From contig CAZEBU010000001.1 in the NCBI GenBank assembly GCA_964510435.1, positions 234,503 to 298,502 of the forward strand: DNA of 64,000 bases. Direction: 5' to 3'. The notes below the pieces were generated by a model. The model was given only the letters and a program-made list of their open reading frames with translations, ran no database searches and was not told where the DNA came from. The translations under genes were made by a program, and so were the position numbers. This document shows positions 1 to 64,000 of this stretch, one piece after another (within the stretch, counting starts at the first letter, position 1; each line of letters opens with the position of its first letter). This DNA comes from an uncultured Candidatus Saccharibacteria bacterium. Lineage in GTDB: Bacteria > Patescibacteriota > WWE3 > UBA101185 > UBA10185.

Positions 1-122
1 TTAAGATCACTGGGTACTGTTTTAATTGTTTTCCCGAATAATTTGGAATAAAGCATAGTACTAATAAGGTATACCGTCTAAACTTTGTTGTTGTCAACTA
101 GAAAAGATATAATGGGCTGAGT

Positions 123-2408
123 ATGACTGAAATGCCTAAAAAATATAACCATAGAGCCAGCGAAGAGGAGGTTTACAAATACTGGGAGAGCTTGCAGGCG
201 TTTTCCCCGGAAGGTGCTAAGAAACTGAGAGATAAGTATGGCTTAGAGACACTAGACGAACATTTTAGTGTTTTAATGCCGCCTCCTAATGCTAACGCCC
301 CGCTACATTGCGGACATGCTACGTATGCCATACAGGATCTCATGACCAGGTATAAAAGGATGCGAGGCTATAAAACATTGTATTTGCCTGGTACAGACCA
401 CGCAGGTTTTGAAACGCAGGTAGTCTTTGAGAAGAATCTCAAAAAAGAAGGTAAGAGCCGCTTTGATTTTGATACCAAAACTTTGTACAACCGAATTCTG
501 GACTTTGTCAAAGAAAATGCAGACCTAGCCATTAGCCAATTGAAGCGGTTGGGTATAAGTGCGGATTGGTCAAGAAACACCTTTATGCTAGATACCCACG
601 TTTTGAGAACAGTTTTGGACACTTTTAAAAAAATGTATCAGGAAGGCTTGATCTACCGGGATGTCTATTTGGTAAATTACTCTCCCTATCATGGCACAAC
701 TTTTAGTAATTTGGAGACCACACACATAGAAACTATCTCACCTTTATATTACGTTTCTTATCGGATCAAAGACTCGCAGGAGAAAGTCACCGTGGCTACA
801 GTTCGTCCGGAGACGATCTATGCCGATGTAGCCGTGGCCGTAAACCCCAAGGATAAAAGATATAAAAAGTTGCTAGGTAAAACCGTCATAAATCCTTTAA
901 ACGATAGAGAAATGCTTGTTATAAAGGATCCGTATGTTGATATGGCGTTTGGTACAGGGGTATTAAAAATTACTCCGGGACATGATTTTAATGACTTTGA
1001 AATTGGCCGAAAGCACAAACTGGAGATGCTTTCGGTAATTGATCTGGAAGGTAAAATGACTAGCGACGCAGGAGAGGTGGCTGGGATGGATGCCTACGCG
1101 GCCAGAAGTAGGGTAGTAGATATTCTCAAAGAAGTAAGCGCTCTGGAAAAGGTAAATGAAAGATATACCCATAAGTTGCTGGTTGACTATAGGGATAGCA
1201 AGCCTATCGAGCCCTTGCTGCTGCCGAACTGGTTTATTAAAATGGAGGATCTTGCTCATGAGGCTATAAAAGCTATAGAAAAGGGTAGGGTTACATTTAA
1301 TCGTGTCCTTTGGAAAAAGGAAATACTACGCTGGTTAACGAGCATCACGGATTGGCCGATAAGCAGGCAGATCGTTTTTGGGATTCGCATCCCCGCTTGG
1401 TACAACGTCAAAGAAAATCCCGATCTTCATGTAGTTTTTATTGATGGAAAAGGAGTAAGCCATGAAGGTTCAATTTCTAAATTACTGGCAGAATTTAGTT
1501 TGGAGGAAATTAACCGGGGTACGCAGAAAATCATTGCTCCTACCAAAGCAATGTTTGTTGTGTCAGAGGAGAGTCCGGGAGGAGACTATATACAGGAAAC
1601 CGATACTTTTGACACCTGGTTTAGTTCCGGACAGTGGCCTCTTACCACTCTCAAATATCCGGAGCACAAAGACTTTAAACAGTTTTTCCCCACCAGCTTT
1701 ATGGATTCCATGTGGGACATCCTATTTTTTTGGATTGCACGCATGCTTATGCTTAGTCTTTATTTAACCGGAGAAGTGCCTTATAAAGCGGTGTATATCC
1801 ATGGCAGGATCACTGATGAAAAAGGCCAAAAGATGAGCAAAAGCAGAGGTAATGTTATTGACCCCATCGATTTTGTAGAAAAGTACGGCGCAGATGCTCT
1901 AAGGATGGGCGTTTTGGTGGGAGGGAATACCTCTGCTAAAAACACCTCTTTAAGTGAGGACAAGGTGAGGGGTTACAGAAACTTTGCTAACAAAATATGG
2001 AATATGGCCAGGTTTATGAATTTGATGTTTGAGGATCATCAAGGCAAGGTTTTCTTGGAGGTGCAAAAGGCAGCGGATCTTAACAGCGAGGATCAGGAAA
2101 TACTTTCCGGATTGGGCAAATTGGTGGAGAAGGTGACGGAAGATCTAGAGGGGTATAGATTTGCTGATGCCGGAGATGCTATCTATCACTTTATGTGGCA
2201 TGAATTAGCGGATAAGTATATTGAGCAGGTGAAGGGTAGAGAAGATAAGGAGGTTGCCTTGGGTGTGCTAAGGTACGTATTTACGGAATGTTTAAAGCTG
2301 CTGCACCCCTATATGCCTTTTGTTACCGAGAAAATTTGGCAATACATTCCAGAAAGTACCGGTGAACCCCTTATTATTAGTAGCTGGCCGGGAGATAATG
2401 GGAGATGA
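123..2408 (+). CDS. valS: Valine--tRNA ligase (class I aaRS), short form without the C-terminal coiled-coil extension
   Basis: HIGH-type motif in PPPNANAPLHCGHA and KMSKS motif in KMSKSRGNVIDP. GTDHAGFETQ matches the ValRS signature GTDHAGIATQ. 761 aa is shorter than typical ValRS of about 880 aa. Confidence 0.85.
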   Translation: MTEMPKKYNHRASEEEVYKYWESLQAFSPEGAKKLRDKYGLETLDEHFSVLMPPPNANAPLHCGHATYAIQDLMTRYKRMRGYKTLYLPGTDHAGFETQVVFEKNLKKEGKSRFDFDTKTLYNRILDFVKENADLAISQLKRLGISADWSRNTFMLDTHVLRTVLDTFKKMYQEGLIYRDVYLVNYSPYHGTTFSNLETTHIETISPLYYVSYRIKDSQEKVTVATVRPETIYADVAVAVNPKDKRYKKLLGKTVINPLNDREMLVIKDPYVDMAFGTGVLKITPGHDFNDFEIGRKHKLEMLSVIDLEGKMTSDAGEVAGMDAYAARSRVVDILKEVSALEKVNERYTHKLLVDYRDSKPIEPLLLPNWFIKMEDLAHEAIKAIEKGRVTFNRVLWKKEILRWLTSITDWPISRQIVFGIRIPAWYNVKENPDLHVVFIDGKGVSHEGSISKLLAEFSLEEINRGTQKIIAPTKAMFVVSEESPGGDYIQETDTFDTWFSSGQWPLTTLKYPEHKDFKQFFPTSFMDSMWDILFFWIARMLMLSLYLTGEVPYKAVYIHGRITDEKGQKMSKSRGNVIDPIDFVEKYGADALRMGVLVGGNTSAKNTSLSEDKVRGYRNFANKIWNMARFMNLMFEDHQGKVFLEVQKAADLNSEDQEILSGLGKLVEKVTEDLEGYRFADAGDAIYHFMWHELADKYIEQVKGREDKEVALGVLRYVFTECLKLLHPYMPFVTEKIWQYIPESTGEPLIISSWPGDNGR

Positions 2409-2424
2409 GTAGTAGTTATATGCC

Positions 2425-3126
2425 TTATTGTTCCTCTTGAGATCCTTTTTCCTCGCCACCCTCGGGTTTTTCTTTCTCATCTTCCTCGCTTGGTTCTTTT
2501 TCCTCTGTAGCCTCAATGTCAGCTAAAGCTTCTGCTTCGTCGATTTCCTCTTCCTCTTCTTCTTCGAGCATCTGCGCATAGTCAAGTTTGACTACTATTT
2601 CTTCAGGTTCTTGGTTGAGGATCTCCACTTTTTCCCGATCGTATTTTAGATCGGTAATAGTAATAGAGCTATCTATGTCTTGTAATTCCGCAGCATCTAC
2701 CGCGAATTTTTCCGGAAGATCAGTAGGTAATGCCTCAACTTCTACCTCGTTTAAGAGGAGAAGGATCATAGCCTCACCGTTTTTTACCAGCTCATTTTTT
2801 TCTTCATTAATAACCTCTACGGGGATGTTGGCTCTGGTCTTTTCTTTAAGATTTACTTCGTAAAAACCAATATGAACCGGTTGAGAAGTAATATGGTGCT
2901 CTTGGACATCTTTAACTAGAACGGGATGTTTGTCACCTTCAATAACAAGGTCAATAACCTGAGTTTCACCTGCACCCTCAAAGATCTTGGTGAAATCATT
3001 ATGGCTAACGGTAATTGGGAGGGATTCCAGCCCCTTGCCGAAGATAACAGCCGGTATGAGTCTACTCTCTCTTAGGCTTTTCGTTTTTTTACGGAAAACT
3101 TGTCTTTTTTGTCCAGTAAGTTCCAT
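2425..3126 (-). CDS. rplY: Ribosomal protein L25 / general stress protein Ctc form with long acidic C-terminal tail
   Basis: N-terminus MELTGQKRQVFRKKTKSLRESRLIPAVIFGKG is typical of L25/Ctc. The C-terminus is a Glu/Asp-rich low-complexity tail. Confidence 0.8.
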   Translation of the reverse strand: MELTGQKRQVFRKKTKSLRESRLIPAVIFGKGLESLPITVSHNDFTKIFEGAGETQVIDLVIEGDKHPVLVKDVQEHHITSQPVHIGFYEVNLKEKTRANIPVEVINEEKNELVKNGEAMILLLLNEVEVEALPTDLPEKFAVDAAELQDIDSSITITDLKYDREKVEILNQEPEEIVVKLDYAQMLEEEEEEEIDEAEALADIEATEEKEPSEEDEKEKPEGGEEKGSQEEQ

Positions 3127-3425
3127 ATATTTTTTTTAACTAACATTTTGTGCAAGTCTAAGAGGTCATCGTAACTTACACTTTTTACACCCATGAACTT
3201 TTTGAACTCCGTGACATTAAGATCCGAAATTAACGGAGTTACCCCACCGCCGGCTGAAGTAATAGTAACCATACTTTCTGCTCGGCACTTGGTACAGACG
3301 GCGTGAGCTACCAAAGCTATGGGCGCATCCTTGATCGTTTCCAACTTCGCCCGCTCAAGACTGGTACCGCATTTATAACAGAAAGTTTTTTGTAAGTATT
3401 CATTAATGTAAGATTGTTCAAGCAT
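3072..3425 (-). CDS. Small zinc-ribbon protein (CxxC...CxxC), unknown function; 3' end overlaps rplY start by 54 nt
   Basis: Two CxxC pairs (CYKCG...CTKCR). The ORF overlaps the rplY start, so the true extent is uncertain. Confidence 0.35.
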   Translation of the reverse strand: MLEQSYINEYLQKTFCYKCGTSLERAKLETIKDAPIALVAHAVCTKCRAESMVTITSAGGGVTPLISDLNVTEFKKFMGVKSVSYDDLLDLHKMLVKKNIWNLLDKKDKFSVKKRKA

Positions 3426-3462
3426 ACTTTTTGTTGGAAACTTTGCAATTTTACTTTAGATC

Positions 3463-5340
3463 TTATGGCAAATCAAGCTCGAATACTTTACTGCCGCTGA
3501 GAAGGAACATTTTTGTTTCGTTGGAGTTGACACTGATGCTTCTAATGTCGTTCCAATCTGCATCCTTTTCTGCCTTGAGTTGCCTAACGAGTTTACCTTC
3601 TGTAGTTAAAACTAAAACCCTGCTATTTCCCTTATCAGCTACATAAATATTATCAAAGGCAGTGCTGGTGATAATATCTGAGGGATTGCTAAGAGGCTTA
3701 TCCAAACCGCTAATTTCGAAATCAGTCTTTTCTCCCTGTGTAAAAACAGACAACGTGCCGTCACCGGAAATGAGATAGACGCTGTAGGAAATACTTATGG
3801 CTTTGGCATTAGAAAACTCTGCGCCTTCGCCCCAGGTGGAACTGGTAAGCTCATCCCCGGAGGTAACGTACTTAACAAGCGTAGCCCCTTCGGAAGAATA
3901 AATGTTGCCCAGATATCTACCAGATGTACCAAAATCACCCGCGTAAGATTCGGAGACTGTCTTATTGATAAGATCGTAAGCTTTATAACCTGCATCATCA
4001 GCAAAGTTAAGCTTGCCGTCATAATTTACCGCACTCTTTATGCCGGGGAATGTATTTTCCAAAGCGGTAAATTTAGGGGTGTCCAGATCCGAGGTGAATA
4101 TTTTTCCTGAGGTAGTGTCTGTTACCACGACCGTGTTGTTGAAGAGGGCAATATCGGTGGGATTAGCAGTTTCGTCGGCCAGTTTAATATCATAAAAAGG
4201 CTGTGCGGCTACTCTCTCCAAACTATCGGGTTCCTCCTTTTCAGGTACAGGGGGCACCGGCTCTTCTAGTTGCTTTTCAGGTTGAGGCTGCTTTTTAGGG
4301 GTTTCCGATTCCGGTTTATTGAATTCTTTAGGAACAGTAAGTGTGGTAGTGTCCCCCTCTTCTTGCTCGCCGGTTTGTATCTGCTCGTCTTTGTCTCCGC
4401 GATTTCTCAATATTATCGTGGCTCCCATGGAAATACCCAACAACAAAAGAACAACGACCAGCAAAGATTTGGAAGTTATCTTATATCTTGGTCCCATGTG
4501 TGATTTGAGTTTAATATTTGGTGGATTGTTTTGTTTTTCCGTAGGTGCATCACCAACGGCACCTGCCAGTGTAGCTATTGGTTTGTCTTTAGTCTCCTTT
4601 TTGGCAGTCATTTTTTTAATTCCCTCCAACATTGATGACACTTTGGGCATTTTCTTATCCTTCTTTAAACTGAAATCTATCACTTCGTCTTCCGTAAACT
4701 CTGTGTCCACCATAAATTTTAATATCATGCACGACTGGTTATGTTCAAGGTCGTTCGAAGATAAGGAAGTATCTAGTAGTTTATCAGGTGGATATTTATT
4801 AGAAAAGTTTTCCGAACATAAAACAATAACATCATCATCTTTAACCACCCCGGAGGCCACGGAGAAATTCCCTTCTGAAGTTGAACTTACCTTATTGATC
4901 TCCCCTTCCCGCATGAGAAAACTTTTGGCGTTACCATACTGCACTATATAAAGAACATTTCCCCACAACACGCCCGCCAAGATATTAAAAGTTACTTTTT
5001 GATCTGAGACCGGTTGTTTTCCTTTTACGGTTTGTTCCTGTACAGCAAGGTTGGTAATTTTTTCGTTAATATCAACGATAGCCTTTTCCAGAGATTGTAT
5101 AGGTGAAATATTGTCCGAATGATAGTAGGAGTCAAACAAAACATCATTGATCACTTTGCAAATAAGCGAAACGTTAAGTTCCACGGGGCTATTGATATCA
5201 AAGACAGTATAAACACTACCCTTTTTTAAAATTAGATCACGTTCGGTAGGCTCTATGGCTAAACTAGTAGAAAAGCCGGTTTCGTTTTCGGTAAGGATGG
5301 GCACAAGTTTTTGGATTTTTGCAGTCAGTTTTTTGTTCAT
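3463..5340 (-). CDS. Bitopic membrane protein: N-terminal cytoplasmic PP2C/SpoIIE-like (possibly degenerate) domain, one TM helix, Pro/Glu-rich linker, C-terminal beta-propeller-like (NHL-type) repeats
   Basis: N-terminal region resembles the PP2C fold (e.g. FNILAGVLWGNVLYIVQYGNAKSFLMREGEINKV, DDDVIVLCSENF) but lacks the clear DGxGG metal motif. One hydrophobic helix LLVVVLLLLGISMGATIIL. C-terminal repeated motifs such as NIYVADKGNSRVLVL. Confidence 0.5.
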   Translation of the reverse strand: MNKKLTAKIQKLVPILTENETGFSTSLAIEPTERDLILKKGSVYTVFDINSPVELNVSLICKVINDVLFDSYYHSDNISPIQSLEKAIVDINEKITNLAVQEQTVKGKQPVSDQKVTFNILAGVLWGNVLYIVQYGNAKSFLMREGEINKVSSTSEGNFSVASGVVKDDDVIVLCSENFSNKYPPDKLLDTSLSSNDLEHNQSCMILKFMVDTEFTEDEVIDFSLKKDKKMPKVSSMLEGIKKMTAKKETKDKPIATLAGAVGDAPTEKQNNPPNIKLKSHMGPRYKITSKSLLVVVLLLLGISMGATIILRNRGDKDEQIQTGEQEEGDTTTLTVPKEFNKPESETPKKQPQPEKQLEEPVPPVPEKEEPDSLERVAAQPFYDIKLADETANPTDIALFNNTVVVTDTTSGKIFTSDLDTPKFTALENTFPGIKSAVNYDGKLNFADDAGYKAYDLINKTVSESYAGDFGTSGRYLGNIYSSEGATLVKYVTSGDELTSSTWGEGAEFSNAKAISISYSVYLISGDGTLSVFTQGEKTDFEISGLDKPLSNPSDIITSTAFDNIYVADKGNSRVLVLTTEGKLVRQLKAEKDADWNDIRSISVNSNETKMFLLSGSKVFELDLP

Positions 5341-5341
5341 C

Positions 5342-5581
5342 TTAGAATATGGTTATTATTGTAAACAAAAACAAGAACAAAGTCGCGAAAAAGTGCCCGT
5401 AAGAAAGACGAACTAATAGAGGAGCCACATCAGTTTGGAAACTTTTGTTAAGCAGCCTAACCTGCCTCACCATTAAAAAGGCAAAGATCAGATAAAAGAA
5501 TAAGACGAAAGCGATAAACAGCTGTACGATCAATCCTAGAGCAATGGCGCTGTTTAGTGTGTTAATAAAATCAATTTCCAT
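5342..5581 (-). CDS. Small hydrophobic membrane protein
   Basis: 79 aa with two predicted TM helices. Immediately downstream of and overlapping the 5571..6158 ORF. Confidence 0.35.
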   Translation of the reverse strand: MEIDFINTLNSAIALGLIVQLFIAFVLFFYLIFAFLMVRQVRLLNKSFQTDVAPLLVRLSYGHFFATLFLFLFTIITIF

Positions 5582-6158
5582 ATAATCCTTTCACTTCCGA
5601 AACCAGATCAGACAAGATATCCTGCAGCTTTCCCGGATCGGAAACACTATAAAATTCGATCTCTCTTCTTTCTGCTGCTGTTTGTATGGAAACGTTGCCA
5701 AAGTTGAAAAGAGTTTCCAGGGCACCGCTCACAGTATAAGTTATATCCTCAATATTTCTTAGGGGTGCTTCGGAAATGTTCCTATGCAGCAGGTGGTCAA
5801 AGTCCATGTCAACCACCCGTTTGTTAGTAACAATGTAAACATTGAAGAACCAGTTTAGAAATCTTTCGAACATATAACCGAAAGTAAAAATATACCAAAA
5901 GGCATTGACAATAAAGACCAGCACCAGCGAGAGTAAGTTAGGATAAGAATTGTTAAAGGAGGCTATGAACGCGTTGAAAAATAATGGTGCCAACAGCAAA
6001 CCGATGGAGGAAACAATCCAGCCAACATTTGTGATCAAGGCTTTTCTAAAGACATACAAAATTTCCTCGTCCCCATCCTCGCCCTCAAAGTATGTTTTGT
6101 CTGGTTTCTCAAGTACGGAGTTAGTTAGTATGTCTAACATGCTGATATTATATCTCAC
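5571..6158 (-). CDS. Membrane protein with two TM helices followed by a bacterial PH-like (bPH_2/DUF304-like) domain
   Basis: Two N-terminal TM helices followed by a ~100-aa soluble domain. The architecture is typical of YdbS/YdbT-like proteins. Confidence 0.4.
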   Translation of the reverse strand: MRYNISMLDILTNSVLEKPDKTYFEGEDGDEEILYVFRKALITNVGWIVSSIGLLLAPLFFNAFIASFNNSYPNLLSLVLVFIVNAFWYIFTFGYMFERFLNWFFNVYIVTNKRVVDMDFDHLLHRNISEAPLRNIEDITYTVSGALETLFNFGNVSIQTAAERREIEFYSVSDPGKLQDILSDLVSEVKGLYGN

Positions 6159-6215
6159 TTCGTTCGATGCGTCGCTTCGAGACTAAGAATTTAAACTTTG
6201 CTTTTTAGGTATGAG

Positions 6216-8042
6216 CTATTCCTTTTCGAAATCGAAGAGGCGGCTTCTGATGGCTACATATGAGGGTGCTCTAAGATTGAAGACCGTTTTAAAGGTTTGT
6301 CCGTCTATTTTAACTGTACCGTTATCGGTCTCTAATTCTACCTGTGAGGTATAACCGCCGTTACTGACATCTACACTGATGCTTTTGACCTTTTTGTAGC
6401 TCTTACCGTATTTATTGGCTTTGTCACGCATTTTGTCTAGTGAGTAAGGGTCTCCGCCCCAGCAGCTGGTAGTCACCGGCGTGATACGATCCTTTTCGCT
6501 GCCGGAGCCTTTTGTCCAGACTACCCAGGCATTTACGATATCCGCCATTTCTTCTTCGGTGAGCCAAGGATGGGATCTACCGCAGTTGCTATTGTCATTG
6601 TAGCTTTTGGTATACCAGGCTTTTCTAAACCAAGGGCTGCCGCCTTCTTTTTCATAAGCATCCTCAGGCCAGCACGAAGAGCCACCGCATTTTGTGTCCC
6701 AACCAACGTTATTAATATAACCTCCGGTAGTGGAGGAATACCATCCATAACCGGAAGCATCGGTGCTGCCGTCGATGATCTTGTTTTTTGTATCTTTGAC
6801 TGCGTCCTTCCATCTACCCGGGGGATCATCGCTTTTACTCTTTAGGAATACCTGACAGTTTTGTGTTGTACAAATACAGAGACCTTTTTTGGCAAACCTG
6901 TAGGCATAAGATCTGCCAGCCACCGCCTGTGCTTTCAAGGCGTCTGAATCCCAGCTGCTAGGCATCTCGGCCAAACCATAGAGGTATTTCTGGTAGTCCA
7001 TCTCGCCGTAGCCTTCCACGCAGATCTTGCTAGGAAAATCATCCTTTTCTTTTACATCTTCCTCATAATAAAACTCAATAATGTCTTTATAACCTTTACC
7101 CTTTTCCGCCCTGCCTCTAGCTCCATACTGACTCATTCCTTTATAGTGCGTGTACGCTCCGTAACTAAAGGCGGCAAAAGCAGGGTCAAAAGGAGGATCC
7201 GGGGTCTTAGCTTCGGAGGGTTCATATTCTCCCACACTACCGCTTTCCGTACCGTATTTTTGGTTTAAAATAGCTTGTTGTTTAGAGGAGAGCTCGGCGA
7301 TTTCCTGCTCCAGGTCAAAGAGTTCCTCTTCGTAATCTTCCTCTTCCTCTTCCAAGTTACTGAACTCATTTTGTGCCGAAGCTTTTTTACTATCTACATC
7401 AGCTTTTAGAGATAACAAACTGTTTTGTGTACCTTCCAGCTCGGATATGATAGTTTCCGCTTCCAGCCTGTCTGTTTCAAAGGTGTTGATCTCTGAATTC
7501 AACAAGTAGATCCATTGTAAAGCGTCGTCAGTGAGGGATTTATTAAATATGTAAGAGAAAGATGAATACTGGAATCCGGTGAGATTAGTACCAAAGGGAT
7601 TGAAGGCAAAAAATATTTCCAGGTCGCTCTTAAATCTTTTTTTGGAATAATTTCTGATAACTTTGTTTCTAAAATCAATCTTTTCTGCCAGCTTACCGCG
7701 GCGATCACTGAGGTTTTCGTTGATGATGTTTAGCTCTTCGCTGATAAAGTTAATTTCGCTTTGCAGCTCGTCAATTTGTGCTTGTGTCACATTTAGTTCC
7801 GAAAGGTACTGGTTTATGGTGGCTTCAATGTTGTCCATTTTGCCTCTAATATCGCCTAGCTTATTTGAGGTGGACTCGTATTTTTCTTGTTTGTCTTCGA
7901 TCTTATTGGCGTAGCAGTCTGCTCTGTCATCTAGATCTTGGATCTCCGAGCATCCCCCAACAACCGGTTTGGGTACAAGAGCCAGCAGGAAAGCCAGAGA
8001 TACTATGAGGAGAGATGTTTTAAACAGGTTCCTTGCGGGCAT
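6216..8042 (-). CDS. Secreted coiled-coil protein with C-terminal SpoIID/LytB-like domain (peptidoglycan remodelling)
   Basis: N-terminal signal peptide and a long heptad-rich coiled-coil region. C-terminal AQAVAGRSYAYRFAKKGLCICTTQNCQVF matches the SpoIID family motif (AQAVAARTYA...CDTTxCQVY). Confidence 0.6.
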   Translation of the reverse strand: MPARNLFKTSLLIVSLAFLLALVPKPVVGGCSEIQDLDDRADCYANKIEDKQEKYESTSNKLGDIRGKMDNIEATINQYLSELNVTQAQIDELQSEINFISEELNIINENLSDRRGKLAEKIDFRNKVIRNYSKKRFKSDLEIFFAFNPFGTNLTGFQYSSFSYIFNKSLTDDALQWIYLLNSEINTFETDRLEAETIISELEGTQNSLLSLKADVDSKKASAQNEFSNLEEEEEDYEEELFDLEQEIAELSSKQQAILNQKYGTESGSVGEYEPSEAKTPDPPFDPAFAAFSYGAYTHYKGMSQYGARGRAEKGKGYKDIIEFYYEEDVKEKDDFPSKICVEGYGEMDYQKYLYGLAEMPSSWDSDALKAQAVAGRSYAYRFAKKGLCICTTQNCQVFLKSKSDDPPGRWKDAVKDTKNKIIDGSTDASGYGWYSSTTGGYINNVGWDTKCGGSSCWPEDAYEKEGGSPWFRKAWYTKSYNDNSNCGRSHPWLTEEEMADIVNAWVVWTKGSGSEKDRITPVTTSCWGGDPYSLDKMRDKANKYGKSYKKVKSISVDVSNGGYTSQVELETDNGTVKIDGQTFKTVFNLRAPSYVAIRSRLFDFEKE

Positions 8043-8155
8043 GCTACCAAATTATATGGCTTTAGAGGTTATGACTCAAGTTTGTTACATAAGTTATTAT
8101 GCCCGTGCTAATAGCTTACTTGACTATTTTTCTCTATATTTGATAATTAAGTGGT

Positions 8156-8518
8156 ATGGTTAAAATCTTGCAAACCCTAGGATACTTTGTCTTTTCGCTG
8201 TTTGCATCCGCAGGGGTTGTTTACGCTGATGCGGAATCGGTACAGGAATTTATTGACAGCGTCGCTTTGGATGAGGCTGAGATAGCTGTAGGTATATATA
8301 ACTTCTTATTTCCTATTGGTTTGGCCGTAGGTTTTTTTGCCATAATCATGGCAGGCTACTCATACCTAACTAGCCAAGGACAACCGGATAAGGTAAAAGA
8401 AGCTAGCGAAAAATTAACCAGCGCTATACTTGGTATTATTTTTATAGCTCTATCTCTGGTCATCTTGCGGATCATTGTAGTTTCGTTATTGGGAGGCTCA
8501 TTACCCTTAGCTACGTAG
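8156..8518 (+). CDS. Small secreted two-helix hairpin protein, VirB2/TrbC-pilin-like (paralog 1 of 4)
   Basis: Signal peptide (..AGVVYA|DAES). Two hydrophobic helices separated by a short polar loop (AGYSYLTSQGQPDK...). Conserved motifs are shared with the next three ORFs. Confidence 0.5.
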   Translation: MVKILQTLGYFVFSLFASAGVVYADAESVQEFIDSVALDEAEIAVGIYNFLFPIGLAVGFFAIIMAGYSYLTSQGQPDKVKEASEKLTSAILGIIFIALSLVILRIIVVSLLGGSLPLAT

Positions 8519-8642
8519 TCATTACCAACCCATAACTTGAGATCCTACCGTTGTGTTGTCACTGGTGATTCTAAAGGTTATAATTAATTCATTACTTGGT
8601 CCGATTTACTTTTATTTTAAAGGAGGTGTAAGTTAACGAACT

Positions 8643-8996
8643 ATGTTATTACAAAAAGTGTATGCAGCAGGAACAGCTGTGAGTACTACCATTACCGACC
8701 CATTAACAAACTACACCAGCTTAGGTCAAGTCTTTAACTTTTTGCTCAATCTGTTTATTGGTATCGGTTGGGCCTTGGTTTTTGTCATGTTAGCTTTGGG
8801 TTTTGTACAGTACGTAATGTCACGAGGAGAGAAAACCGCTGTCGAGTCTGCCCAGAAATGGTTGACTTATGCCGTTATCGGTGGCGTTGGGTTGTTCTTT
8901 GTCTCTTTTGTGAGGAGGATAGTACCACAATTGTTAGGAGGTACTGCCGGTCCAGGAACTGGCCTTACAACAGGTGGAGACCTAACACCGTTCTAA
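8643..8996 (+). CDS. Small two-helix hairpin protein, VirB2/TrbC-pilin-like (paralog 2 of 4)
   Basis: RBS AAAGGAGG upstream. Core hairpin LGFVQYVMSRGEKTAVESAQKWLTYAVIGGVGLFFVSFVRRIVPQLLGG aligns with the other paralogs. Gly-rich C-terminal tail. Confidence 0.5.
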   Translation: MLLQKVYAAGTAVSTTITDPLTNYTSLGQVFNFLLNLFIGIGWALVFVMLALGFVQYVMSRGEKTAVESAQKWLTYAVIGGVGLFFVSFVRRIVPQLLGGTAGPGTGLTTGGDLTPF

Positions 8997-9049
8997 CGAG
9001 TATTGTTATTATTGTTACTGCAGTAATTACGAGATCTCAAAAAGGAAAA

Positions 9050-9077
9050 GCTCCAATGTTAACATTGGGGCTTTTTT
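9050..9077 (+). terminator. Rho-independent terminator after pilin-like paralog 2
   Basis: 9-bp stem GCTCCAATG/CATTGGGGC (one G-U pair) with a TTAA loop, followed by TTTTTTG. Confidence 0.55.
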
Positions 9078-9091
9078 GTTAAAATTATTTT

Positions 9092-9430
9092 ATGTTTGAT
9101 ACTCTACAAAGTATTTTTGGTTCGGTAGGCGCAGGTAGCCCAGGTAACAGCAAATATATTAGTTTTGCAGCTATGGCGGGTGCCGTCTTGAACTTTATGA
9201 TGGCCGTTGCCTTTGCGATCAGTATTTTAGCTGTGGCATACTCCGCTATCATGTACATTGTGAGCGGTGGAAATCCTGATAATACCAAGAAAGCTTGGAA
9301 TGCGTTTATATATGGAGTAGTTGGCGCTGCAGTTTCAGTAGGATTGTTTGCCTTGACCCGCATTGTTTTAAGTGGGTTTGGGGTTGAAGGTGTGCGAACT
9401 GATATTAATCAAATTATCCCAGGCTTTTAG
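9092..9430 (+). CDS. Small two-helix hairpin protein, VirB2/TrbC-pilin-like (paralog 3 of 4)
   Basis: Core VAYSAIMYIVSGGNPDNTKKAWNAFIYGVVGAAVSVGLFALTRIVLSGFG aligns with paralogs 1, 2 and 4. Confidence 0.5.
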   Translation: MFDTLQSIFGSVGAGSPGNSKYISFAAMAGAVLNFMMAVAFAISILAVAYSAIMYIVSGGNPDNTKKAWNAFIYGVVGAAVSVGLFALTRIVLSGFGVEGVRTDINQIIPGF

Positions 9431-9436
9431 AACAGG

Positions 9437-9907
9437 ATGAACACATTAAAGAAAAGTCTAATAATAGTATTTTTAATAACCGCTTCTTTGTTTGTGCTTA
9501 GTGATACAAATAAAGTGTACGCGCAATTTGGCGACTGCGATTTAGCTGGGGATACACAATTAGGTGTAACTGTTCCTAAACCCTCACAATTATTGTGCCC
9601 CTTCTACAGAATTATAAATTTCTTTTTCATTATTGTGGGCATTGTTTTTGCAGTTATGCTAGGTGTGGGAGCGATCAAGTTAGCCACCTCTTTAGGTGAT
9701 CCAAAGGCATTTCAGGGGGCCAACAGGACCTGGTTATACGCTGTTATTGGCGCGTTTGTGGCTGTGGGAGCGTATGCTGTTTTGAGGATTGTAAATAACG
9801 CGTTTGGTTTAGGTTTGTCTTTGGGAACAGGCCCCAGCAGCATTTATGACAGCATACAGACACAATGGGAAAATTTAATACGTAACACCTTCTTAATTTT
9901 TGAGTAA
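9437..9907 (+). CDS. Small secreted two-helix hairpin protein, VirB2/TrbC-pilin-like (paralog 4 of 4), with extra N- and C-terminal extensions
   Basis: Signal peptide (..TNKVYA|QFG). Core VGAIKLATSLGDPKAFQGANRTWLYAVIGAFVAVGAYAVLRIVNNAFG aligns with paralogs 1–3. Confidence 0.5.
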   Translation: MNTLKKSLIIVFLITASLFVLSDTNKVYAQFGDCDLAGDTQLGVTVPKPSQLLCPFYRIINFFFIIVGIVFAVMLGVGAIKLATSLGDPKAFQGANRTWLYAVIGAFVAVGAYAVLRIVNNAFGLGLSLGTGPSSIYDSIQTQWENLIRNTFLIFE

Positions 9908-9913
9908 ACCATC

Positions 9914-10552
9914 TTAATATGCGTAGTGGGGGGGTATAAAATACTCATCCTCTAAAATATTCCCCCAAAGTTGCATAAATTCATCCGCACTCATGGGTGT
10001 AAAATATGACTCTTGGTAAACAACCTGTGTGGTATCGAAGACGTTAAACCAAACCCCCTCATCCAGGTAAATATGGGCTTTTTCGTAAAAACCGTTTTTA
10101 TCGTATTTAATTATGTCAGGCTCGTCCAACTCCAAACGCTCTTTATAGGAGGAGAAAGGCAAAGCTTCATCATAGGATATAGGAATTCTCACAAACGCAA
10201 CTTTACCGTCTTTATCGACACCAATCTGGTGTTCCCTGACACCTGTCTTCGCGTCTCTGTGTACATAGAGAACCAACCCTTTGAAAGATCTTGAGGTAAG
10301 GAGTTTGCCGAATTTATCTTTGATATTCTCGTAGCTTGTTTTTCCTGGAGTAATACCATTCCAGGTATTTACTCTGTTTTCGGGTTTTACGTTATAGACA
10401 TCTGGAGAACCCAATTCCGGTTTTTCTGATTTAGGAATGCGTATACGTCCAAGGAATAAAATTATAATTCCTGCAACTAACCCAAAAACAAATATGAGAA
10501 AAAGTTTGTTTTCGAAAATAGTTTTTATAATAACCTTTAATTTATTTAGCAT
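9914..10552 (-). CDS. Bitopic membrane protein (N-terminal TM anchor + ~180-aa extracytoplasmic domain); speculative VirB8-like position
   Basis: A single N-terminal TM helix, LFLIFVFGLVAGIIILFLG. Sits 6 nt downstream of the 1075-aa gene on the same strand, so the two are probably co-transcribed. Confidence 0.45.
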   Translation of the reverse strand: MLNKLKVIIKTIFENKLFLIFVFGLVAGIIILFLGRIRIPKSEKPELGSPDVYNVKPENRVNTWNGITPGKTSYENIKDKFGKLLTSRSFKGLVLYVHRDAKTGVREHQIGVDKDGKVAFVRIPISYDEALPFSSYKERLELDEPDIIKYDKNGFYEKAHIYLDEGVWFNVFDTTQVVYQESYFTPMSADEFMQLWGNILEDEYFIPPHYAY

Positions 10553-10558
10553 ATTATT

Positions 10559-13500
10559 TTATGGTCCAAACAAAAAACTACTTGTAGCAAAATTATAATG
10601 TCCTTCGAAACAGGTAGGACAATATGTACCGTAGCTGTGCCAAAATTCGCTGGGAGAGACATTGGTGCATTGACCGCTTAGCACATGGTATTGTCCCACA
10701 GTCTCAGCAAAATCTTCGCTATTATTGTTACTTGTACTGCATTGGTTACCGGTGGGTCCTACGTATGTAGGTAATGTATAGCCGCTGTCATTTGACTGAG
10801 CTGTACCTAGGGCTCCCATGCCGTAGCGCATAGCATAGACATGTCCTGTTTCGTGGGCGAATAACCAATTGAAAAGAAGCTGGTTAGCGGAGTTGTATGT
10901 CCAACAACGGCCATCACCAAACTCTATTCTATTTAAACCTCTAGCCCAACCGCACCCAGCACCTCGATTCCAAGCAATTTCTATAGGACCGGCAGCGCAG
11001 AGTCTATCTACATAGCGACCACGAGTACCTGCTAGGCCGCCAGCGGCAGATTGTATGATGGAAAGTGCTTGTGGACCCTCTCCGGAATCCCACCCCTCAA
11101 GAAATTCAAAACAACCAACTGTACTTATTACTTCGCATTCTTCAGGAGGGCAGACTATGGGAGGGCCTGCAGCAGGACCACCTCCAAAATCCTTTCCAGC
11201 AGCCATTCTTGTGGGATCAACCGGAGTAATGGCTGTGAGAATGAAGATGAAAACTACCATCACTGGTATAACAACTACTAGACCAAAACAACCCATGACA
11301 TATCCCGCCAGTTTGAAAACTGCTTGAGCACTTTTTTCTACATATTTTTCTATAGCATCGAATTTAGCCTCTTTAATGGCTTTAAGCGTTGCAGCTGCAA
11401 AATCCATTGCTTTTTTGATCACATATTGCACTACCTTCTCGATGAGGGGGATCAACACGGTACCTATTCCTGATGTTCCGGCGGCGACAGCCGCACCGAC
11501 AACTTTGGCTAAAACTTTTGATATTGCCTTAGTTGCCATTTTCGACAACCATTTTGAAGCCACATTTCTTGCGTAAGCCACGGGCGCCAGGAATTTAAAA
11601 TATTTAAAGATCTTGCTTTGTATAATGTTGGCTCTCTGAGAAAGTTTATCTAAGATTCCGGCTTTACTTTGTAGGATACTGATAAAGTCTGAGTTTATCT
11701 CAATTTTATCCAAGCCTTTGAACAAGGCTTTGAGTTTCTCAATATTTTCCGGACTGTTTATTAAATACCCATTTGCATCGAATTTCAAACCCAGTTGCTT
11801 GTTGTGCTTCATAAGCCATTTTCTGAGGCTCTTTGCTCTTTGCTTCACGTCCTCTAATTCCTTAAAACCGTCATAATAAGATACTTTGTAAGCGACGCCG
11901 GGTCCGGTTTTGCCGTTAAGTAATTGTATAAAGCTCTTACCAGTCAAATGCAGTGCGTCTGATTTATCCAATGTGGTTCTGTCATTAAGACCAGTTCCAA
12001 GCTGAATATTAAAATTACCTGTAAATTTAAATTTACCCACGCCTTCTATATTGTGGGTTTGCCTATTAGCAAAAAGCCTAGTGCCCATTATTCCGTTGAA
12101 GAATTTTGATGATTTTACAGCGTCGTCACCCGGCACGCCGTCTTCTACGGAGTATCTCGAGTCGTATAATAGTCCAAAATAATGTCTTCTTTTTAGTTTT
12201 TCTTTTAAAAAACGCGCAGGTGTAAAACCATTTAATCGTTCCCTGAAAAGGACCCAAAATTGATCAGCTGCTATGTGCAATAGGCCGTCATTTTCAAGTC
12301 TATCTATGAGATCGTAAAAATCCTCCCTTTTATAGGTTCTTAGAGCCTCCTCCATAACATTGGCTAAGTTCTTAGTACCAACTATTTTGTCGTTACTGAA
12401 TATTACTTTGGTCAATGGGCTATTTAAAAGATGGGTTTCGACAAACTTTCTGTTCATTCGATCGAGGCTTCCCTTGACTTGGCCTTCCCTAGCGTATTTC
12501 TTTTGTAATAAACCAATTTTTCCACTGAGATTTCTAGCTTGGGTCTCACCGGTAATTTTTTCGTCTTTTAGCTTATCTAGATCTTTGAGGAGATTTCTTA
12601 ACGGTTTTGTATCTTTAACAAACTCATCAAGAGTATTACCACCTAATTCTATAAACCAATTATCCATTTCCTCTAAAGCCACATTTATCTTTGTGATATT
12701 CTCAACAACCCTTCCCAAGCGCTTATTTGCATCATCTATTGTGGCCGCACCATAAGTGTAAGCACTCAACTCTTTTGTCAAACCTGCTAATCCATAACCA
12801 ATGCCCTCACCATAAAGTGTTTCACCTGCCTTCTTTTGCGCATCCGTCAGTACACGGTCACTGGCGAATTTATAGGTGTTTATATCGCTACTCGAGATGC
12901 CCTGCAAAGCATTAGCCATTCTAATTGCCCTGGCTCGGTGTAGATAGGATTTGACAATTTCTACCTCTTTAGGATCACTTATATCCCCGCTATCAATCAG
13001 CTGAGTTAGTTCTGCCGAACTAGCTAGCGCCGCGGCGTTAATGAGCTTTCTGTAAGCCTTGTTTCTTGTACCCGAGGCTCGGACGGCTTGCATGTAGCTT
13101 AGGAAGGCACCGCCCGATTTTGCAAAAAGATCGGTTTCTGTTTCCGTAAATTCCTTAGTTTCCTTACCACCTACCTGTTCCTGGTAAAGAAGCCCAACTG
13201 ACACTTTAGCTTTAGGAATATCTAAACCCTTGAGTTGGAATGGCCTAAATTTAGTAGTCGCGCTTTCATCAAGGTGCTCGCCATATACCTTGCTTACGAT
13301 ACCTGGTATTGGTTTAATTTCACCTCCGCTCAGGAGAGGTTTCCACATAGCCGATTGCTCCATATAGGAATCAAAGTCTTTCCAGTTAGCAAAATCCTTT
13401 ACAAATCTATCTACGGTGTCTTTGGCCATTTCACCTGGGTTTCTCAGCCACTTGACAGGATTTATGTCTAATTCAAGCTGTACACCGGCAACATCTTCTT

Positions 13501-13786
13501 CATCACCAAGTTCTAGCGCACGCATAGGGTCGTAAGACACGCCTTTTGGTTTTGTTTGGGCAATTAAAGTTCTTTCCACATCGTCAATAAAGAACTTTTT
13601 AGCTTGATTACCAATGGTTAATTTATCCAGCTCTTTTCTAACCGCAAACAAGTACTTTTCGATCAAAGCATCCGTATTAAATTCGACCATATCAGGGGGT
13701 CTACTATAAGGAGGTCTTTTTCTAGGAATAGGCTTGCCAGGATAGTATCCGCCAAGAAGTTCGTAAAAAGGGTTTGAGTCAGGCAT
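10559..13786 (-). CDS. Large membrane protein: ~730-aa N-terminal domain without signal peptide, two central hydrophobic helices, C-terminal Cys/Gly-rich domain with HExxH zincin-like motif
   Basis: AHETGHVYAM motif in the C-terminal domain. Strongly hydrophobic segment GLVVVIPVMVVFIFILTAITPV. No Walker A motif was found. Confidence 0.5.
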   Translation of the reverse strand: MPDSNPFYELLGGYYPGKPIPRKRPPYSRPPDMVEFNTDALIEKYLFAVRKELDKLTIGNQAKKFFIDDVERTLIAQTKPKGVSYDPMRALELGDEEDVAGVQLELDINPVKWLRNPGEMAKDTVDRFVKDFANWKDFDSYMEQSAMWKPLLSGGEIKPIPGIVSKVYGEHLDESATTKFRPFQLKGLDIPKAKVSVGLLYQEQVGGKETKEFTETETDLFAKSGGAFLSYMQAVRASGTRNKAYRKLINAAALASSAELTQLIDSGDISDPKEVEIVKSYLHRARAIRMANALQGISSSDINTYKFASDRVLTDAQKKAGETLYGEGIGYGLAGLTKELSAYTYGAATIDDANKRLGRVVENITKINVALEEMDNWFIELGGNTLDEFVKDTKPLRNLLKDLDKLKDEKITGETQARNLSGKIGLLQKKYAREGQVKGSLDRMNRKFVETHLLNSPLTKVIFSNDKIVGTKNLANVMEEALRTYKREDFYDLIDRLENDGLLHIAADQFWVLFRERLNGFTPARFLKEKLKRRHYFGLLYDSRYSVEDGVPGDDAVKSSKFFNGIMGTRLFANRQTHNIEGVGKFKFTGNFNIQLGTGLNDRTTLDKSDALHLTGKSFIQLLNGKTGPGVAYKVSYYDGFKELEDVKQRAKSLRKWLMKHNKQLGLKFDANGYLINSPENIEKLKALFKGLDKIEINSDFISILQSKAGILDKLSQRANIIQSKIFKYFKFLAPVAYARNVASKWLSKMATKAISKVLAKVVGAAVAAGTSGIGTVLIPLIEKVVQYVIKKAMDFAAATLKAIKEAKFDAIEKYVEKSAQAVFKLAGYVMGCFGLVVVIPVMVVFIFILTAITPVDPTRMAAGKDFGGGPAAGPPIVCPPEECEVISTVGCFEFLEGWDSGEGPQALSIIQSAAGGLAGTRGRYVDRLCAAGPIEIAWNRGAGCGWARGLNRIEFGDGRCWTYNSANQLLFNWLFAHETGHVYAMRYGMGALGTAQSNDSGYTLPTYVGPTGNQCSTSNNNSEDFAETVGQYHVLSGQCTNVSPSEFWHSYGTYCPTCFEGHYNFATSSFLFGP

Positions 13787-13813
13787 ACGTTTATTTTATA
13801 ATAGATTTATAGT

Positions 13814-15247
13814 ATGAGAAAGGAAACCCTGCTTGATAGAAAAATAGTTCTTAAATTAGCTACATTCTTATTTGTCGGCTTTTTGTTCCTTGGATTATCA
13901 CCAAAAGCGCATGCAGGGGTGTGCGATGAACAACCCCCAAAATTTAGATTTGATATCATGATTGCCTGCAAACTTAAGGAGATTAATCCCCTGGTCTCTA
14001 TTCAGAGAACAATCAACGACGCGGCAACTACCATACTCACTAATGTTTTAGCCTCCATAGTTTTTAATAGTAATCCTGATGATCTGGGGACGTGCGGCGT
14101 TGCTATGTTGGCGGATCGAATAGACACTCTTCCCGGAGTGAATATGACGGACATTACTGATCAAAATGGAGTTTTGTTTAGTGCTGCGGAAGTGCAGGAT
14201 GCTCGTGATGCAGCCCCGGCCATCGGCTGTGATTTTAACGACACCCTTTTCGGGTCAAGGGCTAACGGCAGTTTGATGGGAGTAACTAAATTTGCTTTTA
14301 ACACGGTAACAACAGAGCAGCCTCCGATTAATTTGGCTTATTATTTCAAGCACAATTTGCAGAAGGTACCCATTATCAGTGATACAGCTTATGCACAAAC
14401 AGTGAGCTATAACGCCTGGGGATTGGAATTTGCTATCCAGATTTGGGAAAAATCACGCAACATTGCCTACGCCATGATGTCGGTTATCATGCTTGTCATA
14501 GGCATCCTTATTATTACCAGGAAAAAAATAAACCCCCAGACTGTAGTTTCTGTACAAACGGCTCTACCCAGGATAGTGATCAGCCTTATTCTTATTACTT
14601 TTAGCTATCCTATCGGGGCCATCTTAATATCCATAGGTTACGCCTTGGTAGTCGTTGTTATCAGGTTGTTTTTTGGAACTATTATAGATGATGTATCCCA
14701 GTTGGCGGATATGGATGTGCTGGTAATGATGGTTACTATTATGGCAGCTACTATTGGACCTCAAGGAGTAATAGGAGTAGTGACGGCAATGCTAATGGCT
14801 GTTTTGACCATCATAGCTTTGCTAGTGGCTATTATTAAGATTATAATTATTAATCTAAAGGTTCTTATTGCTATAATTTTTGCACCTATTCAGTTTGCTA
14901 TCGCAGCCATCCCGGGGCAGGAGGACCTGGTGCAGGATTGGTTTAAGAAGATGCTCGCCAAAGTGTTAGCTATTCCTGCCATATTCTTTATGATTGCCCT
15001 AGCTTGGTATATGCTCATTGTGCCCTTTACCAATCCAGATTTCTTTACCAGCATACTCGTACAATCCACTGACCCGATAAGTATTGGATATACCCTGATC
15101 AGAGGAGCAAGGGCGGTTGGTTCCAGAATGATCACTATTATGTTGCTTCCCCTTATGACCATTATGACTATGTTTTTTGCTTTGAAAGCGGATAAAGTAG
15201 TGGAAGAGTTTATTATGGGCGGTAGAGGTAAACCTAAAAGAAGATAG
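13814..15247 (+). CDS. Polytopic membrane protein with signal peptide and N-terminal extracytoplasmic domain, VirB6/TrbL-like architecture
   Basis: Signal peptide followed by a ~200-aa soluble region. At least five long hydrophobic helices in the C-terminal half. Divergent from the 1075-aa gene with only a 27-nt gap. Confidence 0.45.
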   Translation: MRKETLLDRKIVLKLATFLFVGFLFLGLSPKAHAGVCDEQPPKFRFDIMIACKLKEINPLVSIQRTINDAATTILTNVLASIVFNSNPDDLGTCGVAMLADRIDTLPGVNMTDITDQNGVLFSAAEVQDARDAAPAIGCDFNDTLFGSRANGSLMGVTKFAFNTVTTEQPPINLAYYFKHNLQKVPIISDTAYAQTVSYNAWGLEFAIQIWEKSRNIAYAMMSVIMLVIGILIITRKKINPQTVVSVQTALPRIVISLILITFSYPIGAILISIGYALVVVVIRLFFGTIIDDVSQLADMDVLVMMVTIMAATIGPQGVIGVVTAMLMAVLTIIALLVAIIKIIIINLKVLIAIIFAPIQFAIAAIPGQEDLVQDWFKKMLAKVLAIPAIFFMIALAWYMLIVPFTNPDFFTSILVQSTDPISIGYTLIRGARAVGSRMITIMLLPLMTIMTMFFALKADKVVEEFIMGGRGKPKRR

Positions 15248-15259
15248 TTAGATAATTAA

Positions 15260-18200
15260 ATGATATGCGCCGTTATGAAATCCAGCAGATTTACCAAGAT
15301 ATTTACGATCCTCCTAGTTTTATTAGGAGTTTCCCTATTTAACAACGTATTTGCACAAGAAGAATGTGACGAAGACGGTTTTATTGTCAATAGCTATTGT
15401 CCTTGTCCCCCTGATCCTGGTATAGCTTCAGTTTGCGGATTTGTGAGTGACGCGAATATTACCCAGGATCTTCCCGATACGGGTATAGAAAGAGCAATCT
15501 GGTCTACCAGAAAACCTGTACCCGGTGTTACCGTGACCATTTATGAAAATAACCCTGATATACCAACAGGTAAGCCGTATGGGAAGCTAGACAGAAAATT
15601 TGGTGCCTGCTACACCACAGAAGAAGAAGGAAAATATCACTGTTTAATGCGGAGACTTAATCCCGGCAACATGGCCTATGTCATTTTTAGCTGTGACGGA
15701 AAAATAGCGGATATGAAGATTATACCCACTGTGAAAAGTTACATAGGACTAGATTCAGATATAGATTGTAGCGGCGAATATAGTTACAATGCCCTAGATG
15801 ATGAGCTAGACTTTGCTGAGAGAAGTAATTTTTTGGGCTGTTTATCAACATCTGATGAAGAGGAAAATGTTAACGCCGGTTTTGAGGAACCGGAGTACAT
15901 CTACAAAAGTGCTGATATTGGTGAGAAGGGTGGAGATATTAGATTCAACCCTTTCACTGGAGTTTTACCCATTGTTGGTGTGCACAACGGTGCCTTTTGG
16001 GAAAAGGATTGTTTGTTCGAATTCACAGGACCGTTAGATTTAAACAGAGAATACGCTCTATTCGGAGGTTTTTTTGGTTTAGCAAACTATGGAAGTGTGT
16101 CAGAAAAGTGTAATTTGGATCCGGACAGAGATGGTGATGGAGCTATAGACGGCGATGATGGAAATCCCCTCAATGATCCTGATGAACTCACAGTGCCGTT
16201 CAGATATGATATTCCAACATTGCAGTTAGAGCACGAGCAGCAGAGGATTTGGGAGACCAGAACTTCCATGCAACGGGAAATACAGGATCCCAGAGCATTT
16301 CAACAGTACAACCATCTCATGTTTGGTGAATGTGTAGGTAGGGCGTTTCTCAGGTATTTTGGCGATGATGATGAAGACCTGCCTATTTCCTGCAGTGAGC
16401 TGGCGGAGTGTAACGAAGCCTTAGGAGATCCTTTTAGGAATACACACACAGCATTGAGTTTAGGATCACGTCTTGAGTTACAAGTTACTTGGGAGGACAT
16501 CTTAGATGCAAATGAAAGGGATCCGGAGGACATAGTTTGCGAAGATGAAGAATTGGGAGAGATTATGATTTCTGAGGTGCAACCACCATTCCCTGATAAC
16601 CCGTGCGAACCGGGAAGCCCGGGGTGCCCATATAAGTTATCAAGAGATTACTATATGCCGCAGTTTTTTGTTGAGGTTGGTGGTGTAAAAAAACCTAAAA
16701 CAGCAGAAACAGCGAATGACGCATATGGAAGTATCCCTAGGAGTTTAGTATGGGAACCTATAAGTACAGAAGCGGAAACTCCCCATGAATCAGGGCACTA
16801 TGTGAATTATGAGGACAAATCTTCGCAGAGGACAAACTCAGGCAGGACAGCTATCAGATTAGCCTCGAAAAGTAATGCTGATCTCGGGGACGTTATGACT
16901 AACAGGTTCGTGAGTTACATAGACGCTGTAGATGAAACTTATGATTATAATTCGGAATCAACAATTTGGGATGCAGGTGGAGATGTTAAAAGCCTATGTA
17001 CCATTTCTAGTGTTAACGATTTGCTTATAATTCCCGACCTGGCTACAGAAACCACAACTTTGGTGAGCAACGAGTTTGTTGGAGATGAAACGGATCATAA
17101 AGAGGACGAAACGGCGGCCTCGTCAACCTATGGTACAAATTGGGGTATGGCAAGAGACGAAGCTATGTCAAACGATTATTTCTGGCGTGATGTGCTTGAT
17201 ACCTTACAAAGGTACTCAAGTGGTGGCGGTGTGCAGCTAGACTTGATGACCGCTTGGGCAATCGTAAGAAACATTGCCTCACGTGGAGCCGGTAATGTTT
17301 ATAAATCGTTCGCAGAAAGAATAGATAACTGGGCACAAGTAGGCTACCCTTCTTATATGAATACGGAATACTGCATTGCCGAAGATACCTTTGAAGCAGC
17401 CTTCCCAGCTTATGGTACAGGAGGTTATCCTGGCGGACACGCTTGCTATCCTTGGATAGATGTGCCCAGTGGGGAAAATTGTGACGCTTGGCCGGGACCT
17501 CCGGGTGAGTGGCCTCCTACTCCAGAGGTGAGTGCGCTAGGTTATAACGCTGGTTCATGGCCAGGTATAGAGGGAGAGCTAAGAACATGCAGAGCTTTAA
17601 ATTGTGAGATAAGAACAAAAACTCGAACTTGCGATGAGGAAATATGCAGGTGGGTTTGGAATTCACGCGCCGGCGTATTTGTTTGGGTGTGCAGTGGTTG
17701 CGGGGATAATAATGGAGATGGGAACGTGGACTCAAACATTGATGATTCTACGAGAGGCTGTAACGACGGTGAGCTTAGGGCCTGTTTAGTTGAGCAAAGA
17801 GATAACTGGGATGAACAGCCTCCAGATCCCCCTCCACTGGATCCCCCTGATTATGATGATGAAAATAGTAGTATACGCGCTTGTGATTTAGAAAAAGCCG
17901 GACCAATGCAAGAGCCGGGTGATATTTGGAAAGACCACTCTGCTAGGATAGTTCAGCAGCCTTTTTTCGGGCAATCTCAAGAAAATGTTGATACGGTGTC
18001 CTTGACCGCTAACTACACGGCACTTTCCCTAACCAGTAAGGTTGAAGAAAGAAGAGAAAGCCATAAGGTTAGTTTTGTAGATTATGCATCCACAAATGAT
18101 ATCAGCGGAGGGGGACCTGCACAGGCCATAGATCCTGATAGGCTTAGGCACAGGAACACCGCAGGCACAAATTCTCAAGGATTTGGTACCGGGGCGGCAG

Positions 18201-18892
18201 TAGATCTACTAAAAACCATTAGCCACCCCGAAAGGTTTGGTTCTCTGGTTGAGCCGTTGCCGGACTGGATTCCAAATTGTAATTTTTATGATCCTAATTC
18301 ATGGTGTTATGCTATTCAACCTCCTGGTCCCATCGATTTAGATAGTTTGGATGGAGGTGCATGTAATCCAAATACTACTCGGGGAGCATGTCCTTTGAAC
18401 GGTTATGTACCCGCTATTGCAGAGAGAATACTAGGTGCCGCCGGAGCTAATTCGGGGGTTGATGGCGCAGTTTTGCTGGCAGCCATATATGGAGAAGGTG
18501 GGTGGATTGGTCCTGGGGCAAGGCTTGATTGGATAGATGCCAACGTCAGAGCCTGGAGCGAACCCTGGTATGCGAGAATACCTGGATGTAACGACATGGT
18601 GCCCACAGCCCAGGGACCTTTTGGTATGATAACCCGTTGGTTTGAAGGTGCGGTAGCTAATGGAGGATACCACCCATCGAGAGTAAGTCCTACCAACGGA
18701 CAGGTTATAGTCAGTAAATGTAACTTTATAGACGCAGCTTATGCTGCGGCACAGATGCTTGGTGGAATAGGATGTAATGGTTTTAGTGCAGCTGATGTAA
18801 GACAGAGATTAGCGGTTTACAGAGGCGGTTCTCAAGCAAATCCGGCAGACGTACCCCAGTTTTTAGTAGACACCGCTATGAACTGCCGCTAA
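15260..18892 (+). CDS. Giant secreted Cys-rich protein with Asp-rich calcium-binding-like repeats (DxDxDGxxD) and a possible C-terminal lysozyme/lytic-transglycosylase-like domain
   Basis: Signal peptide (..NNVFA|QEE). Very many Cys residues. DPDRDGDGAIDGDDGNPLNDPDE resembles thrombospondin-type-3 Ca-binding repeats. The C-terminal region (AIYGEGGW...GPFGMITRWF) is weakly reminiscent of SLT-type motifs. Confidence 0.5.
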   Translation: MICAVMKSSRFTKIFTILLVLLGVSLFNNVFAQEECDEDGFIVNSYCPCPPDPGIASVCGFVSDANITQDLPDTGIERAIWSTRKPVPGVTVTIYENNPDIPTGKPYGKLDRKFGACYTTEEEGKYHCLMRRLNPGNMAYVIFSCDGKIADMKIIPTVKSYIGLDSDIDCSGEYSYNALDDELDFAERSNFLGCLSTSDEEENVNAGFEEPEYIYKSADIGEKGGDIRFNPFTGVLPIVGVHNGAFWEKDCLFEFTGPLDLNREYALFGGFFGLANYGSVSEKCNLDPDRDGDGAIDGDDGNPLNDPDELTVPFRYDIPTLQLEHEQQRIWETRTSMQREIQDPRAFQQYNHLMFGECVGRAFLRYFGDDDEDLPISCSELAECNEALGDPFRNTHTALSLGSRLELQVTWEDILDANERDPEDIVCEDEELGEIMISEVQPPFPDNPCEPGSPGCPYKLSRDYYMPQFFVEVGGVKKPKTAETANDAYGSIPRSLVWEPISTEAETPHESGHYVNYEDKSSQRTNSGRTAIRLASKSNADLGDVMTNRFVSYIDAVDETYDYNSESTIWDAGGDVKSLCTISSVNDLLIIPDLATETTTLVSNEFVGDETDHKEDETAASSTYGTNWGMARDEAMSNDYFWRDVLDTLQRYSSGGGVQLDLMTAWAIVRNIASRGAGNVYKSFAERIDNWAQVGYPSYMNTEYCIAEDTFEAAFPAYGTGGYPGGHACYPWIDVPSGENCDAWPGPPGEWPPTPEVSALGYNAGSWPGIEGELRTCRALNCEIRTKTRTCDEEICRWVWNSRAGVFVWVCSGCGDNNGDGNVDSNIDDSTRGCNDGELRACLVEQRDNWDEQPPDPPPLDPPDYDDENSSIRACDLEKAGPMQEPGDIWKDHSARIVQQPFFGQSQENVDTVSLTANYTALSLTSKVEERRESHKVSFVDYASTNDISGGGPAQAIDPDRLRHRNTAGTNSQGFGTGAAVDLLKTISHPERFGSLVEPLPDWIPNCNFYDPNSWCYAIQPPGPIDLDSLDGGACNPNTTRGACPLNGYVPAIAERILGAAGANSGVDGAVLLAAIYGEGGWIGPGARLDWIDANVRAWSEPWYARIPGCNDMVPTAQGPFGMITRWFEGAVANGGYHPSRVSPTNGQVIVSKCNFIDAAYAAAQMLGGIGCNGFSAADVRQRLAVYRGGSQANPADVPQFLVDTAMNCR

Positions 18893-18957
18893 AACACTCT
18901 CCACCTTTATCCAAACACCCCTTAGGTTGATTAGTCCCAAAGGACGCATCGAACCAA

Positions 18958-19434
18958 GTGAGATATAATAACCCCATGCTGATACAGAAAAACCGCAAGG
19001 CTCTCTTTAACCACGAGATTCTCGAGAAATTTATGGCAGGAATTGAATTAAAGGGTTTTGAGGTCAAGGCAATAAAAGAAAATAAAGCCAGTTTTGAAGG
19101 TTCGTTTGTCAACATAGTGAAGGGCGAGGCCTTTGTACAAGGTATGCATATTGGCAAGTATTCGAAACAGAGCCAGGATTACTACGAACAAGAAGCACGC
19201 CGTCCTAGACGTTTGCTCTTAAATAAGCATGAGCTGAAAAAACTAAAAAAAGAAATTTCCGAAAAAGGTAAAACAGCGGTTCCATTGGCACTGTTATTAA
19301 AACGAGGCATGATCAAATTAGAGTTTGCGGTGGTTAAAGGTAGAAAAAAGCACCAGAAAAAACAATTACTGAAAAAGAAGCAGATAGAAATGGATCTAAA
19401 GAAAGAGATCAAACAGCAGTTTGAGTTGCCGTAA
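18958..19434 (+). CDS. smpB: SsrA-binding protein SmpB (true start possibly the second ATG at 18976)
   Basis: Sequence matches the SmpB family (NRKA...GIELKGFEVKAIK...LLLNKHELKKL). A basic C-terminal tail is present. Confidence 0.85.
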   Translation: MRYNNPMLIQKNRKALFNHEILEKFMAGIELKGFEVKAIKENKASFEGSFVNIVKGEAFVQGMHIGKYSKQSQDYYEQEARRPRRLLLNKHELKKLKKEISEKGKTAVPLALLLKRGMIKLEFAVVKGRKKHQKKQLLKKKQIEMDLKKEIKQQFELP

Positions 19435-19509
19435 TAGTATTTTAAGCATATTGAAAATTCGTACGAAGTGAGTTATAATACAGACCCATAGTGTTATGGG
19501 TGTAATTAC

Positions 19510-19902
19510 GGGGATGCGTAGGCATTGATTGGAAGAAGTAATTACGAGAGCAAGCCGAAGTGATAGATTTTCGTAAAAAACTATCAAAACATAAGTGCTG
19601 ATGAATACGCATATCAGCCAGCATACGCTTACGCTTAAGTGTATGTGTCAGAACCCTTTGGGTATATCCCAAATCGTTTTGAGGTCCTGTGCTCACTAGC
19701 CTGAGGGGAGTGCAAGGGCGTTATAAAATCAGGCACCGCAGCTTAAGCCTGACCAGTTTAGGTTGTTTGCGAAAGGAAGGTCTAGGGAAAGGTTAAGGGT
19801 TTGCGGTTGCCCGACTTTTACCGAATAAATTTCCGCTAAGCTTGTATTCTTTTGTATTTTATAGCTTTCAAGACGGGGGTTCGAATCCCCCCATCTCCAC
19901 CA
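19510..19902 (+). ncRNA. ssrA: tmRNA (ssrA), one-piece form
   Basis: 5' GGGGAUG pairs with the 3' acceptor strand CAUCUCC, with one G-U pair. The 3' end has the tRNA-like T-arm GGGGGTTCGAATCCCCC followed by A and CCA. It lies immediately downstream of smpB. An in-frame tag-like ORF ends at TAA 19636..19638 (…ADEYAYQPAYAYA*). The 5' boundary is approximate. Confidence 0.65.
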
Positions 19903-19904
19903 GA

Positions 19905-19940
19905 AAAAAGCAAATGTGTTTAATGTACGTTTGCTTTTTT
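19905..19940. terminator. Weak A/U-rich hairpin between tmRNA 3' end and the convergent membrane-protein gene; possible bidirectional terminator
   Basis: Stem AAAAAGCAAA / TTTGCTTTTT with a 15-nt loop, flanked by T runs on both strands. The stem has low GC. Confidence 0.25.
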
Positions 19941-21134
19941 TACAGCTAGTTTCAAGATCCAAAACGCTAAAATAAGATAAACGAGGGTAGTTCCGAACTG
20001 AAGGTACAAAAATCCCGACCAGGACAACAAAAACATCAAAATCAGGAAGCTGTAGAGCCTTCTATTATCGGATTTTCTGTAGAAATCACTGCTAACTAAG
20101 TACAAGGGCAAAAGAAAAACTACTATGTCAACCGGCATAGTGTGCAGGTTGATCAAAGGGGTGAAAAAAACTATGGCTGCAAAGGCCAAGTCTTTATTAA
20201 TGTATTCGTTTTTCTTAGCAAGCGTAAGTAAAACTGCTCCATAAAGAAGTAAGTTTACTATAACTGTTGTAACCTTAAGATAAGTACTGTTGCTTATTAA
20301 TAACGATAAGGACGAGCTGAGGTTATAGTTGAGTAATACGTTAGTTCCGTAACTTACCGACTCGCTGAGAAAGAGAAACTTTGGGTAGGTAGTTAAAAAC
20401 CCAATTCCATATAAACCAATATTTAACACCACCAGAACCGCCAGCGAAGAAACTATTCCAATCAACAAGCTCTTCACTTTCTTATCCTTCGAAAAAAGAA
20501 CCACCAACATAGGAATAATGATAAGGAACTGAGGTTTTAAAAGTACGAACCCTACAACTAAACCTGCTAACAGCATTCGTCTATTTTTAATAAAATAATA
20601 TGTTAAGGAAATGATCAACAGGATCAATAGAGAGATTTGGCCTGCGCTGACGTTACTCCAAATAGGTATATACCAGGGAAGTGCTAACAGGAGGTAAAAC
20701 CAGATTTTTTTATCGACAGTTACCATTTTGTAGTATACTGCCAGAATTAAGACGACCAGAATTATATTAACAAGAGCCAAAGGGTAAAAAGCTTCCGTGT
20801 AACTCATTTCGGCTAACGGACGCACTAGGAGCCCCGTTATGGGCGGCGCTCTGAAGGCTAGTATTCCCTTCATTTTTTCTAACCCGGCAAGCTCACTCTG
20901 AGTTTCTACTTGGGCATCCCAATCGTAGAGTTTTTTTATGCCCTCATCTTTTATTATCTTGGCACCCGTATAGTACATGAGAAAATCCGGAGGGTTATTA
21001 TCTTCGATCCAGTTCCTTCCTACTCGCACCTTTATCTTATTTGTCATGGATTCCAAAAGGAAAAGTGAAGCAAATATTAAAAATGCCGTAAGGAGGAGAG
21101 TTTTTATTTTTCTAGTACTTGGAGCATTAATCAT
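19920..21134 (-). CDS. Polytopic integral membrane protein, possible GT-C-type glycosyltransferase (DUF2029-like)
   Basis: 404 aa with at least ten predicted TM helices. No soluble catalytic domain was recognised. Confidence 0.4.
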   Translation of the reverse strand: MINAPSTRKIKTLLLTAFLIFASLFLLESMTNKIKVRVGRNWIEDNNPPDFLMYYTGAKIIKDEGIKKLYDWDAQVETQSELAGLEKMKGILAFRAPPITGLLVRPLAEMSYTEAFYPLALVNIILVVLILAVYYKMVTVDKKIWFYLLLALPWYIPIWSNVSAGQISLLILLIISLTYYFIKNRRMLLAGLVVGFVLLKPQFLIIIPMLVVLFSKDKKVKSLLIGIVSSLAVLVVLNIGLYGIGFLTTYPKFLFLSESVSYGTNVLLNYNLSSSLSLLISNSTYLKVTTVIVNLLLYGAVLLTLAKKNEYINKDLAFAAIVFFTPLINLHTMPVDIVVFLLPLYLVSSDFYRKSDNRRLYSFLILMFLLSWSGFLYLQFGTTLVYLILAFWILKLAVKKANVH

Positions 21135-21315
21135 TTAGGTGTTTTCATTATCGCATTTGTGTTTGGGGAAATTAAGTCCGGTTTGACTAGAATCTAGGTA
21201 TTAGTAAGGAGGTGAGTTTAACTATATTATAATATAGGTCTACACACCGGTATACTAGAGGTTTGTATACTAGTTAAGGCCGCAGCCCAAGTAGATAAAT
21301 AATTGTGGATAACCT

Positions 21316-21993
21316 ATGGAAAACCTAGTAAACACATTTTTTCCGGCAAAATGCTTTAACTGCGGGGAAAATTACGGAGATATTTGTCGTGCATGCCTAA
21401 ACGAGTGCTTAATTGCCAGAAATTTCTATTGTATAGTCTGTGACAAACCTGTGGTAAAGGGTAAAACTCATGTAAAGTGTGAAGGCAACTTTACCCCAAG
21501 AAGTATCTTTAGTGCCTTTGAGTACTCAGGCATAGTGAGAAAATGCATAAAAACAGCAAAATATCGATCCAAAACCTTTGCGCCACTAAAGAAATTAGCT
21601 CTAGAGGCCGCTAAAATGGCTTCTACCTGCAATTTACAGTACCAAGGATACACAGTAACCTCCATTCCTCTCAGCCGAAAAAGAAACAAAGAGAGAGGGT
21701 TTAACCAGGCAGGATTAATTTTATCAGCCATAGCTAGGCAGTATGATCTATCCCATAGGGAGTCTATTTTAGCTAGAAAAAAGCAGACCAAAGCTCAGTA
21801 CGGCCAGGCAAGAAAAGAGAGGTTTGAGAATTTGCGAGGAGCGTTTGTTTGTAATAGAAATATTAAAGGTCAGAAAATACTCTTAGTAGATGATATTTGC
21901 ACAACGGGAGCCACTTTGCTGGAGGCGTCTAAGGTTTTACGCAGTGCAGAAGCCCAGGAAGTGCAGTGTTTTACCTTGGCTAAAAAGTTTTAG
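21316..21993 (+). CDS. comFC: ComF/ComFC-like phosphoribosyltransferase-domain protein with N-terminal zinc finger
   Basis: N-terminal CFNCG...CRAC...CIVC cysteine cluster. C-terminal PRTase motif ILLVDDICTTGATL. Confidence 0.7.
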   Translation: MENLVNTFFPAKCFNCGENYGDICRACLNECLIARNFYCIVCDKPVVKGKTHVKCEGNFTPRSIFSAFEYSGIVRKCIKTAKYRSKTFAPLKKLALEAAKMASTCNLQYQGYTVTSIPLSRKRNKERGFNQAGLILSAIARQYDLSHRESILARKKQTKAQYGQARKERFENLRGAFVCNRNIKGQKILLVDDICTTGATLLEASKVLRSAEAQEVQCFTLAKKF

Positions 21994-22063
21994 TTTTTTC
22001 CCGCAATCTCATTAATCACGTAGTGATGTATCGCACTTAGTGCGATATAATATAGCGGTAATT

Positions 22064-22150
22064 GGAGGGTTGGCAGAGTGGTAATGCAGCGGCTTGCTAA
22101 GCCGTGACCGTTAATACGGTCCGTGGGTTCGAATCCCGCACCCTCCGCCA
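22064..22150 (+). tRNA. tRNA-Ser (anticodon GCT), class II with long variable arm
   Basis: Acceptor GGAGGGT/ACCCTCC, anticodon loop CTTGCTAAG, T-arm GTGGGTTCGAATCCCGC, encoded CCA. Confidence 0.85.
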
Positions 22151-22201
22151 TGATCACAGCCAAGTGTGTTTTATTTACGAATAAGCTATACTTAACCTAA
22201 T

Positions 22202-22795
22202 ATGAAGGTAACCGACCTAACCGATTTAATAGGTGTGACAAACACAAAAAAGGATCAGCCGGTAGCGCCGGAAGAAGCGGAGTTTAGACGGGAAAACCTT
22301 GGATCTAAATCGATCTACTTATCTTGGGAAGCCAAACCTAGCGCTCCAACTGCCTCTATTGATCCCAGATTTAAAAAGACCTTCTTAGTCATTGGTGCTG
22401 TCGTGGGCTTGGTTCTTATGGTTATGGGAGAAGTGTTTTTGCTCCTGGTGATTGCCAGCTTGGTTTTTATTACCTACGTATTATCAAATAACCCTTTGGA
22501 AAGTTTTAAGTACGAATTAAGCAGTCACGGACTGAGTGTGCATGGGAATCATTACTATTGGGACGAAATGGAAAGGTTTTTCTTTACTAAGCATTTTGGT
22601 AGCGAAAATCTAGCTGTTGATCTAAAAGAAGGATTACCTGCCAGGCTTATTATTGCTTTTAACCACAACGATAAGGAAAAGATCACCGAAAGCATGAATA
22701 AGCATCTTCCTTATTTGGAGGAGGAGCCCTTGAATTTTATGGATAAAGCGTATACAGGTATTTTAGGCAAGTTTGATTTCCAAAAGAAAAAATAG
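22202..22795 (+). CDS. Hypothetical protein with a central TM hairpin
   Basis: 197 aa. Hydrophobic segment FLVIGAVVGLVLMVMGEVFLLLVIASLVFITYVL. Confidence 0.45.
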   Translation: MKVTDLTDLIGVTNTKKDQPVAPEEAEFRRENLGSKSIYLSWEAKPSAPTASIDPRFKKTFLVIGAVVGLVLMVMGEVFLLLVIASLVFITYVLSNNPLESFKYELSSHGLSVHGNHYYWDEMERFFFTKHFGSENLAVDLKEGLPARLIIAFNHNDKEKITESMNKHLPYLEEEPLNFMDKAYTGILGKFDFQKKK

Positions 22796-22814
22796 TAGTC
22801 TCCCCATATATAAT

Positions 22815-22890
22815 GCACCCGTAGTTCAGTGGATAGAACGCAGCGTTGCGGACGCTGAGGTCGGGGGTTCAAATCCCTCCGGGTGCGCCA
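22815..22890 (+). tRNA. tRNA-Arg (anticodon read as GCG)
   Basis: Cloverleaf GCACCCG-TA-GTTCAGTGGATAGAAC-G-CAGCG-TTGCGGA-CGCTG-AGGTC-GGGGGTTCAAATCCCTC-CGGGTGC-G-CCA. A GCG anticodon is unusual for bacteria; ACG is more common. Confidence 0.75.
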
Positions 22891-22912
22891 AAGTTGTTAC
22901 ACAGGCTTATTT

Positions 22913-22989
22913 GGGCCGTTAGCTCAGTCGGCTAGAGCGTCGCATTCGCATTGCGGAGGTCGGGGGTTCGATTCCCCCACGGTCCACCA
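22913..22989 (+). tRNA. tRNA-Ala (anticodon CGC)
   Basis: Acceptor GGGCCGT with the G3:U70 identity pair. Anticodon loop TTCGCAT, T-arm GGGGGTTCGATTCCCCC, encoded CCA. Confidence 0.8.
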
Positions 22990-22997
22990 AGAATTTT

Positions 22998-23089
22998 GGA
23001 GGGGTGCGAGAGTGGTTTAATCGGCTGGTCTCGAAAACCAAGCGCTTGCGAGAGCAGGCACGAGGGTTCGAATCCCTCCCCCTCCGCCA
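22998..23089 (+). tRNA. tRNA-Ser (anticodon CGA), class II
   Basis: Acceptor GGAGGGG/CCCCTCC, anticodon loop CTCGAAA, long variable arm, T-arm GAGGGTTCGAATCCCTC, encoded CCA. Confidence 0.8.
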
Positions 23090-23221
23090 TGAAAAGTAGA
23101 TATTGTCTTGAGCTAACCACCTAGCTGTAAAAACCTTTACCTTCAGAGAACCCCATAGTATAATATTACACAACATTTCAAAATAACCGAGAAGAATAAA
23201 ACAAATCAAGAAGGAGGCGAC

Positions 23222-23680
23222 ATGCCTGTGTTCCCGCAATTTATTAGAAGGAGCGAGAGACTCTACGCGATTCTCGAGGAGTTTGTCGACAGTTTCTTAG
23301 GCAGCACTGTCGAGGAGATTCAGGAGGCACTGGACTATTACGCTGGCGAAGACTTTACAGGGGAGACGCCTAAGAAACCGGTTTACATACATGCTGAGAG
23401 CGTTTCCTACGATGAGGTGGAGGGTACAGTCACTGTGTCAGTCGATGGTCAGGAGTATGCCTCAAGGGACTTGGCACATGTCAAGCTGGATCTTTTTTAC
23501 GAAGACAAGCATATCACTAGATCCAGAAAATCCAGACTGTCTCTTTGGCATCGTAAGGGGGTGGAAGACAAGTATGAAGGTGAGGTAAGCTTCTACTACT
23601 GCGACGCGCAAGATGATGCTGGAAGGTTCATGCGAATCTGGTTCTCTGAAGGCGAAGCACCTCACTCCTTGATATCCTGA
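23222..23680 (+). CDS. Hypothetical protein (higher-GC islet gene 1)
   Basis: RBS AAGGAGG at -9. Own rho-independent terminator downstream. GC content is visibly higher than in the flanking genes. Confidence 0.5.
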   Translation: MPVFPQFIRRSERLYAILEEFVDSFLGSTVEEIQEALDYYAGEDFTGETPKKPVYIHAESVSYDEVEGTVTVSVDGQEYASRDLAHVKLDLFYEDKHITRSRKSRLSLWHRKGVEDKYEGEVSFYYCDAQDDAGRFMRIWFSEGEAPHSLIS

Positions 23681-23686
23681 AACAAA

Positions 23687-23727
23687 CCCCTCATTGGTAG
23701 ATTCTATTTGCCATGAGGGGCTTTTTA
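23687..23727 (+). terminator. Rho-independent terminator
   Basis: Stem CCCCTCAT/ATGAGGGG with a 18-nt loop, followed by CTTTTTAT. Confidence 0.5.
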
Positions 23728-23799
23728 TATTTGACCAGTGTTAAATCCTATAGTACAATTACCCAATCCTACAAATACCATCAACAAGAAAAGGAGAGG

Positions 23800-24201
23800 A
23801 TGATGGGTATGCAGTATTCGCGTACGTTTTCGGAGGAAGTTCGTCAGGCTCTTGATGAGCACGATCAGTTGGAAGCCGAGAAGGAAGCCGGTTTGGTGGC
23901 CGAAACGGCAGATTTGGACAGTCTGTATGAGGAGGTTTGGTGGCAAGAGTTTGTCAACCATTTCTATTGTGAAGACATCGAAGCTCTGAGGCGATCTGAA
24001 GCACAAGAGATCGAAGAGGCTTGGGAAGATCCTATGGCCCACGGATTCTACGATGACGATTCTTGGTACTGGGATCCGGTGGATTCGGTGGATTTGGACT
24101 CAGAACAACCAACTAGGTTCTCCAGGAGCATTATGGTGCGCAATGCGAAGAGGCTTTTTGAGGCTGTCGAACGCCGCCTTCGCACTCGTTTTATACAGTG
24201 A
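23800..24201 (+). CDS. Hypothetical acidic protein (higher-GC islet gene 2); the ORF track extends to 23713 but the RBS supports a start near 23800
   Basis: RBS AAGGAGAGG precedes ATGATGGGTATG. Trp/Asp/Glu-rich sequence. Own terminator downstream. Confidence 0.5.
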   Translation: MMGMQYSRTFSEEVRQALDEHDQLEAEKEAGLVAETADLDSLYEEVWWQEFVNHFYCEDIEALRRSEAQEIEEAWEDPMAHGFYDDDSWYWDPVDSVDLDSEQPTRFSRSIMVRNAKRLFEAVERRLRTRFIQ

Positions 24202-24240
24202 GCTAATTGAGCGTTCATCGCTCTTAGCTAACTCCTCTCG

Positions 24241-24286
24241 ACCCCCGCTATTTCTGGTTAGTGCCATTAGCGGGGGTTCTTTTTTC
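24241..24286 (+). terminator. Rho-independent terminator
   Basis: Stem CCCCCGCTA/TAGCGGGGG followed by TTCTTTTTTC. Confidence 0.6.
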
Positions 24287-24342
24287 GTGTTAGAATAGCC
24301 AACAAATAAATCATCCAAAGAAAAAATAGAAAGGAAGTTGAT

Positions 24343-25002
24343 ATGACCATCACATCGGCAAGAATCGCGCTTGATTTAGGTGATGATGTACGTGTTTCAC
24401 CGCCGGATTGGCCAAACAGCCAACTTAGTGTTAAGCCCGGAGATCTTTCAATGATCGCACCAAGCGGGGAAGGCATCTATGGCTATGAGGATAAGGAGGA
24501 GAGAAATTTCCTTCTGAGCGCACCCAGATTTGAGGCTTGCGGCGGAAGTTTTTATTTTGTCAACGGTGTTTCAAAAGCTGATTTTGAGGCTCTCATGAGG
24601 GTTTTGAGAATTGAACAACGTTTTGGAAAATCAGAGAAACCCTCCAAGGATCACGCTGTATTCGTCTATGAGTCAGCAGAGCCTGGCGAAGATGGGTATC
24701 TTGCCCAGTTGAGGATAGTCTCCAGGTTTGGACTTCAATTTATGTTTGGAGCACTCGCTGAAGGTGAGTACGAAAAGTTTCCTGAGCAAAAATTAACTAT
24801 GACGGAAACTTTCTGGTTGTTCATGGAACACGAACGCAATCGCTGGGGCACCGAGTTTTGGCACGACGGCAGAGGCCTGCGCGGTCTCTTTGGAGGTGAT
24901 GGAGACTTTGCACGTGAGGAGCTATCCTTTGGCTTCATGGTGGAGAACGACTACCACCAGATCTATCGTATCTGGTCTCGTGCGTGGCTAGTCACCAAGT
25001 AA
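24343..25002 (+). CDS. Hypothetical protein (higher-GC islet gene 3)
   Basis: RBS AAAGGAAG. 219 aa with no recognisable motifs. Own terminator downstream. Confidence 0.5.
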   Translation: MTITSARIALDLGDDVRVSPPDWPNSQLSVKPGDLSMIAPSGEGIYGYEDKEERNFLLSAPRFEACGGSFYFVNGVSKADFEALMRVLRIEQRFGKSEKPSKDHAVFVYESAEPGEDGYLAQLRIVSRFGLQFMFGALAEGEYEKFPEQKLTMTETFWLFMEHERNRWGTEFWHDGRGLRGLFGGDGDFAREELSFGFMVENDYHQIYRIWSRAWLVTK

Positions 25003-25038
25003 GCTGATTGAGTGCTCATTACTTTCAGCTAAGCATCG

Positions 25039-25088
25039 CCCTCGTTACATTTAGTAATATTCATTTGTAACGGGGGTTCTTTTTTTCC
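25039..25088 (+). terminator. Rho-independent terminator
   Basis: Stem CCCTCGTTACA/TGTAACGGGGG followed by TTCTTTTTTTCC. Confidence 0.6.
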
Positions 25089-25106
25089 AAAACTGATATT
25101 ATTTAC

Positions 25107-26633
25107 TTGATGAAGACAAAATATCTACCATTTTTAATCAGCCTAGCGCTGCTTTTTTATTTTGGTCTATTTTTTGCACAAAAAATTAATCTTACCACTG
25201 CAGATTTGGGACGACATATTATCAATGGCAAAGTTTTTTTAACTCAAGGCAAAGTGATCTCCACCAATTTTTACTCATATACACAACCGGATTTTCCTAC
25301 CGTAACTCATCACTGGTTTAGTGGGGTAGTTTTCTATCTTGTCGAAAAAGCTGCTGGCTTCACCGGATTATCAATTTTCTATGTCCTGATAAGCGGTTTA
25401 ACTGCCTTGCTTTTCTTAAAAACAGCGCAGGAAAGATCCAACTTCGGTACAGCCCTATTTTTTACCATCTTGGTGATCCCTCTATTGGCAGATAGAAAAG
25501 AAATCAGACCGGAAGGATTTAGTTACCTGTTCATGGGGCTTTATTACTACATACTGATTTTATACAAAAAAGGGAAGATCAGTTTCAGACTGCTTCTGCC
25601 TGCAATCCTAATTACACAGCTACTCTGGGTTAATATGCATCTGTTTTTCGTTATGGGAATTTTCATGGTGGCTGTTTTTACCGCTAAGGAATTTATCGAA
25701 AAGCATTTTTACGGGAAGAAAAGTTACTATAAAAAGCTAGGATTGCTGCTGGTGTTGATGACGCTGGTTAGTTTAATCAATCCTTACGGAATCCATGGTT
25801 TGCTTGAACCTTTTAATATCCTAAAAGAGTACGGTTACATGATCATTGAAAATCAAACCATCTTATTTATGCAGAAAAGAGCCCCTAGTTTTAAGTATTT
25901 TTACATTGAAGCCTTGTCCATAGTTTTTTTGATCACGGCAATACAAAGTATATTAGTTAAGAGGTGGAGAAGCTATTTTATTTCCGGTCTGTTAACACTT
26001 ACCTTCTTAGTTTTGGCTTTTCGAGCTATAAGAGGAATACCTCTATTTGCATTATTTTTCATACCCTTTATGTCCCAGTATTTCTACACGAATTTTAAAA
26101 AACAGAGTGAGAAGTTAGTGGTTTTTTCTGTGGTTGCTTTCATATTAACCCTTATTCCCGGGCACTTTTTTTCCGTTAGTCAGCCTGGGTTTGGTTTTGG
26201 GATAATCCCTGGGGTAAATGATTCGGCGGAATTTGTTAAGCAAAACAAAATAGGTGGGCCCATCTTTAACAACTACGACATTGGCGGCTACCTAATCTAC
26301 CACTTTAACGACCAAGAAAAAGTCTTTGTAGATAACAGGCCTGAATCATACAGTGTGGAGTTTTTTAAAGACTTGTATGTTCCTAGCCAGGAAAACGAAG
26401 AAAAGTGGCAGGAAACCCTGGAAACTTATGATTTTAACGTCATCTACTTTTACCGCCGTGATGCAACTCCGTGGGCTCAGCCGTTTCTCATAGAGAGAAT
26501 CAAGGATGACACATGGGTGCCCGTATTCGTCGATAATTATGTTTTAATTTTAGTTAGAAATAATGAAAAAAATAAGGGTATAATAGAATCCCACGAGATT
26601 CCCAAGAGTGTCTTTGTAGTAACACCATCATGA
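25107..26633 (+). CDS. Polytopic membrane glycosyltransferase, GT-C fold (ArnT/PMT-like)
   Basis: 508 aa with at least ten TM helices. N-terminal region is typical of GT-C mannosyltransferase-like proteins. Its stop overlaps the start of the next gene. Confidence 0.5.
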   Translation: MMKTKYLPFLISLALLFYFGLFFAQKINLTTADLGRHIINGKVFLTQGKVISTNFYSYTQPDFPTVTHHWFSGVVFYLVEKAAGFTGLSIFYVLISGLTALLFLKTAQERSNFGTALFFTILVIPLLADRKEIRPEGFSYLFMGLYYYILILYKKGKISFRLLLPAILITQLLWVNMHLFFVMGIFMVAVFTAKEFIEKHFYGKKSYYKKLGLLLVLMTLVSLINPYGIHGLLEPFNILKEYGYMIIENQTILFMQKRAPSFKYFYIEALSIVFLITAIQSILVKRWRSYFISGLLTLTFLVLAFRAIRGIPLFALFFIPFMSQYFYTNFKKQSEKLVVFSVVAFILTLIPGHFFSVSQPGFGFGIIPGVNDSAEFVKQNKIGGPIFNNYDIGGYLIYHFNDQEKVFVDNRPESYSVEFFKDLYVPSQENEEKWQETLETYDFNVIYFYRRDATPWAQPFLIERIKDDTWVPVFVDNYVLILVRNNEKNKGIIESHEIPKSVFVVTPS

Positions 26634-27709
26634 AAATAATTGTTTCAGCTGGAGGACAGGGTACGAAGATCTGGCCTTTTAGCACTAAAAAACAACCTAA
26701 GCAGTTTCAGAAGATCATCGGTCAGGAATCCCTTTTTACTCATAATGTGAAAATGCTTCTAAATAAATATCGGCCGGAGGATATTTTTATTTCCACCAAG
26801 AAGATGTACAAAAAGCTTGTTAAAGAGCAGGCGCCCAAGATTCCTGAGGAGAATCTGCTCATTGAACCTGATATTGCTAAGGGCAGGGGACCTGCGGAAG
26901 GCTTTGTATTTTTGCTGCTGTCGTTGAAACACTCTACTGAGGTATTTACCATATTGCAAGCCGACTGCATGTACCTGCCGGCAAACAAGTATTTAGCCAC
27001 TCTGGAATTTATGGAAAAAATTGTCAAAAGAGACCAAAAGTTTATCTCCGGAGGTCTAGTGCCCACCTTTCCGGTAATTGGCGTGGATTATCTTTCCTTG
27101 GGAGAAAAGGTGGAGTCAGACGACTGGATGGATATTTACAAAGTAAAGAAGTTTTTAGGTAGAAAAAAGGATTATGAAGAAACAGCTAAGCTTATAAAAG
27201 AAAAAAACGTGGTCATGCACACTAATCTTAACACCTGGTTTCCCGATTTGATGTTGCAAGCCTACGGAAAATACAGACCGGACTGGTTCGAAAAACTAAT
27301 GGAAATTAAAGAGGTGCTTGAAAACAAGGGTTCCGAAAAAGAAATTGAGGAAATATTTTCCCAAATGGAACCAGGATCTACGGAAGAAGTTACGCGCTAT
27401 GTCTTTGAAGAGGGATATACTGTTACCTATCCTTTCAAATGGTTTGATATTGGCACTTGGGACTCAGTTTATAAGTACCTAGCGCGGAAAAACCAGGTTT
27501 ACAAAGAAGGAAACGTTGTGGCGTTGGAATCTTCGGGAACATTGGTAAAAAGTACAGATCCTAAGAAGCTAATTGCCGTACTGGGTTTGGAGGACATGGT
27601 TATAGTGGATACCGAGGAGGTGTTATTTATTGCCCCCAGGGATAAGGTAGGAAATATCAAAGATGTGCATCAGAAACTTATTGATAAAGGTTTGGAAAAA
27701 TTTTTATAG
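26630..27709 (+). CDS. Sugar-phosphate nucleotidyltransferase (mannose-1-phosphate guanylyltransferase-like)
   Basis: N-terminal MKIIVSAGGQGTKIWPFS matches the NTP-transferase G-rich motif (LAGGxGTRLWPLS). Confidence 0.6.
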   Translation: MKIIVSAGGQGTKIWPFSTKKQPKQFQKIIGQESLFTHNVKMLLNKYRPEDIFISTKKMYKKLVKEQAPKIPEENLLIEPDIAKGRGPAEGFVFLLLSLKHSTEVFTILQADCMYLPANKYLATLEFMEKIVKRDQKFISGGLVPTFPVIGVDYLSLGEKVESDDWMDIYKVKKFLGRKKDYEETAKLIKEKNVVMHTNLNTWFPDLMLQAYGKYRPDWFEKLMEIKEVLENKGSEKEIEEIFSQMEPGSTEEVTRYVFEEGYTVTYPFKWFDIGTWDSVYKYLARKNQVYKEGNVVALESSGTLVKSTDPKKLIAVLGLEDMVIVDTEEVLFIAPRDKVGNIKDVHQKLIDKGLEKFL

Positions 27710-27762
27710 ACAAGAGTGCCTATGCTAAAATCACCAAGTAAAATCACCAAGCCTTACTATTA

Positions 27763-27852
27763 GGAGGGATGCGAGAGCGGCTGAATCGGCTCGCCTGGAA
27801 AGCGACGCGCTCCGAAAGGGGCACGGGGGTTCGAATCCCCCTCCCTCCGCCA
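27763..27852 (+). tRNA. tRNA-Ser (anticodon GGA), class II
   Basis: Acceptor GGAGGGA/TCCCTCC, anticodon loop CTGGAAA, long variable arm, T-arm GGGGGTTCGAATCCCCC, encoded CCA. Confidence 0.8.
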
Positions 27853-27854
27853 CA

Positions 27855-28523
27855 CTAGGGCACCAGTAAATAAAAGATCACATACTGCAGGGGATAAAAA
27901 ACATAAAATAAATATTTTACTCTCGGACCGGGTTTGCCATTGTAAAAAGCCACAAAGAATAGGGAGATAAGTGCAAACGGTTGTATGATAGAAACCATAC
28001 TAAACGCAACTTGCTTAGTTAGTACCAAAATGGGAAGCAATCCAAAATAAATAGCGGATTGCGATAAGAGCATCATTTTAATATCTTCGAAATAGATATA
28101 AAAAGAAATAATGGATAAAACACCCAACATACCATAATCACTATCAATTAGCTGGGCTGTCGCTGAGTAGACCAGAACAGCGATAATTTTTACTAGATTA
28201 CTTTTCCCATCCCTGATCACTTTTATGCCTAGCAGTCCTAAAAACAAGGTAAAAAAAATGTTCAGCTGAGCAAACGAAACATCAATTGATCTAAAGGCAA
28301 TAGTGTAGGGAATTTGCGAGAGCAGAGAAAAGATAAAAAGTCTTTTTAAATAGGCATTGATGTCTTTTGTGTGCTTAGCGCCGTTGGCTATCATCCAGGC
28401 AAAAAGGGGAAAGGAAAGTCTTCCCAGTGCCCTAAGGAAAACTGCTTGAGGAAAAATGAAAACACCAATGTGGTCAATAGCCATAGCTAAAATAGCAATA
28501 ATTTTAATAGTGAAGGTATTCAT
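27855..28523 (-). CDS. TraX-family membrane protein (F-pilin acetylase family)
   Basis: N-terminal IKIIAILAMAIDHIGVF matches the TraX signature (LKxIAxxxMxIDHIG). Multi-pass membrane protein. Confidence 0.6.
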   Translation of the reverse strand: MNTFTIKIIAILAMAIDHIGVFIFPQAVFLRALGRLSFPLFAWMIANGAKHTKDINAYLKRLFIFSLLSQIPYTIAFRSIDVSFAQLNIFFTLFLGLLGIKVIRDGKSNLVKIIAVLVYSATAQLIDSDYGMLGVLSIISFYIYFEDIKMMLLSQSAIYFGLLPILVLTKQVAFSMVSIIQPFALISLFFVAFYNGKPGPRVKYLFYVFYPLQYVIFYLLVP

Positions 28524-28635
28524 ATCTTTACCGGCTCATTATATTACAGTTCTCGTGTGTATGAAAATGCTGTAATTAAGCCATAAAACGCCCAATAGGA
28601 GAAGTAATTATGACGCGTATGTTAAGTGTGTAGGT

Positions 28636-30435
28636 GTGCCTTTTTTCCTAAAGTATGCTATACAATCTGTAATGGACACAGTTTCCCAAATTAAGCAAAA
28701 TCTAGATGTTGTAGATATTGTCGGTGGTTATTTAAGTCTTAAAAGAGCAGGAAAAAATTACAAAGCTTTGTGCCCGTTTCATTCTGAGGATACACCTTCA
28801 TTCATGGTTTCTCCGGAGCTGCAAATATACAAGTGCTTTGGTTGTGGAGAGGCTGGTGACATGTTTAACTTTGTCCAAAAAGTGGAAGGCGTTGATTTTA
28901 ATAGGTCTTTGGAAATATTGGCGGACAAGGCAGGTGTCAAAATTGAGAGGACTCAGATGGACCCAAACTACAAGAAGAAAAAGCTTATCTTCGAAATTAA
29001 TAGTACCGCCGCAGATTTTTACCACCACCTTTTAACCAAGCACAAAGTAGGTAGGAAAGGCCTTAACTACCTTTTAAAAAAGAGAGATGTGGATGCCAAA
29101 ACAATAAACAGGTTTAAGATAGGTTACGCTCCTGACAATTGGGATACCCTCCACAGTTTTTTAGTGAAAAAAGGTTATAAGGATGAGGATATTTTGCTCT
29201 CCGGAGTGGTAATTGGGAAAAGGTCCGACAAAGGTTTTATTGATAAGTTTAGAGGGAGAATAGTCTTCCCGTTTATTGATATCAACGAGAAAATTGTTGG
29301 TTTTAGCGGTAGAGACATAGTAGGCAGAGATCCCAAGTACCTTAATACCCAGGATACTTTAGTTTTTAATAAGAGCGGCTTTGTTTATGGGTTGGACAAA
29401 GCTAAGGTGGATATTAAAAAGAAAGGAGCAATTTTGGTAGAAGGTCAAATGGACGTTATTAAAGCTTTCCAGAAAGGTATCACAAATGCAGTGGCTGTTT
29501 CCGGTACCTCACTGACCTCGTTGCAGTTAAAGATCATTTCCAGATACACCAAAGAACTGATTCTTAGCTTCGACTCGGATGAGGCAGGCATGTCTGCCAC
29601 AGCCAGAGCCCTTTCTCTAGCCGAACCCTTTGATTTTGAGATAAAAGTTACCTTAATTCCCGAAAAATACGCCGACCTAGACGACTTTTTAAATAAAAGC
29701 TTAAGACAGGCCAAGAAAGCTCTAGAATCCCCGGTACCTATCTATGATTTTTATTTCGCCAATGCCTTAAAGAATTATAATAAAGGATCCGCATATGGCA
29801 AAAAAAAGATCGTTGAATATTTAGCCCCTATTTATTCGAAAATTACTAACAGCATAGTGCTTGATCATTATGTTAAAAGAATTGCGGAAGAAATTGATGT
29901 TACGGAGGAGGTAGTCAGGGAGTCTCTAAAAGATAAAGAGCACACAGCCCTAAAAGAGGAAATAACCGAACAAGAGCAAACTGGCGTGCAAGCGAACGTA
30001 AGAAAATTACCTGAGGAGTATTTTATTTCCTTGTTGATCAAATCAGACCTTGACACTATGGGGCAATTTTTGTATAAACTTAAGGCTAAAGATTTTTTTA
30101 ACGAGCGTAATAAAGAGATATTTGGAACGTTAAAAAGTTATATTGATAGTAAGCCAAGGGAGTTTGATATAAAATATTTTAGAGACAGGTTGGACGATAA
30201 TTATAAAGAAGTTATTTTAGAAATGTATCTTTGGGACTTTGGTGAGATAACCGTTGATAAGGATCTATTTGTAAGTGAGCTAGATTCAGCCATTTCTCGT
30301 ATAGAAAAGAACTCTATCAAGAGAAAGTTGAAAGAATTGACCGAGCAAATAAAACTTGCCGAATTAGAAAAAAATGCCGAAGCAGTTAAGGAGTTATCTA
30401 AAAAGTTTGCTAGACTTTCGAAAAAGTTAATTTGA
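28636..30435 (+). CDS. dnaG: DNA primase
   Basis: Zinc-binding [11 protein letters not shown]...CFGCG motif. TOPRIM region (EGQMDV..., DSDEAG). Confidence 0.95.
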
Positions 30436-30436
30436 T

Positions 30437-31549
30437 ATGCCTAAAAAAGCAACGAAAAAAGCAACGAAAAAAGCAAAACTTAGCCTAAAAGAAAAAAATA
30501 TCAGGAAATTAATTACCATTGGTAAGAAACAAGGTTATTTAACCTTAACCCAGATATTGGAATTATTTCCTAACGCTGAAGAAGACATAGAAACATTGGA
30601 TTTCCTTTACGAGAAGTTATTGGATGCCAAAGTAGATGTTTTTGACGTGGAGTCAGAGAAGGAAGCTGAAAAATTAGCAGAGATAGAACAAATAGACCTC
30701 ACCAAGCAAAAGCTTGATAGAACGGTGTCTTCTGATCCGGTGCGCATGTATTTAAGAGAAATCGGCAAAGTGGACCTATTAAAGGCAGAAGAAGAAGTTG
30801 AACTAGCTAAAAGAGCTGAGAAACATGACCAGGAAGCCGCGGATCTACTGGCTAAAGCTAATTTAAGATTGGTTGTTTCCATTGCCAAAAAATATATGGG
30901 CAGGGGCCTGCACTTTTTGGATCTGATCCAAGAGGGTAATATAGGGTTGATGCGCGCCGTGGAGAAGTTTGACTGGAGAAGGGGTTTTAAATTTTCTACC
31001 TACGCCACCTGGTGGATCAGGCAGGCCATTACCAGAGCCATTGCCGATCAAGCCAAAACTATCAGAATTCCGGTACACATGGTAGAAACAATCAATAAAT
31101 ACAAGAAAATTGAGCGAGAATTGGAGCAAAAGCTGCAAAGACCGCCCAACCCTGATGAAATTGCCAAAGTTATGGGGATAGATGAAGATAAGGCCCACGA
31201 AATAGAAAGAATTTCCCAGGACACCACCTCTTTAGAGACCCCTGTAGGTAAAGAGGAGGACACCCGATTAAAAGAATTCATTAAAGACGAAGTTACCGTA
31301 TCCCCTTTTGATTCGGCTAGCCAGGAATTGTTAAAGGGCCACATTGACGACGTTTTGGAAACACTAAATCCCAGGGAAAGAAGAGTATTGTCCTTAAGAT
31401 TTGGCCTGAAAGATGGTAGGAACAGGACTTTGGAAGAGGTAGGACGAGAGTTTGGGGTAACTAGGGAAAGAATTAGACAAATTGAAGCCAAGGCATTAAG
31501 AAAACTGAGACACCCCTCAAGAAGCAAGAGGTTAAGGGATTATTTGTAA
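30437..31549 (+). CDS. rpoD: RNA polymerase primary sigma factor (sigma-70 family)
   Basis: Region 2 is present ([48 protein letters not shown]). Region 4 is present (LRFGL...[18 protein letters not shown]). Confidence 0.95.
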
Positions 31550-33114
31550 TATAAGGTTTTAGGCTGAGGTTTAACCTCAGCCAGATTCTCATAGATAAAC
31601 ACATCCGAGAGTGGTATCAGGTTGGGTTTTGGTAAGACAAACTGATTGATTAACATAAATTGTCTAGGATCAAGTATGGTCTCCTCGAATTCTTTCCATG
31701 TTTGGTAATAAAAAGGGTAAGTTTCTCGTACAACCTCTCTTTTATAGTTGCTTAACGGCCTGGAAGAAATAACTACATAAGAGTAGTGCTCAAGATTTTC
31801 CGGTGTCTGAAACTGGGCTCCTTCGCTGGAGTATACCGGCAGGGTAACCACTTTTGAAGTAACGAGCTTGTTCATGGGGTCCAAGCCCTCTTCACTGTAA
31901 ACTAAAACACTTTTTATGGGATCCAGGTTATCACGCATCCAAAGGTAGGCCGCAGATTTTGGAGTATATCTTTGGAACTGATGCAGAAGTAGCGTTGGGA
32001 AATATAAGTAGGAAGCAAGCAGAAGTATAGCTACGAATAACAAAACCAGACGGCTTTTTAATCTTTCCAACAAATAGTCCAGCCCAAAGGATGCATACAT
32101 GAGAACAATAGGTAGGATAGGCAGCAACCAGCGGTCAACCCTTCGGCTCTGCAAAGTAAAAAACACCAGATATATGATGACACTGCCTACCAAAAAAATA
32201 TGAAAGTCAAGATCAACCCGTTCTTTAAATGATTTGTATTTCCCGTAAAGAGAAGATAGTAAAACTAATGGTGTAGTTATAAACCCCAAACCAAATATAT
32301 ATTTGTAGACAGATAGATCAACCGAGTCAAAGACCAAACCGCCTTCCTTGGTGAACATGGATAGTATGCGAAAAGTAAATCTTTCCGACAAGATAAAGGA
32401 AAAAGGATTTGTCATCATGAAAACCCCCAAAGCCACAAGATTTAACGCCGCCAATCCTCGATAGTCTTTTTTCCTAATGTATGGGTAGTAAAAGAGAGGT
32501 AGGGTTATGAGGGTAGTAATTTTTGTACCAATAGCCAGTCCCAACAACGCGCCTGTAAGCAATGTAAACTTAGTATCCTCTTCCTTCCTGCGAAAATAGT
32601 AGAAAAGAGTTAAGTAAGATAAAGAGAGTACGATGGTTTGAATGAGATCAGCATTTATGTAATGTGCGTGCACGATCAGTTTCCAATTTAGGGCAACTAA
32701 TAATAGTGTCACAAAAAATACCAGCCACTTTTTTCTTAGCTTATAACTTAAAACGGCTGTAGATAGCACAATGAATATGGACAGCAGAGCATTAAAAGAC
32801 CTCATGAAAACGTAGAGGCTAGTTTTATCAAAGGGCAGGCTCAGCAGGTTACTTAATTTGCTGAAAGTCATGGTGGCCAGTGTAAATAGGTAAGCAGGAA
32901 AAGTGCCGTAAACAAAAGAAATGGGTATGAGTTGGTAATAATCATTATTTTTAATGATGTTTCGTATTTCGTAGGTATATCTAATGGCTAATTCAGCTAT
33001 TTCCGGTTCATCAGCGTAAAAGCTGTGGGGTAAGCCAAACTCAATGTGATACAGCCTGAAAAATAATCCCAAGGCTAGTATAAAGAGGACCAAAAATTTA
33101 TGCAGTTTGCTCAT
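31540..33114 (-). CDS. Polytopic membrane glycosyltransferase, GT-C fold (ArnT/PMT-like), second copy
   Basis: 524 aa with many TM helices and a C-terminal soluble domain. Similar architecture to the 25107..26633 gene. Confidence 0.5.
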
Positions 33115-34388
33115 TTTTCTAGTAGAATTTTTCTAGTTTCTTGTTTATAACTCTCTACGCTGGGCTGATCAAAAGCGTTTACTCCTAGCAAATGTCCCAA
33201 ATACATTATTTCTACCATTTTGAACTGCATGAACTGTCCAAGGGACTCCAGAGTAATATCATCCAGGATAACTTCTATGAAGGGAAGATCATTTTTTGCA
33301 AAGGCAATTTTTACACCTGCTAAAATGGCATCCATAATTTCTGAAGTACTTTTTTCTTCGATCTCGCTGAGAAGCTCTATGACAGGTTCTTGAGGTACGC
33401 TAATGTTGGCACCCGAATTTTTTGTAGAAATAAAAGTAAATAACTTATCCTTAATGCCCCCCAGATAAAGCTGTCCCATGGAGTGTAGATCCGTGGAGCC
33501 AATAGAGACGGTGGGGGTAATTCCTTTGCCGTCTTTGCCGATACTCTCACCCATAAGCTGTCTGTACCACTTGCCCAGAGATTCCAGTTCGGGGTGGAAA
33601 AAGAAATTGTCGTTGATCAGCTTGCCTTTGACGTAGTTTTCGAAAATTATGATGGCTGATAGAGCGGAGGGGTTCTTTGAGACGGTTTTATTTAAACAGA
33701 CTCTACGGGCTTCCATGGCGCCTTTAAGGAGTTCGGAGAGGTCAATACCCAAACATGCTAAAGGGAAAAGCCCTACGCTGGAAAAAACTGAGAATCTCCC
33801 GCCTACCTTGTTGGGTACCGGCAAGCAATCCAGATTTAAGCTGCGAGCAGTCTTCCAAAGGTCTGAGTTATAAGATGTAGTAATAACCAGCCTATCTTTG
33901 GCAAAAGGAATACCGCTGGAAATTATTTCCAAGTTAACGAGGGTCTCTGTGGTTTTTCCTGATTTGCTGATGGTGTTAATGATGATTTCCTCGGGGCTTT
34001 TGATGTTCTTTTTAATAAACTTGTAGAGTTTGTAAATGTAGGTTGGATCGTTGGTATCCGCAAAGATCATTTTGGGGTATCTGTCCGGCTCAATAAGATC
34101 AAAATAGCCATAGAGAGCATCGTAAATAGCTTTCGTGCCTAGGTTAGAACCACCGATGCCTATATCCAGGACATATTTTAAGTTGCTATTTACGTATTTT
34201 GACTTAAGCTTATGGATTTTTTCGAGAATGCTCTCATCAAAGGGAAGATTTATAGAACTCTCCTCATACATGTAATTATCAGCCTCTGCCACCTTGGTCA
34301 AGCGTTTGATGTATTCCTCAAGATGCTGTGCTTGCGCGGCTACCTCGTCCTTGGTGACATGAGAGCTATCTTCGTATCTGAACAACAT
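33111..34388 (-). CDS. pgi: Glucose-6-phosphate isomerase
   Basis: DIGIGGSNLG, SKSGKTTETL and GGRFSVFSSVG motifs are characteristic of PGI. Confidence 0.8.
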   Translation of the reverse strand: MLFRYEDSSHVTKDEVAAQAQHLEEYIKRLTKVAEADNYMYEESSINLPFDESILEKIHKLKSKYVNSNLKYVLDIGIGGSNLGTKAIYDALYGYFDLIEPDRYPKMIFADTNDPTYIYKLYKFIKKNIKSPEEIIINTISKSGKTTETLVNLEIISSGIPFAKDRLVITTSYNSDLWKTARSLNLDCLPVPNKVGGRFSVFSSVGLFPLACLGIDLSELLKGAMEARRVCLNKTVSKNPSALSAIIIFENYVKGKLINDNFFFHPELESLGKWYRQLMGESIGKDGKGITPTVSIGSTDLHSMGQLYLGGIKDKLFTFISTKNSGANISVPQEPVIELLSEIEEKSTSEIMDAILAGVKIAFAKNDLPFIEVILDDITLESLGQFMQFKMVEIMYLGHLLGVNAFDQPSVESYKQETRKILLEK

Positions 34389-34396
34389 ATCTTCTC

Positions 34397-35197
34397 CTAT
34401 TTTATCAGGTATCCGAACTCATTAGGAAGTTCTAATTCTTTAATTATTTCGCCTTGTATACCGCTAATAAATCTTTTTATAACTTTGCGTTCGCGGTTTT
34501 CAATGTTCTCTTTTTTTACCATGGCCTCTTTACTACCCGTGATAAGGATCAATTTTGCCGGGACCTCCGCCAACCAGGCAAGCAGCCCATTTTCTTGACG
34601 GTGGACAACAGGCACTAGCTTAAGCATAAGAGCAAGATCAAACCGGCCTACATTTTTAGGGAGGTAGTGTTGCCAGTCTTCTTTTCCAAAGCGCTGGTTA
34701 TAAAGTATAAGATTTTTAAGTTCCTGCACATCTTTGTACTTGTTTAGTTTATTAAATGATTCTTTATCCTTGTCGAGCCAAACGTATTCTTTAAATCCAT
34801 TAAACAAACCGGTTTCAATGGAAGCGGGAAACATACCTCCGCCAAGGTCAATGATATACGAAGATCGTGCAAAATAGGGCTTGAGTTGTTGGAAAAAGCT
34901 ATCTATAAAAGGTTTCCGTTCTTTAGTGGATAAATGGGAGTCAACCGGCGCCTTCAACGTAGTTTGGTATGTTCTCAATTGGTAGTAGATGTCTTTCTTG
35001 GTCTTTTTTATAAAGTTTTTGTACTGGTGAGTTCGATAAATACTTTTTAAATTCCCGGCAATGGCGATCTCGTTTTTTAAGGCAGGAAATCTGTCTAACT
35101 CATTTTTTAAGATCTGTCGCACTTCCTCGGAAGAAATTTTGTAGTTTTTAACAATTTTTTGTGTTTGTTCGCCGAGAAACTTTTCCAACATGTGCAT
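34397..35197 (-). CDS. Hypothetical protein, possible Rossmann-fold SAM-dependent methyltransferase
   Basis: The only motif is a weak glycine-rich one, IIDLGGGMFP. The 5' end overlaps the divergent nuclease ORF. Confidence 0.3.
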   Translation of the reverse strand: MHMLEKFLGEQTQKIVKNYKISSEEVRQILKNELDRFPALKNEIAIAGNLKSIYRTHQYKNFIKKTKKDIYYQLRTYQTTLKAPVDSHLSTKERKPFIDSFFQQLKPYFARSSYIIDLGGGMFPASIETGLFNGFKEYVWLDKDKESFNKLNKYKDVQELKNLILYNQRFGKEDWQHYLPKNVGRFDLALMLKLVPVVHRQENGLLAWLAEVPAKLILITGSKEAMVKKENIENRERKVIKRFISGIQGEIIKELELPNEFGYLIK

Positions 35198-35760
35198 ATG
35201 ATAACATTAAAAAAATGCCTAAAAAGAAACGCCAGAAGAAGAAAATAATCCTTGGTAGCTTGCTATCCGCGCTGCTCATGTTGATCACCGGCTTAGTAAT
35301 ATCTCTAGATAAAGAAGATGAGAACGTCTTGGGTGAATATGTGGGTGATTATTATAAGGTAGTAAAAGTCGTTGATGGAGATACCCTGGTAGTGGAGAGG
35401 AACGGACGAGAGGATAAGGTGAGGTTAATAGGGGTCGATACACCGGAGCTTAAACATCCTAGAAAAGAAGTGGAATGCTTTGCCATAGAAGCTTCCAAAA
35501 AGGCTAAGGATCTATTGCTGGGTAAACGGGTGAAATTGGCTGACGATCCTTCTCAGTACGATAAAGACCGCTATGGAAGGTTGCTGAGGTATGTTTATCT
35601 GCCGGACGGTATTTTTGTAAATGAGCTTCTCATTAAGGAGGGTTACGCCTACGAATACACTTATCAAACTAAGTACGCTTTCCAGGAAGAGTTTAAGCAA
35701 GCCGAGGAACAGGCCAAGGATGGAAGGATAGGTTTGTGGGGACCTCTTTGCAATAATTAG
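35161..35760 (+). CDS. Membrane-anchored thermonuclease (staphylococcal nuclease/SNase homolog); the ATG at 35215 is the more likely start
   Basis: VVDGDTL...RLIGVDTPE...RYGRLLRYVYL matches SNase active-site motifs. N-terminal signal-anchor after MPKKKRQKKK. Confidence 0.75.
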   Translation: MFVRRETFPTCAYDNIKKMPKKKRQKKKIILGSLLSALLMLITGLVISLDKEDENVLGEYVGDYYKVVKVVDGDTLVVERNGREDKVRLIGVDTPELKHPRKEVECFAIEASKKAKDLLLGKRVKLADDPSQYDKDRYGRLLRYVYLPDGIFVNELLIKEGYAYEYTYQTKYAFQEEFKQAEEQAKDGRIGLWGPLCNN

Positions 35761-37007
35761 TCTGAAAAATCAATAAGATCCTCGCACTCCTCCTTTTGCT
35801 CAGAAAAGTCTTGTTCATACTCTTCTTCCAAGTTATCCCAGGCCTCTCGACAGTTTTTATAAGCGTTAATGCTGCCAGTGATGTTGAGCTCATTGGATAG
35901 GAGAGCTATTCGTTTGCTGACAAATAGGTAAGTTTGCTTTAATTCAATAACCTGTGTGTAGGTTAGCAAGGAGTTTGTATATCCATCCCAGAGTTTATCT
36001 GCTATGTCTATTGCCTTTTCGATCTTGGCAAGGAGTTTATGAAGAAGATCTGAGTCCACGTTTTCCGAGTCAGCCGTTTTCTTCCAGCTGTTTAAGACGG
36101 CTTGGTCATGTATCTTCCTATTTTCCCAGAAAAGTACCTCTTCGTAATCATAAGGTATAGGGTCATTAGGATCTAAGTATTTTTGTGTATCGGGATATGT
36201 TTCGGGCCCATCCGTATTAGCTGCAATTTCTTTGTGGGTAGGTTCAGGAGGTATTTGGGGAGACCCCGTGTCTTTTTCGATCAAGTTTTTTACTACCTTT
36301 TTGGCGTAGTTAGAGGCAATGGCATAACCGATCCCTTCCGAAGGAGCGTTTTTATCGATCCAGCTGGTTTTCGAAGTATTAATGCCTATGACCCCGCACT
36401 TGTTTATCAGAGGGCCTCCTGAGTTCCCGGGATTTATGGGAGAATCAGTTTGCACCATGGGAACATTTTCGTTACCCAAAAAGGTATATCTGGAGAAAAC
36501 ACCCTTGGTGATAGTAGATTCTCCGTAAGGACTGTTAGGCCAGCCAATAGCAAAAACACTTTCAGCAAGTTCCAAATCCTGACTATCGGACCATTGGCAG
36601 GAAGTAAAACCGGGGTCTATTTTCAAAACGGCCAAATCATCTTCACTGACAAAGCCGACAATGCGGGATGAGTGAAAATCACCTTCATAAAACACATTGA
36701 CATAGCCATCTTTTGAGTCACTAATGACATGATAATTAGTGACCAAGTATCCTTTGGGATCGATCAAAAAACCTGTGCCGTGTTTCTCAACATCACCTAT
36801 GAGAAAAGTGCAGTATTTGGCCAAATTGAGACTCTCTTTTTCCGAACAAGTTATAACTGTGGTTTTTGGAATGGCAACGCTTTCCTGAGGTGCAAAATAA
36901 CCTTTTACAACGAATGTAAACACATAGATTGCAACAACCGATAATATAACAAGTAATAAAATCTTAATGTATCTTAGGAATTTTCTCATCTGCAGGTATT
37001 TTACCAC
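35757..37007 (-). CDS. Trypsin-like (S1/HtrA-type) serine protease with N-terminal TM anchor and acidic C-terminal domain
   Basis: TNYHVI (His), GNSGGPL (Ser) and a Asp context. N-terminal TM helix. Confidence 0.75.
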   Translation of the reverse strand: MVKYLQMRKFLRYIKILLLVILSVVAIYVFTFVVKGYFAPQESVAIPKTTVITCSEKESLNLAKYCTFLIGDVEKHGTGFLIDPKGYLVTNYHVISDSKDGYVNVFYEGDFHSSRIVGFVSEDDLAVLKIDPGFTSCQWSDSQDLELAESVFAIGWPNSPYGESTITKGVFSRYTFLGNENVPMVQTDSPINPGNSGGPLINKCGVIGINTSKTSWIDKNAPSEGIGYAIASNYAKKVVKNLIEKDTGSPQIPPEPTHKEIAANTDGPETYPDTQKYLDPNDPIPYDYEEVLFWENRKIHDQAVLNSWKKTADSENVDSDLLHKLLAKIEKAIDIADKLWDGYTNSLLTYTQVIELKQTYLFVSKRIALLSNELNITGSINAYKNCREAWDNLEEEYEQDFSEQKEECEDLIDFSD

Positions 37008-37493
37008 TTAGGTTATATTTACAATTTGTGGTTTGACTAGTTCTTGATAGTCGGAGGTTTTTATGGCTATGGATACTTTCTTGTCCCCTGCATTAAAAAT
37101 GATGACATCGTTTTCAAAGACTTTGTCATCAGTGTAAACCTCTAAGTTAAATAAATTACCAAAAGGGGGTACGCCGCCTAATTTAATACCACCCGTTATT
37201 TTGAGTACCTCATCTTTGGTGGCAAACCTAATATCTTTGGCTGTAAATAACTTTTTTGTCTTTTTTATATCAAATTTCAGATCTCCGGGAACAATTAACA
37301 TAACAAAAAACTTGACTCCCCCCGACTTTTTAATTCGTACGATAAGAGCTTTAGCCCCTTGTTTTAAAGTATATTGATCCGGACGGATCTCTGCGGCTTC
37401 CTCGCTGGTACGAACAGCTTTGTGCTCCATATAGTCGTACCACATATCATTTTCTTGCAAAAGATTTCTAATTTTACTAACGCAGCGGTGCAT
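37008..37493 (-). CDS. YbaK/ProX-like aminoacyl-tRNA deacylase domain protein
   Basis: Lys-containing core and C-terminal GGIKLGGVPPFG, typical of YbaK/ProX editing domains. Confidence 0.55.
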   Translation of the reverse strand: MHRCVSKIRNLLQENDMWYDYMEHKAVRTSEEAAEIRPDQYTLKQGAKALIVRIKKSGGVKFFVMLIVPGDLKFDIKKTKKLFTAKDIRFATKDEVLKITGGIKLGGVPPFGNLFNLEVYTDDKVFENDVIIFNAGDKKVSIAIKTSDYQELVKPQIVNIT

Positions 37494-37509
37494 ATTATTT
37501 AAAGAAAAT

Positions 37510-38619
37510 TTACTTAAATAGTGCGGCAGCCGTGTCCCAAAAATAGGGATTATTATTGACGTATTTTTCCCAGTACCACCACTCCACCCCCCAAAAGTAA
37601 TAATCTTTAAAACCGGCTTTTTGGGCGTAGGTGATGGTATCTATGAATTGGTGCCTAGACATGGTTTTGTTTTTTTCATCTTCGGAAAGCATGCTGTTAA
37701 TAGCAGGACCCCAAGGTTCGGATTGCAGTTCAGTGACAATGATCTTTTCCTGGGGTACGAGTGTGAGATCGGCCTTTATTTTATATGTCCAGTGAGCCAG
37801 TGGATATTTAAAGTAGATGAAGTTGCCTAAAAATATATGCCAAAAGTCGTACCACACTTTGCGGTACATGGAAATTCCTAAGATATCGCCAGCCTGAAAG
37901 GAAGGGAACCAAAAGCCTCCCTCCCCGCTATCCTGGATAACTATAGGGCGATCATCCAAAGTTCTTACTACTTCGATCTCCTTTAGAACCAATTCTCTGC
38001 TCAGACTGGGAACACACTCCCCAAATTTAAAGAAAGGCTCATTTTCTACCTGCCACTTATTGATGGATTCGTATCTTTTTAACTCTTCCACTGTAGTTTT
38101 AACGTATTCCAATAGTTCGATGTTTTTAAACTCTTCATTTTCTAACTCGCGCCACCAGCGGGGTTCAAAACATTCAGGGTATCTGGGGACTTTGCGTCCC
38201 AAGGTGAGTATGACGTTTGCCCCTCGTTTTTCAGCCTCATCCAGCTGCCAAATGATATCTTCGTAATTGTATTCATCCCTCTCTTTCTCAATGTCGTCCC
38301 AATAGGCTATCAATCTGATATCCCGGACTTCCAGATCGTCCAAGATAGCTAGGTACACTTCTTTCCAATCCAGCTCCAACTGATTGGTATACTTTTTGCT
38401 GAAAGTTACCCCGTAAGTGATGTTTTTCTGTACTTTAGGACGGTAGAAAAAGAAGATAATGATGGGGGCAACTGTGAGGAGAATAAGGAAGACAACAATT
38501 ACTTTAATGATATGTAGGTTGAAGATATTTTTAAGGAGTTTTTTGGCTAGCTTTAATTCTTTAACTTCTTGAGAAACCTTTTTCCTTTTAAGTAATTTTA
38601 GAATATCGGGCAGCTTCAT
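37510..38619 (-). CDS. Membrane-anchored TIM-barrel glycoside hydrolase-like protein (GH5-like NEP motif)
   Basis: N-terminal TM helix. VENEPF motif. Co-oriented with and 1 nt from the GH1 gene. Confidence 0.4.
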   Translation of the reverse strand: MKLPDILKLLKRKKVSQEVKELKLAKKLLKNIFNLHIIKVIVVFLILLTVAPIIIFFFYRPKVQKNITYGVTFSKKYTNQLELDWKEVYLAILDDLEVRDIRLIAYWDDIEKERDEYNYEDIIWQLDEAEKRGANVILTLGRKVPRYPECFEPRWWRELENEEFKNIELLEYVKTTVEELKRYESINKWQVENEPFFKFGECVPSLSRELVLKEIEVVRTLDDRPIVIQDSGEGGFWFPSFQAGDILGISMYRKVWYDFWHIFLGNFIYFKYPLAHWTYKIKADLTLVPQEKIIVTELQSEPWGPAINSMLSEDEKNKTMSRHQFIDTITYAQKAGFKDYYFWGVEWWYWEKYVNNNPYFWDTAAALFK

Positions 38620-38620
38620 T

Positions 38621-39814
38621 TTACCTACTTATAGTACCACTTTTACATATTTTAGCGTATTCATAAAATGACGGTCTAGGCTTTCTTTGTAGGTTATTCT
38701 CCCTGTCAATCTCTACCAAACCGAAACGGGGGCGGTAACCCTCCGCCCATTCATAATTGTCAATGAGAGACCAGTGGAAGTAGCCTTTTAAGTCAACTCC
38801 CTTATCTCTAGCCTGGGCGCAGCTTTTTAGTATCCCCCTGAGGTACCAGGTTCTATATTTGTCTTGTGCATCCGCCAGTCCGTTTTCGGTGATATAAATG
38901 GGGATCTGGTATCTTTTTAAGTCTAAAAGCACTTTTTTGATGCCTTTTGTTTCCAACCACCAACCTAAGTCGGAAATCTTATCGTTGGGGTTTTGGATCC
39001 TCAAATTTTTAAGTTTATTCGAAAAATAGTAGTTTAAGCCAAGGAAATCAAGCTCATCTTTAATTGGTTTTAAGAAAAAGTCATTATTTAAAAAACGCAG
39101 AATACCGGAGGCTACCTTGTCCAAAGGGTTTTTGCTACTGGAGGAAGGTTCGTACCAGGCGATATTTTTTACCAAACCTACAGGGTAATTAGCCACCTCT
39201 TTTATAGCCAAGTAGGCTTTTTGGTGAGCCCGGCGCATATTTTTTTGCACCAAAAGAACTTTGAAAGGATTGTGGCTTTGAGGTACCCAGCGTGCTAGTA
39301 AAAAAGCAAGCAGGGAATAGACCTGGGGCTCATTAACGGTGATGTAGAAATCGATCATATCTCTAAATTCCTCGGCACATTTTTTAGTGTACTTGGCAAA
39401 GTGATTAGTGACCTTTGGATTAACCCAGCCGCCCATATCCGCTATCCAAACTGGGTTTGTAAAGTGGTGCAAAGTAACAAAGGTCTTTAACCCGCGATCT
39501 TTAGCTGCCTGTAGAACCTTTTTATAGTGTGCCAGCTCTTTTTGGTCGAATTTCCCCGGTTCCGGTTCAAGACGAGCCCACTCCAGACCGATACGTATGG
39601 CGTTGTTGTTAAGTTCTACGGCTAGATCAAAATCTTCTTCGAATCTGCGGTAAGAATCACAGGCTAGCAAGGATGGTTCCAGAGGCCACTTACCCTTGTT
39701 TTTATTTCTGTGCTCCCATGCCCACCAGTCACTTTTTTTATTATTGCCCTCAATTTGGTAGGCAGAGGTGGCCGTACCCCACAAAAAGTCTTTAGGGAAT
39801 TGATAAGACTTCAT
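38621..39814 (-). CDS. Glycoside hydrolase family 1 beta-glucosidase
   Basis: FPKDFLWGTATSAYQIEG N-terminal signature. TLHHFTNPVW, VNEPQV (acid/base) and YITENG (nucleophile) motifs. Confidence 0.9.
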   Translation of the reverse strand: MKSYQFPKDFLWGTATSAYQIEGNNKKSDWWAWEHRNKNKGKWPLEPSLLACDSYRRFEEDFDLAVELNNNAIRIGLEWARLEPEPGKFDQKELAHYKKVLQAAKDRGLKTFVTLHHFTNPVWIADMGGWVNPKVTNHFAKYTKKCAEEFRDMIDFYITVNEPQVYSLLAFLLARWVPQSHNPFKVLLVQKNMRRAHQKAYLAIKEVANYPVGLVKNIAWYEPSSSSKNPLDKVASGILRFLNNDFFLKPIKDELDFLGLNYYFSNKLKNLRIQNPNDKISDLGWWLETKGIKKVLLDLKRYQIPIYITENGLADAQDKYRTWYLRGILKSCAQARDKGVDLKGYFHWSLIDNYEWAEGYRPRFGLVEIDRENNLQRKPRPSFYEYAKICKSGTISR

Positions 39815-39855
39815 ATTTTAAGTATACATTTCAGAAGAGATGAAAGTTAGGTATA

Positions 39856-40464
39856 TTATGGGGTCAGGTTAGTTATCGTGTCAGTGGTTTCATCCTGATT
39901 TAATCCGTTTTCTTCCGCGGATGGTTCTTCAAACTCCCCACACCTTATTTCGATGTTTAAAGCTTCTGTTTTTGTTGCTTCTGCCACCTCTTTGTCTATT
40001 AGGCTACGCACGATACATACTATGTGGCTCCCTAAATATCCGTATTTTCTTCCGGAAGTATCTGCCTCCAGATTAATGGCGTCTTGCTCAAAACCATTCT
40101 CCTCTAAATATACCAGCAAAGCCTCTTCCACCTTTGAACTCGTGTTGGTAATAATCAGGCCCTTGCCAACGATTTCCGTGGAAGAATCAGGGGTATTCCA
40201 GGCAAAGCTGGCGTCCACTATTTCAATAATCTGTAACTCTGCAATTGCGCCAAGAATGCGCAGCAAATTATCAATTTCGTAATCAATTTCATTTTCGAAC
40301 AATCTTACTGACTGGTTTTCGGGAATTTCGCTGGAGGTGGTTTCAGGTACCTCGCTTTGTGTTCCTTTAGTATCTCTGCTGGTGTTGGAAATATAGTTCA
40401 CACCCAGAAAACCCACAAGTATGACAATGAAGGCAGTGAATAGTGCTGTAATTTTGGTCCTCAT
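39856..40464 (-). CDS. Hypothetical membrane-anchored protein
   Basis: N-terminal TM anchor. Acidic extracytoplasmic region. Confidence 0.4.
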   Translation of the reverse strand: MRTKITALFTAFIVILVGFLGVNYISNTSRDTKGTQSEVPETTSSEIPENQSVRLFENEIDYEIDNLLRILGAIAELQIIEIVDASFAWNTPDSSTEIVGKGLIITNTSSKVEEALLVYLEENGFEQDAINLEADTSGRKYGYLGSHIVCIVRSLIDKEVAEATKTEALNIEIRCGEFEEPSAEENGLNQDETTDTITNLTP

Positions 40465-40699
40465 CTAATATTCGTTATTGGACAGGAATTTTAGCGCCAT
40501 AATAGCGTACAGTATGGCACTAAAGAAGATAGCAAACCAACCGAAGAAAATTAAGCCCTCGTTGCTAGACCTAATAGCATCAAAAGCCATCAAATCTATG
40601 CCTAATAAAACTAAGAATGATAATGGTATTAGTAGTTTACCCATCGCCTATATTATATAGAATTTTTACCGGAAAAGTAAACAGGGGAGAAAAGAGGTG

Positions 40700-40763
40700 G
40701 ATAAAAAGTAACACCCAGCACGGAACAAGCACTCGCCGAAGCGAAGAGTCCCGTGCCGGGTGT
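40700..40763 (-). terminator. Rho-independent terminator for the 40784..41191 gene
   Basis: Long hairpin ACACCCAGCACGG...CCGTGCCGGGTGT with an inner CGCC/GGCG stem. On the minus strand it is followed by TACTTTTTAT. Confidence 0.5.
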
Positions 40764-40783
40764 CGTGGAGAGGAGGAGGAGAG

Positions 40784-41191
40784 CTACGGAAGATACTTAA
40801 GATCAAGAACTTTGAGTGAAAGGTGTTCTGCAGAGTATCCCCAAGACAATGAGGTACCATCCTTGCAATCAATGGGTCCAACAGCAATGAATGGGATTTC
40901 CCAAACAGCGTTATACCCACGATCCAAGATCACTGCTACCTGATTCCCGTCGACTATGCAAGGTTGCGACCTCGGGTCGTCAACGGGGTGCTGATTGAAC
41001 TCCTCGTAGAAACGCATAGAATCCTTGATTTCCACGATATCCTCCACATCTCCTGTTTGAAAGGGGTTGCAGGCGCTAGACAGCGCTAATGATACGAGCA
41101 AAACCCCAGAGAGAAAAAAGACCTTCCTCGTGTGCCACATCTGAGCACCTCCTGATACTTTATTATTTGTAGGTCTTTTGCCTAGGTTCAA
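40784..41191 (-). CDS. Small secreted/lipoprotein-like hypothetical protein (start probably at the internal Met, MWHTRKVFFLSG...)
   Basis: Signal peptide followed by Cys (..LALSSAC). Terminator downstream. Confidence 0.45.
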   Translation of the reverse strand: MNLGKRPTNNKVSGGAQMWHTRKVFFLSGVLLVSLALSSACNPFQTGDVEDIVEIKDSMRFYEEFNQHPVDDPRSQPCIVDGNQVAVILDRGYNAVWEIPFIAVGPIDCKDGTSLSWGYSAEHLSLKVLDLKYLP

Positions 41192-41248
41192 ACCACATTA
41201 TATCCTATAGTTATATATGTGTAAAGCGTTGGAAGGAGAGCGTTATAG

Positions 41249-42622
41249 TTAGAACAAGAAAAAGTAACTGGCAAAACTCGCGCCTATGATAAGAAGCATG
41301 GAAACAAAGAATTTGCGTGAGAACTCCTTTTTAGCTTGAAAAAAGGCATAGAGAGACTTGCTTAAAAGATTAGCAGCGTTGACAAAAAGGAAAACAAACA
41401 AGGCAGATTCGGGAGTTATAGTTTTCTCTGCTAACTCGGCAAGGTTGATCACTACCGCATCTATTCCTGTGAGGGAAGCCATAACGGAGGTAATCAAAAA
41501 TCCTGATTGCCCAAATATAATCAAGGCTGATTTTGTTAAGGCTCTAATGAAAACCAGCAGCAAGGCAAACTTTATGGCTGGTTTGAGGGAGAATATTTTC
41601 TGATCCTCTTTCTCCTCTTTTGGCACCACTTCCTCCGGAGTTTGATGTATTTCCGAGACTACTTTTGTTTTCTTGTGATCGGTAAAGTAGAAAAATAACC
41701 CAATCAGCAGGGAAGGAATAATAATGGCAAGTAAAGTTGGCGTAATAAATACTAACCACTTGGTGTTCAAAGAGGCTACCAGTATAAAGACTTGGAAGAA
41801 ACTGGTTAAGTTAGCAAAGATAGCTGCGGAAACCAGAGTGTTTATTTTCGAGGATCTTTTGCTTTTTTGCGCCAAGGAAATAGTAGTGGATGTAGAAGAG
41901 ATAAAGCCGCCCACAGAACTGATGAGTACGATACTCTTTTTATCTCCGGTAATTTTTTTCAAAGTGTGCCCAAAGATATTTATTCCCGTGATGATAGCTA
42001 CAATGAACCACAGCCTAAAAGGATTGATCAGCTCTAGTTGTTCGAAAAAGTGAAGGTTGGCATTATAAGCTTCTAAAACAGCCCGTATTGAGGGGATGTC
42101 GGTCAGGTGGTAGGCTTGATTTGGCAAGAAGGGCAGGATGACCAGCGCAATAATAGCAAAACCTATGAAAGCGTCAATTTCGGTGCGTTTTATACCCAAA
42201 ATAAGGTTATGACTCTTTTCTTTCACCGAAAGTATCAACTGAATAACAATAGTAATGGCTATGACCAGCTGAACAGGAAAGATTTCCGAAGTGACAAAAT
42301 ATCCAACCAAAAATGAAAATATGCCGCCTAGCTCTGTAGTTAATCCCATGGATTTTATCATCCAGCCCCCCAAACCATAGTAGATAAAGATGAGTATGAA
42401 AAAGGAAACGGTAATGATTATAGAGAGATAGATATTTCCGTACAAGCTTAATAGTCCGGCAACAGCCCCCAGTAAGGAGATAAGAGAATAAGTCCTTAAA
42501 CCCCACATGTCTCCGGATTCCTTACGGGTTTCAGTATCGGTGGCGGATTCTCGTTCTAAACCTATGAGGCCGCCAAGCACAATGGCCAACAGAAGTTTAA
42601 GAGGCAGTGTTAAAGCTTCCAT
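41249..42622 (-). CDS. MgtC-family N-terminal domain fused to DUF4010-like polytopic membrane domain
   Basis: N-terminal LGGLIGLERE signature of MgtC/SapB. About 12 TM helices. Confidence 0.55.
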   Translation of the reverse strand: MEALTLPLKLLLAIVLGGLIGLERESATDTETRKESGDMWGLRTYSLISLLGAVAGLLSLYGNIYLSIIITVSFFILIFIYYGLGGWMIKSMGLTTELGGIFSFLVGYFVTSEIFPVQLVIAITIVIQLILSVKEKSHNLILGIKRTEIDAFIGFAIIALVILPFLPNQAYHLTDIPSIRAVLEAYNANLHFFEQLELINPFRLWFIVAIITGINIFGHTLKKITGDKKSIVLISSVGGFISSTSTTISLAQKSKRSSKINTLVSAAIFANLTSFFQVFILVASLNTKWLVFITPTLLAIIIPSLLIGLFFYFTDHKKTKVVSEIHQTPEEVVPKEEKEDQKIFSLKPAIKFALLLVFIRALTKSALIIFGQSGFLITSVMASLTGIDAVVINLAELAEKTITPESALFVFLFVNAANLLSKSLYAFFQAKKEFSRKFFVSMLLIIGASFASYFFLF

Positions 42623-42663
42623 TAACTAACTATAAAAAAGTATTACTCTTTTGTCTATGAAAG

Positions 42664-44049
42664 TTAATTTACCAAGTTGCTTACAGCGTTAACCAACTCC
42701 TGATAATTAAAGTACCTGTAGAGCTCATCCCGCCAGTTGACTGATGTGATGTTTACCATTGGGTCAACGCCCTTCCCTTCTATAGGTACGCCGTCTTCTC
42801 TTAAGGTTAAACTATGTACTAAAAGCACCGAATAAGTTTCGTTTTCCGGATCCAGCTGGTTATTGAGTTTAAAGACACTTTCTACGCTGCCCCAGCCCTT
42901 GGTAGGCTCACCGACAACAACACCCACATTATATTTTTTAAGCACAGAAGCAAAAACCTCCGCAGAAGATTGAGCCTCTCCGTCTATTAATATAACCACT
43001 TTCTTATATCTTATTAAGCTAGTCATCCAGCCTGTTTTGGTAGTAAAGTCCTCTTTTTCTCCTCTGCTGAAAAATTGATAGGCGTATTGATTGGGGCCAA
43101 TAAAAGGGCCTAAGAAATAAGGCAGTCCGTCAATTGCACCTCCAATGTTTCCTCTAAGATCAATGATAAGTGTATCGAGTTCATTTCCTTGATCCACTTT
43201 GTCCATGACACGCTGTAATTCTTCAACCGTGGTGGGTGAAAATTTGGTGATGTGAATGTAGAAAATCCTTGGTGAAATAAGTCTATTTTCTATGGTGGGG
43301 TCAACGCCTAACTCGTCGTAGACGTTTTTATTTCCGGAGTCTCCCAAAACCTCAAAGGCTTTTTCCAGCACAACTTTTTCTTGCTTGACTTCCGGCGTCT
43401 GTTCTTTCTGATTTAATTCCGCAACTTTATTTTGATAGGCAAGTGCCACCGCCTCAATGGATGCTTCTTTCTCTACCTCAAGGGAATCGTAATGGTTTAC
43501 GTTAGGATTTATGTTCTTTACCGTATCGGCAAGCTCTTTTTGTTTTTTTGAATTGTAAAGTCTACTCCTTCCAAAAGGTTCCAGGTTGGCTAGTATAATA
43601 TCGGATAGCTGAACCGTAAATTCTTTCTTTTCTTCCTCCGTCATATCCCTCATAGTTTCTTTAAGAAGTGTCCCAAGTGCGTCTCTCGTAGCGGGAGCCG
43701 CGGGAATTGCTTCCTCTGTTAGTTTCTCTATGGCTAATTTTGCTACATTTCCTAACTGCTCGTCGCTGAGGTTGTTCCAGTGCTTGTTTTTAATGAGATC
43801 ATAAATTTCGAAGAAAAAAGCAGTGTATTTATCATCATCTACCGTTCTTGTTCCGGCAATATCATCAAAAATGGAACTGTCCGGAAGAACATCCTCCCAC
43901 TTATTACCAAGAGGAGACTCCCTTCCCATTACGGTAATAACGGTAATGGTCAAAACAGCGATAATAGTAATGATCTGCTTTCTCTTGAGTTCGATCTTTT
44001 TTATGTTTAGCTTAGGAATACTAAATTTAAATTTAGGCAAACGTTTCAT
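42664..44049 (-). CDS. C-terminal processing (S41, tail-specific) peptidase, membrane anchored
   Basis: GGAIDGLPYFLGPF and DGEAQSSAEVFA (Ser nucleophile region) motifs. N-terminal TM helix. Confidence 0.7.
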   Translation of the reverse strand: MKRLPKFKFSIPKLNIKKIELKRKQIITIIAVLTITVITVMGRESPLGNKWEDVLPDSSIFDDIAGTRTVDDDKYTAFFFEIYDLIKNKHWNNLSDEQLGNVAKLAIEKLTEEAIPAAPATRDALGTLLKETMRDMTEEEKKEFTVQLSDIILANLEPFGRSRLYNSKKQKELADTVKNINPNVNHYDSLEVEKEASIEAVALAYQNKVAELNQKEQTPEVKQEKVVLEKAFEVLGDSGNKNVYDELGVDPTIENRLISPRIFYIHITKFSPTTVEELQRVMDKVDQGNELDTLIIDLRGNIGGAIDGLPYFLGPFIGPNQYAYQFFSRGEKEDFTTKTGWMTSLIRYKKVVILIDGEAQSSAEVFASVLKKYNVGVVVGEPTKGWGSVESVFKLNNQLDPENETYSVLLVHSLTLREDGVPIEGKGVDPMVNITSVNWRDELYRYFNYQELVNAVSNLVN

Positions 44050-44112
44050 ATCTTAAATAATATAACACACATGTTGTAACGGAAATAATAAAAGGCTAAG
44101 ATGTTTTACTAC

Positions 44113-44445
44113 TTAGAATCTAGTCAACGTAATAAGGACAAGCGTTACAAAAAAGAACAACCACACCGCGGTGTAAGTTACTAATCTTATGGCACTTTGC
44201 GTATCTTTGTGGTCCCAAAAGAGAATTATTGGATATCCAAAAGCCAGCAAGGCACAAATAAGTACTGATGCTACAAGAAGCGCCAAAAATAATAAAGGCC
44301 CAAGGAAAGTTCTTATTGGACCAAAGAACTCGCTACTTATCCAGATCAGGAAACCTACCAAGCTGCAATAAAGAAAGATCCCAAAAGCTTGTAAGAATCC
44401 AAGAAAAGTTAGAGAAAACCTCGACAATTTTTTAAAAGGAATCAT
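44113..44445 (-). CDS. Small polytopic membrane protein
   Basis: 110 aa with 3–4 TM helices. Confidence 0.4.
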   Translation of the reverse strand: MIPFKKLSRFSLTFLGFLQAFGIFLYCSLVGFLIWISSEFFGPIRTFLGPLLFLALLVASVLICALLAFGYPIILFWDHKDTQSAIRLVTYTAVWLFFFVTLVLITLTRF

Positions 44446-44473
44446 CTTGATTAGATTATATCACTTTAGGAAC

Positions 44474-44974
44474 TTAAAAATTAACCGTATCGCCTACACC
44501 GGTACCGTTTTCTATTGACCATCCGCCGTTTACCTCTAAAACATACATCACAGGATACTTTGAACTGTAAGAGAGACAGGGACTTTCCAAGCAGGGCAGC
44601 GCGCTGTGTTCTATGTGGACTATTTTTTTATCTTTGTTAACCCAGATGATATCCAGGGGGATTTTGGTATTCTTCATCCAGAAGGAACGGCGAGATTCGT
44701 TATCGAAAATAAAAAGCATGCCATCATTTTGTGCGAGGTTTCTTCGAAACATCAAACCCAAAGAGCGCTCTTTGTTGTTGACGGCCACCTCTGCATTAAT
44801 AGTCGTGTTGTTTATTTGCACCGGTATTTTGTTTTCATCATTACTTTTAGTGAGGGACAGATAGGCTATAAGTAAGATAACGGCAAGAAAAAATGCATGT
44901 GCAGCCTTAAATTCGTATTTTGGCCTCTTTTTTGTTCGAAAGGATACCAGTTTTCTTAACTTTGAAAAACACAT
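44474..44974 (-). CDS. DUF192 (COG1430) family protein with N-terminal anchor
   Basis: LGLMFR...GMLFIF...FWMKNTKIPLDIIW pattern typical of DUF192. Confidence 0.55.
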   Translation of the reverse strand: MCFSKLRKLVSFRTKKRPKYEFKAAHAFFLAVILLIAYLSLTKSNDENKIPVQINNTTINAEVAVNNKERSLGLMFRRNLAQNDGMLFIFDNESRRSFWMKNTKIPLDIIWVNKDKKIVHIEHSALPCLESPCLSYSSKYPVMYVLEVNGGWSIENGTGVGDTVNF

Positions 44975-45102
44975 TAGTTATAAAATTTTAACAAACAAAA
45001 CTGTGTAAATTAATGATCTATTTTTTAAACAAGATTTTCCCTATAACCATTATCATTTATTTAGTTGCTTAGTTTTTTTGGATATTTTGATATAATTTTC
45101 CT

Positions 45103-45393
45103 ATGGCAGAAAAATTAAAAAAAGAAGGGAAACCAAAAGGCAAAAAATTTAAGGTACTTCTTATTGCCCTAGGCGCCTTTGTCCTACTTGTACTAATAGG
45201 AGTGCTCACGGGAGTCATTCGTACAGATACCGATGGCAACTACTGCAATAAGTATGTTATAGATAATTACACTACGGAAGAGGGAATAAAAGAGGAAGTC
45301 TTTGTGAAAAGATTTAACGAATGTCTGGAAAGCCGGGGTGTGACACAAGAGTATTGGTTAAGACCAAGCTCATTTACCCCTCCAAATAGATAG
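45103..45393 (+). CDS. Small membrane-anchored hypothetical protein
   Basis: Lys-rich N-terminus followed by a TM helix. Confidence 0.4.
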   Translation: MAEKLKKEGKPKGKKFKVLLIALGAFVLLVLIGVLTGVIRTDTDGNYCNKYVIDNYTTEEGIKEEVFVKRFNECLESRGVTQEYWLRPSSFTPPNR

Positions 45394-45418
45394 CGGCTTT
45401 AGGTGTAACAGGAAGCTA

Positions 45419-45667
45419 TTAGGCAAGAAAAACCTCATCACCGTCTCTGACTTTTTCCGCAACCTTTATACCCACCTCCTGGCCCTTTTTAGCCTTTTCA
45501 ATATCTTTGCGGTCGTATTGCATTTGGGCAACTTCTTGCTCCACGTCTGTAGTGTGGCCGACAATTTTGATAGTATCACCCACTTTTAAATCAGCACCTA
45601 GTTTGATAATGCCTACTCCGAGATCTGTATAATAATGTGTTATTTCGCCTATCTTTTTATCTGGCAT
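45419..45667 (-). CDS. Small beta-barrel protein resembling EF-Tu domain 2
   Basis: 82 aa. The GDTIKIVG...GQEVGIKV pattern recalls translation-factor beta-barrel domains. Confidence 0.35.
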   Translation of the reverse strand: MPDKKIGEITHYYTDLGVGIIKLGADLKVGDTIKIVGHTTDVEQEVAQMQYDRKDIEKAKKGQEVGIKVAEKVRDGDEVFLA

Positions 45668-45734
45668 TTACTACACCCCCTTTTAGGAAAGTACAATTAC
45701 TGCCATTATATCAGGAAATAACAAATGTAGTAGT

Positions 45735-45772
45735 AAAAAAGGGCACCGCCTGATTGGTTATCAGTGGTGCCC
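45735..45772 (-). terminator. Rho-independent terminator for the FBP aldolase/phosphatase gene
   Basis: Stem GGGCACC...GGTGCCC. On the minus strand it is followed by TTTTTT. Confidence 0.55.
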
Positions 45773-45801
45773 AGGTGGGCTAGGTGTGAATTTGCATTTT
45801 G

Positions 45802-46914
45802 CTACTCCTCGACCCTGAACTCAGCATCAAGATCCTTCATGGTTTTCTTGAAAGCGCTGTACTCAAGTTCGTCGAAAGGGAGCATAGCTGCGCCCACAAA
45901 GCCCTGCTCACGCATGTAGTCTCCCTTGCGCTGTGCTTTGAGTCTAGTGGCATCCCAAACCGGATTCCCGAACATGTCTACGGGATTGGAAAGTATGCCA
46001 GCTTGGTTAACGGAGTAGGCTAAGCAGGAGACAATGGGTAGGCAATACGAGCCGGTTACCGGTGTACTTATAGCCACAGGCATAACAGGCATGTGGTGGC
46101 TTCCTCGGGCATCGCCTGCTGTGTAATGAGCAGTTGTCCAAGGGCTGACCACTTCTTCGGGAGCAGGGAAGAACTTTTGCACCCGAACAATAGCCACGGG
46201 GTCATCTTTTCCCTTGTACTCCCCGGCAATACTATGAAGTCTGTCGGTTGAGATGGAAACTACCTGTTGTTTTGGGTAGGTGTTGGAGTGGATAGCCTTG
46301 ATGCCAAATTTGTTCTCATCTCTAAGAAGGAAAGCCAGCTCCACGGCCTTGACCTTTCCGTTGAGGACAATCACTCTATCCTTTCCGACATGGTCCATGT
46401 CAATTACCGTAAAGGTGAATCCGGAGAGCATATTCGGGAGCATTAACCCCGCGCAGTACATGGGGTTGGTGAAGACATTCCAGAATGGAAAGTTGAAGAC
46501 ACCAGGACCACACTTATCGGCCGCAAATACTAAGAAGGGTTCGGATTCCCTTTCCTCGGCCTTTTCATCAAAAGTGATCTCGGCGACACCAGGCCCGGCA
46601 CCACGCACATTTCCTGAGGGAGCGTCGACAAGAAGATCCTGACCAGCACCGTATAGACCATCTTTCTTTGCCTCATCCGTGGCTGCTTCAAAAATCCTCC
46701 AGGCTAGCTGGTGAATGTCTTCGTTTAGATCACCATATCTGTGGGACATCAGAAGGCACAGATCATCACCGGTGAACGTCACCCGATGATCGATGAACTC
46801 TGACATCTGCGCATCCTCAAGCATCTCAGAAGCTACTTCGAGCATTCTGTCAGAGGGGCGGGTATGGCCTCCAATGCTACCCACGTCGGCCTTGATGCAA
46901 CTAATTGTAAGCAT
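45802..46914 (-). CDS. Bifunctional fructose-1,6-bisphosphate aldolase/phosphatase (class V FBPase, archaeal-type)
   Basis: N-terminal ISCIKADVGSIGGH motif characteristic of this family. Visibly higher GC than the neighbouring genes. Confidence 0.8.
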   Translation of the reverse strand: MLTISCIKADVGSIGGHTRPSDRMLEVASEMLEDAQMSEFIDHRVTFTGDDLCLLMSHRYGDLNEDIHQLAWRIFEAATDEAKKDGLYGAGQDLLVDAPSGNVRGAGPGVAEITFDEKAEERESEPFLVFAADKCGPGVFNFPFWNVFTNPMYCAGLMLPNMLSGFTFTVIDMDHVGKDRVIVLNGKVKAVELAFLLRDENKFGIKAIHSNTYPKQQVVSISTDRLHSIAGEYKGKDDPVAIVRVQKFFPAPEEVVSPWTTAHYTAGDARGSHHMPVMPVAISTPVTGSYCLPIVSCLAYSVNQAGILSNPVDMFGNPVWDATRLKAQRKGDYMREQGFVGAAMLPFDELEYSAFKKTMKDLDAEFRVEE

Positions 46915-47004
46915 GCTTTTCTCCTTTTCTAATACGTTAACGGATATTTATTTGTCAATATTGCTATAACTAAGATTGGCAAAAAGGAGTATATCAAAAA
47001 AATC

Positions 47005-47784
47005 TCAGGAACGCTTGGACACCAGTATTTTCAATAAGAATAAGAAGAAGATCCCTCCAATGATTGTTTTTACATTTTTGTGGGCAAGTATATCTTCAAG
47101 GTTTTTTAAAAGAATACTTTCTCTTGATATCTTCTCATCTCTACGTATGACCTCTTCTGACGTACCTGCGATCTCTGCTGTTCCCATAACCGTATCCAAT
47201 AATATTGAGTATTCGATTTCTAGTTTAGGGGGAATATTGGTATTACTCGAAAGGAATATTTTTTGGTAACCGGAATTTTTAGCACCTTCCAACTGAAAAC
47301 CAAAAATAACGTTTTTATTATTTGTCCATTCTTGCACTAGATCGGTAAGATTAAACCTGGTGTAACCTTGCAAATCTTCGGCAGCCGTAGGGAATTTATT
47401 ACCGATCGTTTTTGGCCGAGTATTCCAAGTAACTGTAGATTGTTCCCAATCCTCTTGCAGCAACATGGCGCTGAAAGGAACGTCTTTGTCGTCGGATTCT
47501 GGTTTCAAGGCGAGTACAAGGTTAGCCGACTCTATTTTAGCGAGATCCGGTATTTCGGAGAGGTCAAAATCAAGAAAGGTTATGTGTTGCGTACCGCTTC
47601 CTTCGGTATAAGATACGCGAAGGACAGCCAGACTACCTGTAGTTTGATCAGAGTAGCGGTTGGTTAGGGAGACCTCCTTTGTAGGGTTTAGGATTAGAGA
47701 TCCCTCTGCGAATATAGTACGGTAGGAGGTTATGGTTATGAACAGAAAGTAAAATATTACAGTGTAGATTGCTTTTTTTGACAC
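47005..47784 (-). CDS. Secreted hypothetical protein
   Basis: N-terminal signal peptide. Predicted beta-rich. Confidence 0.45.
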   Translation of the reverse strand: MSKKAIYTVIFYFLFITITSYRTIFAEGSLILNPTKEVSLTNRYSDQTTGSLAVLRVSYTEGSGTQHITFLDFDLSEIPDLAKIESANLVLALKPESDDKDVPFSAMLLQEDWEQSTVTWNTRPKTIGNKFPTAAEDLQGYTRFNLTDLVQEWTNNKNVIFGFQLEGAKNSGYQKIFLSSNTNIPPKLEIEYSILLDTVMGTAEIAGTSEEVIRRDEKISRESILLKNLEDILAHKNVKTIIGGIFFLFLLKILVSKRS

Positions 47785-47854
47785 AAGCCAAGTCTACGAT
47801 ATGGCGAGTTTGCTAGTCAAGTTTGGTAAAAAAGAAAGCTCTGGTATTTGGGGG

Positions 47855-48604
47855 TTAGATACCAGAGCCTTGGTTGTTGACTCGAAAGGCGATTGTTTCA
47901 TGTTCCCACTGAGCGTTAGTGACAGTTTTGAAACGTTGAAACCAATCACTTTGTTTTTTTAGACTCTTGTTACGGCCCTTATCTACAAGAAGTAAGGTAT
48001 CCGGGAAGTTAGCTCTCAACATTGCCAGCTGCCACAATATGCGTTCAACAACGGCGATGTCATACCTCCCTCGCGATAGTGCCTCGGTCATATCAGCAGG
48101 AGTTAGGGGAAGTTTGCTGTCAAAAACCACCATGAGAAAGTTCAAATTAAAGCGTTTTCTCAGATGAGCAAGCACGTCTTTAGTAGGAACTGCTTTTTGA
48201 AGCCAAACACACGTTTCTTTTCCACGATACAATTGTTCGTTTGTACTTCTCAGATTAAGGCTCGCACGTAATATTCTGTCAAACCTTAAGAATCGATGGT
48301 AACCCTTAGCCTCAACCCAGTCTGCCTCGGATTGTTCACATGGCCTAGTGACAGGCTTTATCGGACGGTATCCGTTTTGGGTGAGCCCAATAAATATCTC
48401 ATCCGGTGAAACAAGAACCAGTTCACTGCAACCTGAATCTTCAAAAAATGCGGCAACTTCCTCATGACCCTTCCACCTATACGGGTATTTCCTGATATTT
48501 ACTTTGCTAGAAAAACCTTTCTCCAAGGTGGCGATTTGAATATCACGAGGATCGTGTCTTGACCCCCAAAAGACGTCTACAACATCAAACATGCCCATAT
48601 CCAC
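47855..48604 (-). CDS. Hypothetical protein (higher GC)
   Basis: 249 aa with no recognisable motifs. Confidence 0.45.
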   Translation of the reverse strand: MDMGMFDVVDVFWGSRHDPRDIQIATLEKGFSSKVNIRKYPYRWKGHEEVAAFFEDSGCSELVLVSPDEIFIGLTQNGYRPIKPVTRPCEQSEADWVEAKGYHRFLRFDRILRASLNLRSTNEQLYRGKETCVWLQKAVPTKDVLAHLRKRFNLNFLMVVFDSKLPLTPADMTEALSRGRYDIAVVERILWQLAMLRANFPDTLLLVDKGRNKSLKKQSDWFQRFKTVTNAQWEHETIAFRVNNQGSGI

Positions 48605-48986
48605 TCTCCGTTTTCATTATATTATCGACTGTTGCAGGTATTATAGCACATTTCCGGAAATAGGCTATAGGATTACATTGTGCAAATAATTAATGAATAA
48701 TCAATTGAGAATAACCAAAAGACCTAGAATAATTAAGTGGAAAACCTGATGAAATTCGTAAAAATAAAATACTGGGACGAAAAATACTGTGTAGACGAGG
48801 CTGTGCACTAACAAAGGAAAATATTGCTTAGTTTTGTTTATGGCCTCCCAATGAGTTTGAAAAAGCCAATCGGCGATAAGATGTGTAAGGAATAAGAAAT
48901 AGGGCCTCAAATGGTGTTAAGTTCATTTGGGCTTATTCTAACACAACAGCAAATAGTATAATGAGTAGCAAGGGTATTCTAACAAC

Positions 48987-49015
48987 TTGACTCCATACGT
49001 ATTATAGGCTATAAT
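48987..49015 (+). promoter_or_regulatory. Sigma-70-like promoter (TTGACT-17-TATAAT) upstream of the 49064 gene
   Basis: -35 TTGACT at 48987..48992, a 17-nt spacer, -10 TATAAT at 49010..49015. The CDS starts about 49 nt downstream. Confidence 0.45.
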
Positions 49016-49063
49016 GCATGAGTTCTTTGAAAACCCTTGAATCCCTTAAGTGGGTAAGGAAAA

Positions 49064-49894
49064 ATGACAATAAAATCTAAAAAAGAAAATCGAGAATCAT
49101 TATTGAAATCTCTGCAAGAGTGGCACGAGAATCTTGGCATAGAGAATTTCCCCCAAAGGTTTGGTATTACCACCAACGAAAAGAAGTTTAGAGAAATCTC
49201 CTTTAGAGTAAAAAAGAATACCCTAGAAAGCGAAGCAACTGCTGACGATGTAATTGTTAGCAAACAGACGATCTACGGGATGAACCACACCGTTGCAGGG
49301 TATTCGGTAAGTTATAGAGTGTGGTTACCTTCGGATGAGGGTAAGTTTCCGGGATACATTACTGTAAGGTTTAGTCTTTATGTTAGCGTCGTCGCTATTG
49401 TAAAGGTTGGGGATTTCTTTATTGCAGTTGAGCACGACAACTTTCCTCTGCAGGCCAAAGCTATAAGTATGCCAAGAATGTTTGGTGTAACTGAGTCAAA
49501 GGATCTTGATGCGTTGGGTAAACTTCTTATTGAGAAAGAGTACCCTTTTCTGCTCGATAACATAGAATCTTATCGTATAAGGCAGTTAGGGAATACTGTA
49601 TTTCAGGATCCATCCTCTAGATATGAGAAGACGCTGTCACTATTGATCGAACTAACTCTGAAAGAGAATGTGCGATCTAAGGAGGAATTGGCTGGGTATC
49701 TAGACCACCGAAACAAGGAGATGATCTTGCATCATATTTTTCACGATTCAGAAGTGAGAGAGATTTTTAAAAATCAACTGCTTATAAGAGACACAAAAAC
49801 AGTCAGTGAGGACGACAATCTTACTTTTAGAGAGACATATAGCCTTTGGGCTTTAGCTTCATATTACTTTTCTACTGATAAAGATTTTTCGTAA
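49064..49894 (+). CDS. Hypothetical protein
   Basis: 276 aa. Preceded by a consensus-like promoter. Confidence 0.45.
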   Translation: MTIKSKKENRESLLKSLQEWHENLGIENFPQRFGITTNEKKFREISFRVKKNTLESEATADDVIVSKQTIYGMNHTVAGYSVSYRVWLPSDEGKFPGYITVRFSLYVSVVAIVKVGDFFIAVEHDNFPLQAKAISMPRMFGVTESKDLDALGKLLIEKEYPFLLDNIESYRIRQLGNTVFQDPSSRYEKTLSLLIELTLKENVRSKEELAGYLDHRNKEMILHHIFHDSEVREIFKNQLLIRDTKTVSEDDNLTFRETYSLWALASYYFSTDKDFS

Positions 49895-49970
49895 AACAAT
49901 TTAAATATTTTATTTTAGGACCTTTTTTATATTTTATGGTCATTTTTCCAAACAAATAGTAATAGGAATT

Positions 49971-50825
49971 GTGGCTAATCCGATGCAAGACCCAGAAAAG
50001 GAGAGATTCATGACCGAACACGTTTTGGATGTTCATATCCCCAACATCACCGCATACAGTGAAGATTGGGAGGCGAACGACTGGAAAGGAATGCCCTATG
50101 CGGCATTCGAAAAACTGGCGAGGATGTTTCCTGCACCTTGTCAGGAGCTGTATGTTCTGAAGGAGGATGATAGCGGTACGATTAAGACACTACTCATCCG
50201 ACGCCCGGAGTCAGACAAGCATTATGGACTCATGTGGCACAATCCTGGAACAGCGCACCGCTCCACGGATGGTGTCACATTGACCTCGTCACAGAATGTG
50301 GAGGCTATGAGGGCACTTCCAAGGAATGTGTTGTTGGCTGAGCTAGCGAAATCCACATGTGCATTGACCCCTCGTGACAAGGGTCTTCACAGGGTTTTGA
50401 GCGGCGCTGGCATTAGGTTTAGTTCTGAGGATGCCTTTGAGGCACTTGAGAACCAGATCCAGTACGCCGGCCTGACACCATTGGAGCTCACACCTCGTGG
50501 TATCGAGAACGCAGAACTCAACGTGTTGTTCCTTTCTCCCAAGCAAGCGGACAGCATAGAAATTGAGTACAGCGTTCCTGAGGATGAGAGTGAAGAGCCT
50601 GTGCCCGTCACGGGTTGGTTTGATGTCACAGAGCTTTACGACATGGCGCAGAGGGGTGAGTTTATTCAGCATCAGGTGAATCGCTTTGCCATGATGATGG
50701 ACTCCCTTCGAGCCACGTCAGACAACGAGCACCTACCCGTTCTTCGTCGAATCGAACCCCTCAGCTTGCAGGAGCTGCTTGATCAACTTGGGATCGACGA
50801 ATCGGAATTGTCCAAGCCTGTTTAG
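49971..50825 (+). CDS. Hypothetical protein (higher GC) with strong downstream terminator
   Basis: 284 aa, acidic. Terminator at 50861..50900. Confidence 0.5.
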   Translation: MANPMQDPEKERFMTEHVLDVHIPNITAYSEDWEANDWKGMPYAAFEKLARMFPAPCQELYVLKEDDSGTIKTLLIRRPESDKHYGLMWHNPGTAHRSTDGVTLTSSQNVEAMRALPRNVLLAELAKSTCALTPRDKGLHRVLSGAGIRFSSEDAFEALENQIQYAGLTPLELTPRGIENAELNVLFLSPKQADSIEIEYSVPEDESEEPVPVTGWFDVTELYDMAQRGEFIQHQVNRFAMMMDSLRATSDNEHLPVLRRIEPLSLQELLDQLGIDESELSKPV

Positions 50826-50860
50826 CCACGTATTGCACGTTGCTTAGGTAAAGGGCAAAA

Positions 50861-50900
50861 GCCCCTGAAAAATACACATTTTCAGGGGCTTCTTTTTTTT
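50861..50900 (+). terminator. Rho-independent terminator
   Basis: Stem GCCCCTGAAAA/TTTTCAGGGGC with a 7-nt loop, followed by TTCTTTTTTTT. Confidence 0.7.
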
Positions 50901-50934
50901 CGAATATTTTACATTACAGTAGAAATTTGCAATA

Positions 50935-52236
50935 ATGACAGGCGCAAAACACCCTATGTTCACATTTAAAGACTTTAACGTAACTTTTGAAGAAGCAACC
51001 TTATCTAACGGTGTGCCGGTAGTATTGTTTCGAAGAAAGGGTATGCCTATTCATTTACAAATTGCTTTTGCTGCCGGCTCCCGTTTTGATCCTGTGGGTA
51101 AGGAGGGTTTGGCGCATTTTACGGAACATATGATAGTCTCTGGTTCTAAGAAATTCCCAAGCAAGATTAAAATTGCATCTCACGTTGCACAGCTCGGAGC
51201 TGCTTTTGGTGCATCAACATCTAAGGATATTCTAAAAACAAAGTTCGAGGTGGTTGGAAAAGAGGATTTTAAGGAGATCGCTATTCTAATGGAGGAATTC
51301 CTATCAAACTCTTTGTTTGATGAGAACACAATTGAACGTGAGAGGGGAGCAATAATCAGTGAGATTGGTATGCTGGAATCAAGTCCTGCAAGAAAGATAG
51401 GTATTGTAGGAAGAAATTTATACTTCCAGGGTACTAATCTTGCGCGGAATGTTTCAGGAAGTAAGGAGTCAGTAGCTAGTATTTCGAAAGATGATATTAA
51501 AAATTATTACAGCAGCATGTTGGGCTCTAGTCGAGCAGTAATAGTGTTAAGTGGCGATATAGGTATGGGCGATGTGATTGATCAATTAGAGAGTAAGTTT
51601 AAATTAAGAAAGTCGGAAAAATTTAGTTTTGGTGAAATGCTCCCCATTATACGTGAGAAAGCTACTTTAGCTTTAAAATATCCTGGTCAAAACCAAGTTA
51701 GGATAATGTTAGGATTTCGTGTATGTGGAATCAAAGACGAAGATGCACTTCCTTTGGCGGGATTAGCCTCTATTGTTGGTGGTGGTAAGACAGCTGCGTT
51801 GAATAAGAAGCTAAGGTATGAAAAGGGGTTGGTTTATTCCGTCAGTGCATCAATGTGGTCGTTTCCAGATGGAGGTGTTTGGGATATTTATACATCAACT
51901 CCAAAAGAAAAAGTACAGCAAGTTATAGACATAATCTTAGAAGAAATTAAAAGAGTTTCGTCTGGAGAGATAACAGAAGAGGAATTTGTTAAAGACAAGA
52001 AAAGAGTGTTGAAATCAACTAGAAGGAGAATGCAAACATCAAGTGCATGGGTAAGAAGACACATCATTAAGGAGCTCTACGGAGATCACACACGTTATCC
52101 TGATTTTCTAAATAAAATTGATTCACTACAGTTAGTAGACATCAAACGAGTTGGAAAAAAATACTTTAAGCCTGGAACATGGTATTTGGCCATGGCTGGC
52201 GATATTGATGAAGACAGTGTGAAGATAAATTACTAA
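50935..52236 (+). CDS. M16-family (pitrilysin/insulinase-like) zinc peptidase
   Basis: Inverted zinc motif HFTEH followed by downstream Glu residues. Confidence 0.65.
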   Translation: MTGAKHPMFTFKDFNVTFEEATLSNGVPVVLFRRKGMPIHLQIAFAAGSRFDPVGKEGLAHFTEHMIVSGSKKFPSKIKIASHVAQLGAAFGASTSKDILKTKFEVVGKEDFKEIAILMEEFLSNSLFDENTIERERGAIISEIGMLESSPARKIGIVGRNLYFQGTNLARNVSGSKESVASISKDDIKNYYSSMLGSSRAVIVLSGDIGMGDVIDQLESKFKLRKSEKFSFGEMLPIIREKATLALKYPGQNQVRIMLGFRVCGIKDEDALPLAGLASIVGGGKTAALNKKLRYEKGLVYSVSASMWSFPDGGVWDIYTSTPKEKVQQVIDIILEEIKRVSSGEITEEEFVKDKKRVLKSTRRRMQTSSAWVRRHIIKELYGDHTRYPDFLNKIDSLQLVDIKRVGKKYFKPGTWYLAMAGDIDEDSVKINY

Positions 52237-52332
52237 CTACCTACATGCCAAAAAAAAGAAGGATACTTCATCGTATAGATAAAGTATCCTCTTGTTGAAG
52301 TCCCGCGCTTCTTTACAACTAAAAATCGTCAG

Positions 52333-52572
52333 CTAGCTCCTGAGGCTGGCCATCTTCTCCGCAAGCTCTTTAGCAAATCTATGCCTGATGGGGCCTGTCT
52401 CCTCAGGACGACCGCTGGCAAGATGACTAAGCATAGCAACTTCCTCTGCATTTTCCTCTGACACGCCTTCGTCAACAAGTTGGCTCCTCCTGCAGGCAGG
52501 ACAGACGTCGTAAGAGGGATCAAAACCTTGCATTCCGCACATATGACCGGATAGAACTGATGAATCTGACAT
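52333..52572 (-). CDS. Small Cys-containing protein (HxCG...CPAC), possible zinc-finger regulator (higher GC)
   Basis: 79 aa with HMCGM...CPACRR. RBS AAGGAGA at -8. Confidence 0.4.
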   Translation of the reverse strand: MSDSSVLSGHMCGMQGFDPSYDVCPACRRSQLVDEGVSEENAEEVAMLSHLASGRPEETGPIRHRFAKELAEKMASLRS

Positions 52573-52593
52573 AATTATCTGTCTCCTTAAGTG

Positions 52594-52665
52594 GTGGATT
52601 TTTTAAATTATAGCAAAAAAAGAACCGCCGTAAAGTGTGCACGTAAGCACGAAAATACGACGGTT
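52594..52665 (-). repeat. Copy 1 of a conserved intergenic terminator-containing module (minus-strand orientation)
   Basis: GTGGATTTTT...AAAAAAGAACCGCCGTAAAGTGTGCACG...CGACGGTT. On the minus strand this is a hairpin followed by TTCTTTTTTT. Shares more than 40 nt with copies at 54767, 57283 and 58948. Confidence 0.6.
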
Positions 52666-52700
52666 TAGGTTTTGGGTTGGCAACTTAGGGTAGGTTTGGT

Positions 52701-53009
52701 CTACAAGAAGTATTTGCCAGCCATTGAAAGGATCATAGCTACATAGCCAAGCAGCCATGTACCCACTATGCTCCCATCCATTGATTGACCTATTCCGCCC
52801 AAACGCTTAAGGACAACCCTTATAAAAGCAGCGCCAGTAGAAATACCCAATCCAAGTAGGAAGATCCTTTCCAAGTTCGGGTGTGGGTACCAATACGACT
52901 CCCAATATGTGGGAAAGACAAATGTAGGTACCACAAACACTATCATGACCAGCGTGATAATCAGCATTGTGACCGGATCCTGAAGCTTTTGGAACCTCGT
53001 TTGGGACAT
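52701..53009 (-). CDS. Small polytopic membrane protein
   Basis: 102 aa with 3 TM helices. Confidence 0.4.
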   Translation of the reverse strand: MSQTRFQKLQDPVTMLIITLVMIVFVVPTFVFPTYWESYWYPHPNLERIFLLGLGISTGAAFIRVVLKRLGGIGQSMDGSIVGTWLLGYVAMILSMAGKYFL

Positions 53010-53156
53010 TTTCCTCTCCTTCTTCTCTTTCTTATGGATTTGGGTAATTATACACTGTGGTTGGGATTAGGTAAAGTGCTATAGGGTGATGATGTACGAC
53101 ACGAGGTTTTTAAAGTTAACTAGATTTAAAATGTACAAAAAGTCTATACTGGATGA

Positions 53157-53702
53157 ATGGAATCTTGGATAATCACTTTTGGCTACTTTGGACTATTTGC
53201 AGCCACAATAGTAGGTAATGCATCAATTATGTTGCCAGTACCAATCGATGGTCTCGTATTAGCAGCAGCTGGTTTTCTTGACCCTCTAATAGTAACTATT
53301 GTTGCCACTATTGGCAGTTCGATAGGTGAGATGAGCGCGTATTATATAGGGCTTGGGGGGCGGTATGTGGTTACAAAAGGTAGGAGTGACGATGAAAAAA
53401 TCGACGAAAATGATATTGATGATACTAACAAAGCTAAAAAGCCTAAGGTTGACAGTGCTGTTTTAAAAAAGATTGAACGAATTTTGCATAAACATGGCTT
53501 TATAACTATTCCGGTCTTTGCATTTACACCGCTGCCAATAGATCCCTTAGGAATAGTCTGTGGCGGCATAGCCTACAACGTGAAAAAGTTTTTTCTGGGA
53601 GTCCTTATAGGTAAATTTTTTAGGATGCTGGTAATTTCACTTTCCGCGGTATACGCGATAGATTGGATTATAAGTCTGGTTAAGTGGTTTGGAATCAGTT
53701 AA
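53157..53702 (+). CDS. DedA/TVP38-family membrane protein (with an inserted hydrophilic loop)
   Basis: N-terminal GYFGLFAATIVGNASIMLPVPIDG resembles the DedA signature. Confidence 0.5.
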   Translation: MESWIITFGYFGLFAATIVGNASIMLPVPIDGLVLAAAGFLDPLIVTIVATIGSSIGEMSAYYIGLGGRYVVTKGRSDDEKIDENDIDDTNKAKKPKVDSAVLKKIERILHKHGFITIPVFAFTPLPIDPLGIVCGGIAYNVKKFFLGVLIGKFFRMLVISLSAVYAIDWIISLVKWFGIS

Positions 53703-53785
53703 AGATTTACATTACCCACACCCACATATATACTTGTTGGACTCTTTTTATATAACTTATTTCTAATTGAGGAGGTGGATTTTTT

Positions 53786-54190
53786 GTGGAATTTCCAAAA
53801 AACATTGAAGACTTTTTTAGTAAACCTAATTTTATGACCCTATCTGAATTCAACTTGGACGGAACTATCCATTCGACGATAGTATGGTTCGAATATGATC
53901 CTGAAAACAATGGGTTTCGTTTTAGTACAACAGGAGATAGGATCAAACACAGAAATTTGAATAAAGACCCAAGATGCACTTTTGTAATCGCGAATTTAGA
54001 AAATATGTATCAATTTGTTCAAGTTAGAGGAGAGGTAACTGACCAAACCCGTGAAGGTGGTCACGACTTTATTGACAAGTTGGCAAAACATTATATGGGA
54101 AAGGATACATATCCTTTTGACCCGGAAAGAAAAGACGATAGAGTCACTTTTACAATCACCCCCAAAAGCTTTTTCACCATGGGTTTTTAA
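53786..54190 (+). CDS. Pyridoxamine 5'-phosphate oxidase-like FMN-binding split-barrel protein
   Basis: Split-barrel pattern TLSEFNLDGTIHSTIVWFEYD...RFSTTGDRIKHRNLNKDPRCTF typical of the PNPOx-like family. Confidence 0.55.
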   Translation: MEFPKNIEDFFSKPNFMTLSEFNLDGTIHSTIVWFEYDPENNGFRFSTTGDRIKHRNLNKDPRCTFVIANLENMYQFVQVRGEVTDQTREGGHDFIDKLAKHYMGKDTYPFDPERKDDRVTFTITPKSFFTMGF

Positions 54191-54200
54191 GGAGTAAAGA

Positions 54201-54232
54201 AAAACCCCATTCGTGGGTGAACGGGGTTTTAT
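54201..54232. terminator. Bidirectional rho-independent terminator between convergent genes
   Basis: GC-rich hairpin AAAACCCCATTCGTGGGTGAACGGGGTTTT with T runs on both strands. Confidence 0.55.
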
Positions 54233-54248
54233 GTTGTGAGCACAATAG

Positions 54249-54683
54249 CTAGCCTAGATCCAGTGTGTTTATGTATTCCCTGAATACACCGAGTCTTGAG
54301 TCCTTGTGGTCAGACAGGGGTAAGAGGTTTGGATCTGGATTCCCAAGGGCAGTAAGGGTGATACCATCTTTTTCCACCTGCTCACGAGCAATGAAACTCA
54401 GTAGCTCCCTCACAATCCGAGTTGTTGGGTCACTGTAGCTTTGGATCAAGCGTAGGAAAATCCCTCTCAACCTATCGGTAGCTATGTTTTGATCTCTCAT
54501 CATGAGGGGAATCGCAATATCGCATAGGACCCTGATGATGTCACTTGTGCTGAGGAATTTTGTATCCATGGCACTGTGATGTCCTACCAAAACCTTAAGA
54601 TCCTCAACAATATCGTCAGATGTTAGATACCATCCTTTTGCGTAAAGCCAAATATGGTGCCATTTCTGTAGCTCTGTGTTCAT
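54249..54683 (-). CDS. Hypothetical protein (start set at the internal Met with RBS GGAGGTGG; the ORF track extends to 54890)
   Basis: RBS GGAGGTGG 5 nt upstream of ATG at 54683. The upstream part of the long ORF overlaps repeat copy 2 and the 54857..55846 gene. Confidence 0.45.
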   Translation of the reverse strand: MNTELQKWHHIWLYAKGWYLTSDDIVEDLKVLVGHHSAMDTKFLSTSDIIRVLCDIAIPLMMRDQNIATDRLRGIFLRLIQSYSDPTTRIVRELLSFIAREQVEKDGITLTALGNPDPNLLPLSDHKDSRLGVFREYINTLDLG

Positions 54684-54732
54684 ATCCACCTCCTTGATAT
54701 CACTCCGACTCCTCTTATATGGGTTTGCTGAG

Positions 54733-54761
54733 ATACTAGCAGGGATGTGCTTGTGTGTCAA
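54733..54761 (-). promoter_or_regulatory. Sigma-70-like promoter (TTGACA-17-TAGTAT) inside repeat module copy 2, driving the 54249..54683 gene
   Basis: On the minus strand: TTGACA, a 17-nt spacer, then TAGTAT. Lies about 45 nt upstream of the RBS. Confidence 0.45.
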
Positions 54762-54766
54762 AGCTA

Positions 54767-54838
54767 TGGGATTTATGTAGAAAAAAAGAAACCGCCATAA
54801 AGTGTGCTTGTGCACAGCCTCACGGCGGTTTTTGTGTT
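54767..54838 (-). repeat. Copy 2 of the conserved terminator-containing module
   Basis: GGGATTTATGTAGAAAAAAAGAAACCGCCATAAAGTGTGCTTGTG...CACGGCGGTTT. On the minus strand this is a hairpin followed by TTTCTTTTTTT. Confidence 0.6.
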
Positions 54839-54856
54839 GAAAAAGGCATCCAACCC

Positions 54857-55846
54857 CTATTGGAGAGGGATTTCCTTTGTTGCGTACCAAATAGGTTCAT
54901 GTCCAGTATCGACTGTAGGGGATCCTACAATATGTACGAACTGATTTTCCCCACGAATTTCAACTTGCAGTGTTTCTGCAGTCCCTCCGCTAGTGTTCAG
55001 ATCGTCTCTAGATAAACCCAGGATTTCCAGAACACTATCCATTTGATTTGGGGAAATCGAATAATGAGCTAATTTCCCGCCGTCGCTAAATGGGGCACCC
55101 AATAGCGATACTAAGTTTTCAAACATGTTGACCTCCTTCGGTTTTATCCTCAACCACCCAACACTAGCGTGGTATGGGAGTTTGTAGTCGCTGCAGTGAT
55201 CTGGACAATCTTCCCTATCTCTGTAGCGCTTACCCATAATAGGGTAGAGTCCCCAAGGGTTACACACACATTTGCGAAGTTTCTTCTCACCACCACAGTA
55301 GTGGCAAGGATATTCGGCGAACATGTCCAAGTGATCTCCATAAGAGATACCTGAACCCCTGCAGTGTGGGCAAGGCGGTTCATCTTCTCGCCAACGTTCC
55401 AACCACCAGGGAATCCCTTTAATGCGGGTTATTAACCGCTGAGCTGGGTACCTAAAACGGCGATTGAGAAAATATCTCACCTCTCCTTTTACCTTGAACC
55501 AATCGAATCTGTATCTAAGCCTCCACCAGAAAACGGTACGGTCAATTCGCCACAATTTAAGAAGTGACATATCGCTATAACGCTCCTTTACGCTGAACTC
55601 GCCGTTTTCGTACCGTATATAACCCTGGACAGTAGTCTTTGAGCTTTGACTAATTGTCACAAAAGCTCCGGCTCGGTAAGAAACTCCGCCATCGTATCTG
55701 ATTACAAGCTCATCCTCAAGCAACTTCCTGTCTTCTGACGAAAGTCTCAGTTTGTGCAAAGTTCCATCATTGTCGATGAGCACATCTGACTCAAAGTGTA
55801 ACGTTGGACTGCCTTGCATCGGTAAAACTACCTGCACGTCGTACAT
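54857..55846 (-). CDS. Hypothetical protein with DnaJ-type CxxCxGxG zinc-finger repeats
   Basis: CPHCRGSG and CHYCGGEKK motifs. RBS AGGAGG 5 nt upstream of the ATG. Confidence 0.5.
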   Translation of the reverse strand: MYDVQVVLPMQGSPTLHFESDVLIDNDGTLHKLRLSSEDRKLLEDELVIRYDGGVSYRAGAFVTISQSSKTTVQGYIRYENGEFSVKERYSDMSLLKLWRIDRTVFWWRLRYRFDWFKVKGEVRYFLNRRFRYPAQRLITRIKGIPWWLERWREDEPPCPHCRGSGISYGDHLDMFAEYPCHYCGGEKKLRKCVCNPWGLYPIMGKRYRDREDCPDHCSDYKLPYHASVGWLRIKPKEVNMFENLVSLLGAPFSDGGKLAHYSISPNQMDSVLEILGLSRDDLNTSGGTAETLQVEIRGENQFVHIVGSPTVDTGHEPIWYATKEIPLQ

Positions 55847-56016
55847 GTTTTCCTCCTGTTTATTCTATTTTTGTTTGTGGAAAGATAATAAAAGTTTAAT
55901 ACAACTTCTGATCCGACTATCTATCCACTTAAGGAATCCAGATTGTCTTAGGGGATTATAACACCAGTTTAACAGCACGTCAACACTATAGGAGAGTAGC
56001 ATACCGTAATTACAAG

Positions 56017-56262
56017 CTACGAAGTATTACTGTTTTTTTCACCTTCTACTTTGCATGTATTAATACCTAGAAGATGATTAACCGGACAATATCCAACAAT
56101 TGCCGTAATCAACCCAATTACCGTTATTAAATAAAACCAAGGACTGACCGTAAAACCAAGATATGCCCCAACACCAGCAGCAAGTATCCTAATTATTTTC
56201 TCAGTTGACCCAACATTGCATTTCATATCGCTTATTATATTCACATTTAGGCACACGTACAA
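56017..56262 (-). CDS. DUF2892 (YgaP-like) small membrane protein
   Basis: RILAAGVGAYLGF...GYCPVNHLLGINTC pattern typical of DUF2892. Confidence 0.5.
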   Translation of the reverse strand: MYVCLNVNIISDMKCNVGSTEKIIRILAAGVGAYLGFTVSPWFYLITVIGLITAIVGYCPVNHLLGINTCKVEGEKNSNTS

Positions 56263-56352
56263 GAGGTAAAGTGGTCTTGAGTAAGTTCGAAGCTAACAAA
56301 AAGACAAAAGGCGTCTGGTGTCGCTACGAAGCAAACAAAAGACGCCCAATTG

Positions 56353-57192
56353 TTAGAGATGTTCTATTGCCTTTTCAATATGCCGGTAGGTGCCCTTGAA
56401 GTTATTTTCCGTAAGGCACTCCTGCGCTCTTTTTATATGATATCGAGCCCACCGAGCATAATGAGCAAAAGGCTTGTTTTCAAGCAGGTGCTCAAGAGTT
56501 TTGTAGTGCAGACCTAGTGAATTTCCCAAACCTTTGGATGTTCCGTTGATCTTAGTCTCACCACTTACAGGCACGAAGTCTAAAAGAATTTCCAAGGCCC
56601 CTCTAACATGGCTTTGGACTTTATTTAGCCTATCCAATCTGGACTCTACCGCTTTTTCCCGACCAGCTAGATGGGTGCTGATAGCATCAATTTTTTCTAT
56701 GCGATCAAGAACCACGCCCGTCAAAGCTGTCTGCTCAACTGCCTTCAAAGGTTCCTGAGAACTTGCTTTCTCGAGCATCTTCCAAAGCCTGCTTGTCTCC
56801 CTTAAGTATTTTGGTTGAGTGTGCTCTGCAAGCTGTCTCTGCAAAGCAGAGAGATCATCAAGCTGTTGGTAGATAAGCAGTCTGAAGTCATCCTCACTTA
56901 GACGAACAATTCCCAAAGTGTATAGTTTCTCTCTCCTCAGCTTTCTAAGTTTAGAAACAGAGATTGGGTAGTTTGCCGGTAGGGGAATCCACCTGGGGTT
57001 GAGATAAGTTTTGTTTAGTCGAACTCGTGCGTGCCTTTTCTTTCCCCTCTGTTTCCAAGTAAGCCTGATCCTACCCTTAATAACAAGAAGCATCCTTGTT
57101 CCGGGAACTCTCTTCACTTCCAACGAGCCCTCTCTTATGCCCTTCCAAACTCTTTCCCACGTAAGTGACGGTGTATCTTTCCTTCGAGCCAT
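56353..57192 (-). CDS. Hypothetical basic protein
   Basis: RBS GGGAGAAAAGGA upstream. Promoter inside repeat copy 3 upstream. Confidence 0.5.
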   Translation of the reverse strand: MARRKDTPSLTWERVWKGIREGSLEVKRVPGTRMLLVIKGRIRLTWKQRGKKRHARVRLNKTYLNPRWIPLPANYPISVSKLRKLRREKLYTLGIVRLSEDDFRLLIYQQLDDLSALQRQLAEHTQPKYLRETSRLWKMLEKASSQEPLKAVEQTALTGVVLDRIEKIDAISTHLAGREKAVESRLDRLNKVQSHVRGALEILLDFVPVSGETKINGTSKGLGNSLGLHYKTLEHLLENKPFAHYARWARYHIKRAQECLTENNFKGTYRHIEKAIEHL

Positions 57193-57234
57193 GTCCTTTT
57201 CTCCCTACTAATATGTGTATGTAAGTTAGTATGT

Positions 57235-57263
57235 ATTATATGATGTCTTTGATTGGGAATCAA
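57235..57263 (-). promoter_or_regulatory. Sigma-70-like promoter (TTGATT-17-TATAAT) adjacent to repeat copy 3, driving the 56353..57192 gene
   Basis: On the minus strand: TTGATT, a 17-nt spacer, then TATAAT. Lies about 36 nt upstream of the start codon. Confidence 0.45.
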
Positions 57264-57282
57264 AGCTACAGGTTTGCTGGGG

Positions 57283-57340
57283 GTGGATTTTTGTGTGGAA
57301 AAAAAGAAGGACACCTTAGTATATGAATAAGGTGCCCTTA
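57283..57340 (-). repeat. Copy 3 of the conserved terminator-containing module (divergent hairpin sequence, conserved flank)
   Basis: GTGGATTTTTGTGTGGAAAAAAAGAAGGACACCTTAGTATATGAATAAGGTGCCCTT. The flank is identical to copy 4, and the hairpin arms carry compensatory changes. Confidence 0.55.
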
Positions 57341-57352
57341 TGGTAGAGCTCA

Positions 57353-57658
57353 CTAAGAAACTTGAACTACATCACCAAGAACCTGCAAATCCTCCATGAG
57401 TTCTTCGAAAGATCCCTGGTAGTGCCTCATGTTTGGTACCGTGCTTGTACCGTCTCCCCAGGGTCCTACTTGGCTGATCTCGTCAACCTGGTGTACCAAG
57501 CCGTTTTCTCCCACGTGAATAGTAAGGGGAGTTGTTTCGGCATCGTCCTCTCTAGGTAGAAGAACTGAGATAGCACTACTTCCTGAGAATCTCCTATTCG
57601 CATCAAAAGCCAAGAAACTTCTTGTTGCATAAACATTAATTGCAACCTTTGAGTTCAT
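57353..57658 (-). CDS. Hypothetical protein (start at the internal Met with RBS AAGGAGAGG; the ORF track extends to 57724)
   Basis: RBS AAGGAGAGG 4 nt upstream of ATG AAC TCA. Confidence 0.45.
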   Translation of the reverse strand: MNSKVAINVYATRSFLAFDANRRFSGSSAISVLLPREDDAETTPLTIHVGENGLVHQVDEISQVGPWGDGTSTVPNMRHYQGSFEELMEDLQVLGDVVQVS

Positions 57659-57862
57659 AACCTCTCCTTTTATATTTTGTTTAAGGCTGTTGGTTATTTT
57701 AAGTGAAAATACTATAGATGTCAATCCTATAGGATAGTGGCTTTCTACAAAGAACTTTACCCGAAGTTTATTATTTCACTTATTTAAAAGCACTCTCTAT
57801 GTAATATTTATTCTATTTGGTAAAATACCCTGATGTATTAATTTTTGGTGCTTTACTAGGAG

Positions 57863-58111
57863 GTGTCGCATATGAAAACAATGACATGCAATCAGCTAGG
57901 TGGTGCTTGTGATCATAAAATTATAGGCGAAACATTTGACGAAATGGCTAAAAAAGCCCAAGAACATGGTATGGAAATGGCTGCCAATGGAGATGAAGCT
58001 CATATAAAGGTTATGGAAGCTATGAAAGAAAGTATGAATGATCCGGAAGCAATGAAGGAATGGGTGGAACAAAGGAAAAAAGAGTTTGACGCTTTACCGG
58101 AAGATGAATAG
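57863..58111 (+). CDS. DUF1059 family small protein
   Basis: MKTMTCNQLGGACDHKIIGETFDE matches the DUF1059 N-terminal pattern (CxxLGGxCD). RBS AGGAGG. Confidence 0.55.
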   Translation: MSHMKTMTCNQLGGACDHKIIGETFDEMAKKAQEHGMEMAANGDEAHIKVMEAMKESMNDPEAMKEWVEQRKKEFDALPEDE

Positions 58112-58180
58112 ATAGGTTTATTGGCTTTTCATTCTAACCTAAAAGAAATTGTTATGCTATCGCCAATAGAGATGTTTTCC

Positions 58181-58384
58181 TTAAAGAAAGTTACCACCTT
58201 TTTTAATCATAAGCTTGGTTTTCCAAGAAGTTTTTCCAACATTCGCTGTTATAGGATATCTTCCCCAGGTTTTTCTGTCTATTTTTAAACTTTCACTGTA
58301 TTTTCCAGGTACGCTAACATAAAACCAACCGCTTTCTCCTGGAAATTTCTCCACGGTACCTTCAAATGAAATGTCCCAACTCAC
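58181..58384 (-). CDS. Small beta-rich hypothetical protein, possibly DUF1905-like
   Basis: 67 aa. The assignment is weak. Confidence 0.3.
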   Translation of the reverse strand: MSWDISFEGTVEKFPGESGWFYVSVPGKYSESLKIDRKTWGRYPITANVGKTSWKTKLMIKKGGNFL

Positions 58385-58561
58385 TACACAATTCTATCAA
58401 AGCTGGCTCTACATAGCTGAGGATGTTCGAACTAGTTTTAATCCCCGGATCCCATCTAACTAATGCTGATATCTAAAAGCTTTTGCTTAATTAGCTTATC
58501 CTGAACCTGAAAGTCGGGTGCAAAAGATACTTTTATGGCTGGAAGTAGTTCTTTTTGTTCT

Positions 58562-58843
58562 TTAGTTAGTATGTTTGGATGCATTTGCATTCGAGAAGTA
58601 TAAATCAAAATAATATTTTGCTCTTGGTCTGATGTTGACTCTTGAATTGTTTGTTAATGATTCATAGAGTTCCTTTGTTTTGCCAAAGCCTAATTCACTA
58701 ATAGTTTCCTGCACCTGTTTCCAAGTACCGTAGTTTAGAACGTGTTCCAAAATGCTTCTGTTACTTAAGTTAGCATTGTTTTTTGTATACCAAACAAGGG
58801 AAGGGTCTTGGCGAATAATTTTACTTAGGTTTGGGTTGCTCAT
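58562..58843 (-). CDS. Hypothetical protein
   Basis: 93 aa. A putative promoter lies just upstream, following repeat copy 4. Confidence 0.4.
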   Translation of the reverse strand: MSNPNLSKIIRQDPSLVWYTKNNANLSNRSILEHVLNYGTWKQVQETISELGFGKTKELYESLTNNSRVNIRPRAKYYFDLYFSNANASKHTN

Positions 58844-58947
58844 GCATCCATTATGTCACCTGTGTTAGTAGTAAATTGGCTCCCCCTCAACAGTGTTTCT
58901 ATGCACCGAGGGTGAATACTAGCACAGCTTACTTGAACTATTAAAGA

Positions 58948-59010
58948 GTGGATTTTTGTGTAGAAAAAAGAACCGCCATAAAGTGTGCATGTGAGCAAAA
59001 TTATGGCGGT
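58948..59010 (-). repeat. Copy 4 of the conserved terminator-containing module
   Basis: GTGGATTTTTGTGTAGAAAAAAGAACCGCCATAAAGTGTGCATGTGAGCAAAATTATGGCGGT. On the minus strand a 9-bp perfect stem is followed by TCTTTTTTCTACACAAAAATCCAC. Confidence 0.6.
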
Positions 59011-59052
59011 AAAGACCAATATATAGTAATGGATAAAGGTGCTGGAAACCAT

Positions 59053-59493
59053 TTAGAGAGGAAGCTGGTTTTTAGAACCTTTGTCTGCTCGCATTGCATA
59101 ACCCATACCACCTTCCCAAGCACTTACGAAGAGAGGAATAAGGGTGATGATCATCTTGGTAGCTAAATGCAGGAGCTCAATTTCATCTGATTCACTTTCT
59201 ATGGTAATTGTTTCGCCAAGAAAAGGATCTATAGACACTATCCCACACAGCTTTGTGCAGGCCAAACCTGCTGAGATGATTAGAGTTTCTCCTGAAAGCA
59301 ATTCCAATTTTTGGAACTGTTCAAATAGAGAGTGTGTCCACTGATCATAATAATCTTCTAGGCTACCATCCTCTATTTGAGTGAGATACATTTCATCAAT
59401 CCTTGAATCCTCAATCTTTTTATACTCCTCATAACGCACAAAACGCAGTATCACTCCCACAGAGTGATTACATTCTTCGATTGATGTGCTCAT
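59053..59493 (-). CDS. Hypothetical acidic protein
   Basis: 146 aa with no recognisable motifs. Confidence 0.45.
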   Translation of the reverse strand: MSTSIEECNHSVGVILRFVRYEEYKKIEDSRIDEMYLTQIEDGSLEDYYDQWTHSLFEQFQKLELLSGETLIISAGLACTKLCGIVSIDPFLGETITIESESDEIELLHLATKMIITLIPLFVSAWEGGMGYAMRADKGSKNQLPL

Positions 59494-59651
59494 TTCATCA
59501 TTCCCTTTCTGTTTGCTTGGTCTAATTATTTGATGTCACTGATTATTATAAGGCAGGGTGAAAAACCAGTCAACACTATAGGGCTCTTGCGTAATTACTC
59601 ATACAGAACTTTATCCGAGATCTACTAGAATTTTTAGTATAATTTAAATAA

Positions 59652-60011
59652 ATGGACAACATTATTAAAGTATTGAAAGTTATCTTCTTGATTGTTGGTG
59701 TTATTGTTGGTTTAGCAGCTTTGTTTCTTATTTATTTTGTGTTTATGGGGATTAAATCTGGCGATTTGGCTGGTTATGTACAAAAAACTGCTATAGAAAA
59801 TGTGGTCGATGAGAATAATCTTAGTCCCGTTCAAAAACAAATGCTTGAGTCAGGTGATATAGATGGCTTGGTTGAGGATTTACAAGAAAATGTAACTCAA
59901 GAGCAAATTGATTGTGCTACGCGAGCTGTAGGGGAGAAAAGAGCTCGAGAATTGATGGTAACCCAGGATCCTTCCCCTCAAGAACTTTTGATTCTTTCCA
60001 AATGTTTATAG
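59652..60011 (+). CDS. Small membrane-anchored hypothetical protein
   Basis: N-terminal TM helix followed by an acidic soluble region. Confidence 0.4.
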   Translation: MDNIIKVLKVIFLIVGVIVGLAALFLIYFVFMGIKSGDLAGYVQKTAIENVVDENNLSPVQKQMLESGDIDGLVEDLQENVTQEQIDCATRAVGEKRARELMVTQDPSPQELLILSKCL

Positions 60012-60108
60012 TCTGAAGATGTTATAGCAGAAAAATCACTGGCTCCCCGTAATAGAAGAAATCAGGACCTGTGTTGTTCAAGGGGGGCGGTAGGGAACTT
60101 TTCAATGT

Positions 60109-60753
60109 CTATGTTTGCCACTTTTTTGGATCTACAGGGGGCTTTTTTTCTTTGTTGTAGTATTCAAATTGCTTCTTATTTAGTGGGTACCATTCGTCAT
60201 GAGGGTATCGTCTGAAAAATTGCGCAATGCTCTCCCTAAAGTGTTCTGTGGCCTCGTCATTTAGTTCACCTTTTCTCAACTTAACTATATTTTTTTCTAA
60301 AAGTGAGCGTCTAATTTGGATAACCATGTGAAAGTTTACTGCCATGTTTTTTGTAAATCCCAAAGTATCATCTTCTGGTAGGTAGAACCATTTAGAATTT
60401 GCTTTAGATTCTTGTGTAATCATATTAACCCACCATTTAGTTATGTTGGCTTTCTTGTCGTGCGAGGGTTTTTGTCCTACAACCTCTATGAAATCGTTTA
60501 TAACGAAAAGAGAAAGTATAGGTACCCGAGAAGCATCACAGTTTTGAGATGCAACTATTGCCCATGTTGCAGTAACAGGTACTAATACAGTATGGTCTAC
60601 TGTATGATTCAAATCTACCCATTTACTTTCTACTGCCCCTCCATCTTCTTTTATAACAGGTAATCTTTCAGTATCTACTGTAGGATAAGGTACTGGATAG
60701 AAAATATCCCCTTGTTCTATTGGTTTATCATTTTCGGGGAACTCATAAATCAT
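60109..60753 (-). CDS. Hypothetical protein, third gene of a tightly overlapping three-gene operon
   Basis: Its start overlaps the stop of the upstream gene by 11 nt. Confidence 0.5.
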   Translation of the reverse strand: MIYEFPENDKPIEQGDIFYPVPYPTVDTERLPVIKEDGGAVESKWVDLNHTVDHTVLVPVTATWAIVASQNCDASRVPILSLFVINDFIEVVGQKPSHDKKANITKWWVNMITQESKANSKWFYLPEDDTLGFTKNMAVNFHMVIQIRRSLLEKNIVKLRKGELNDEATEHFRESIAQFFRRYPHDEWYPLNKKQFEYYNKEKKPPVDPKKWQT

Positions 60754-61285
60754 CGATATCTGGACTTAAATAATTTTCAAATTCAGCTTCATTTTTAACA
60801 TAATCCTGCCACTCTCTTTTTAGTTCGTGAAGCGATTCCATTGCAATCTTATATGCTTCCTTTGTTGTGACAGCTTTTCCAGTTTGTTTTAACACCGACG
60901 GACTGACTGATGGTGAAACTGATGCCCGCTCTAATGTATCAACCACATAATAACTTTCAGCATTTGCTGATGGTGAAACTGATGCAGAAGGAGAGACAGC
61001 CACACTTTCTGAAATATCCAATGCCGATAGTGTTGGGCCGGTACTAACCAACGAAGGACCAAAACCTTTTAATGAAGATAAACCAAATGTTATACGCCTT
61101 GTTTTAGGAATGTATGCTAATTCGCTGGTTGTTGCAAGTGCTGCGTTTGGGTATTGAGTATCTCTAATCGATTGCAAAGTATCGGGGAATGTCTCCCAGG
61201 AGCCTGCACGGGCATAATTTTCAGGTATTTGATCTGTCTCTGTTAGTATTGCTGTGCCTACTCTGGGTTTAGTTTTAACTCTCAT
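60743..61285 (-). CDS. Hypothetical protein with Ser/Pro/Val low-complexity repeats, middle gene of the operon
   Basis: SVAVSPSASVSPSA...SVSPSVSPSV repeats. The DNA repeat CTGATGGTGAAACTGATGC occurs twice. There is a 4-nt ATGA overlap with the upstream gene. Confidence 0.5.
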   Translation of the reverse strand: MRVKTKPRVGTAILTETDQIPENYARAGSWETFPDTLQSIRDTQYPNAALATTSELAYIPKTRRITFGLSSLKGFGPSLVSTGPTLSALDISESVAVSPSASVSPSANAESYYVVDTLERASVSPSVSPSVLKQTGKAVTTKEAYKIAMESLHELKREWQDYVKNEAEFENYLSPDIDDL

Positions 61286-62070
61286 AGTTCAACTCCAATC
61301 AACGATTTGTAACACTCTGTGGCGACATTGTTGGCATCATCTAACCAACTGTTAAAGGAATCTATATCCAAAGGTCCACCTATTTCTTTATTAATCACTA
61401 TGTCCCATATCAATGCAGGTTTACCTGATTTTCGACCTTTCTTGATGGATGTTTTTAAACTTGTACCATCCTTTATTAAGGGGTACCCAAATCCAAACTC
61501 AAAACCATTTGGATTGCTGCCAAAAACTTTTTCGTCATGAAGTTGCTCTGGTAAGTTAATGTCGATGTCCATGGTTTTGTTTAGAAAACTAAAAACATTC
61601 TTTTGTTCAAAATTGAATGGAAATGCGTTTATATATCTGATCGTGATATTTGCTATTTTGAGCTGTGAAGTATCAGGATGGATTTGAAGAAACTTTTCAT
61701 ATCCATCTGTTATTCCCTTTCTAAATGTTGCCCACTTGTAAGAATCCCCTTCATTGTAAGTAAATAAACCAGGACCCAATTGAACCAATGGCCACCCATT
61801 CTTTACTTTTCTCCACCTGTATTGAACGAATCCTGCAACAACGCTTTCAGGGGCAGATGCAGCCATTTGGGGTTCATCTACAGGGTAATCCTTTTTAAAC
61901 GCATCAAATGCTCTGCCAACAAGTATCCTGTAATGTGGATCCACGAACATACCAGATTGGTCTCCTGTTTTTGATTGCCATCTTATCTCTGCGATCGCTT
62001 CTATTAGTGGGCGTTTTTTATTTTTGGCAGGAGGATTTTTTTTAGCTTTATTCATATCTGCCATATACAA
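61282..62070 (-). CDS. Hypothetical protein, first gene of the operon (the ORF track start is TTG; ATG at 62064 or 62055 is more likely)
   Basis: 262 aa and Lys-rich N-terminus. No confident family assignment. Confidence 0.5.
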   Translation of the reverse strand: MYMADMNKAKKNPPAKNKKRPLIEAIAEIRWQSKTGDQSGMFVDPHYRILVGRAFDAFKKDYPVDEPQMAASAPESVVAGFVQYRWRKVKNGWPLVQLGPGLFTYNEGDSYKWATFRKGITDGYEKFLQIHPDTSQLKIANITIRYINAFPFNFEQKNVFSFLNKTMDIDINLPEQLHDEKVFGSNPNGFEFGFGYPLIKDGTSLKTSIKKGRKSGKPALIWDIVINKEIGGPLDIDSFNSWLDDANNVATECYKSLIGVEL

Positions 62071-62212
62071 TTCATATTATACACAATGGAACAATTAGGA
62101 ATAAACATATTTGGTGCTTTAACCTTTATAGAGGTTAAAACCAGAGATTTAGTATTCTGGTTTTTCCCACCAAATCCTAATGATTTCGGCAATTTTATGT
62201 TATGAATAATGT

Positions 62213-62815
62213 ATGGGAAGATACTATTTTTCTACAAAACAAGAGGCTGATAGTTTGAAAAAGATAGAGATAAGTTGGTTGAGAAAACTCGGCTTCTTAA
62301 GCGGTTGGAATGAGGGCACTATTAGGTGGACAAAAAATGGAATAGAAACAGGTAACGCCGGGGTGCAGGTAGTTACCCATACCGAGGGAAAAGAGCATGT
62401 AAGATTTCTATATAACTTAACTGACTCAAGTGGAGAACAGTCGTCTTATGACTATAAACACCGATTAACAACAACGTCTTGTAATTACGGAGGAGCCAGG
62501 TACTGGTTTATATGTGGTTTGTATACCAATGGTAAATACTGTGGAAGACGTGTCGGCGTTTTGTATATGGGTGAAAAGTACTTTGGCTGCAGGCATTGTT
62601 TGAATCTTACATACAGTTCTCGTAACGAAAATAGAAGAAGTGAGTTTTACCCATTAGTAAGGAATAGGAAACAACGTGAAAGAGCGGATAAAATAAGAAT
62701 TAAGTACTATAAGGGAAACCTCACTAAAAGGTATCGGCGGTTGCTCGATAAGGGAGGTTTTTTAAGTGAAGAAAGCGAGTACCAAATGTTTCGGGAACTT
62801 GTAACTAGGCTCTGA
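62213..62815 (+). CDS. Hypothetical basic protein with a Cys-rich zinc-ribbon-like region
   Basis: CNYGG...FICG...CGRR...FGCRHC Cys/His cluster. Arg/Lys-rich C-terminus. Confidence 0.45.
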   Translation: MGRYYFSTKQEADSLKKIEISWLRKLGFLSGWNEGTIRWTKNGIETGNAGVQVVTHTEGKEHVRFLYNLTDSSGEQSSYDYKHRLTTTSCNYGGARYWFICGLYTNGKYCGRRVGVLYMGEKYFGCRHCLNLTYSSRNENRRSEFYPLVRNRKQRERADKIRIKYYKGNLTKRYRRLLDKGGFLSEESEYQMFRELVTRL

Positions 62816-62823
62816 CAGTCATA

Positions 62824-63816
62824 TTACTTGCTATTCTGCTCCTGTGACTCTTGTATCTTTTTCTGGGACTTTTCCATGGCCTTTCGGTACTTCTGAACCG
62901 CCGCCCAGGCTTCCTTCGACACCTGTTCCGTGGACTTGCCCCTTGTCGATATTAATGCTACTAATCGCTTCATTGGCGTATTCTGGTTTTTCTTATTCGG
63001 TTCATAATTAGGTAAAAACACCACCTCTGATTTTTGGTCCTTCTTTTCTGTATCTAGGGATTTTTCTACAGACTCCTGGACTTCCTTTTTCAATTGCTCT
63101 GGAGATTTATTCTCTGCTTTATTTGATTCATATTTAGGAAAAAAAGCTACATTTGCTTTTACTGCCTTCTGATCCGGTGACGGGTGTTTGGGATAAGAGA
63201 TGCCAAGGGTAGATTTGTACCATTGAAAATCAAACTCCTTTCCCAGAAATAAGTAGTTTAATGCTTCACGAATTATATTAAGGATAATAAATGCGCCACC
63301 AATTACGAGTACAAGCCATAGTAACGAGTCATCCCAGCTTCCTTGTATTTTTTCAACTATGTTAATACTAAATTTATAAGAATAGTCACCTTTTGCTGCC
63401 ATAGATTCTACTGTTGGTTTTTCGATTCCATAATTAGGTAGTTCATCGTACTTGGCGACAATTTGCCAATCTGAATTTGGGTTTTCGTTTTCCAAGTAAT
63501 AGGTTTTATTTTTCAAGCAAAACTCATTTCCCTTATCAAAATCATAGTTACCTAATGGTATTTCGTCTAATGATCCGTACATTTGCACAGTTGCAAGAGA
63601 ATAACTTTTACCATTTGTGACACACGTTATTGTGCTTTTCTCTCTATCAACTGTAGGTATAGGACGAGATTCCCATGCACCAAGCACTGCTATTAGAATT
63701 GCCGTTAAGAGAAATAGATAATAAGCAACCTTAACCAATCTATAAAGAAACCTATTTTCATAATCATTATTTATATTCATAAGAACAAAGAAGGGATACC
63801 CCTCTGTAACCATCAA
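62824..63816 (-). CDS. Hypothetical membrane protein (two TM segments, Lys/Glu-rich C-terminus)
   Basis: Hydrophobic segments YYLFLLTAILIAVLGAW and LWLVLVIGGAFIILNII. Confidence 0.45.
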   Translation of the reverse strand: MMVTEGYPFFVLMNINNDYENRFLYRLVKVAYYLFLLTAILIAVLGAWESRPIPTVDREKSTITCVTNGKSYSLATVQMYGSLDEIPLGNYDFDKGNEFCLKNKTYYLENENPNSDWQIVAKYDELPNYGIEKPTVESMAAKGDYSYKFSINIVEKIQGSWDDSLLWLVLVIGGAFIILNIIREALNYLFLGKEFDFQWYKSTLGISYPKHPSPDQKAVKANVAFFPKYESNKAENKSPEQLKKEVQESVEKSLDTEKKDQKSEVVFLPNYEPNKKNQNTPMKRLVALISTRGKSTEQVSKEAWAAVQKYRKAMEKSQKKIQESQEQNSK

Positions 63817-64000
63817 CCGCTAAGCATCCAGTCCTAGGAGGGATACCCCTTCCGGGGGACTGAATACTCGCCTGATAGGCGTAATAATTAGCGGTTGATG
63901 ATTTGTAGCATTATAATATAGCAAGGTAAGATATTAGTAAATCTATATAAGTATGAAAAATGAAAATGAAATAATAAATCCTCCCGACCCACGGGATTTT

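Follow-up and report, generated by a model that had tools for sequence, protein, structure and literature searches.

A predicted membrane-anchored protein with a Cys-rich gluzincin-like module in a swappable outer slot, encoded beside a pilin array in the WWE3 lineage

Anchored hydrolases of secretion systems and the layout of the protein

Patescibacteria rely on other cells. Saccharibacteria cannot grow epibiotically without the T4SS and its pilin array (PMC10633639), and a survey of 3,035 genomes of Patescibacteria found few VirB1-type hydrolases. The hydrolases of monoderm T4SS are usually TM-anchored, as exemplified by PrgK, in which an intracellular N-terminal domain and a TM helix are combined with extracellular LytM, SLT, and CHAP domains (PMC11323569).

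The 1075-aa protein described here is encoded in a 64-kb stretch of DNA (hereafter, the window) from an ultra-small bacterium of the WWE3 lineage of Patescibacteria. It shares with PrgK of pCF10 and TraG of pIP501 an intracellular N-terminal domain that lacks a leader, one TM helix, and an extracellular hydrolase part, all of these being predictions in the present case; the module repertoire of its family overlaps with theirs (LytM/M23, CHAP, and possibly, lysozyme-like), and its gene, too, is found together with T4SS-type genes, namely, those for VirB2-like pilins. It differs from these proteins in the size of the N-terminal domain (about 825 aa compared to about 250 in PrgK), in carrying one hydrolase module per protein, as opposed to three in PrgK and two in TraG, in the adjacency of the gene to a pilin array rather than to virB4, and in the nature of the module itself, a predicted HExxH gluzincin in place of a recognized SLT/muramidase, CHAP, or LytM domain. 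To our knowledge, no T4SS hydrolase contains an HExxH gluzincin. A tblastn search of 72,556 plasmids yielded no match at E<=0.1 that would point to homology with PrgK, TraG, TrsG, CD419, or any other protein.

The reading frame had been correctly delineated in the original prediction, running from ATG to TAA on the minus strand, and the two motifs that were singled out there, FAHETGHVYAM and GGGPAAGPP, occupy residues 976-986 and 867-875, respectively. An exhaustive HMMER search detected about 300 relatives at E<=1e-3. The full-length protein gave nothing meaningful against Pfam, NCBIfam, and PHROGs, and the family as a whole escapes the models in these collections. The protein probably comprises a large intracellular helical domain, a single membrane helix, and an extracellular zinc-peptidase domain that is unclassified:

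10559..13786, minus strand: whole gene, 1075 aa, ATG start, TAA stop
13694..13786, minus strand: residues 1-31, Pro/Gly/Tyr-rich N-terminal motif MPDSNPFYELLGGYYPGKPIPRKRPP, predicted to be disordered (conservation; pLDDT 30-36)
13481..13513, minus strand: residues 92-102, conserved acidic motif ELGDEEDVAGV, with E92, G94, D95, E97, A100, and G101 invariant
11513..13786, minus strand: residues 1-758, Cys-free, mostly alpha-helical N-terminal domain, predicted to be cytoplasmic
11441..11512, minus strand: residues 759-782, hydrophobic segment of marginal strength, rich in Ala/Gly, with a conserved T-G-G-x-G turn (Kyte-Doolittle peak 1.65)
11312..11440, minus strand: residues 783-825, amphipathic basic helix ahead of the TM helix, 9 K/R
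11228..11311, minus strand: residues 826-853, strong TM helix, predicted N-in to C-out (Kyte-Doolittle, positive-inside bias)
11207..11230, minus strand: residues 853-860, junction motif ITPVDPTR, with I853, P855, and D857 invariant and T854, T859, and R860 nearly so
11117..11206, minus strand: residues 861-890, flexible Gly/Pro-rich linker with GGGPAAGPP and the first Cys pair (low pLDDT)

The N-terminal domain, which makes up three quarters of the protein, has no recognizable fold or family. Its most conserved stretch, though predicted to be disordered, is the N-terminus itself, where N5, P6, Y8, G12, G13, Y15, P16, G17, P19, and P21 are invariant in close relatives, and G13, Y15, and G17 are kept across 37 diverse family members; residues 1-31 might possibly serve as a docking or recognition peptide. 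Related loci were recovered with two patterns, of which the acidic motif was one. The approximately 825-residue N-terminal domain, with its conserved disordered motif, is a sizeable uncharacterized segment tied to an important machine. A Foldseek search of BFVD returned nothing at E<=1e-3 (TM-scores 0.05-0.1); the non-significant list was headed by tape-measure proteins, through helical bias alone.

The lack of a signal peptide, proposed earlier, extends to the entire family: the first 60 residues contain no hydrophobic segment, here and in 119 of 119 full-length relatives. Of the two hydrophobic helices that had been placed at about residues 745-840, only one is a convincing TM helix. The helix at 826-853 reaches 3.0 on the Kyte-Doolittle scale (19-residue window) and has a strong equivalent in every relative, whereas the segment at 759-782 is marginal, with an equivalent that is sub-threshold by the same scale in most close relatives and, in the AF2 model, a low-confidence helix that is broken at 767-774. 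This segment, in which K761, T771, and G773 are conserved, is probably membrane-associated or re-entrant rather than a full TM helix; as a second TM helix, it could place the C-terminus inside.

Topology was derived by simple rules, namely, hydropathy, positive-inside bias, the distribution of Cys, and the module's second use on a Sec scaffold. The mean number of K and R is 2.7 in the N-flank of the helix vs 0.9 in the C-flank, with the former exceeding the latter in 97 of 125 cases. Cys accounts for 0% of the N-terminal domain vs 2.8% of the tail, and the neighboring proteins bearing signal peptides are likewise Cys-rich. The same zincin module is also found at the C-terminus of P0105 (36% identity, E 6e-21), a Sec-signal protein homologous to the 1210-aa neighbor. 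These three lines of evidence support an N-in/C-out arrangement as a prediction, and with it, the earlier suggestion of an inside-outside topology with an external metallopeptidase-like domain. The eight or more Cys noted previously are, in fact, 11, all located at or after residue 833 and ten of them past the TM helix. The complementary Cys-free stretch of 832 residues is only mildly unusual for the genome (P about 0.006), and we down-weighted it as a sign of export because the background Cys frequency of the genome is just 0.62%.

A Cys-rich gluzincin-like module

Beyond the linker (pLDDT is below 50 across residues 846-890), the protein ends in the module that gives it its putative enzymatic character:

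10562..11116, minus strand: residues 891-1075, predicted Cys-rich module of the gluzincin metallopeptidase fold
10841..10855, minus strand: H978-E-T-G-H982, two putative zinc ligands and catalytic base, conserved in 33/33 modules
10763..10765, minus strand: Y1008, candidate transition-state-stabilizing Tyr by analogy with Tyr190 of PPEP-3, conserved in 32/33
10703..10717, minus strand: E1024-D-F-A-E1028, with E1024 as the candidate third zinc ligand (E1024 32/33, D1025 29/33, A1027 31/33)

The HETGH signature sits midway along a predicted helix (966-988) and is the only HExxH in the protein, with 0.009 expected from composition and an occurrence in 173 of 20,000 shuffled sequences. The original prediction called for a third ligand and a Met-turn downstream of this motif. 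The former has a well-conserved candidate, by sequence and predicted structure, in E1024, which opens a predicted helix (1022-1038) 42 residues past H982. The combination of HExxHxxGxxH and a Met-turn that marks metzincins is not seen: the sequence reads HETGHVYAMRY, in which A985 replaces the Gly and Y988 replaces the His. An HExxH on a helix, a downstream Glu helix, and a predicted thermolysin-like fold (beta-sheet subdomain, active-site helix, Glu helix) place the module, by sequence and predicted structure, among the gluzincins (zincin clan MA(E)), and its six conserved Cys probably stabilize it through disulfides. Y1008 might function as a transition-state stabilizer, in analogy to PPEP-3, where the active-site residues include Tyr190 and Glu197 (PMC12828418).

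In PrgK, LytM is a catalytically degenerate domain (PMC11323569), and our searches found no curated family or solved homologue to anchor activity of the present module, which could then be a non-catalytic, wall-binding or regulatory zincin-like domain, or else, harbor an incidental HExxH. We consider this highly improbable. The H, E, and H are retained in 33 of 33 modules, and E1024 and Y1008 in 32 of 33, across sequences that are only 26-41% identical to the module in the window; the chance expectation for the motif itself is given above.

The best structural matches of the module are the protein-cleaving M34 enzymes, PPEP-2/3 and lethal factor, with identity to M34/ATLF proteins (PPEP-1/2/3, anthrax lethal factor) of only 13-17% and no Pfam family match. 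Six conserved Cys and the fusion to a membrane-anchored scaffold set the module apart from M34 enzymes, as does the position of its conserved Tyr, 16 residues ahead of the Glu compared to 7 in PPEP-3 (Tyr190/Glu197); the interval between Y1008 and E1024 is a Cys-containing, low-confidence loop. Profiles built from 9 and 17 modules produced only sub-threshold zincin matches in PDB sequences, Pfam, and NCBIfam; the M34/ATLF-type Pfam models matched no module in the sets of 9 and 17, with cutoffs relaxed to E<=10 or E<=1, the profile matched no PPEP or LF among PDB sequences, and a homologue search with it recovered short fragments only. The His-to-Glu spacing of 42 falls between 40 in PPEP-3 and 44 in VgrG2b. 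Similarity to the C-terminal domain of VgrG2b of Pseudomonas aeruginosa is below significance, and VgrG2b is a Gram-negative T6SS spike effector with a cognate immunity protein, whereas no consistent immunity gene is seen here. Domains of the VgrG2b type are often annotated DUF4157. Only one of 17 modules matches PF13699 (eCIS_core), which we take to be the accession of the DUF4157 family, with an E of 0.26.

That the closest folds, PPEPs and lethal factor, cleave proteins counts against a role in cutting the wall and favors a peptidase that would process proteins instead of peptidoglycan, the candidate substrates being the adjacent pilins in the course of maturation, surface adhesins of the organism itself or of its host, or the Cys-rich 1210-aa neighbor. 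The proximity of the pilin genes fits such an activity, as does the C39-like papain-fold peptidase module in some relatives, and PPEPs act on cell-surface adhesion proteins (PMC11460543). We nevertheless deem this explanation rather unlikely.

A swappable slot and the proposed function

The HMMER search returned 302 relatives, which have a common N-terminal domain, TM helix, and junction and whose alignments reach, for the most part, profile position about 860-890; the tails diverge past ITPVDPTR, where the variable C-terminal modules start. The tail classes include M23-like (59, plus one clear M23), zincin (33), CHAP (27), C39_2, that is, C39-like (5), and others, and in some relatives, the slot is filled by modules without a recognized family. 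The Pfam gathering threshold is passed by CHAP in P0006 and P0009, M23 in P0126, and C39_2 in P0082, and the largest class, M23-like, is detected below threshold only (Pfam E 1.4e-4, SpoIIQ E 0.014). The P0115-type tails, which are matched by the C-terminus of the 1210-aa neighbor (E 1e-9), might, together with that C-terminus, be lysozyme/SLT-like, an unconfirmed assignment made from motifs only; the profile of these tails had no match in PDB. In 59 of 130 cases, the nearest neighbor by N-terminal domain differs in tail class. A repeat of the homologue search with a 37-sequence alignment retrieved the same 13 proteins, and locus recovery from a closer alignment yielded three loci, two of which duplicated loci already in the set. 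The outer position is thus a swappable slot that is mostly filled by recognized or probable cell-wall hydrolase domains, and this WWE3/Patescibacteria family defines an unclassified Cys-rich gluzincin module sharing this slot with CHAP and M23.

Since the outer position of relatives is occupied by known cell-wall hydrolase domains, the 1075-aa protein probably provides the neighboring pilus-gene locus with its wall-cutting component. The specific model that we favor, and on which our confidence is evenly balanced, is that of a single-pass, N-in/C-out protein with a surface gluzincin that would cut the envelope locally on behalf of the pilus or secretion apparatus. Some 825 residues, free of Cys and mainly helical, would remain in the cytoplasm, the helix at 826-853 would cross the membrane once, and the flexible Gly/Pro linker would present the gluzincin, with H978, E979, H982, E1024, and Y1008, on the cell surface. 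The enzyme would cut peptide stems or cross-links of the peptidoglycan, or wall-attached proteins, allowing the pilus or secretion apparatus of the locus to be assembled or to reach a partner cell, and the part of the protein in the cytoplasm would hold the enzyme at the machine or regulate it there. By analogy, the role is most likely that of the PrgK/TraG-type (VirB1-analogue) hydrolases of monoderm T4SS. The architecture, the conservation of motifs, the predicted fold, the swapping of modules, and synteny are established here, and the topology, catalysis, substrate, and connection to pilus biogenesis are inferred. As a point against the model, an HExxH gluzincin with an established role in hydrolyzing peptidoglycan is not known to us, and cleavage of peptidoglycan by a zincin, if real, would be unusual chemistry for a wall hydrolase.

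The frequency of module exchange bears on a different, unlikely explanation, in which the protein, or its released C-terminal part, would travel through the VirB2-like pilus, or along it, to a host bacterium, where the swappable hydrolase would open the host wall and the hydrophobic helix would enter the host membrane, in the service of an episymbiotic lifestyle. In function, such a protein would be comparable to a translocator or a phage tape-measure protein. Swaps between close relatives at the observed rate are expected if the chemistry of the target wall varies with the host; an enzyme directed at the conserved wall of the organism itself would account for them less readily. Tape-measure proteins are long and helical, with C-terminally placed hydrophobic helices and a muralytic module that varies (M23, lysozyme-like, CHAP), and the present family resembles them in its long helical, Cys-free N-terminal domain, C-ward hydrophobic helices, and C-terminal M23, CHAP, or lysozyme-like module. 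A disordered yet maximally conserved N-terminus would fit a recognition signal, and the T4SS and pilin genes of Saccharibacteria are, as already noted, essential for epibiotic growth (PMC10633639). However, PHROGs, tblastn against phages, and Foldseek against BFVD revealed no sequence or fold likeness to tape-measure or other phage proteins, there are no phage genes near the 1075-aa gene, the flanking genes are housekeeping ones, and unlike tape-measure genes, the family gene keeps a fixed place amid housekeeping genes in all of the loci examined; we therefore rejected a phage tape-measure identity. Furthermore, the strong TM helix with its positive-inside bias fits ordinary membrane insertion, secretion is without evidence, and the lack of Cys in the N-terminal domain is, as discussed above, only mildly unusual. 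Less likely still is a new type of device of episymbiotic Patescibacteria in which the conserved disordered N-terminal motif would hand the protein to the VirB2-like pilus machinery, with the helix and an enzyme matched to the wall chemistry of the host opening a conduit into the host cell; the swaps would, in that case, be a record of changes of host. Exchange of modules at this very high frequency provides a testable handle on the tuning of these enzymes to the wall of the partner.

The pilin locus and its neighbors

The favored model of an envelope-cutting enzyme places the protein at the service of the genes that surround it:

6216..8042, minus strand: 608-aa protein with a coiled coil and a SpoIID/LytB domain, a conserved member of the locus
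8156..9907, plus strand: array of four VirB2-like pilin genes (PF18895), with orthologues in all loci
9914..10552, minus strand: gene of a 212-aa bitopic protein, starting 6 nt past the stop of the 1075-aa gene
13814..15247, plus strand: 477-aa membrane protein, polytopic and with a signal peptide, divergent, conserved partner
15260..18892, plus strand: 1210-aa Cys-rich protein with a Sec signal, a second scaffold that shares its pool of C-terminal modules with the family

The pilin array, the polytopic protein, and the SpoIID protein adjoin the family gene in 8 of 8 distinct loci that represent four tail classes. The 1075-aa and 477-aa genes diverge across a 27-bp spacer, and the 477-aa orthologue is adjoining and divergent in every locus examined. 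The divergent gene that had been described as VirB6-like is indeed divergent, but the label gains no support: the 477-aa protein and six orthologues have no Pfam match, to VirB6/TrbL or otherwise, and no PDB match, and the resemblance to VirB6 lies in the polytopic topology only. No VirB4 or VirD4 ATPase is encoded within the 64-kb window or the 10-kb flanks of related loci, so that the link to a T4SS comes from the pilins alone. A candidate membrane-anchored wall hydrolase sits directly beside a pilin array in the WWE3 lineage, undetected by family models, and therefore, the scarcity of VirB1-type hydrolases in the survey of Patescibacteria may reflect sequence divergence rather than true absence.

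A conserved N-terminal region followed, after a junction motif, by variable C-terminal domains is also the layout of polymorphic antibacterial toxins, in which case the N-terminal region would mediate trafficking, the tails would act against competitors, and the 212-aa gene would confer immunity. The 212-aa gene, originally described as co-transcribed with the 1075-aa gene, indeed lies on the same strand and 6 nt after its stop. However, in the zincin-type loci L001 and L003, there is no gene downstream on that strand and the 212-aa gene is missing, so that no cognate immunity gene tracks with the zincin module; no pair of module and immunity protein was found among the called genes of the loci examined; the fixed place between housekeeping genes speaks against such a toxin; and a membrane anchor with positive-inside bias is atypical of exported toxins. 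Altogether, we find a toxin very unlikely, and a role of the 212-aa gene as a conserved partner or immunity protein was rejected on synteny. Absent from L001, L003, L004, L005, L009, and L010 and represented by a homologue only in L011 (64% identity), the 212-aa protein is a lineage-specific accessory and not itself a conserved partner.

A putative gluzincin module

The 1075-aa protein on which this analysis centers matches no Pfam, NCBIfam or PHROGs model.

10559-13786, minus strand: gene (open reading frame) for the 1075-aa protein

The features that the original prediction listed for this gene are all present in the sequence: the open reading frame itself, a Cys-rich C-terminal part (all 11 Cys lie at or beyond residue 833), GGGPAAGPP (residues 867-875), FAHETGHVYAM (residues 976-986), a bitopic 212-aa gene on the same strand, 6 nt beyond it, and a divergent 477-aa polytopic gene across a 27-bp spacer. 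The protein contains a single HExxH, against 0.009 expected from composition, and at least one such motif appears in 173 of 20,000 shuffles.

An initial homology search recovered 13 uncharacterised relatives, the window protein counted among them. In nine of these the zincin-type tail is complete, and none of the nine deviates at H978, E979, H982, Y1008, E1024, D1025, A1027 or at six Cys positions. Across a broader sample of 33 modules, conservation is 33/33 for the three HExxH residues, 32/33 for Y1008 and for the candidate third ligand E1024, and at least 30/33 for each of the six Cys, so that the motif does not appear to be incidental. Three disulfides are predicted in the module. The His-to-Glu spacing is 42 in the window protein and ranges from 35 to 64 residues across the 33 modules; the metzincin motif is absent from its zincin module (residues 891-1075). 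Searches with sequence profiles of the module yield no ATLF match and no family at significance in PDB, Pfam or NCBIfam, the best PDB match being the Pseudomonas aeruginosa effector VgrG2b at a non-significant E of 0.027 (active-site set H935, E936, H939 and E983; PMC6899460). The conserved HExxH/Tyr/Glu pattern, combined with the lack of a significant match to these families, points to an unclassified family of gluzincins. Its nearest fold, as judged from the predicted structure, appears to be M34, which includes PPEP-3; that enzyme uses His153, Glu154 and His157 together with Tyr190 (oxyanion) and Glu197, a ligand that is part of a Glu tandem (PMC12828418). Processing of proteins by the zincin, as PPEPs do, is a rather unlikely role, and a non-catalytic C-terminal domain is highly improbable, given that the catalytic residues are fully conserved. 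In two close relatives, the module is truncated or frameshifted, P0005 stopping after HExxH and P0010 ending 37 residues past the junction; the cause could be pseudogenisation or, the contigs being short, misassembly.

Exchange of C-terminal modules

An exhaustive HMMER search with a profile of nine full-length members identified 302 representatives at E<=1e-3, 104 of them at E<=1e-30; our literature search, which was not aimed at this family, turned up no earlier description of it. The representatives are mostly 1000-1500 aa long, and for most of them the match to the profile ends at position ~860-890. Among 156 sequences analyzed, the TM helix and the junction region (residues 853-860 in the window protein) are present in 149; tails were extracted from 146 (median 228 aa), and the 141 of at least 60 aa were classified.

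Classes of C-terminal tails
M23-like: 59, plus one clear M23
Zincin: 33
CHAP-like: 27
Peptidase_C39_2: 5
Two lysozyme-like classes, at the motif level: 4 and 3
Cys-rich, without assignment: 3
Remaining tails: singletons

The Pfam gathering thresholds are exceeded for CHAP in P0006 (34.6 bits) and P0009 (28.2 bits), for M23 in P0126 (57.8 bits) and for C39_2 in P0082 (34.1 bits). For the 59-member class, M23 is detected only below threshold (Pfam E 1.4e-4; SpoIIQ E 0.014), and no database support was found for the lysozyme-like reading. The C-terminal slot has been refilled many times because, in 59 of 130 members, the tail class differs from that of the nearest N-domain relative; for example, P0006, with a CHAP tail, and P0003, with a zincin, share 52% identity in the N-domain, and P0110 (CHAP) and P0126 (M23) share 48%. 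Such frequent swapping favors delivery of the protein to a host, a reading that is nonetheless unlikely. A polymorphic toxin with its immunity protein is very unlikely, as no downstream gene co-varies with the tail.

A neighbor of the gene in the window is a second scaffold for exchangeable C-terminal modules.

15260-18892, plus strand: 1210-aa, Cys-rich (3.2%) protein with a Sec signal

P0105, a homolog of this neighbor (E 5e-10), ends in a zincin module with 36% identity to that of the window protein (E 6e-21), and the C-terminus of the neighbor itself (residues 1057-1180) matches the P0115-type tails of the family under study (E 1e-9). By these similarities, the two scaffolds draw on a common pool of modules.

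Topology and conserved N-terminal motifs

In a Kyte-Doolittle scan, the window protein has no N-terminal hydrophobic segment, in agreement with the predicted lack of a signal peptide, and the same holds for its full-length relatives, with 0 of 119 carrying such a segment within the first 60 residues. Of the two hydrophobic helices originally proposed, the one at residues 826-853 is very strong (peak 3.0), as befits a TM helix, and has a strong counterpart in all 119 full-length relatives, whereas the Ala/Gly-rich segment 759-782 is only marginal (peak 1.65). AF2 models a break in the latter, with low confidence, at a conserved T-G-G-x-G turn; the segment is probably membrane-associated rather than spanning, a two-TM topology being the less likely alternative.

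The charges flanking the last helix are biased, with on average 2.7 K+R in the 20 residues before it vs 0.9 after; of 125 relatives, 97 have more in the N-flank and 5 in the C-flank. The window protein has 11 K/R and 2 D/E at residues 700-758, and 2 K/R and 8 D/E at residues 854-900. The median Cys content rises from 0% in the N-domain to 2.8% in the tail; the genome background is 0.62%, and it is the neighbors with signal peptides that are Cys-rich. The flank charges, the Cys distribution, the reuse of the module on a Sec scaffold, and the CHAP and M23 alternatives all support the predicted N-in, single-pass, C-out topology, and with it the inside-outside arrangement put forward originally, an interpretation that was largely right overall.

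The most conserved stretches of the family lie near the N-terminus.

13694-13786, minus strand: residues 1-31, of which the first ~22 are MPDSNPLYxLxGGYYPGxPIPR
13481-13513, minus strand: residues 92-102, with GDEEDVAG

Both are predicted by AF2 to be disordered (pLDDT 30-36) and may serve as short linear motifs for docking or recognition.

The pilin locus and a candidate wall hydrolase

Three conserved elements recur beside the family gene at eight distinct loci, which span four tail classes. One is a polytopic gene of ~430-477 aa, transcribed divergently; the others are a coiled-coil protein with a SpoIID domain and an array of VirB2-like pilin genes (PF18895). SmpB and L25/LeuRS bound the whole locus.

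6216-8042, minus strand: 608-aa SpoIID/LytB-domain protein with a signal anchor and a long coiled coil; conserved across the loci, 36-75% identity
8156-9907, plus strand: four VirB2-like pilin paralogues
13787-13813: 27-bp gap between the divergent start codons of the family gene and the polytopic gene

Among the loci compared, the 212-aa gene occurs, besides the window, only in that of the closest relative, and the 1210-aa gene is limited to the nearer clade. The polytopic gene is indeed divergent, but its VirB6-like label did not hold, with a VirB6/TrbL match in 0 of 7 orthologues; neither VirB4 nor VirD4 is found within the window. The pilin array is old and stable rather than a recent tandem amplification, because each paralogue has its own orthologue in every related locus, the 117-aa one being the most conserved (58-77% identity). 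SpoIID, SpoIIM and SpoIIP form the wall-degrading machine of sporulation, and the combination of a SpoIID protein, a peptidase and a polytopic membrane protein, speculatively, recalls that machine.

The domain order, initially regarded as unusual, is a known architecture among T4SS hydrolases: in PrgK of pCF10, the N-terminal domain lies inside the cell and is followed by a TM helix (254-274) and, outside, by LytM, SLT/muramidase and CHAP domains, and TM anchoring is usual among the Gram-positive enzymes (PMC11323569). The family resembles this class in its predicted arrangement, with the N-domain inside and the hydrolase part outside, but it shows no sequence homology to the class, its N-domain is three times longer, each protein carries one exchangeable module (a gluzincin in the window protein), and the linkage is to a pilin array instead of virB4. 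By analogy, the protein would be a monoderm, T4SS-associated, membrane-anchored wall hydrolase with an unclassified zincin module and predicted activity. In the best-supported mechanism, to which we give an even chance, the peptidase, displayed on the surface and tethered at the pilus/secretion locus, would cut the envelope locally, and its docking or regulation would fall to the cytoplasmic domain; the SpoIID-type glycan-strand enzyme may cooperate. In Patescibacteria, few VirB1 homologues were detected by Quinonero-Coronel et al., who proposed that the VirB2 pilus can do without one (PMC12102498); for WWE3, the present family offers an alternative explanation of this scarcity.

Further genes could be connected with the pilins.

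3463-6158, minus strand: NHL-repeat (625-aa) and bacterial-PH-domain (195-aa) proteins
27855-28523, minus strand: 222-aa TraX-family protein (PF05857, E 2.2e-39), ~14 kb from the pilin array

TraX of F-type plasmids acetylates pilin, and its relative in the window might, by analogy, modify the VirB2-like pilins. Synteny of the NHL-repeat and PH-domain genes with the pilins extends to those related loci whose sequence reaches that side (33-71% identity); three of these also contain a small DUF5657 gene there, and all these genes may belong to the same functional unit. The locus L009, which carries a distant member of the family, encodes a 647-aa protein (14155-16098, plus strand) with a C-terminal T4SS_pilin match just under the Pfam threshold (E 3.6e-5), apparently a pilin to whose N-terminus a large extension is fused. 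Around the 27-bp gap, promoter-like hexamers of the two strands overlap (13774-13802, plus; 13820-13793, minus), which would imply near-leaderless transcripts, in a scan that overall is not above chance (11 sites vs 15 expected).

Follow-up and report, generated by a model that had tools for sequence, protein, structure and literature searches.

A giant cysteine-rich exported protein with a predicted lysozyme-like C-terminal domain, encoded beside VirB2-type pilin genes in a WWE3 patescibacterium

Genes of the locus

The window analysed here, the whole 64-kb stretch of DNA, contains a gene for a very large cysteine-rich protein ("the giant") in a cluster with pilin and membrane protein genes. 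The genes and features are as follows.

6216-8042, - strand: 608-aa protein anchored at its N-terminus, with a coiled coil and a SpoIID domain (PF08486, E 2.6e-15)
8156-9907, + strand: four VirB2-type pilin genes (8156-8518, 8643-8996, 9092-9430, 9437-9907), PF18895, two-TM hairpin
9914-10552, - strand: 212-aa single-pass membrane protein, no family assigned; a 179-aa gene lies at the equivalent place in locus L013
10559-13786, - strand: divergent gene for a 1,075-aa protein; ~760 aa cytoplasmic, two TM segments, Cys-rich ectodomain at the C-terminus
13814-15247, + strand: 477-aa gene upstream of the giant; signal peptide, ~190-aa ectodomain, 6-7 TM helices
15260-18892, + strand: the giant, an uninterrupted ORF of 1210 aa counted from the first ATG
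15260-15355, + strand: Sec-type signal peptide, aa 1-32 (hydropathy and direct sequence reading)
15356-15859, + strand: N-terminal conserved module, aa ~33-200 (CPCP..ICG..GVTVxIYEN..GKYxC..PGN..VFxCxGK)
15860-18274, + strand: central body, aa ~201-1005, family-specific, with many invariant Cys
16115-16186, + strand: Asp-rich loop 1, aa 286-309, LDPDRDGDGAIDGDDGNPLNDPDE, exact DxDxDGxxDxxD; a lineage-specific insertion
17588-17899, + strand: Cys-rich beta-hairpin segment, aa 777-880, containing Asp loop 2
17693-17746, + strand: Asp loop 2, aa 812-829, looser and partial (DNNGDGNVD at 816)
18275-18889, + strand: C-terminal domain, aa 1006-1210; a Cys-knotted linker, then a predicted divergent lysozyme-like (GH23/Slt/goose-lysozyme-type) domain
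18494-18496, + strand: Glu1079 codon (..LLAAIYG-E-GGW), predicted catalytic acid just beyond a helix end
18719-18733, + strand: C-N-F-I-D motif, aa 1154-1158

The gene order SpoIID-domain protein, four VirB2-type pilins, 1,075-aa membrane protein, 477-aa polytopic protein, giant and SmpB is found again in relatives with as little as 23% identity. The same gene set is found in five WWE3 loci and also, although the giant gene has been inverted or transposed there, in the distant loci L013 and L015; the pilin array is conserved in related loci, and it and the 477-aa gene are adjacent in eight of them, two of which are distant and rearranged. The SpoIID domain, which belongs to a family of cell-wall lytic enzymes, is encoded syntenically in L008, L010, L011 and L013. 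The block also holds the housekeeping genes for bPH, SmpB and a phosphoribosyltransferase, and part of the synteny may be plain conserved gene order. In the lineages of P0019 and P0025 the giant has no detectable pilin or 477-aa neighbours.

The first-pass annotation had placed the giant beside pilin and channel genes. The pilins are borne out by four conserved matches to Pfam PF18895 (T4SS_pilin; E 2.7e-8 to 6.3e-5, the first alone exceeding the gathering score), and the 477-aa protein is VirB6-like in its topology. The latter has no match in Pfam, NCBIfam or PHROGs and is at chance level in the PDB; its orthologue adjoins the giant in the related loci that carry it. The 477-aa gene ends 12 nt before the giant ORF, a weak promoter-like site lies at 13774-13802, no + strand terminator was found before 18892 (also weak evidence), and the two genes are probably co-transcribed. 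The 1,075-aa protein likewise lacks Pfam, NCBIfam and PHROGs matches and is at chance level in the PDB; its ectodomain carries a zincin-like motif, HETGH...EDFAE, and its L002 orthologue has a weak CHAP match. No VirB4 or VirD4 gene was found among the ORFs of at least 500 aa in the window, every one of which was scanned.

Start, export and cysteines of the giant protein

Both the 1210-aa ORF and the signal peptide of the first-pass annotation are present, and the NCBI gene call P0001 (100% identity) starts five residues later, at Met6 (window 15275), giving 1205 aa. All orthologues align or start from Met6, and the ATG at 15275 is the likely true start. A hydrophobic core at residues 9-32 is followed by a signal-peptidase-type cleavage site, VFA/QE. 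There is no lipobox at the N-terminus, and hydropathy shows no TM segment beyond this single N-terminal hydrophobic stretch.

The protein is as Cys-rich as had been claimed, with 39 Cys (3.2%; the other 50 ORFs of the window have 0.66%, binomial P ~2e-15), about 21 of which are invariant or nearly so over 27 divergent relatives. The "many CxxC and CxC spacings" also ascribed to it come down to exactly one CxxC (CSGC at 811) and one CxC (CPC at 47), and the single CxxC rules out a redox or zinc-ribbon protein of the CxxC type. The best explanation of these sequence features is that the giant is exported by the Sec route to the surface as a disulfide-stabilised protein whose mature form has ~1,170 residues, and that it is specific to WWE3-type Patescibacteria.

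The N-terminal module and central body

The best conserved block of the protein, residues 101-150 (0.63 identity), lies within the N-terminal module. This module is probably a beta-sandwich; a low-confidence AF2 model gives it beta strands, and the relative P0067 has a weak, below-cutoff match to transthyretin-like proteins (E 0.008). It also stands alone in shorter or differently built proteins, the distant matches P0072-P0077 covering only profile positions ~9-170. In 47 representatives (E <= 1e-30) the body is homologous over ~960 profile positions. Neither the body nor the full protein has a match in Pfam, NCBIfam, PHROG or the PDB (phmmer and profile searches of PDB sequences gave chance-level results), and AF2 of the N-terminal 973 aa from 7 sequences reached a pLDDT of 34. 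Within the body, moderate model confidence is reached only by the beta-hairpin segment at aa 777-880 (pLDDT 55-83 at construct residues 745-848), which is also the least conserved segment (0.26).

The two Asp-rich loops had been described as calcium-binding-like Asp repeats resembling thrombospondin type-3 or cadherin sites. Residues 289-300 do match DxDxDGxxDxxD exactly, and two such loops exceed what composition shuffles of the protein give (mean 0.05 per shuffle, P(>=2) = 0.001). They are not repeats, however, because 530 residues separate them. They occur in only 9 of the 58 full-length family representatives and sit in the two least conserved segments; loop 1 is shared by the window protein, P0002 and P0003, is shortened in P0004 and is missing from P0005-7. 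With this spacing, and with no match to Pfam TSP_3 at E <= 0.1 or to the cadherin profile, a TSP3 or cadherin repeat protein is ruled out.

The C-terminal domain

The last ~160-200 residues of the giant are predicted to form a very divergent lysozyme-like domain. A lysozyme-like alpha-helical fold is present in the AF2 structure of the C-terminal domain, for which a 6-sequence alignment gave one confident model of five (85, 67, 63, 43, 40). Foldseek searches with it of the PDB and BFVD returned nothing significant (best E 0.28-0.45), Pfam SLT (PF01464 or relatives) and NCBIfam gave no match to the isolated domain even at E <= 10, and a profile search of the PDB found no lysozyme-like match. 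Local hhalign runs against our own small SLT profile, built from E. coli K-12 Slt70, MltE, MltC and MltD, aligned the domain in the right register with probabilities of 5-16%. In the best of these local alignments Glu1079 falls on the catalytic Glu of Slt70, weakly (P 0.0085 and 0.0016). We note that the weak Foldseek matches include tail lysins and tape-measure proteins.

Glu1079 lies two residues past the predicted helix at 64-72 (construct numbering) and is invariant in the 6 full-length close orthologues. Among the type-A domains of 45 family representatives it is kept in 18 and lost in 27, with Ile, Val or Leu instead in 24; a nearby D/E (the equivalent of position 1093), relevant to the Glu-less clade, is kept in 37 of the 45. 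The C-N-F-I-D motif is more constant: all 45 type-A domains have C1154 and N1155, F1156 and D1158 are each found in 44 of them, and D1158 is the sole near-universal acidic residue.

The short motifs on which the first-pass annotation had based a possible lytic C-terminus (AIYGEGGW, GPFGMITRW and AAYAAAQMLGG) are found at 1074-1168 and are conserved among the orthologues. Of the domains that it proposed to look for, neither TSP_3 nor SLT has a Pfam match in the giant; the structure prediction that it proposed for the C-terminus gave the lysozyme-like fold, with one of five models confident. The lytic claim has the fold of that model on its side, and the lack of significant matches from Pfam SLT, NCBIfam, PDB profiles and Foldseek against it. 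The annotation had also said what would speak against it, namely no lysozyme-like fold together with repeats unlike calcium-binding motifs; the first is not what the model shows, and the second is half true.

The protein family and its alternative C-termini

The family comprises ~70 clusters of proteins of 1,050-1,650 aa, with the closest relatives in candidate division WWE3 and orthologues of the giant no more than 55% identical to it. Its members share a conserved body of ~960 aa and vary by lineage in their C-terminal module, and the window-type domain is missing from the full-length members P0020, 21, 25, 28, 52, 58, 60 and 66. Neither the C-domain profile nor a 27-sequence profile reached proteins beyond this close family and its fragments. 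This layout of a conserved N-terminal region and non-homologous C-terminal modules is also that of polymorphic toxins.

In P0060 the C-terminus corresponds to the extracellular HExxH domain found on the 1,075-aa neighbour of the giant (36% identity, E 9e-19), indicating that the giant and this neighbour are functionally linked. As wall hydrolases, the other alternative C-termini (type B, "EESG", P0026 and P0021) are non-significant in Pfam, PDB and hhalign searches. The sole significant hydrolase-type match is a VanY domain in P0072, which has just the N-terminal module in common with the family, and the idea of a swappable hydrolase is therefore only partly demonstrated. This variation of the C-terminal module nevertheless suggests that the wall-attacking part may have been exchanged during evolution. 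IMG/VR holds no viral relative of the giant, and this and the housekeeping-gene context rule out a phage origin.

A possible role in opening the cell wall

Much of bacterial diversity belongs to the Patescibacteria, of which the few in culture grow attached to host bacteria. In the single species open to genetic work, their T4SS-like machines with arrays of VirB2-type pilins are essential (PMC10633639). Surveys report hardly any VirB1-type wall hydrolase next to such pilins and conclude that either none is needed or unrecognised glycosidases act (PMC12102498). The giant family is a candidate for such an enzyme, with a predicted lysozyme-like domain that Pfam does not see and a conserved place beside WWE3 pilins.

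We propose, tentatively and at somewhat below even odds (about 0.45), that the giant is the wall-cleaving component of a T4SS-like pilus cluster. It would cleave the glycan of peptidoglycan for the pilus or secretion apparatus, and would be functionally analogous to VirB1, PrgK or CwlT. Its large body would fix it within the wall or to the apparatus, and the C-terminal domain would cut glycan strands locally, making a passage for the pilus or channel, with Glu1079 at the predicted position of the GH23 catalytic Glu. The wall cut could be that of the cell itself or of its host, and the chemistry could be hydrolytic (muramidase) or that of a lytic transglycosylase. That the giant is a wall-opening part of a surface machine is plausible because a lysozyme-like tail is predicted and the cluster with pilins is conserved; the case is a computational one, made from a single confident model and with no ATPase in view. 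The earlier suggestion of a wall-penetrating secretion component agrees with this in its predicted fold and conserved cluster, and fails in its calcium repeats and CxxC/CxC pattern.

A reading directed at the host seems doubtful to us. Here the body would be a pilus delivery or tip module and the C-terminal enzyme an exchangeable warhead that breaches the host wall in epibiotic attachment, in the manner of evolved VgrG or Tse3-type T6SS effectors and phage tail-associated lysins. The giants would then be the tip or effector with which a Patescibacteria-specific pilus machine contacts the host and breaches its wall, with a disulfide-locked ~960-aa body and a warhead tuned to the host wall, a proposal we hold to be rather unlikely; that the warhead would be lysozyme-like in this lineage, and elsewhere a zincin-like domain or a different Glu-motif module, we take with equal reserve. 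If true, this would give a molecular handle on how the uncultured epibiont lineage WWE3 opens its host. However, no candidate immunity gene lies beside the giant (smpB is directly downstream in all WWE3 loci), the alternative C-termini gave no significant match as wall hydrolases, no host is known for WWE3, and there are no viral relatives.

It is unlikely that the giant is a general autolysin or wall remodelling protein of growth or division that lies near pilins through conserved gene order only. The housekeeping genes and the SpoIID-domain enzyme of the block fit such a protein, as do the lack of VirB4 in the window and the P0019 and P0025 lineages, in which the giant is beside a Suf operon and pilins are undetected; but even in L013 and L015, where the giant gene is inverted or moved relative to the others, it remains grouped with the genes for the 477-aa protein, the 1,075-aa protein and the pilins, a domain is common to the giant family and the 1,075-aa neighbour, and a 970-aa Cys-rich body would be unusual for a housekeeping autolysin. 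Quite improbable is a non-catalytic adhesin or glycan-binding protein, whose lysozyme-like domain would bind peptidoglycan or polysaccharide and whose beta-sandwich and Asp loops would serve adhesion. The beta-sandwich-like N-terminal module, the DxDxDG loops and the loss of the candidate catalytic Glu in most representatives point that way, yet the window's own clade and several deep branches strictly retain this Glu, and the D/E at the equivalent of 1093 could be an alternative acid in the Glu-less clade. An alignment of only 6 sequences, four poor models of five and the non-significant results of Foldseek and all sequence methods are what a modelling artefact would give, with the C-terminus being another family-specific Cys-rich domain; we think this very improbable.

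Comparison with known systems

Like VirB1 of diderms and its large monoderm counterparts PrgK (pCF10), TraG (pIP501), CwlT (ICEBs1) and TcpG, the giant has a predicted lysozyme/SLT-type domain, has T4SS-type genes next to its own (those for VirB2-type pilins and for a polytopic membrane protein) and is a large multidomain protein predicted to act outside the membrane. A monoderm, MPF-FATA-like setting has been described for the essential T4SS of Patescibacteria with its VirB2 arrays (PMC12102498). Unlike those hydrolases, the giant shows no detectable homology to Pfam SLT or to profiles of the VirB1, TrsG or CD419 type, a cleavable signal peptide is predicted for it in place of an N-terminal anchor, it carries a 970-aa Cys-rich body, and no VirB4 is found in the 64-kb window; unlike the monoderm ones, it has no Pfam match to a second peptidase domain (CHAP, NlpC-P60 or LytM).

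Compared with GH23 proteins (Slt70, MltE, MltC, MltF, goose-type lysozyme and the Ralstonia GH23 chitinase), the giant fails Pfam SLT and does not conserve ES, GLMQ and AYNxG as such; GH23 lacks its four invariant Cys and its C-N-F-x-D motif, and most of the wider family of the giant has lost the Glu. Tse3, the Pseudomonas aeruginosa T6SS muramidase effector (PDB 4luq), is 11% identical, and the giant has no T6SS or adjacent immunity gene. Phage tail-associated lysins and tape-measure proteins are also very large, with a structural body and a varying C-terminal wall-degrading module (predicted in the giant), whereas the giant lies amid chromosomal housekeeping genes and has no IMG/VR relative.

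The essential T4SS cluster of Southlakia epibionticum, SEML1_0006-0019, has a pilin array with peptidase and lysozyme homologues downstream (PMC10633639). Southlakia is a member of the Saccharimonadia, not of WWE3, and its hydrolase genes adjoin virB4; both loci are Patescibacteria systems that have a VirB2-type pilin array and wall-hydrolase genes (the giant being a candidate one) with no relaxase or coupling protein nearby (PMC10633639; PMC12102498).

Structure and relatives of the giant protein

The giant gene is a single open frame of 1210 codons without interruption (window positions 15260-18892, + strand), and the NCBI assembly record contains a 100% identical protein, a 1205-aa gene product that begins at Met6 (position 15275). 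There are in-frame ATGs at 15260 and 15275, and every orthologue aligns from the second (MKSSRF...), where the database gene call starts too; a start at 15275 is therefore more likely, and the 15260 of the first-pass annotation is probably 15 nt too early. The signal peptide noted there is real, being the one N-terminal hydrophobic stretch with VFA/QE at its end, and sequence and hydropathy revealed no further membrane segment, lipobox or C-terminal anchor. With such an N-terminus and no anchor or lipobox, the straightforward reading is a Sec-exported protein that is released or wall-associated. Its cysteine richness is also genuine: there are 39 (3.2%, versus a mean of 0.66% across the window's 50 other ORFs; binomial P ~2e-15), and 11 are invariant and 10 nearly invariant in an alignment of 27 relatives with identities down to 22%. 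These conserved cysteines are structural, and presumably disulfide-forming, in an extracellular protein.

The giant is real as a feature, but two points of the first-pass annotation are not upheld. It has one CxxC and one CxC rather than many such spacings, and its supposed calcium-binding-like Asp repeats are two separate loops, so they were rejected as repeats. Residues 286-309, LDPDRDGDGAIDGDDGNPLNDPDE, hold one exact DxDxDGxxDxxD motif and a looser loop, DNNGDGNVD, lies at residue 816; the pair does exceed composition-shuffled expectation (mean 0.05, P(>=2) = 0.001), but Pfam TSP_3 has no match in the protein. Both loops fall in its two least conserved 50-residue blocks (identity 0.36 and 0.26), and any such loop is present in only 9 of 58 full-length relatives. 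The loops are insertions specific to certain lineages rather than defining features of the protein; they may bind Ca2+.

Word-indexed searching turned up no more than seven relatives (1,045-1,314 aa, none with a Pfam domain, one labelled "Patescibacteria group bacterium"). An exhaustive HMM search, run with the N-terminal 960 positions, reached 72 representatives (clustered at 50%), 47 of them with E <= 1e-30; nearly all are 1,050-1,650 aa long and match over the entire body. Close relatives in a scan of GTDB species genomes are in candidate division WWE3 MAGs, with one record labelled Saccharibacteria, and IMG/VR has no relative. No annotation exists for this small family, and domain databases do not detect it. 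AlphaFold2 (AF2) gave no usable model of the 973-aa body (pLDDT 34), with only residues ~777-880, Cys-rich beta hairpins, at moderate confidence. The first ~170 residues behave as a separable module, the only part that distant proteins match; the low-confidence model predicts beta strands there, one relative has a sub-threshold transthyretin-like match, and we infer a scaffold or binding role.

The C-terminal domain

The first-pass annotation guessed that the C-terminus is SLT-like and lytic. By the sequence definition, SLT membership is not shown: searches of Pfam and NCBIfam with the whole protein left the C-terminal domain unrecognised, the isolated domains of six orthologues had no Pfam match at E <= 10, and a profile search of PDB sequences was also negative. 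At the level of predicted fold the guess is supported, since the AF2 model of residues 1006-1210 from a six-orthologue alignment (pLDDT 85.1, pTM 0.87; the only good model among five) is lysozyme-like. Neither PDB nor BFVD yielded a significant Foldseek match to this model (lowest E 0.45 and 0.28), although the weak lists include MltE, MltF, GEWL-like proteins and tail lysins. When the domain was compared by hhalign with an SLT profile that we built from E. coli Slt70, MltE, MltC and MltD, the best local alignment placed ILGAAG..LLAAIYG-E-GGW over ..AMAIARQ-E-SAW, and thereby Glu1079 onto the SLT catalytic Glu (P 0.0085 with 6 sequences and 0.0016 with 45; probabilities 5-16%). Glu1079 is two residues past a helix (domain residues 64-72) in the model, and GH23 enzymes carry their catalytic acid in just such a position. 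The model and alignment point to a very divergent lysozyme-like domain, which we consider probable.

This type of C-domain is present in ~45 of the 58 full-length family members. C1110, C1154, N1155 and C1172 are invariant among the 45, and F1156, D1158 and C1209 are each present in 44. Glu1079 is retained in 18, which include the window protein's whole clade and several deep branches, and is Ile, Val or Leu in 24. It is lost in 27 of the 45, so part of the family would use another acid or be non-catalytic; this weakens the claim of catalysis for the family, not for the window protein. In Glu-less members a D or E 14 residues downstream is conserved (37/45). One large subclade, in which Ile, Val or Leu has replaced the candidate catalytic Glu and which includes 50% cluster representatives P0022-P0035, P0038, P0039, P0044 and P0046, has 'GE' ~14 residues downstream and a near-invariant C-N-F-L-D motif; its catalytic acid could have migrated or its activity been lost.

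Genomic context

Genes of the giant cluster (window positions)
6216-8042 (-), 608-aa SpoIID-domain protein, at the outer end of the cluster
8156-9907 (+), four tandem VirB2-type pilin genes, PF18895 (T4SS pilin)
Next after the 1,075-aa gene, 212-aa protein, single-pass by its topology
10559-13786 (-), 1,075-aa protein, divergent from the 477-aa gene: N-terminal ~760 aa cytoplasmic, then two TM segments, then a C-terminal Cys-rich HETGH ectodomain
Upstream of the giant (+), ending 12 nt before its ORF, 477-aa protein: signal peptide, ectodomain of ~190 aa, 6-7 TM helices
15260-18892 (+), giant
Directly downstream of the giant, smpB

These genes stand in the same order in five WWE3 loci. The set is found again around P0036, whose identity to the window protein is 23% and where the giant gene has been inverted, and around P0060, with smpB separating the 477-aa gene from the giant; that it is kept despite rearrangement argues for a functional tie of the giant to the pilin, 477-aa and 1,075-aa genes. 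A simple type IV secretion reading is opposed by the lack of VirB4 and VirD4 within the 64-kb window (every ORF of at least 500 aa was scanned), by the 477-aa protein being "VirB6-like" on topology alone with no family match, and by the housekeeping genes included in the conserved block. In the P0019 and P0025 lineages the giant adjoins a Suf operon, and neither a pilin nor a 477-aa gene could be detected there.

The four pilin genes are divergent, and only the first scores above the Pfam gathering threshold; the array's order is conserved across related WWE3 loci at 35-70% identity per position. The 1,075-aa protein has a zincin-like HETGH...SEDFAE motif and no family match, and its orthologue in related locus L002 has a weak precomputed CHAP match. 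Its start codon and that of the 477-aa gene are 27 nt apart (13786-13814), and a promoter-like TTGAGT-17-TATAAT at 13774-13802 overlaps its start, the count of such sites in the region being no higher than in shuffles. The SpoIID-domain protein is anchored at its N-terminus and has a coiled-coil region of ~250 aa. Its gene is the best conserved of the block, with 56-75% identity between loci, and it is a second candidate wall-lytic enzyme beside the pilins.

Variable C-termini

The family's body is conserved and its C-terminal module variable. Full-length members P0020, P0025, P0028, P0052, P0058 and P0066 have an unrelated module with an invariant ..PCE..A..H..E.. (alignment A4), and P0021 ends in ..AAWVEESGA..; Pfam, PDB profile and hhalign searches gave no evidence that either is a hydrolase. 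The C-terminus of P0060 is an HExxH...EDFAE domain that matches the extracellular C-terminal part of the 1,075-aa protein at 36% identity (E 9e-19), so by sequence one alternative module is common to the family and a neighbour gene's ectodomain. P0072, which shares the N-terminal module only, has a significant VanY (D-Ala-D-Ala carboxypeptidase) domain. That all the alternative modules attack the cell wall is only suggested.

Putative function

PrgK, TraG and CwlT are VirB1 equivalents of monoderm conjugation systems. Such equivalents are large and multidomain, with SLT plus CHAP (PMC12102498). Like them, the window protein has a predicted wall-cleaving domain beside T4SS-type genes; unlike them, it matches none of the sequence profiles, has neither a second peptidase domain nor a membrane anchor, and bears an extra 970-aa Cys-rich body, and by sequence it is not a demonstrable member of the VirB1/PrgK/TraG/CwlT-type families. 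In Patescibacteria the T4SSs are MPF-FATA-like, their VirB2 arrays contain 2-11 pilins and a relaxase is usually absent; VirB1 homologues occur rarely and seldom close to virB4, and, as the authors note, other glycosidases may fill the role, for example the Southlakia lysozyme and peptidase homologues adjoining virB4 (PMC12102498). The Southlakia T4SS and pilins are essential for epibiotic growth (PMC10633639).

We favor a giant that would cleave peptidoglycan glycan strands locally for a WWE3 pilus or secretion apparatus, the likeliest function at a probability of about 0.45. The evidence is computational and depends on a single good model. The main alternative, a host-directed penetration protein, is more novel and seems rather unlikely. 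The family offers a candidate, open to experimental test, for the wall hydrolase that Patescibacteria pili are missing.

Other nearby genes

A TraX-family match (PF05857, E 2e-39) lies at 27855-28523 (-); the cluster ends ~9 kb upstream of it, and the pilin array is ~18 kb away. TraX acetylates pilin in F-type conjugation systems. GT87-family and PMT-like (protein O-mannosyltransferase-type) membrane glycosyltransferases, at 19920-21134 (-) and 31540-33114 (-), flank the cluster and may be relevant to surface-protein glycosylation. A strong match to the archaeal-type fructose-1,6-bisphosphatase (PF01950, E 4.5e-130) lies at 45802-46914 (-); in bacteria this central-metabolism enzyme is unusual.

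Follow-up and report, generated by a model that had tools for sequence, protein, structure and literature searches.

Origin of a three-gene islet behind a tRNA cluster

In an uncultured Candidatus Saccharibacteria bacterium, the closest relatives of which carry the label candidate division WWE3 (Patescibacteria), three small plus-strand genes of elevated GC content follow a cluster of tRNA genes. How did they come to lie there, and do they belong together? To answer this, we analysed a window of 64,000 nucleotides, that is, the whole stretch of DNA surrounding them. A first-pass annotation had placed three small ORFs directly downstream of three tandem tRNAs, and the ARAGORN and Rfam assignments, together with the ORF coordinates, agreed with that description (Table 1). 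The genes, here designated A, B, and C, occupy positions 23090-25088, an islet of ~2.0 kb that starts 1 nt past the end of tRNA-Ser(CGA) (23089). We consider it likely that this segment is a lineage-specific, horizontally acquired islet, built stepwise at the tRNA flank within a hypervariable slot.

Table 1. Coordinates of the tRNA cluster, the islet genes, and their predicted signals, counted from the first nucleotide of the window.
Feature	Position	Strand	Description
tRNA-Arg(GCG)	22815-22890	+	ARAGORN; Rfam tRNA, 69.3 bits; first of three; syntenic in L013
tRNA-Ala(CGC)	22913-22989	+	ARAGORN, Rfam; syntenic in L013, L019, L040
tRNA-Ser(CGA)	22998-23089	+	ARAGORN, Rfam; left edge of the slot at its 3' end
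Promoter-like site, gene A	23136-23164	+	TTTACC-17-TATAAT; sigma-70-like consensus scan, 10/12
Gene A	23222-23680	+	152 aa, acidic orphan, pI 4.73; GC 0.490; SD GAAGGAGG
Terminator of A	23687-23732	+	15-bp-class GC-rich hairpin and T-run; -20.9 kcal/mol, z = -4.74
Promoter-like site, gene B	23731-23759	+	TTGACC-17-TACAAT; sigma-70-like, consensus scan
Gene B	23803-24201	+	132 aa, very acidic orphan, pI 4.33; GC 0.476; SD AAAGGAGAGG
3' module after B	24201-24285	+	Direct-repeat copy 1; hairpin, terminator hairpin, T-run
Extended -10-like element, upstream of C	24288-24296	+	TGTTAGAAT; read by eye
Gene C	24343-25002	+	219 aa, pI 4.98; GC 0.482; conserved Patescibacteria family
3' module after C	25002-25085	+	Direct-repeat copy 2; hairpin 25002-25030, terminator 25038-25077, T-run
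Right edge of slot	25089-25102	+	AAAACTGATATTAT; -10-like element of downstream membrane-protein gene (25107-26633)

The slot differs in content among WWE3-like relatives

Both edges of the slot were defined by alignment with syntenic relatives. On the left, similarity to L013 and L019 was gone directly after the terminal CCGCCA of tRNA-Ser(CGA); on the right, the element AAAACTGATATTAT was kept in L013, L017, and L019, directly upstream of the orthologous membrane-protein gene. L013 retained the order of the surrounding genes, with a large protein, SmpB, tmRNA, ComF, tRNA-Ser, a 197-aa gene, and tRNA-Arg/Ala/Ser(CGA) on one side and the membrane protein, NTP-transferase, tRNA-Ser(GGA), DnaG, and RpoD onward. 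In its slot of just 422 bp there is a single, unrelated 92-aa ORF; that of L019, at 3.2 kb, has four ORFs, all of them unrelated and on the minus strand; and the slot contents of L040, L034, L035, L036, and L058 differ again in each. In L013, L019, and L040 the tRNA and the downstream gene are thus kept while the cargo between them differs. A, B, and C were encoded at none of the 88 related loci compared, which are loci and not whole genomes, and no fragment of them was retained. In the presence/absence comparison suggested by the first-pass annotation, the islet was missing from every syntenic relative found, and neither of the observations it had named as arguing against acquisition, uniform GC and codon usage or a conserved syntenic position, was made. 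These comparisons show that the 3' flanks of tRNA and tmRNA genes are the main insertion/deletion sites in the WWE3-like lineage.

At a neighbouring tRNA flank, a TraX gene occurs in L014 and L015 and is missing in L013, L017, and L019. An Rfam search of positions 19000-28500 at E <= 1 returned just tRNAs, the tmRNA, and antisense tRNA artefacts, leaving the 3' hairpins of the islet unmatched, and a full-text literature search retrieved no publication dealing specifically with islets at tRNA flanks in Patescibacteria.

The source genome is metagenome-derived and its GC content changes abruptly at each edge of the islet, as would be expected if a GC-richer foreign fragment had been joined to the contig during assembly or binning. 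However, the left junction with A and B was also found in three NCBI metagenome assemblies and a Logan run, on four further contigs in all, which makes a chimera of one assembly unlikely. These contigs extend from the flanking genes past the tRNA cluster into the islet genes A, B, and C with zero base differences within the islet; contigs of the same population are identical, and the single mismatch lies upstream, at 21795, in L002. The window itself lies on a 349-kb contig. An artefact is accordingly extremely improbable.

Base composition and codon usage set A and B apart

The GC contents of A, B, and C (Table 1) exceed the 0.414 +/- 0.038 of 61 window ORFs, bearing out the earlier description of genes GC-richer than their neighbours; they rank third to fifth among the real window ORFs. 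GC3 was 0.556, 0.521, and 0.482, respectively, versus 0.418 +/- 0.066, and in 500-nt bins GC drops from 0.48 to 0.37 at 25001. When codon usage was examined, as the first-pass annotation had proposed, and made conditional on amino acids, A (z = -3.6) and B (z = -3.1) fell outside the range of 54 background genes, whose minimum was -2.8, whereas C (z = -2.1) stayed within the background tail. In B, third-position G/(G+A) reached 0.632 versus 0.375 +/- 0.078. In C, GC3 is just 1 SD above the mean, and part of its GC excess is due to amino-acid composition (GC1 0.555, GC2 0.409); part of this excess is a family trait, present in most hosts. High expression was rejected as the source of high GC3, because ribosomal-protein genes fall below the host mean, with a GC3 of 0.359 for L25 in the window and 0.323 for S16 in L005.

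These data bear on whether the islet was gained here or lost elsewhere, which we judged from syntenic comparison rather than from a phylogeny. If the lineage had inherited A, B, and C from its ancestor and the relatives sampled had since lost or replaced them, the higher GC could stem from amino-acid composition or selection. That much of the GC excess of C sits at codon positions 1 and 2 would fit such differential loss, as would the distance of the relatives found (DnaG 50-73% identical) and the losses that do occur at neighbouring tRNA flanks, exemplified by TraX. Yet A and B are without homologue in 5.8 billion proteins, A having none in 1.84 billion representatives either, and after two other outliers their synonymous codon usage is the most atypical. 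The slot occupant, moreover, differs per relative without even fragments of A, B, or C, and C resides elsewhere in unrelated contexts with a GC3 far over that of its host (0.58 versus 0.30 in L032). We therefore regard differential loss as unlikely and favour acquisition at the tRNA flank.

A and B are acidic orphans in separate predicted transcription units

For A, a word-indexed search of 5.8 billion proteins gave self matches alone, full HMMER against 1.84 billion representatives aligned just residues 86-124 with giant proteins, in weak, repeat-like matches that were uninformative, and the single-sequence AF2 model (pLDDT 35) was unusable. For B, a protein search of 5.8 billion proteins returned one self match alone. 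Starts at 23800, 23803, and 23809 would give B 133, 132, or 130 aa, and database gene calls take 23803; 33 of 133 residues are D or E, and the C-terminal tail is basic. The claim that one product is very acidic holds for B, and all three products are acidic and without a predicted membrane-spanning segment. Neither A nor B had relatives in IMG/VR. Searches of A, B, and C against Pfam, PHROGs, NCBIfam, and PADLOC yielded nothing at E <= 0.1 save a match of B to MTase_II (E = 0.033), which was treated as noise, in keeping with the reported lack of recognisable motifs; a PDB profile search found nothing better than E = 0.14. A and B may be dispensable cargo.

The first-pass annotation had also ascribed to each gene a strong SD and its own GC-rich stem plus T-run terminator. 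The former applies to A (GAAGGAGG) and B (AAAGGAGAGG), but the SD of C, GAAAGGAAG, is weaker. The latter was corroborated by folding: in addition to the terminator of A, the 3' region of B folds at -39.2 kcal/mol (z = -6.2) and that of C at -28.0 kcal/mol (z = -4.5), and none of 200 shuffles folded as well as the 3' regions of A, B, and C. A simple terminator scan had missed all three because their loops exceed its permitted length. The promoter regions of A and B are alike; the TGTTAGAAT element upstream of C was not reported by the two-hexamer promoter scan. Judged by these predicted signals, which provide every gene with a separate promoter-like site, SD, and terminator, the islet comprises three autonomous transcription units and is not an operon.

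The 3' regions of B and C share a module. After B it comprises an 11-bp bulged hairpin (24201-24229), whose first nucleotide is the final one of the stop codon, and a terminator hairpin (24240-24278), and it aligns locally with the module after C at z = 6.6. The hairpin common to the modules after B and C includes AGCTRATTGAGYG, and all seven differences between the two copies of this 31-nt hairpin are transitions, with two base pairs compensated. The stop-codon hairpin is missing after A, and the module was not found after C homologues elsewhere.

Gene C belongs to a conserved family that recurs downstream of tRNAs

A protein search with C gave 197 matches at E <= 0.01, all of ~210-220 aa. 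Among the 120 matches listed, homologues are ~50-66% identical; with the closest of these at 66% identity, C was not acquired recently, and no donor can be named. The family is highly conserved in sequence, with an invariant C-terminal motif; Q122, R124, E192, E201, and the WSRAW motif are invariant. This conservation implies a selected activity. C had no Pfam or NCBIfam match and no fold match, and no relatives in IMG/VR, INPHARED, or PLSDB; the family is not in BFVD. Being strongly conserved without a Pfam/NCBIfam model or structural match, the family may merit follow-up.

We found C in 11 other genomes, with different neighbours in each and A or B near none. All-against-all BLASTP and phmmer of the flanking ORFs of the C loci then in hand identified no shared neighbours, although C is often paired with one unrelated GC-rich small ORF, and it often lies among housekeeping genes. 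DNA similarity between C loci ends at the coding sequence, so that no common element ends were defined, and no shared k-mers or terminal inverted repeats were found around C. C homologues have their own promoter-like sites and SD at most loci. The GC of C is above that of host ORFs in seven of eight loci tested, and comparison with overall flank GC in L114, L115, and L117 pointed in the same direction. A co-oriented tRNA lies <= 600 nt upstream of C at 5 of the 11 other loci, versus 51 of 929 background ORFs (5.5%; p = 1.7e-4), and within 2.1 kb at 7 of 11 loci, versus 10% (p = 2.5e-5); the tRNAs concerned have many identities (Ser, Arg, Trp, Leu, and Gly). C is thus shown to be a conserved, Patescibacteria-restricted family whose context differs in each genome examined and which recurs closely downstream of co-oriented tRNAs, within small islets that exceed their host in GC. 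We infer that C moves between genomes. In Patescibacteria, where genomes are tiny and few mobile elements have been recognised, a recurrent single-gene insertion such as C could help to show how genes are exchanged.

C could instead be a housekeeping factor linked to tRNAs, its position reflecting co-regulation or read-through off strong tRNA promoters. Such a role would agree with the significant adjacency to co-oriented tRNAs of many identities, with the conserved sequence and its invariant motif, with the frequent housekeeping neighbourhood, and with the absence of C from viral and plasmid collections. It sits poorly, however, with the separate promoter-like sites and SD at most loci, with a composition that is foreign in most hosts, with the absence of C from all 88 WWE3-like loci (again loci, not whole genomes), and with direct repeats at three C loci, in one case containing the 3' end of a tRNA. 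We consider this role quite unlikely, and mobility of C the better account.

The same distribution bears on whether A, B, and C form one functional system (defence, anti-defence, or toxin-antitoxin-like) that arrived as a single cassette. The genes are adjacent, co-oriented, and of similar GC, their products are all acidic, the low pI of B (4.33) being like that of DNA-mimic anti-restriction proteins, and the promoter regions of A and B are alike. But A and B are missing from all 11 other C loci, each gene has a separate promoter and terminator, a direct repeat brackets C separately, no paralogy among the three was detectable, PADLOC and PHROGs gave no matches, and A, B, and C are not in IMG/VR, nor C in INPHARED or PLSDB. 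A single system is very unlikely on this evidence. In the paralogy comparison, hhalign and BLASTP gave no significant match, and short stretches of A and B that aligned to C residues 68-95 (E = 0.33 and 0.05, respectively) were taken as chance. Of the original proposal of an acquired cassette at a tRNA hotspot, the acquisition is supported, by virtue of the atypical composition, the relatives without the islet, and the variable slot, whereas a single cassette is improbable, given the independent distribution of C, which 11 other genomes carry in the absence of both A and B. The proposed anti-defence role gained no support from PADLOC, PHROGs, IMG/VR, INPHARED, PLSDB, or the fold searches, and the three genes probably do not make up a functional system.

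Direct repeats bracket C and suggest stepwise insertion

Direct repeats of local sequence flank C in 3 of 12 loci. In the window, C is bracketed by the 85-nt degenerate direct repeat formed by the two 3' modules (z = 6.6); in L031, a ~104-nt direct repeat surrounds C (z = 31.7); and in L011, a 35-45-nt direct repeat around C starts with the tRNA-Gly 3' end, giving a tandem layout of tRNA-Gly, unit 1, repeat, HTH gene and C, repeat. In L031, a large serine recombinase lies 6 kb from C, and in L011, rve genes adjoin the C unit; both are observations of proximity alone.

Repeats of tRNA 3' ends occur in other relatives as well. At the tRNA that borders the islet, those of L019, L013, and L040 are taken as integration scars: an 18-19-nt tRNA-Ser 3'-end repeat in L019, which belongs to a degenerate 3' half of a tRNA (z = 10.8), and repeats of 11 nt in L013 and 10 nt in L040. 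L007 has a repeat of 17 nt. A corresponding direct repeat of the tRNA-Ser(CGA) 3' end, which the first-pass annotation had proposed to look for as an att site, was not present in the window. Searches with the 3'-terminal 16, 25, and 45 nt of this tRNA, allowing mismatches and exact sub-words of >= 9 nt, matched genuine tRNA-Ser genes alone, and the slot contained no tRNA-Ser 3'-end repeat of at least 9 nt. The tRNA-Ser 3' half did not align significantly with the modules after B and C (p ~0.18). The module after B did resemble the pseudo-tRNA-Ser scar of L019 (z = 5.3, 0/500 shuffles), in a post hoc result from ~11 comparisons; beyond this likeness, the A and B unit has no clear right-hand att. 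Integrase, recombinase, or transposase domains were found neither in A, B, and C nor in the ~59 ORFs of the 64-kb window; our view of mobility genes covers these 64 kb of the source genome and 10-kb flanks of the relatives.

We propose that stepwise insertion at the tRNA 3' flank built the islet. One unit would have carried the orphans A and B, and a second, single-gene unit of ~0.8 kb would have carried C and, on inserting, would have duplicated the 3' region of B over ~85 nt. The islet itself does not encode the machinery for insertion, which would have acted in trans or been lost since; candidates for it are an integrase and homologous recombination by the host via a circular intermediate.

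Alternatively, C might be the core of an undescribed minimal mobile cassette, consisting of a ~0.65-kb gene with its own expression signals, generating long target duplications (35-105 nt) and lacking a recognisable integrase. Such a cassette would insert beside tRNAs or into the 3' UTR of a neighbour, C itself would be a new insertion enzyme or would depend on a trans-acting tRNA-flank recombination system in reduced genomes, and the conserved bulged hairpin found at the B and C stop codons might be a tRNA-minihelix-like recombination or processing site. We find this proposal very unlikely.

The repeated 3' module invites comparison with an integron-like array, in which B and C would be cassettes ending in attC-like hairpin sites. 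Consecutive unrelated genes are indeed each followed by a similar structured module, whose hairpin pairing is kept through compensatory transitions. No tyrosine recombinase or IntI was found within the 64-kb window, however, and no RYYYAAC/GTTRRRY cores were recognised by eye at 24199-24290 and 25000-25092; the genes have their own promoters, the second hairpin of the module is a canonical terminator, A is without the first hairpin, and the module does not stand behind C homologues elsewhere. An integron-like origin is highly improbable, and stepwise insertion at the tRNA flank remains our preferred reading.

Comparison with known systems

Like integron cassettes, the islet comprises single-gene units with a structured 3' element after them, but it differs in having no IntI, no attC core, its own promoters, and a 3' element that is mostly terminator. 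B is small and strongly acidic, as are anti-restriction DNA mimics of the Ocr/ArdA type, yet it has no mobile-element genes nearby, no IMG/VR relative, and no PHROG match. Prophage morons are likewise promoter-gene-terminator units with a GC content unlike their surroundings, lying between unrelated genes as A, B, and C do; unlike them, the islet has no flanking phage genes, and the C family is not in IMG/VR, INPHARED, or BFVD.

CIMEs, described in work on ICEs and CIMEs of Streptococcus, are integrase-less, cis-mobilisable elements that accrete in tandem at one att site. Units at C loci may be similarly repeat-bounded and without recombination genes, and in L011 the units lie in tandem beside the primary site, a layout that the window may share. 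They differ in that the repeats at C loci are of local sequence varying by locus, with no shared att core, that no cognate integrase-bearing element was found for them within the 64 kb of the source genome and the 10-kb flanks of relatives, and that they are far smaller (0.8-1.7 kb).

Compared with tRNA-associated islands, the islet is just 2 kb, has no integrase and no recognisable tRNA-derived att repeat in the window, and consists of individually insulated predicted transcription units. It nevertheless shares with them its position directly 3' of a tRNA, its atypical composition, its absence from syntenic relatives, and the variable cargo of its slot, and tRNA 3'-end repeats like those of such islands occur in L019, L013, L040, and L007 and, around the C unit, in L011. 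The islet itself represents a routine case of gene gain at a tRNA-flank hotspot.

A GC-rich three-gene islet follows tRNA-Ser(CGA)

The first-pass annotation had described a GC-rich three-gene islet beside a tRNA cluster, and this was borne out by the ORFs, their GC content, codon usage and terminators, and by recurrence of the islet in four other contigs. The genes, here named A, B and C, are each preceded by a purine-rich SD, and their 3′ regions folded at −20.9, −39.2 and −28.0 kcal/mol (z = −4.7, −6.2 and −4.5 versus shuffles). GC contents were 0.490, 0.476 and 0.482 for A, B and C, compared with 0.414 ± 0.038 for 61 window ORFs, and in 500-nt bins GC stepped from 0.48 to 0.37 at 25001. 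When synonymous usage was scored conditional on the amino-acid sequence against a background of 54 genes, A (z = −3.6) and B (z = −3.1) lay beyond the background range (minimum −2.8) and C (z = −2.1) within its tail. Ribosomal-protein genes had below-average GC3 in the window and in the C-host genomes checked, and therefore high expression does not explain the high GC.

Features of the window and co-oriented tRNA genes upstream of C homologues at other loci
Locus	Feature	Position	Strand	Remark
Window	tmRNA	19510-19902		
Window	tRNA-Ser(GCT)	22064-22150		
Window	tRNA-Arg(GCG)	22815-22890		tight cluster, first member
Window	tRNA-Ala(CGC)	22913-22989		tight cluster, second member
Window	tRNA-Ser(CGA)	22998-23089		tight cluster, third member; A, B and C directly after
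Window	sigma-70-like promoter of A	23136-23164		
Window	gene A	23222-23680	+	152 aa
Window	sigma-70-like promoter of B	23731-23759		
Window	gene B	23803-24201	+	132 aa; alternative in-frame starts 23800, 23809
Window	extended −10-like TGTTAGAAT upstream of C	24288-24296		read by eye from sequence
Window	gene C	24343-25002	+	219 aa
Window	tRNA-Ser(GGA)	27763-27852		
L114	tRNA-Ser(GGA)			167 nt to C
L030	tRNA-Trp			197 nt to C
L115	tRNA-Arg(GCG)			223 nt to C
L116	six-tRNA cluster			405 nt to C
L032	tRNA-Arg(CCT)			559 nt to C
L007	tRNA-Ser(CGA)			1.8 kb to C
L011	tRNA-Gly			2.0 kb to C

Positions 20633-24725 were found again in four contigs of other assemblies, the islet part without differences; the sole mismatch lay upstream of the islet, at position 21795 in contig L002. 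Because these contigs repeat the islet region and agree with the window through the left junction, this junction is unlikely to be a chimera of the present assembly, and an assembly artefact is contradicted.

Just two other window genes were more atypical than A and B, one for a class V (archaeal-type) fructose-1,6-bisphosphatase at 45802-46914 (−) and one for an acidic 271-aa protein without family match at 50010-50825 (+). Both have a GC of 0.51-0.52, a codon z of about −4.2 and their own strong terminator, and are possibly further acquired genes. A GC-rich gene at 52701-53009 (−) encodes a 102-aa membrane protein and has a strong SD; the promoter of this gene (TTTACC-17-TATAAT) and its leader (TACCCAAATCC...) are very similar to those of B (TACAATTACCCAATCC), and its terminator ends in CGGCGGTTCTTTTTT. 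An exact 13-nt direct repeat, AAAGAAAAAATAG, occurs at 22783-22795, at the stop codon of a 197-aa gene just ahead of tRNA-Arg, and at 24317-24329, just upstream of the SD of C; it is A-rich and probably a chance match. At 8156-9907, four small tandem genes match a type IV secretion system pilin family (PF18895).

The slot behind tRNA-Ser(CGA) turns over in WWE3-like relatives

Relatives were located through a genome search that took DnaG, encoded 3.6 kb downstream, as its anchor; those recovered bear the labels candidate division WWE3 or Saccharibacteria, and identity is 50-73% for DnaG and as high as 92% for RpoD. In one of them, L013, the gene order equals that of the window from a 1210-aa protein through RpoD, and the slot between tRNA-Ser(CGA) and the gene of a 508-aa membrane protein (window 25107-26633) spans 422 bp with one unrelated 92-aa Cys-rich ORF. 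The slot of another, L019, spans 3.2 kb with four unrelated minus-strand ORFs. A metagenome search with the membrane-protein alignment added 80 loci, and none of the 88 related loci encoded A, B or C. The sequence upstream of the membrane-protein gene differed in nearly every relative, with an occupant in common only between L040 and L034. Similarity between window and relatives stopped exactly at the tRNA 3′ end and restarted at a conserved AAAACTGATATTAT (25089-25102) just upstream of the membrane-protein gene, so the variable segment is window 23090-25088. Slot GC was raised in the window only (0.461 versus 0.408). The islet is thus compositionally atypical and missing from syntenic relatives; neither the uniform composition nor the conserved synteny that would have spoken against the proposed horizontal cassette was found.

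A direct repeat of the tRNA-Ser(CGA) 3′ end, suggested earlier as an att site, was searched for in the window and none was found, and no integrase, recombinase or transposase domain was present in its approximately 59 ORFs. In L019, an 18-19-nt repeat of this 3′ end lies 147 nt downstream of the tRNA, where it belongs to a degenerate duplicate of the tRNA 3′ half (z = 10.8). Shorter repeats occur in L013 (11 nt) and L040 (10 nt), both inside an 85-nt segment common to these loci. Because relatives carry 3′-end repeats at the same tRNA, this flank must have served for integration in the lineage. The slot turns over in the WWE3-like lineage, and relatives bear integration scars there.

L013 differs from the window at two more places directly after tRNA-type genes, both window genes being of ordinary GC: a GT87 glycosyltransferase gene at 19920-21134 (−), ending 18 nt after tmRNA, and a TraX-family gene at 27855-28523 (−), ending 3 nt after tRNA-Ser(GGA). 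The latter difference looks like a loss in L013, because TraX is present in the relatives L014 and L015. In L015 (2590-7575), the 508-aa membrane protein has two paralogues, which share 43% and 49-51% identity with the window protein and whose genes flank a GT87 gene. The single-cell genome L016 (3935-6555) has five tRNAs in nearly the window order, with the Ala/Ser(CGA) pair swapped and all opposite in strand to the flanking protein genes (ARAGORN). In L017, neither a tRNA nor an ORF of ≥60 aa occurs in the 1.6 kb (1-1615) ahead of the membrane-protein orthologue, and this stretch may be non-coding or decayed. The 508-aa membrane-protein gene carries a conserved extended −10-like TGATATTAT about 7 nt ahead of its TTG/ATG start and no SD (window 25089-25110), with the same spacing in L013, L017 and L019, which suggests a leaderless mRNA.

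C belongs to a conserved, scattered family biased to tRNA genes

All three proteins are acidic (pI 4.73, 4.33 and 4.98 for A, B and C), and none matched Pfam, PHROGs, NCBIfam or PADLOC; nothing ties any of them to the anti-defence function once considered, or to defence. In a word-indexed search against 5.8 billion proteins, A and B matched nothing but themselves, and full HMMER of A against 1.84 billion representatives gave only weak repeat-like matches at residues 86-124; by these searches A and B are orphans. No significant similarity was found among A, B and C.

For C, 197 homologues were found at E ≤ 0.01; the 120 listed are about 50-66% identical and nearly all about 205-220 aa. Their hosts are Patescibacteria wherever the source names the organism (Sungbacteria, Nomurabacteria, "Patescibacteria group"). 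An alignment of 67 members has 21 invariant positions, including an FGGDG loop and a C-terminal WSRAWL within RIWSRAWLVTK. The AF2 model from this alignment (pTM 0.81, mean pLDDT 78), reasonably confident from residue 68 on, predicts an alpha/beta domain with a long beta-hairpin at the end. This conservation argues for a selected activity of C. The family had no match in IMG/VR, INPHARED phages or PLSDB plasmids.

Eleven other C loci were examined (L005, L007, L009, L011, L030, L031, L032/33 and L114-L117). Their contexts are mutually unrelated (e.g., SMC/rpsP, GatB/IF2, MreB/Mur ligase, S20/aminoacyl-tRNA synthetase), no conserved neighbour of C was found between them, and none had an A or B homologue nearby. 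One unrelated GC-rich small ORF often accompanies C. That A, B and C form a single functional three-gene system is contradicted by this independent distribution of C and by the separate transcription units of the three genes. GC of C exceeded that of host ORFs in seven of the eight loci so scored, and the remaining three, scored against overall flank GC, agreed; C reached a GC3 of 0.58 in L032 and L033 (host ORF averages 0.30-0.35) and a GC of 0.49 in L115 (host 0.34).

With the window excluded, a co-oriented tRNA lay <600 nt upstream of C in 5 of 11 loci versus a 5.5% background (binomial p = 1.7e-4), and within 2.1 kb in 7 of 11 versus 10% (p = 2.5e-5), the background being 929 ORFs from the same set of loci. 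A tRNA-linked housekeeping role of C would account for this adjacency, but leaves its foreign composition, flanking repeats and patchy occurrence without explanation. The C family is conserved; its members occur in scattered places, with a bias towards tRNA genes and a composition foreign to the host. The islet could also stem from ancestral genes that relatives have lost, but such differential loss agrees poorly with this behaviour of C in other genomes, with A and B being orphans and with their codon usage. In the Sungbacteria-labelled contig L007 (4138-4407), a 17-nt direct repeat of the tRNA-Ser(CGA) 3′ end lies 165 nt past the tRNA, and a methyltransferase gene, a 103-aa ORF and the C homologue follow downstream.

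Direct repeats bracket C at three loci

Window 24201-24285, after the B stop, and 25002-25085, after the C stop, are alike over about 85 nt (local alignment z = 6.6) and share the same two-hairpin fold, in which the first hairpin (11 bp, bulged) starts with the stop codon's final base and the second is the terminator. Over the 31 nt of the first hairpin, all seven differences between the copies are transitions, and in two base pairs both partners have changed in a compensatory way; as read by eye, this suggests that pairing has been maintained. This module was not found behind C homologues elsewhere, and thus it is a local sequence duplicated around C and not part of the C gene. The module after B also shares a 12-mer, TGAGCGTTCATC, with the pseudo-tRNA scar of L019 (z = 5.3; 0 of 500 shuffles reached the score). 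As this likeness was noticed post hoc and the comparison of the module with the window's own tRNA 3′ half was not significant (p ~0.18), we hold it only as a lead.

Two more loci are arranged in this way. In L031, C lies between two copies of an intergenic sequence of about 104 nt (7724-7827 and 8654-8756; z = 31.7), which includes a terminator hairpin, a promoter-like stretch and a 44-nt core with 93% identity between the copies. In L011 (3902-6738), 35-45-nt repeats starting with the tRNA-Gly(TCC) 3′ end (ACCCGCTC) separate and bound two small units, the first abutting tRNA-Gly and the second, of 1.7 kb, carrying the C homologue along with an XRE-type HTH gene; this order of tRNA, unit, repeat, unit and repeat is the classic tandem layout. 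In L031, the 1-8 kb upstream encode a large serine recombinase as well as an HTH_17 protein and a 1062-aa helicase-nuclease; in L011, the units are closely followed by rve integrase genes and a gene for a HicA toxin.

We infer that stepwise insertion at the tRNA flank built the islet, A and B having been carried by one unit and C by another, about 0.8 kb long and holding this gene alone, whose insertion would have duplicated the 3′ region of B; recombination functions would have been lost or would act in trans. A local duplication of tens of nt would fit single-crossover integration of a circular intermediate with target homology and also att-type site-specific recombination; ordinary transposition does not fit it. 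An integron-like array is rejected: no integrase was found in the window and no attC cores in the modules, and the genes have promoters of their own. It is quite improbable that C-family genes constitute a new kind of minimal cassette targeting tRNA flanks, perhaps self-mobilising. Small islets acquired at tRNA flanks are a known type of feature, and the integrase-less, single-gene, repeat-bracketed C unit that recurs beside Patescibacteria tRNA genes, judged from 12 loci, would be at most a variant of this type.
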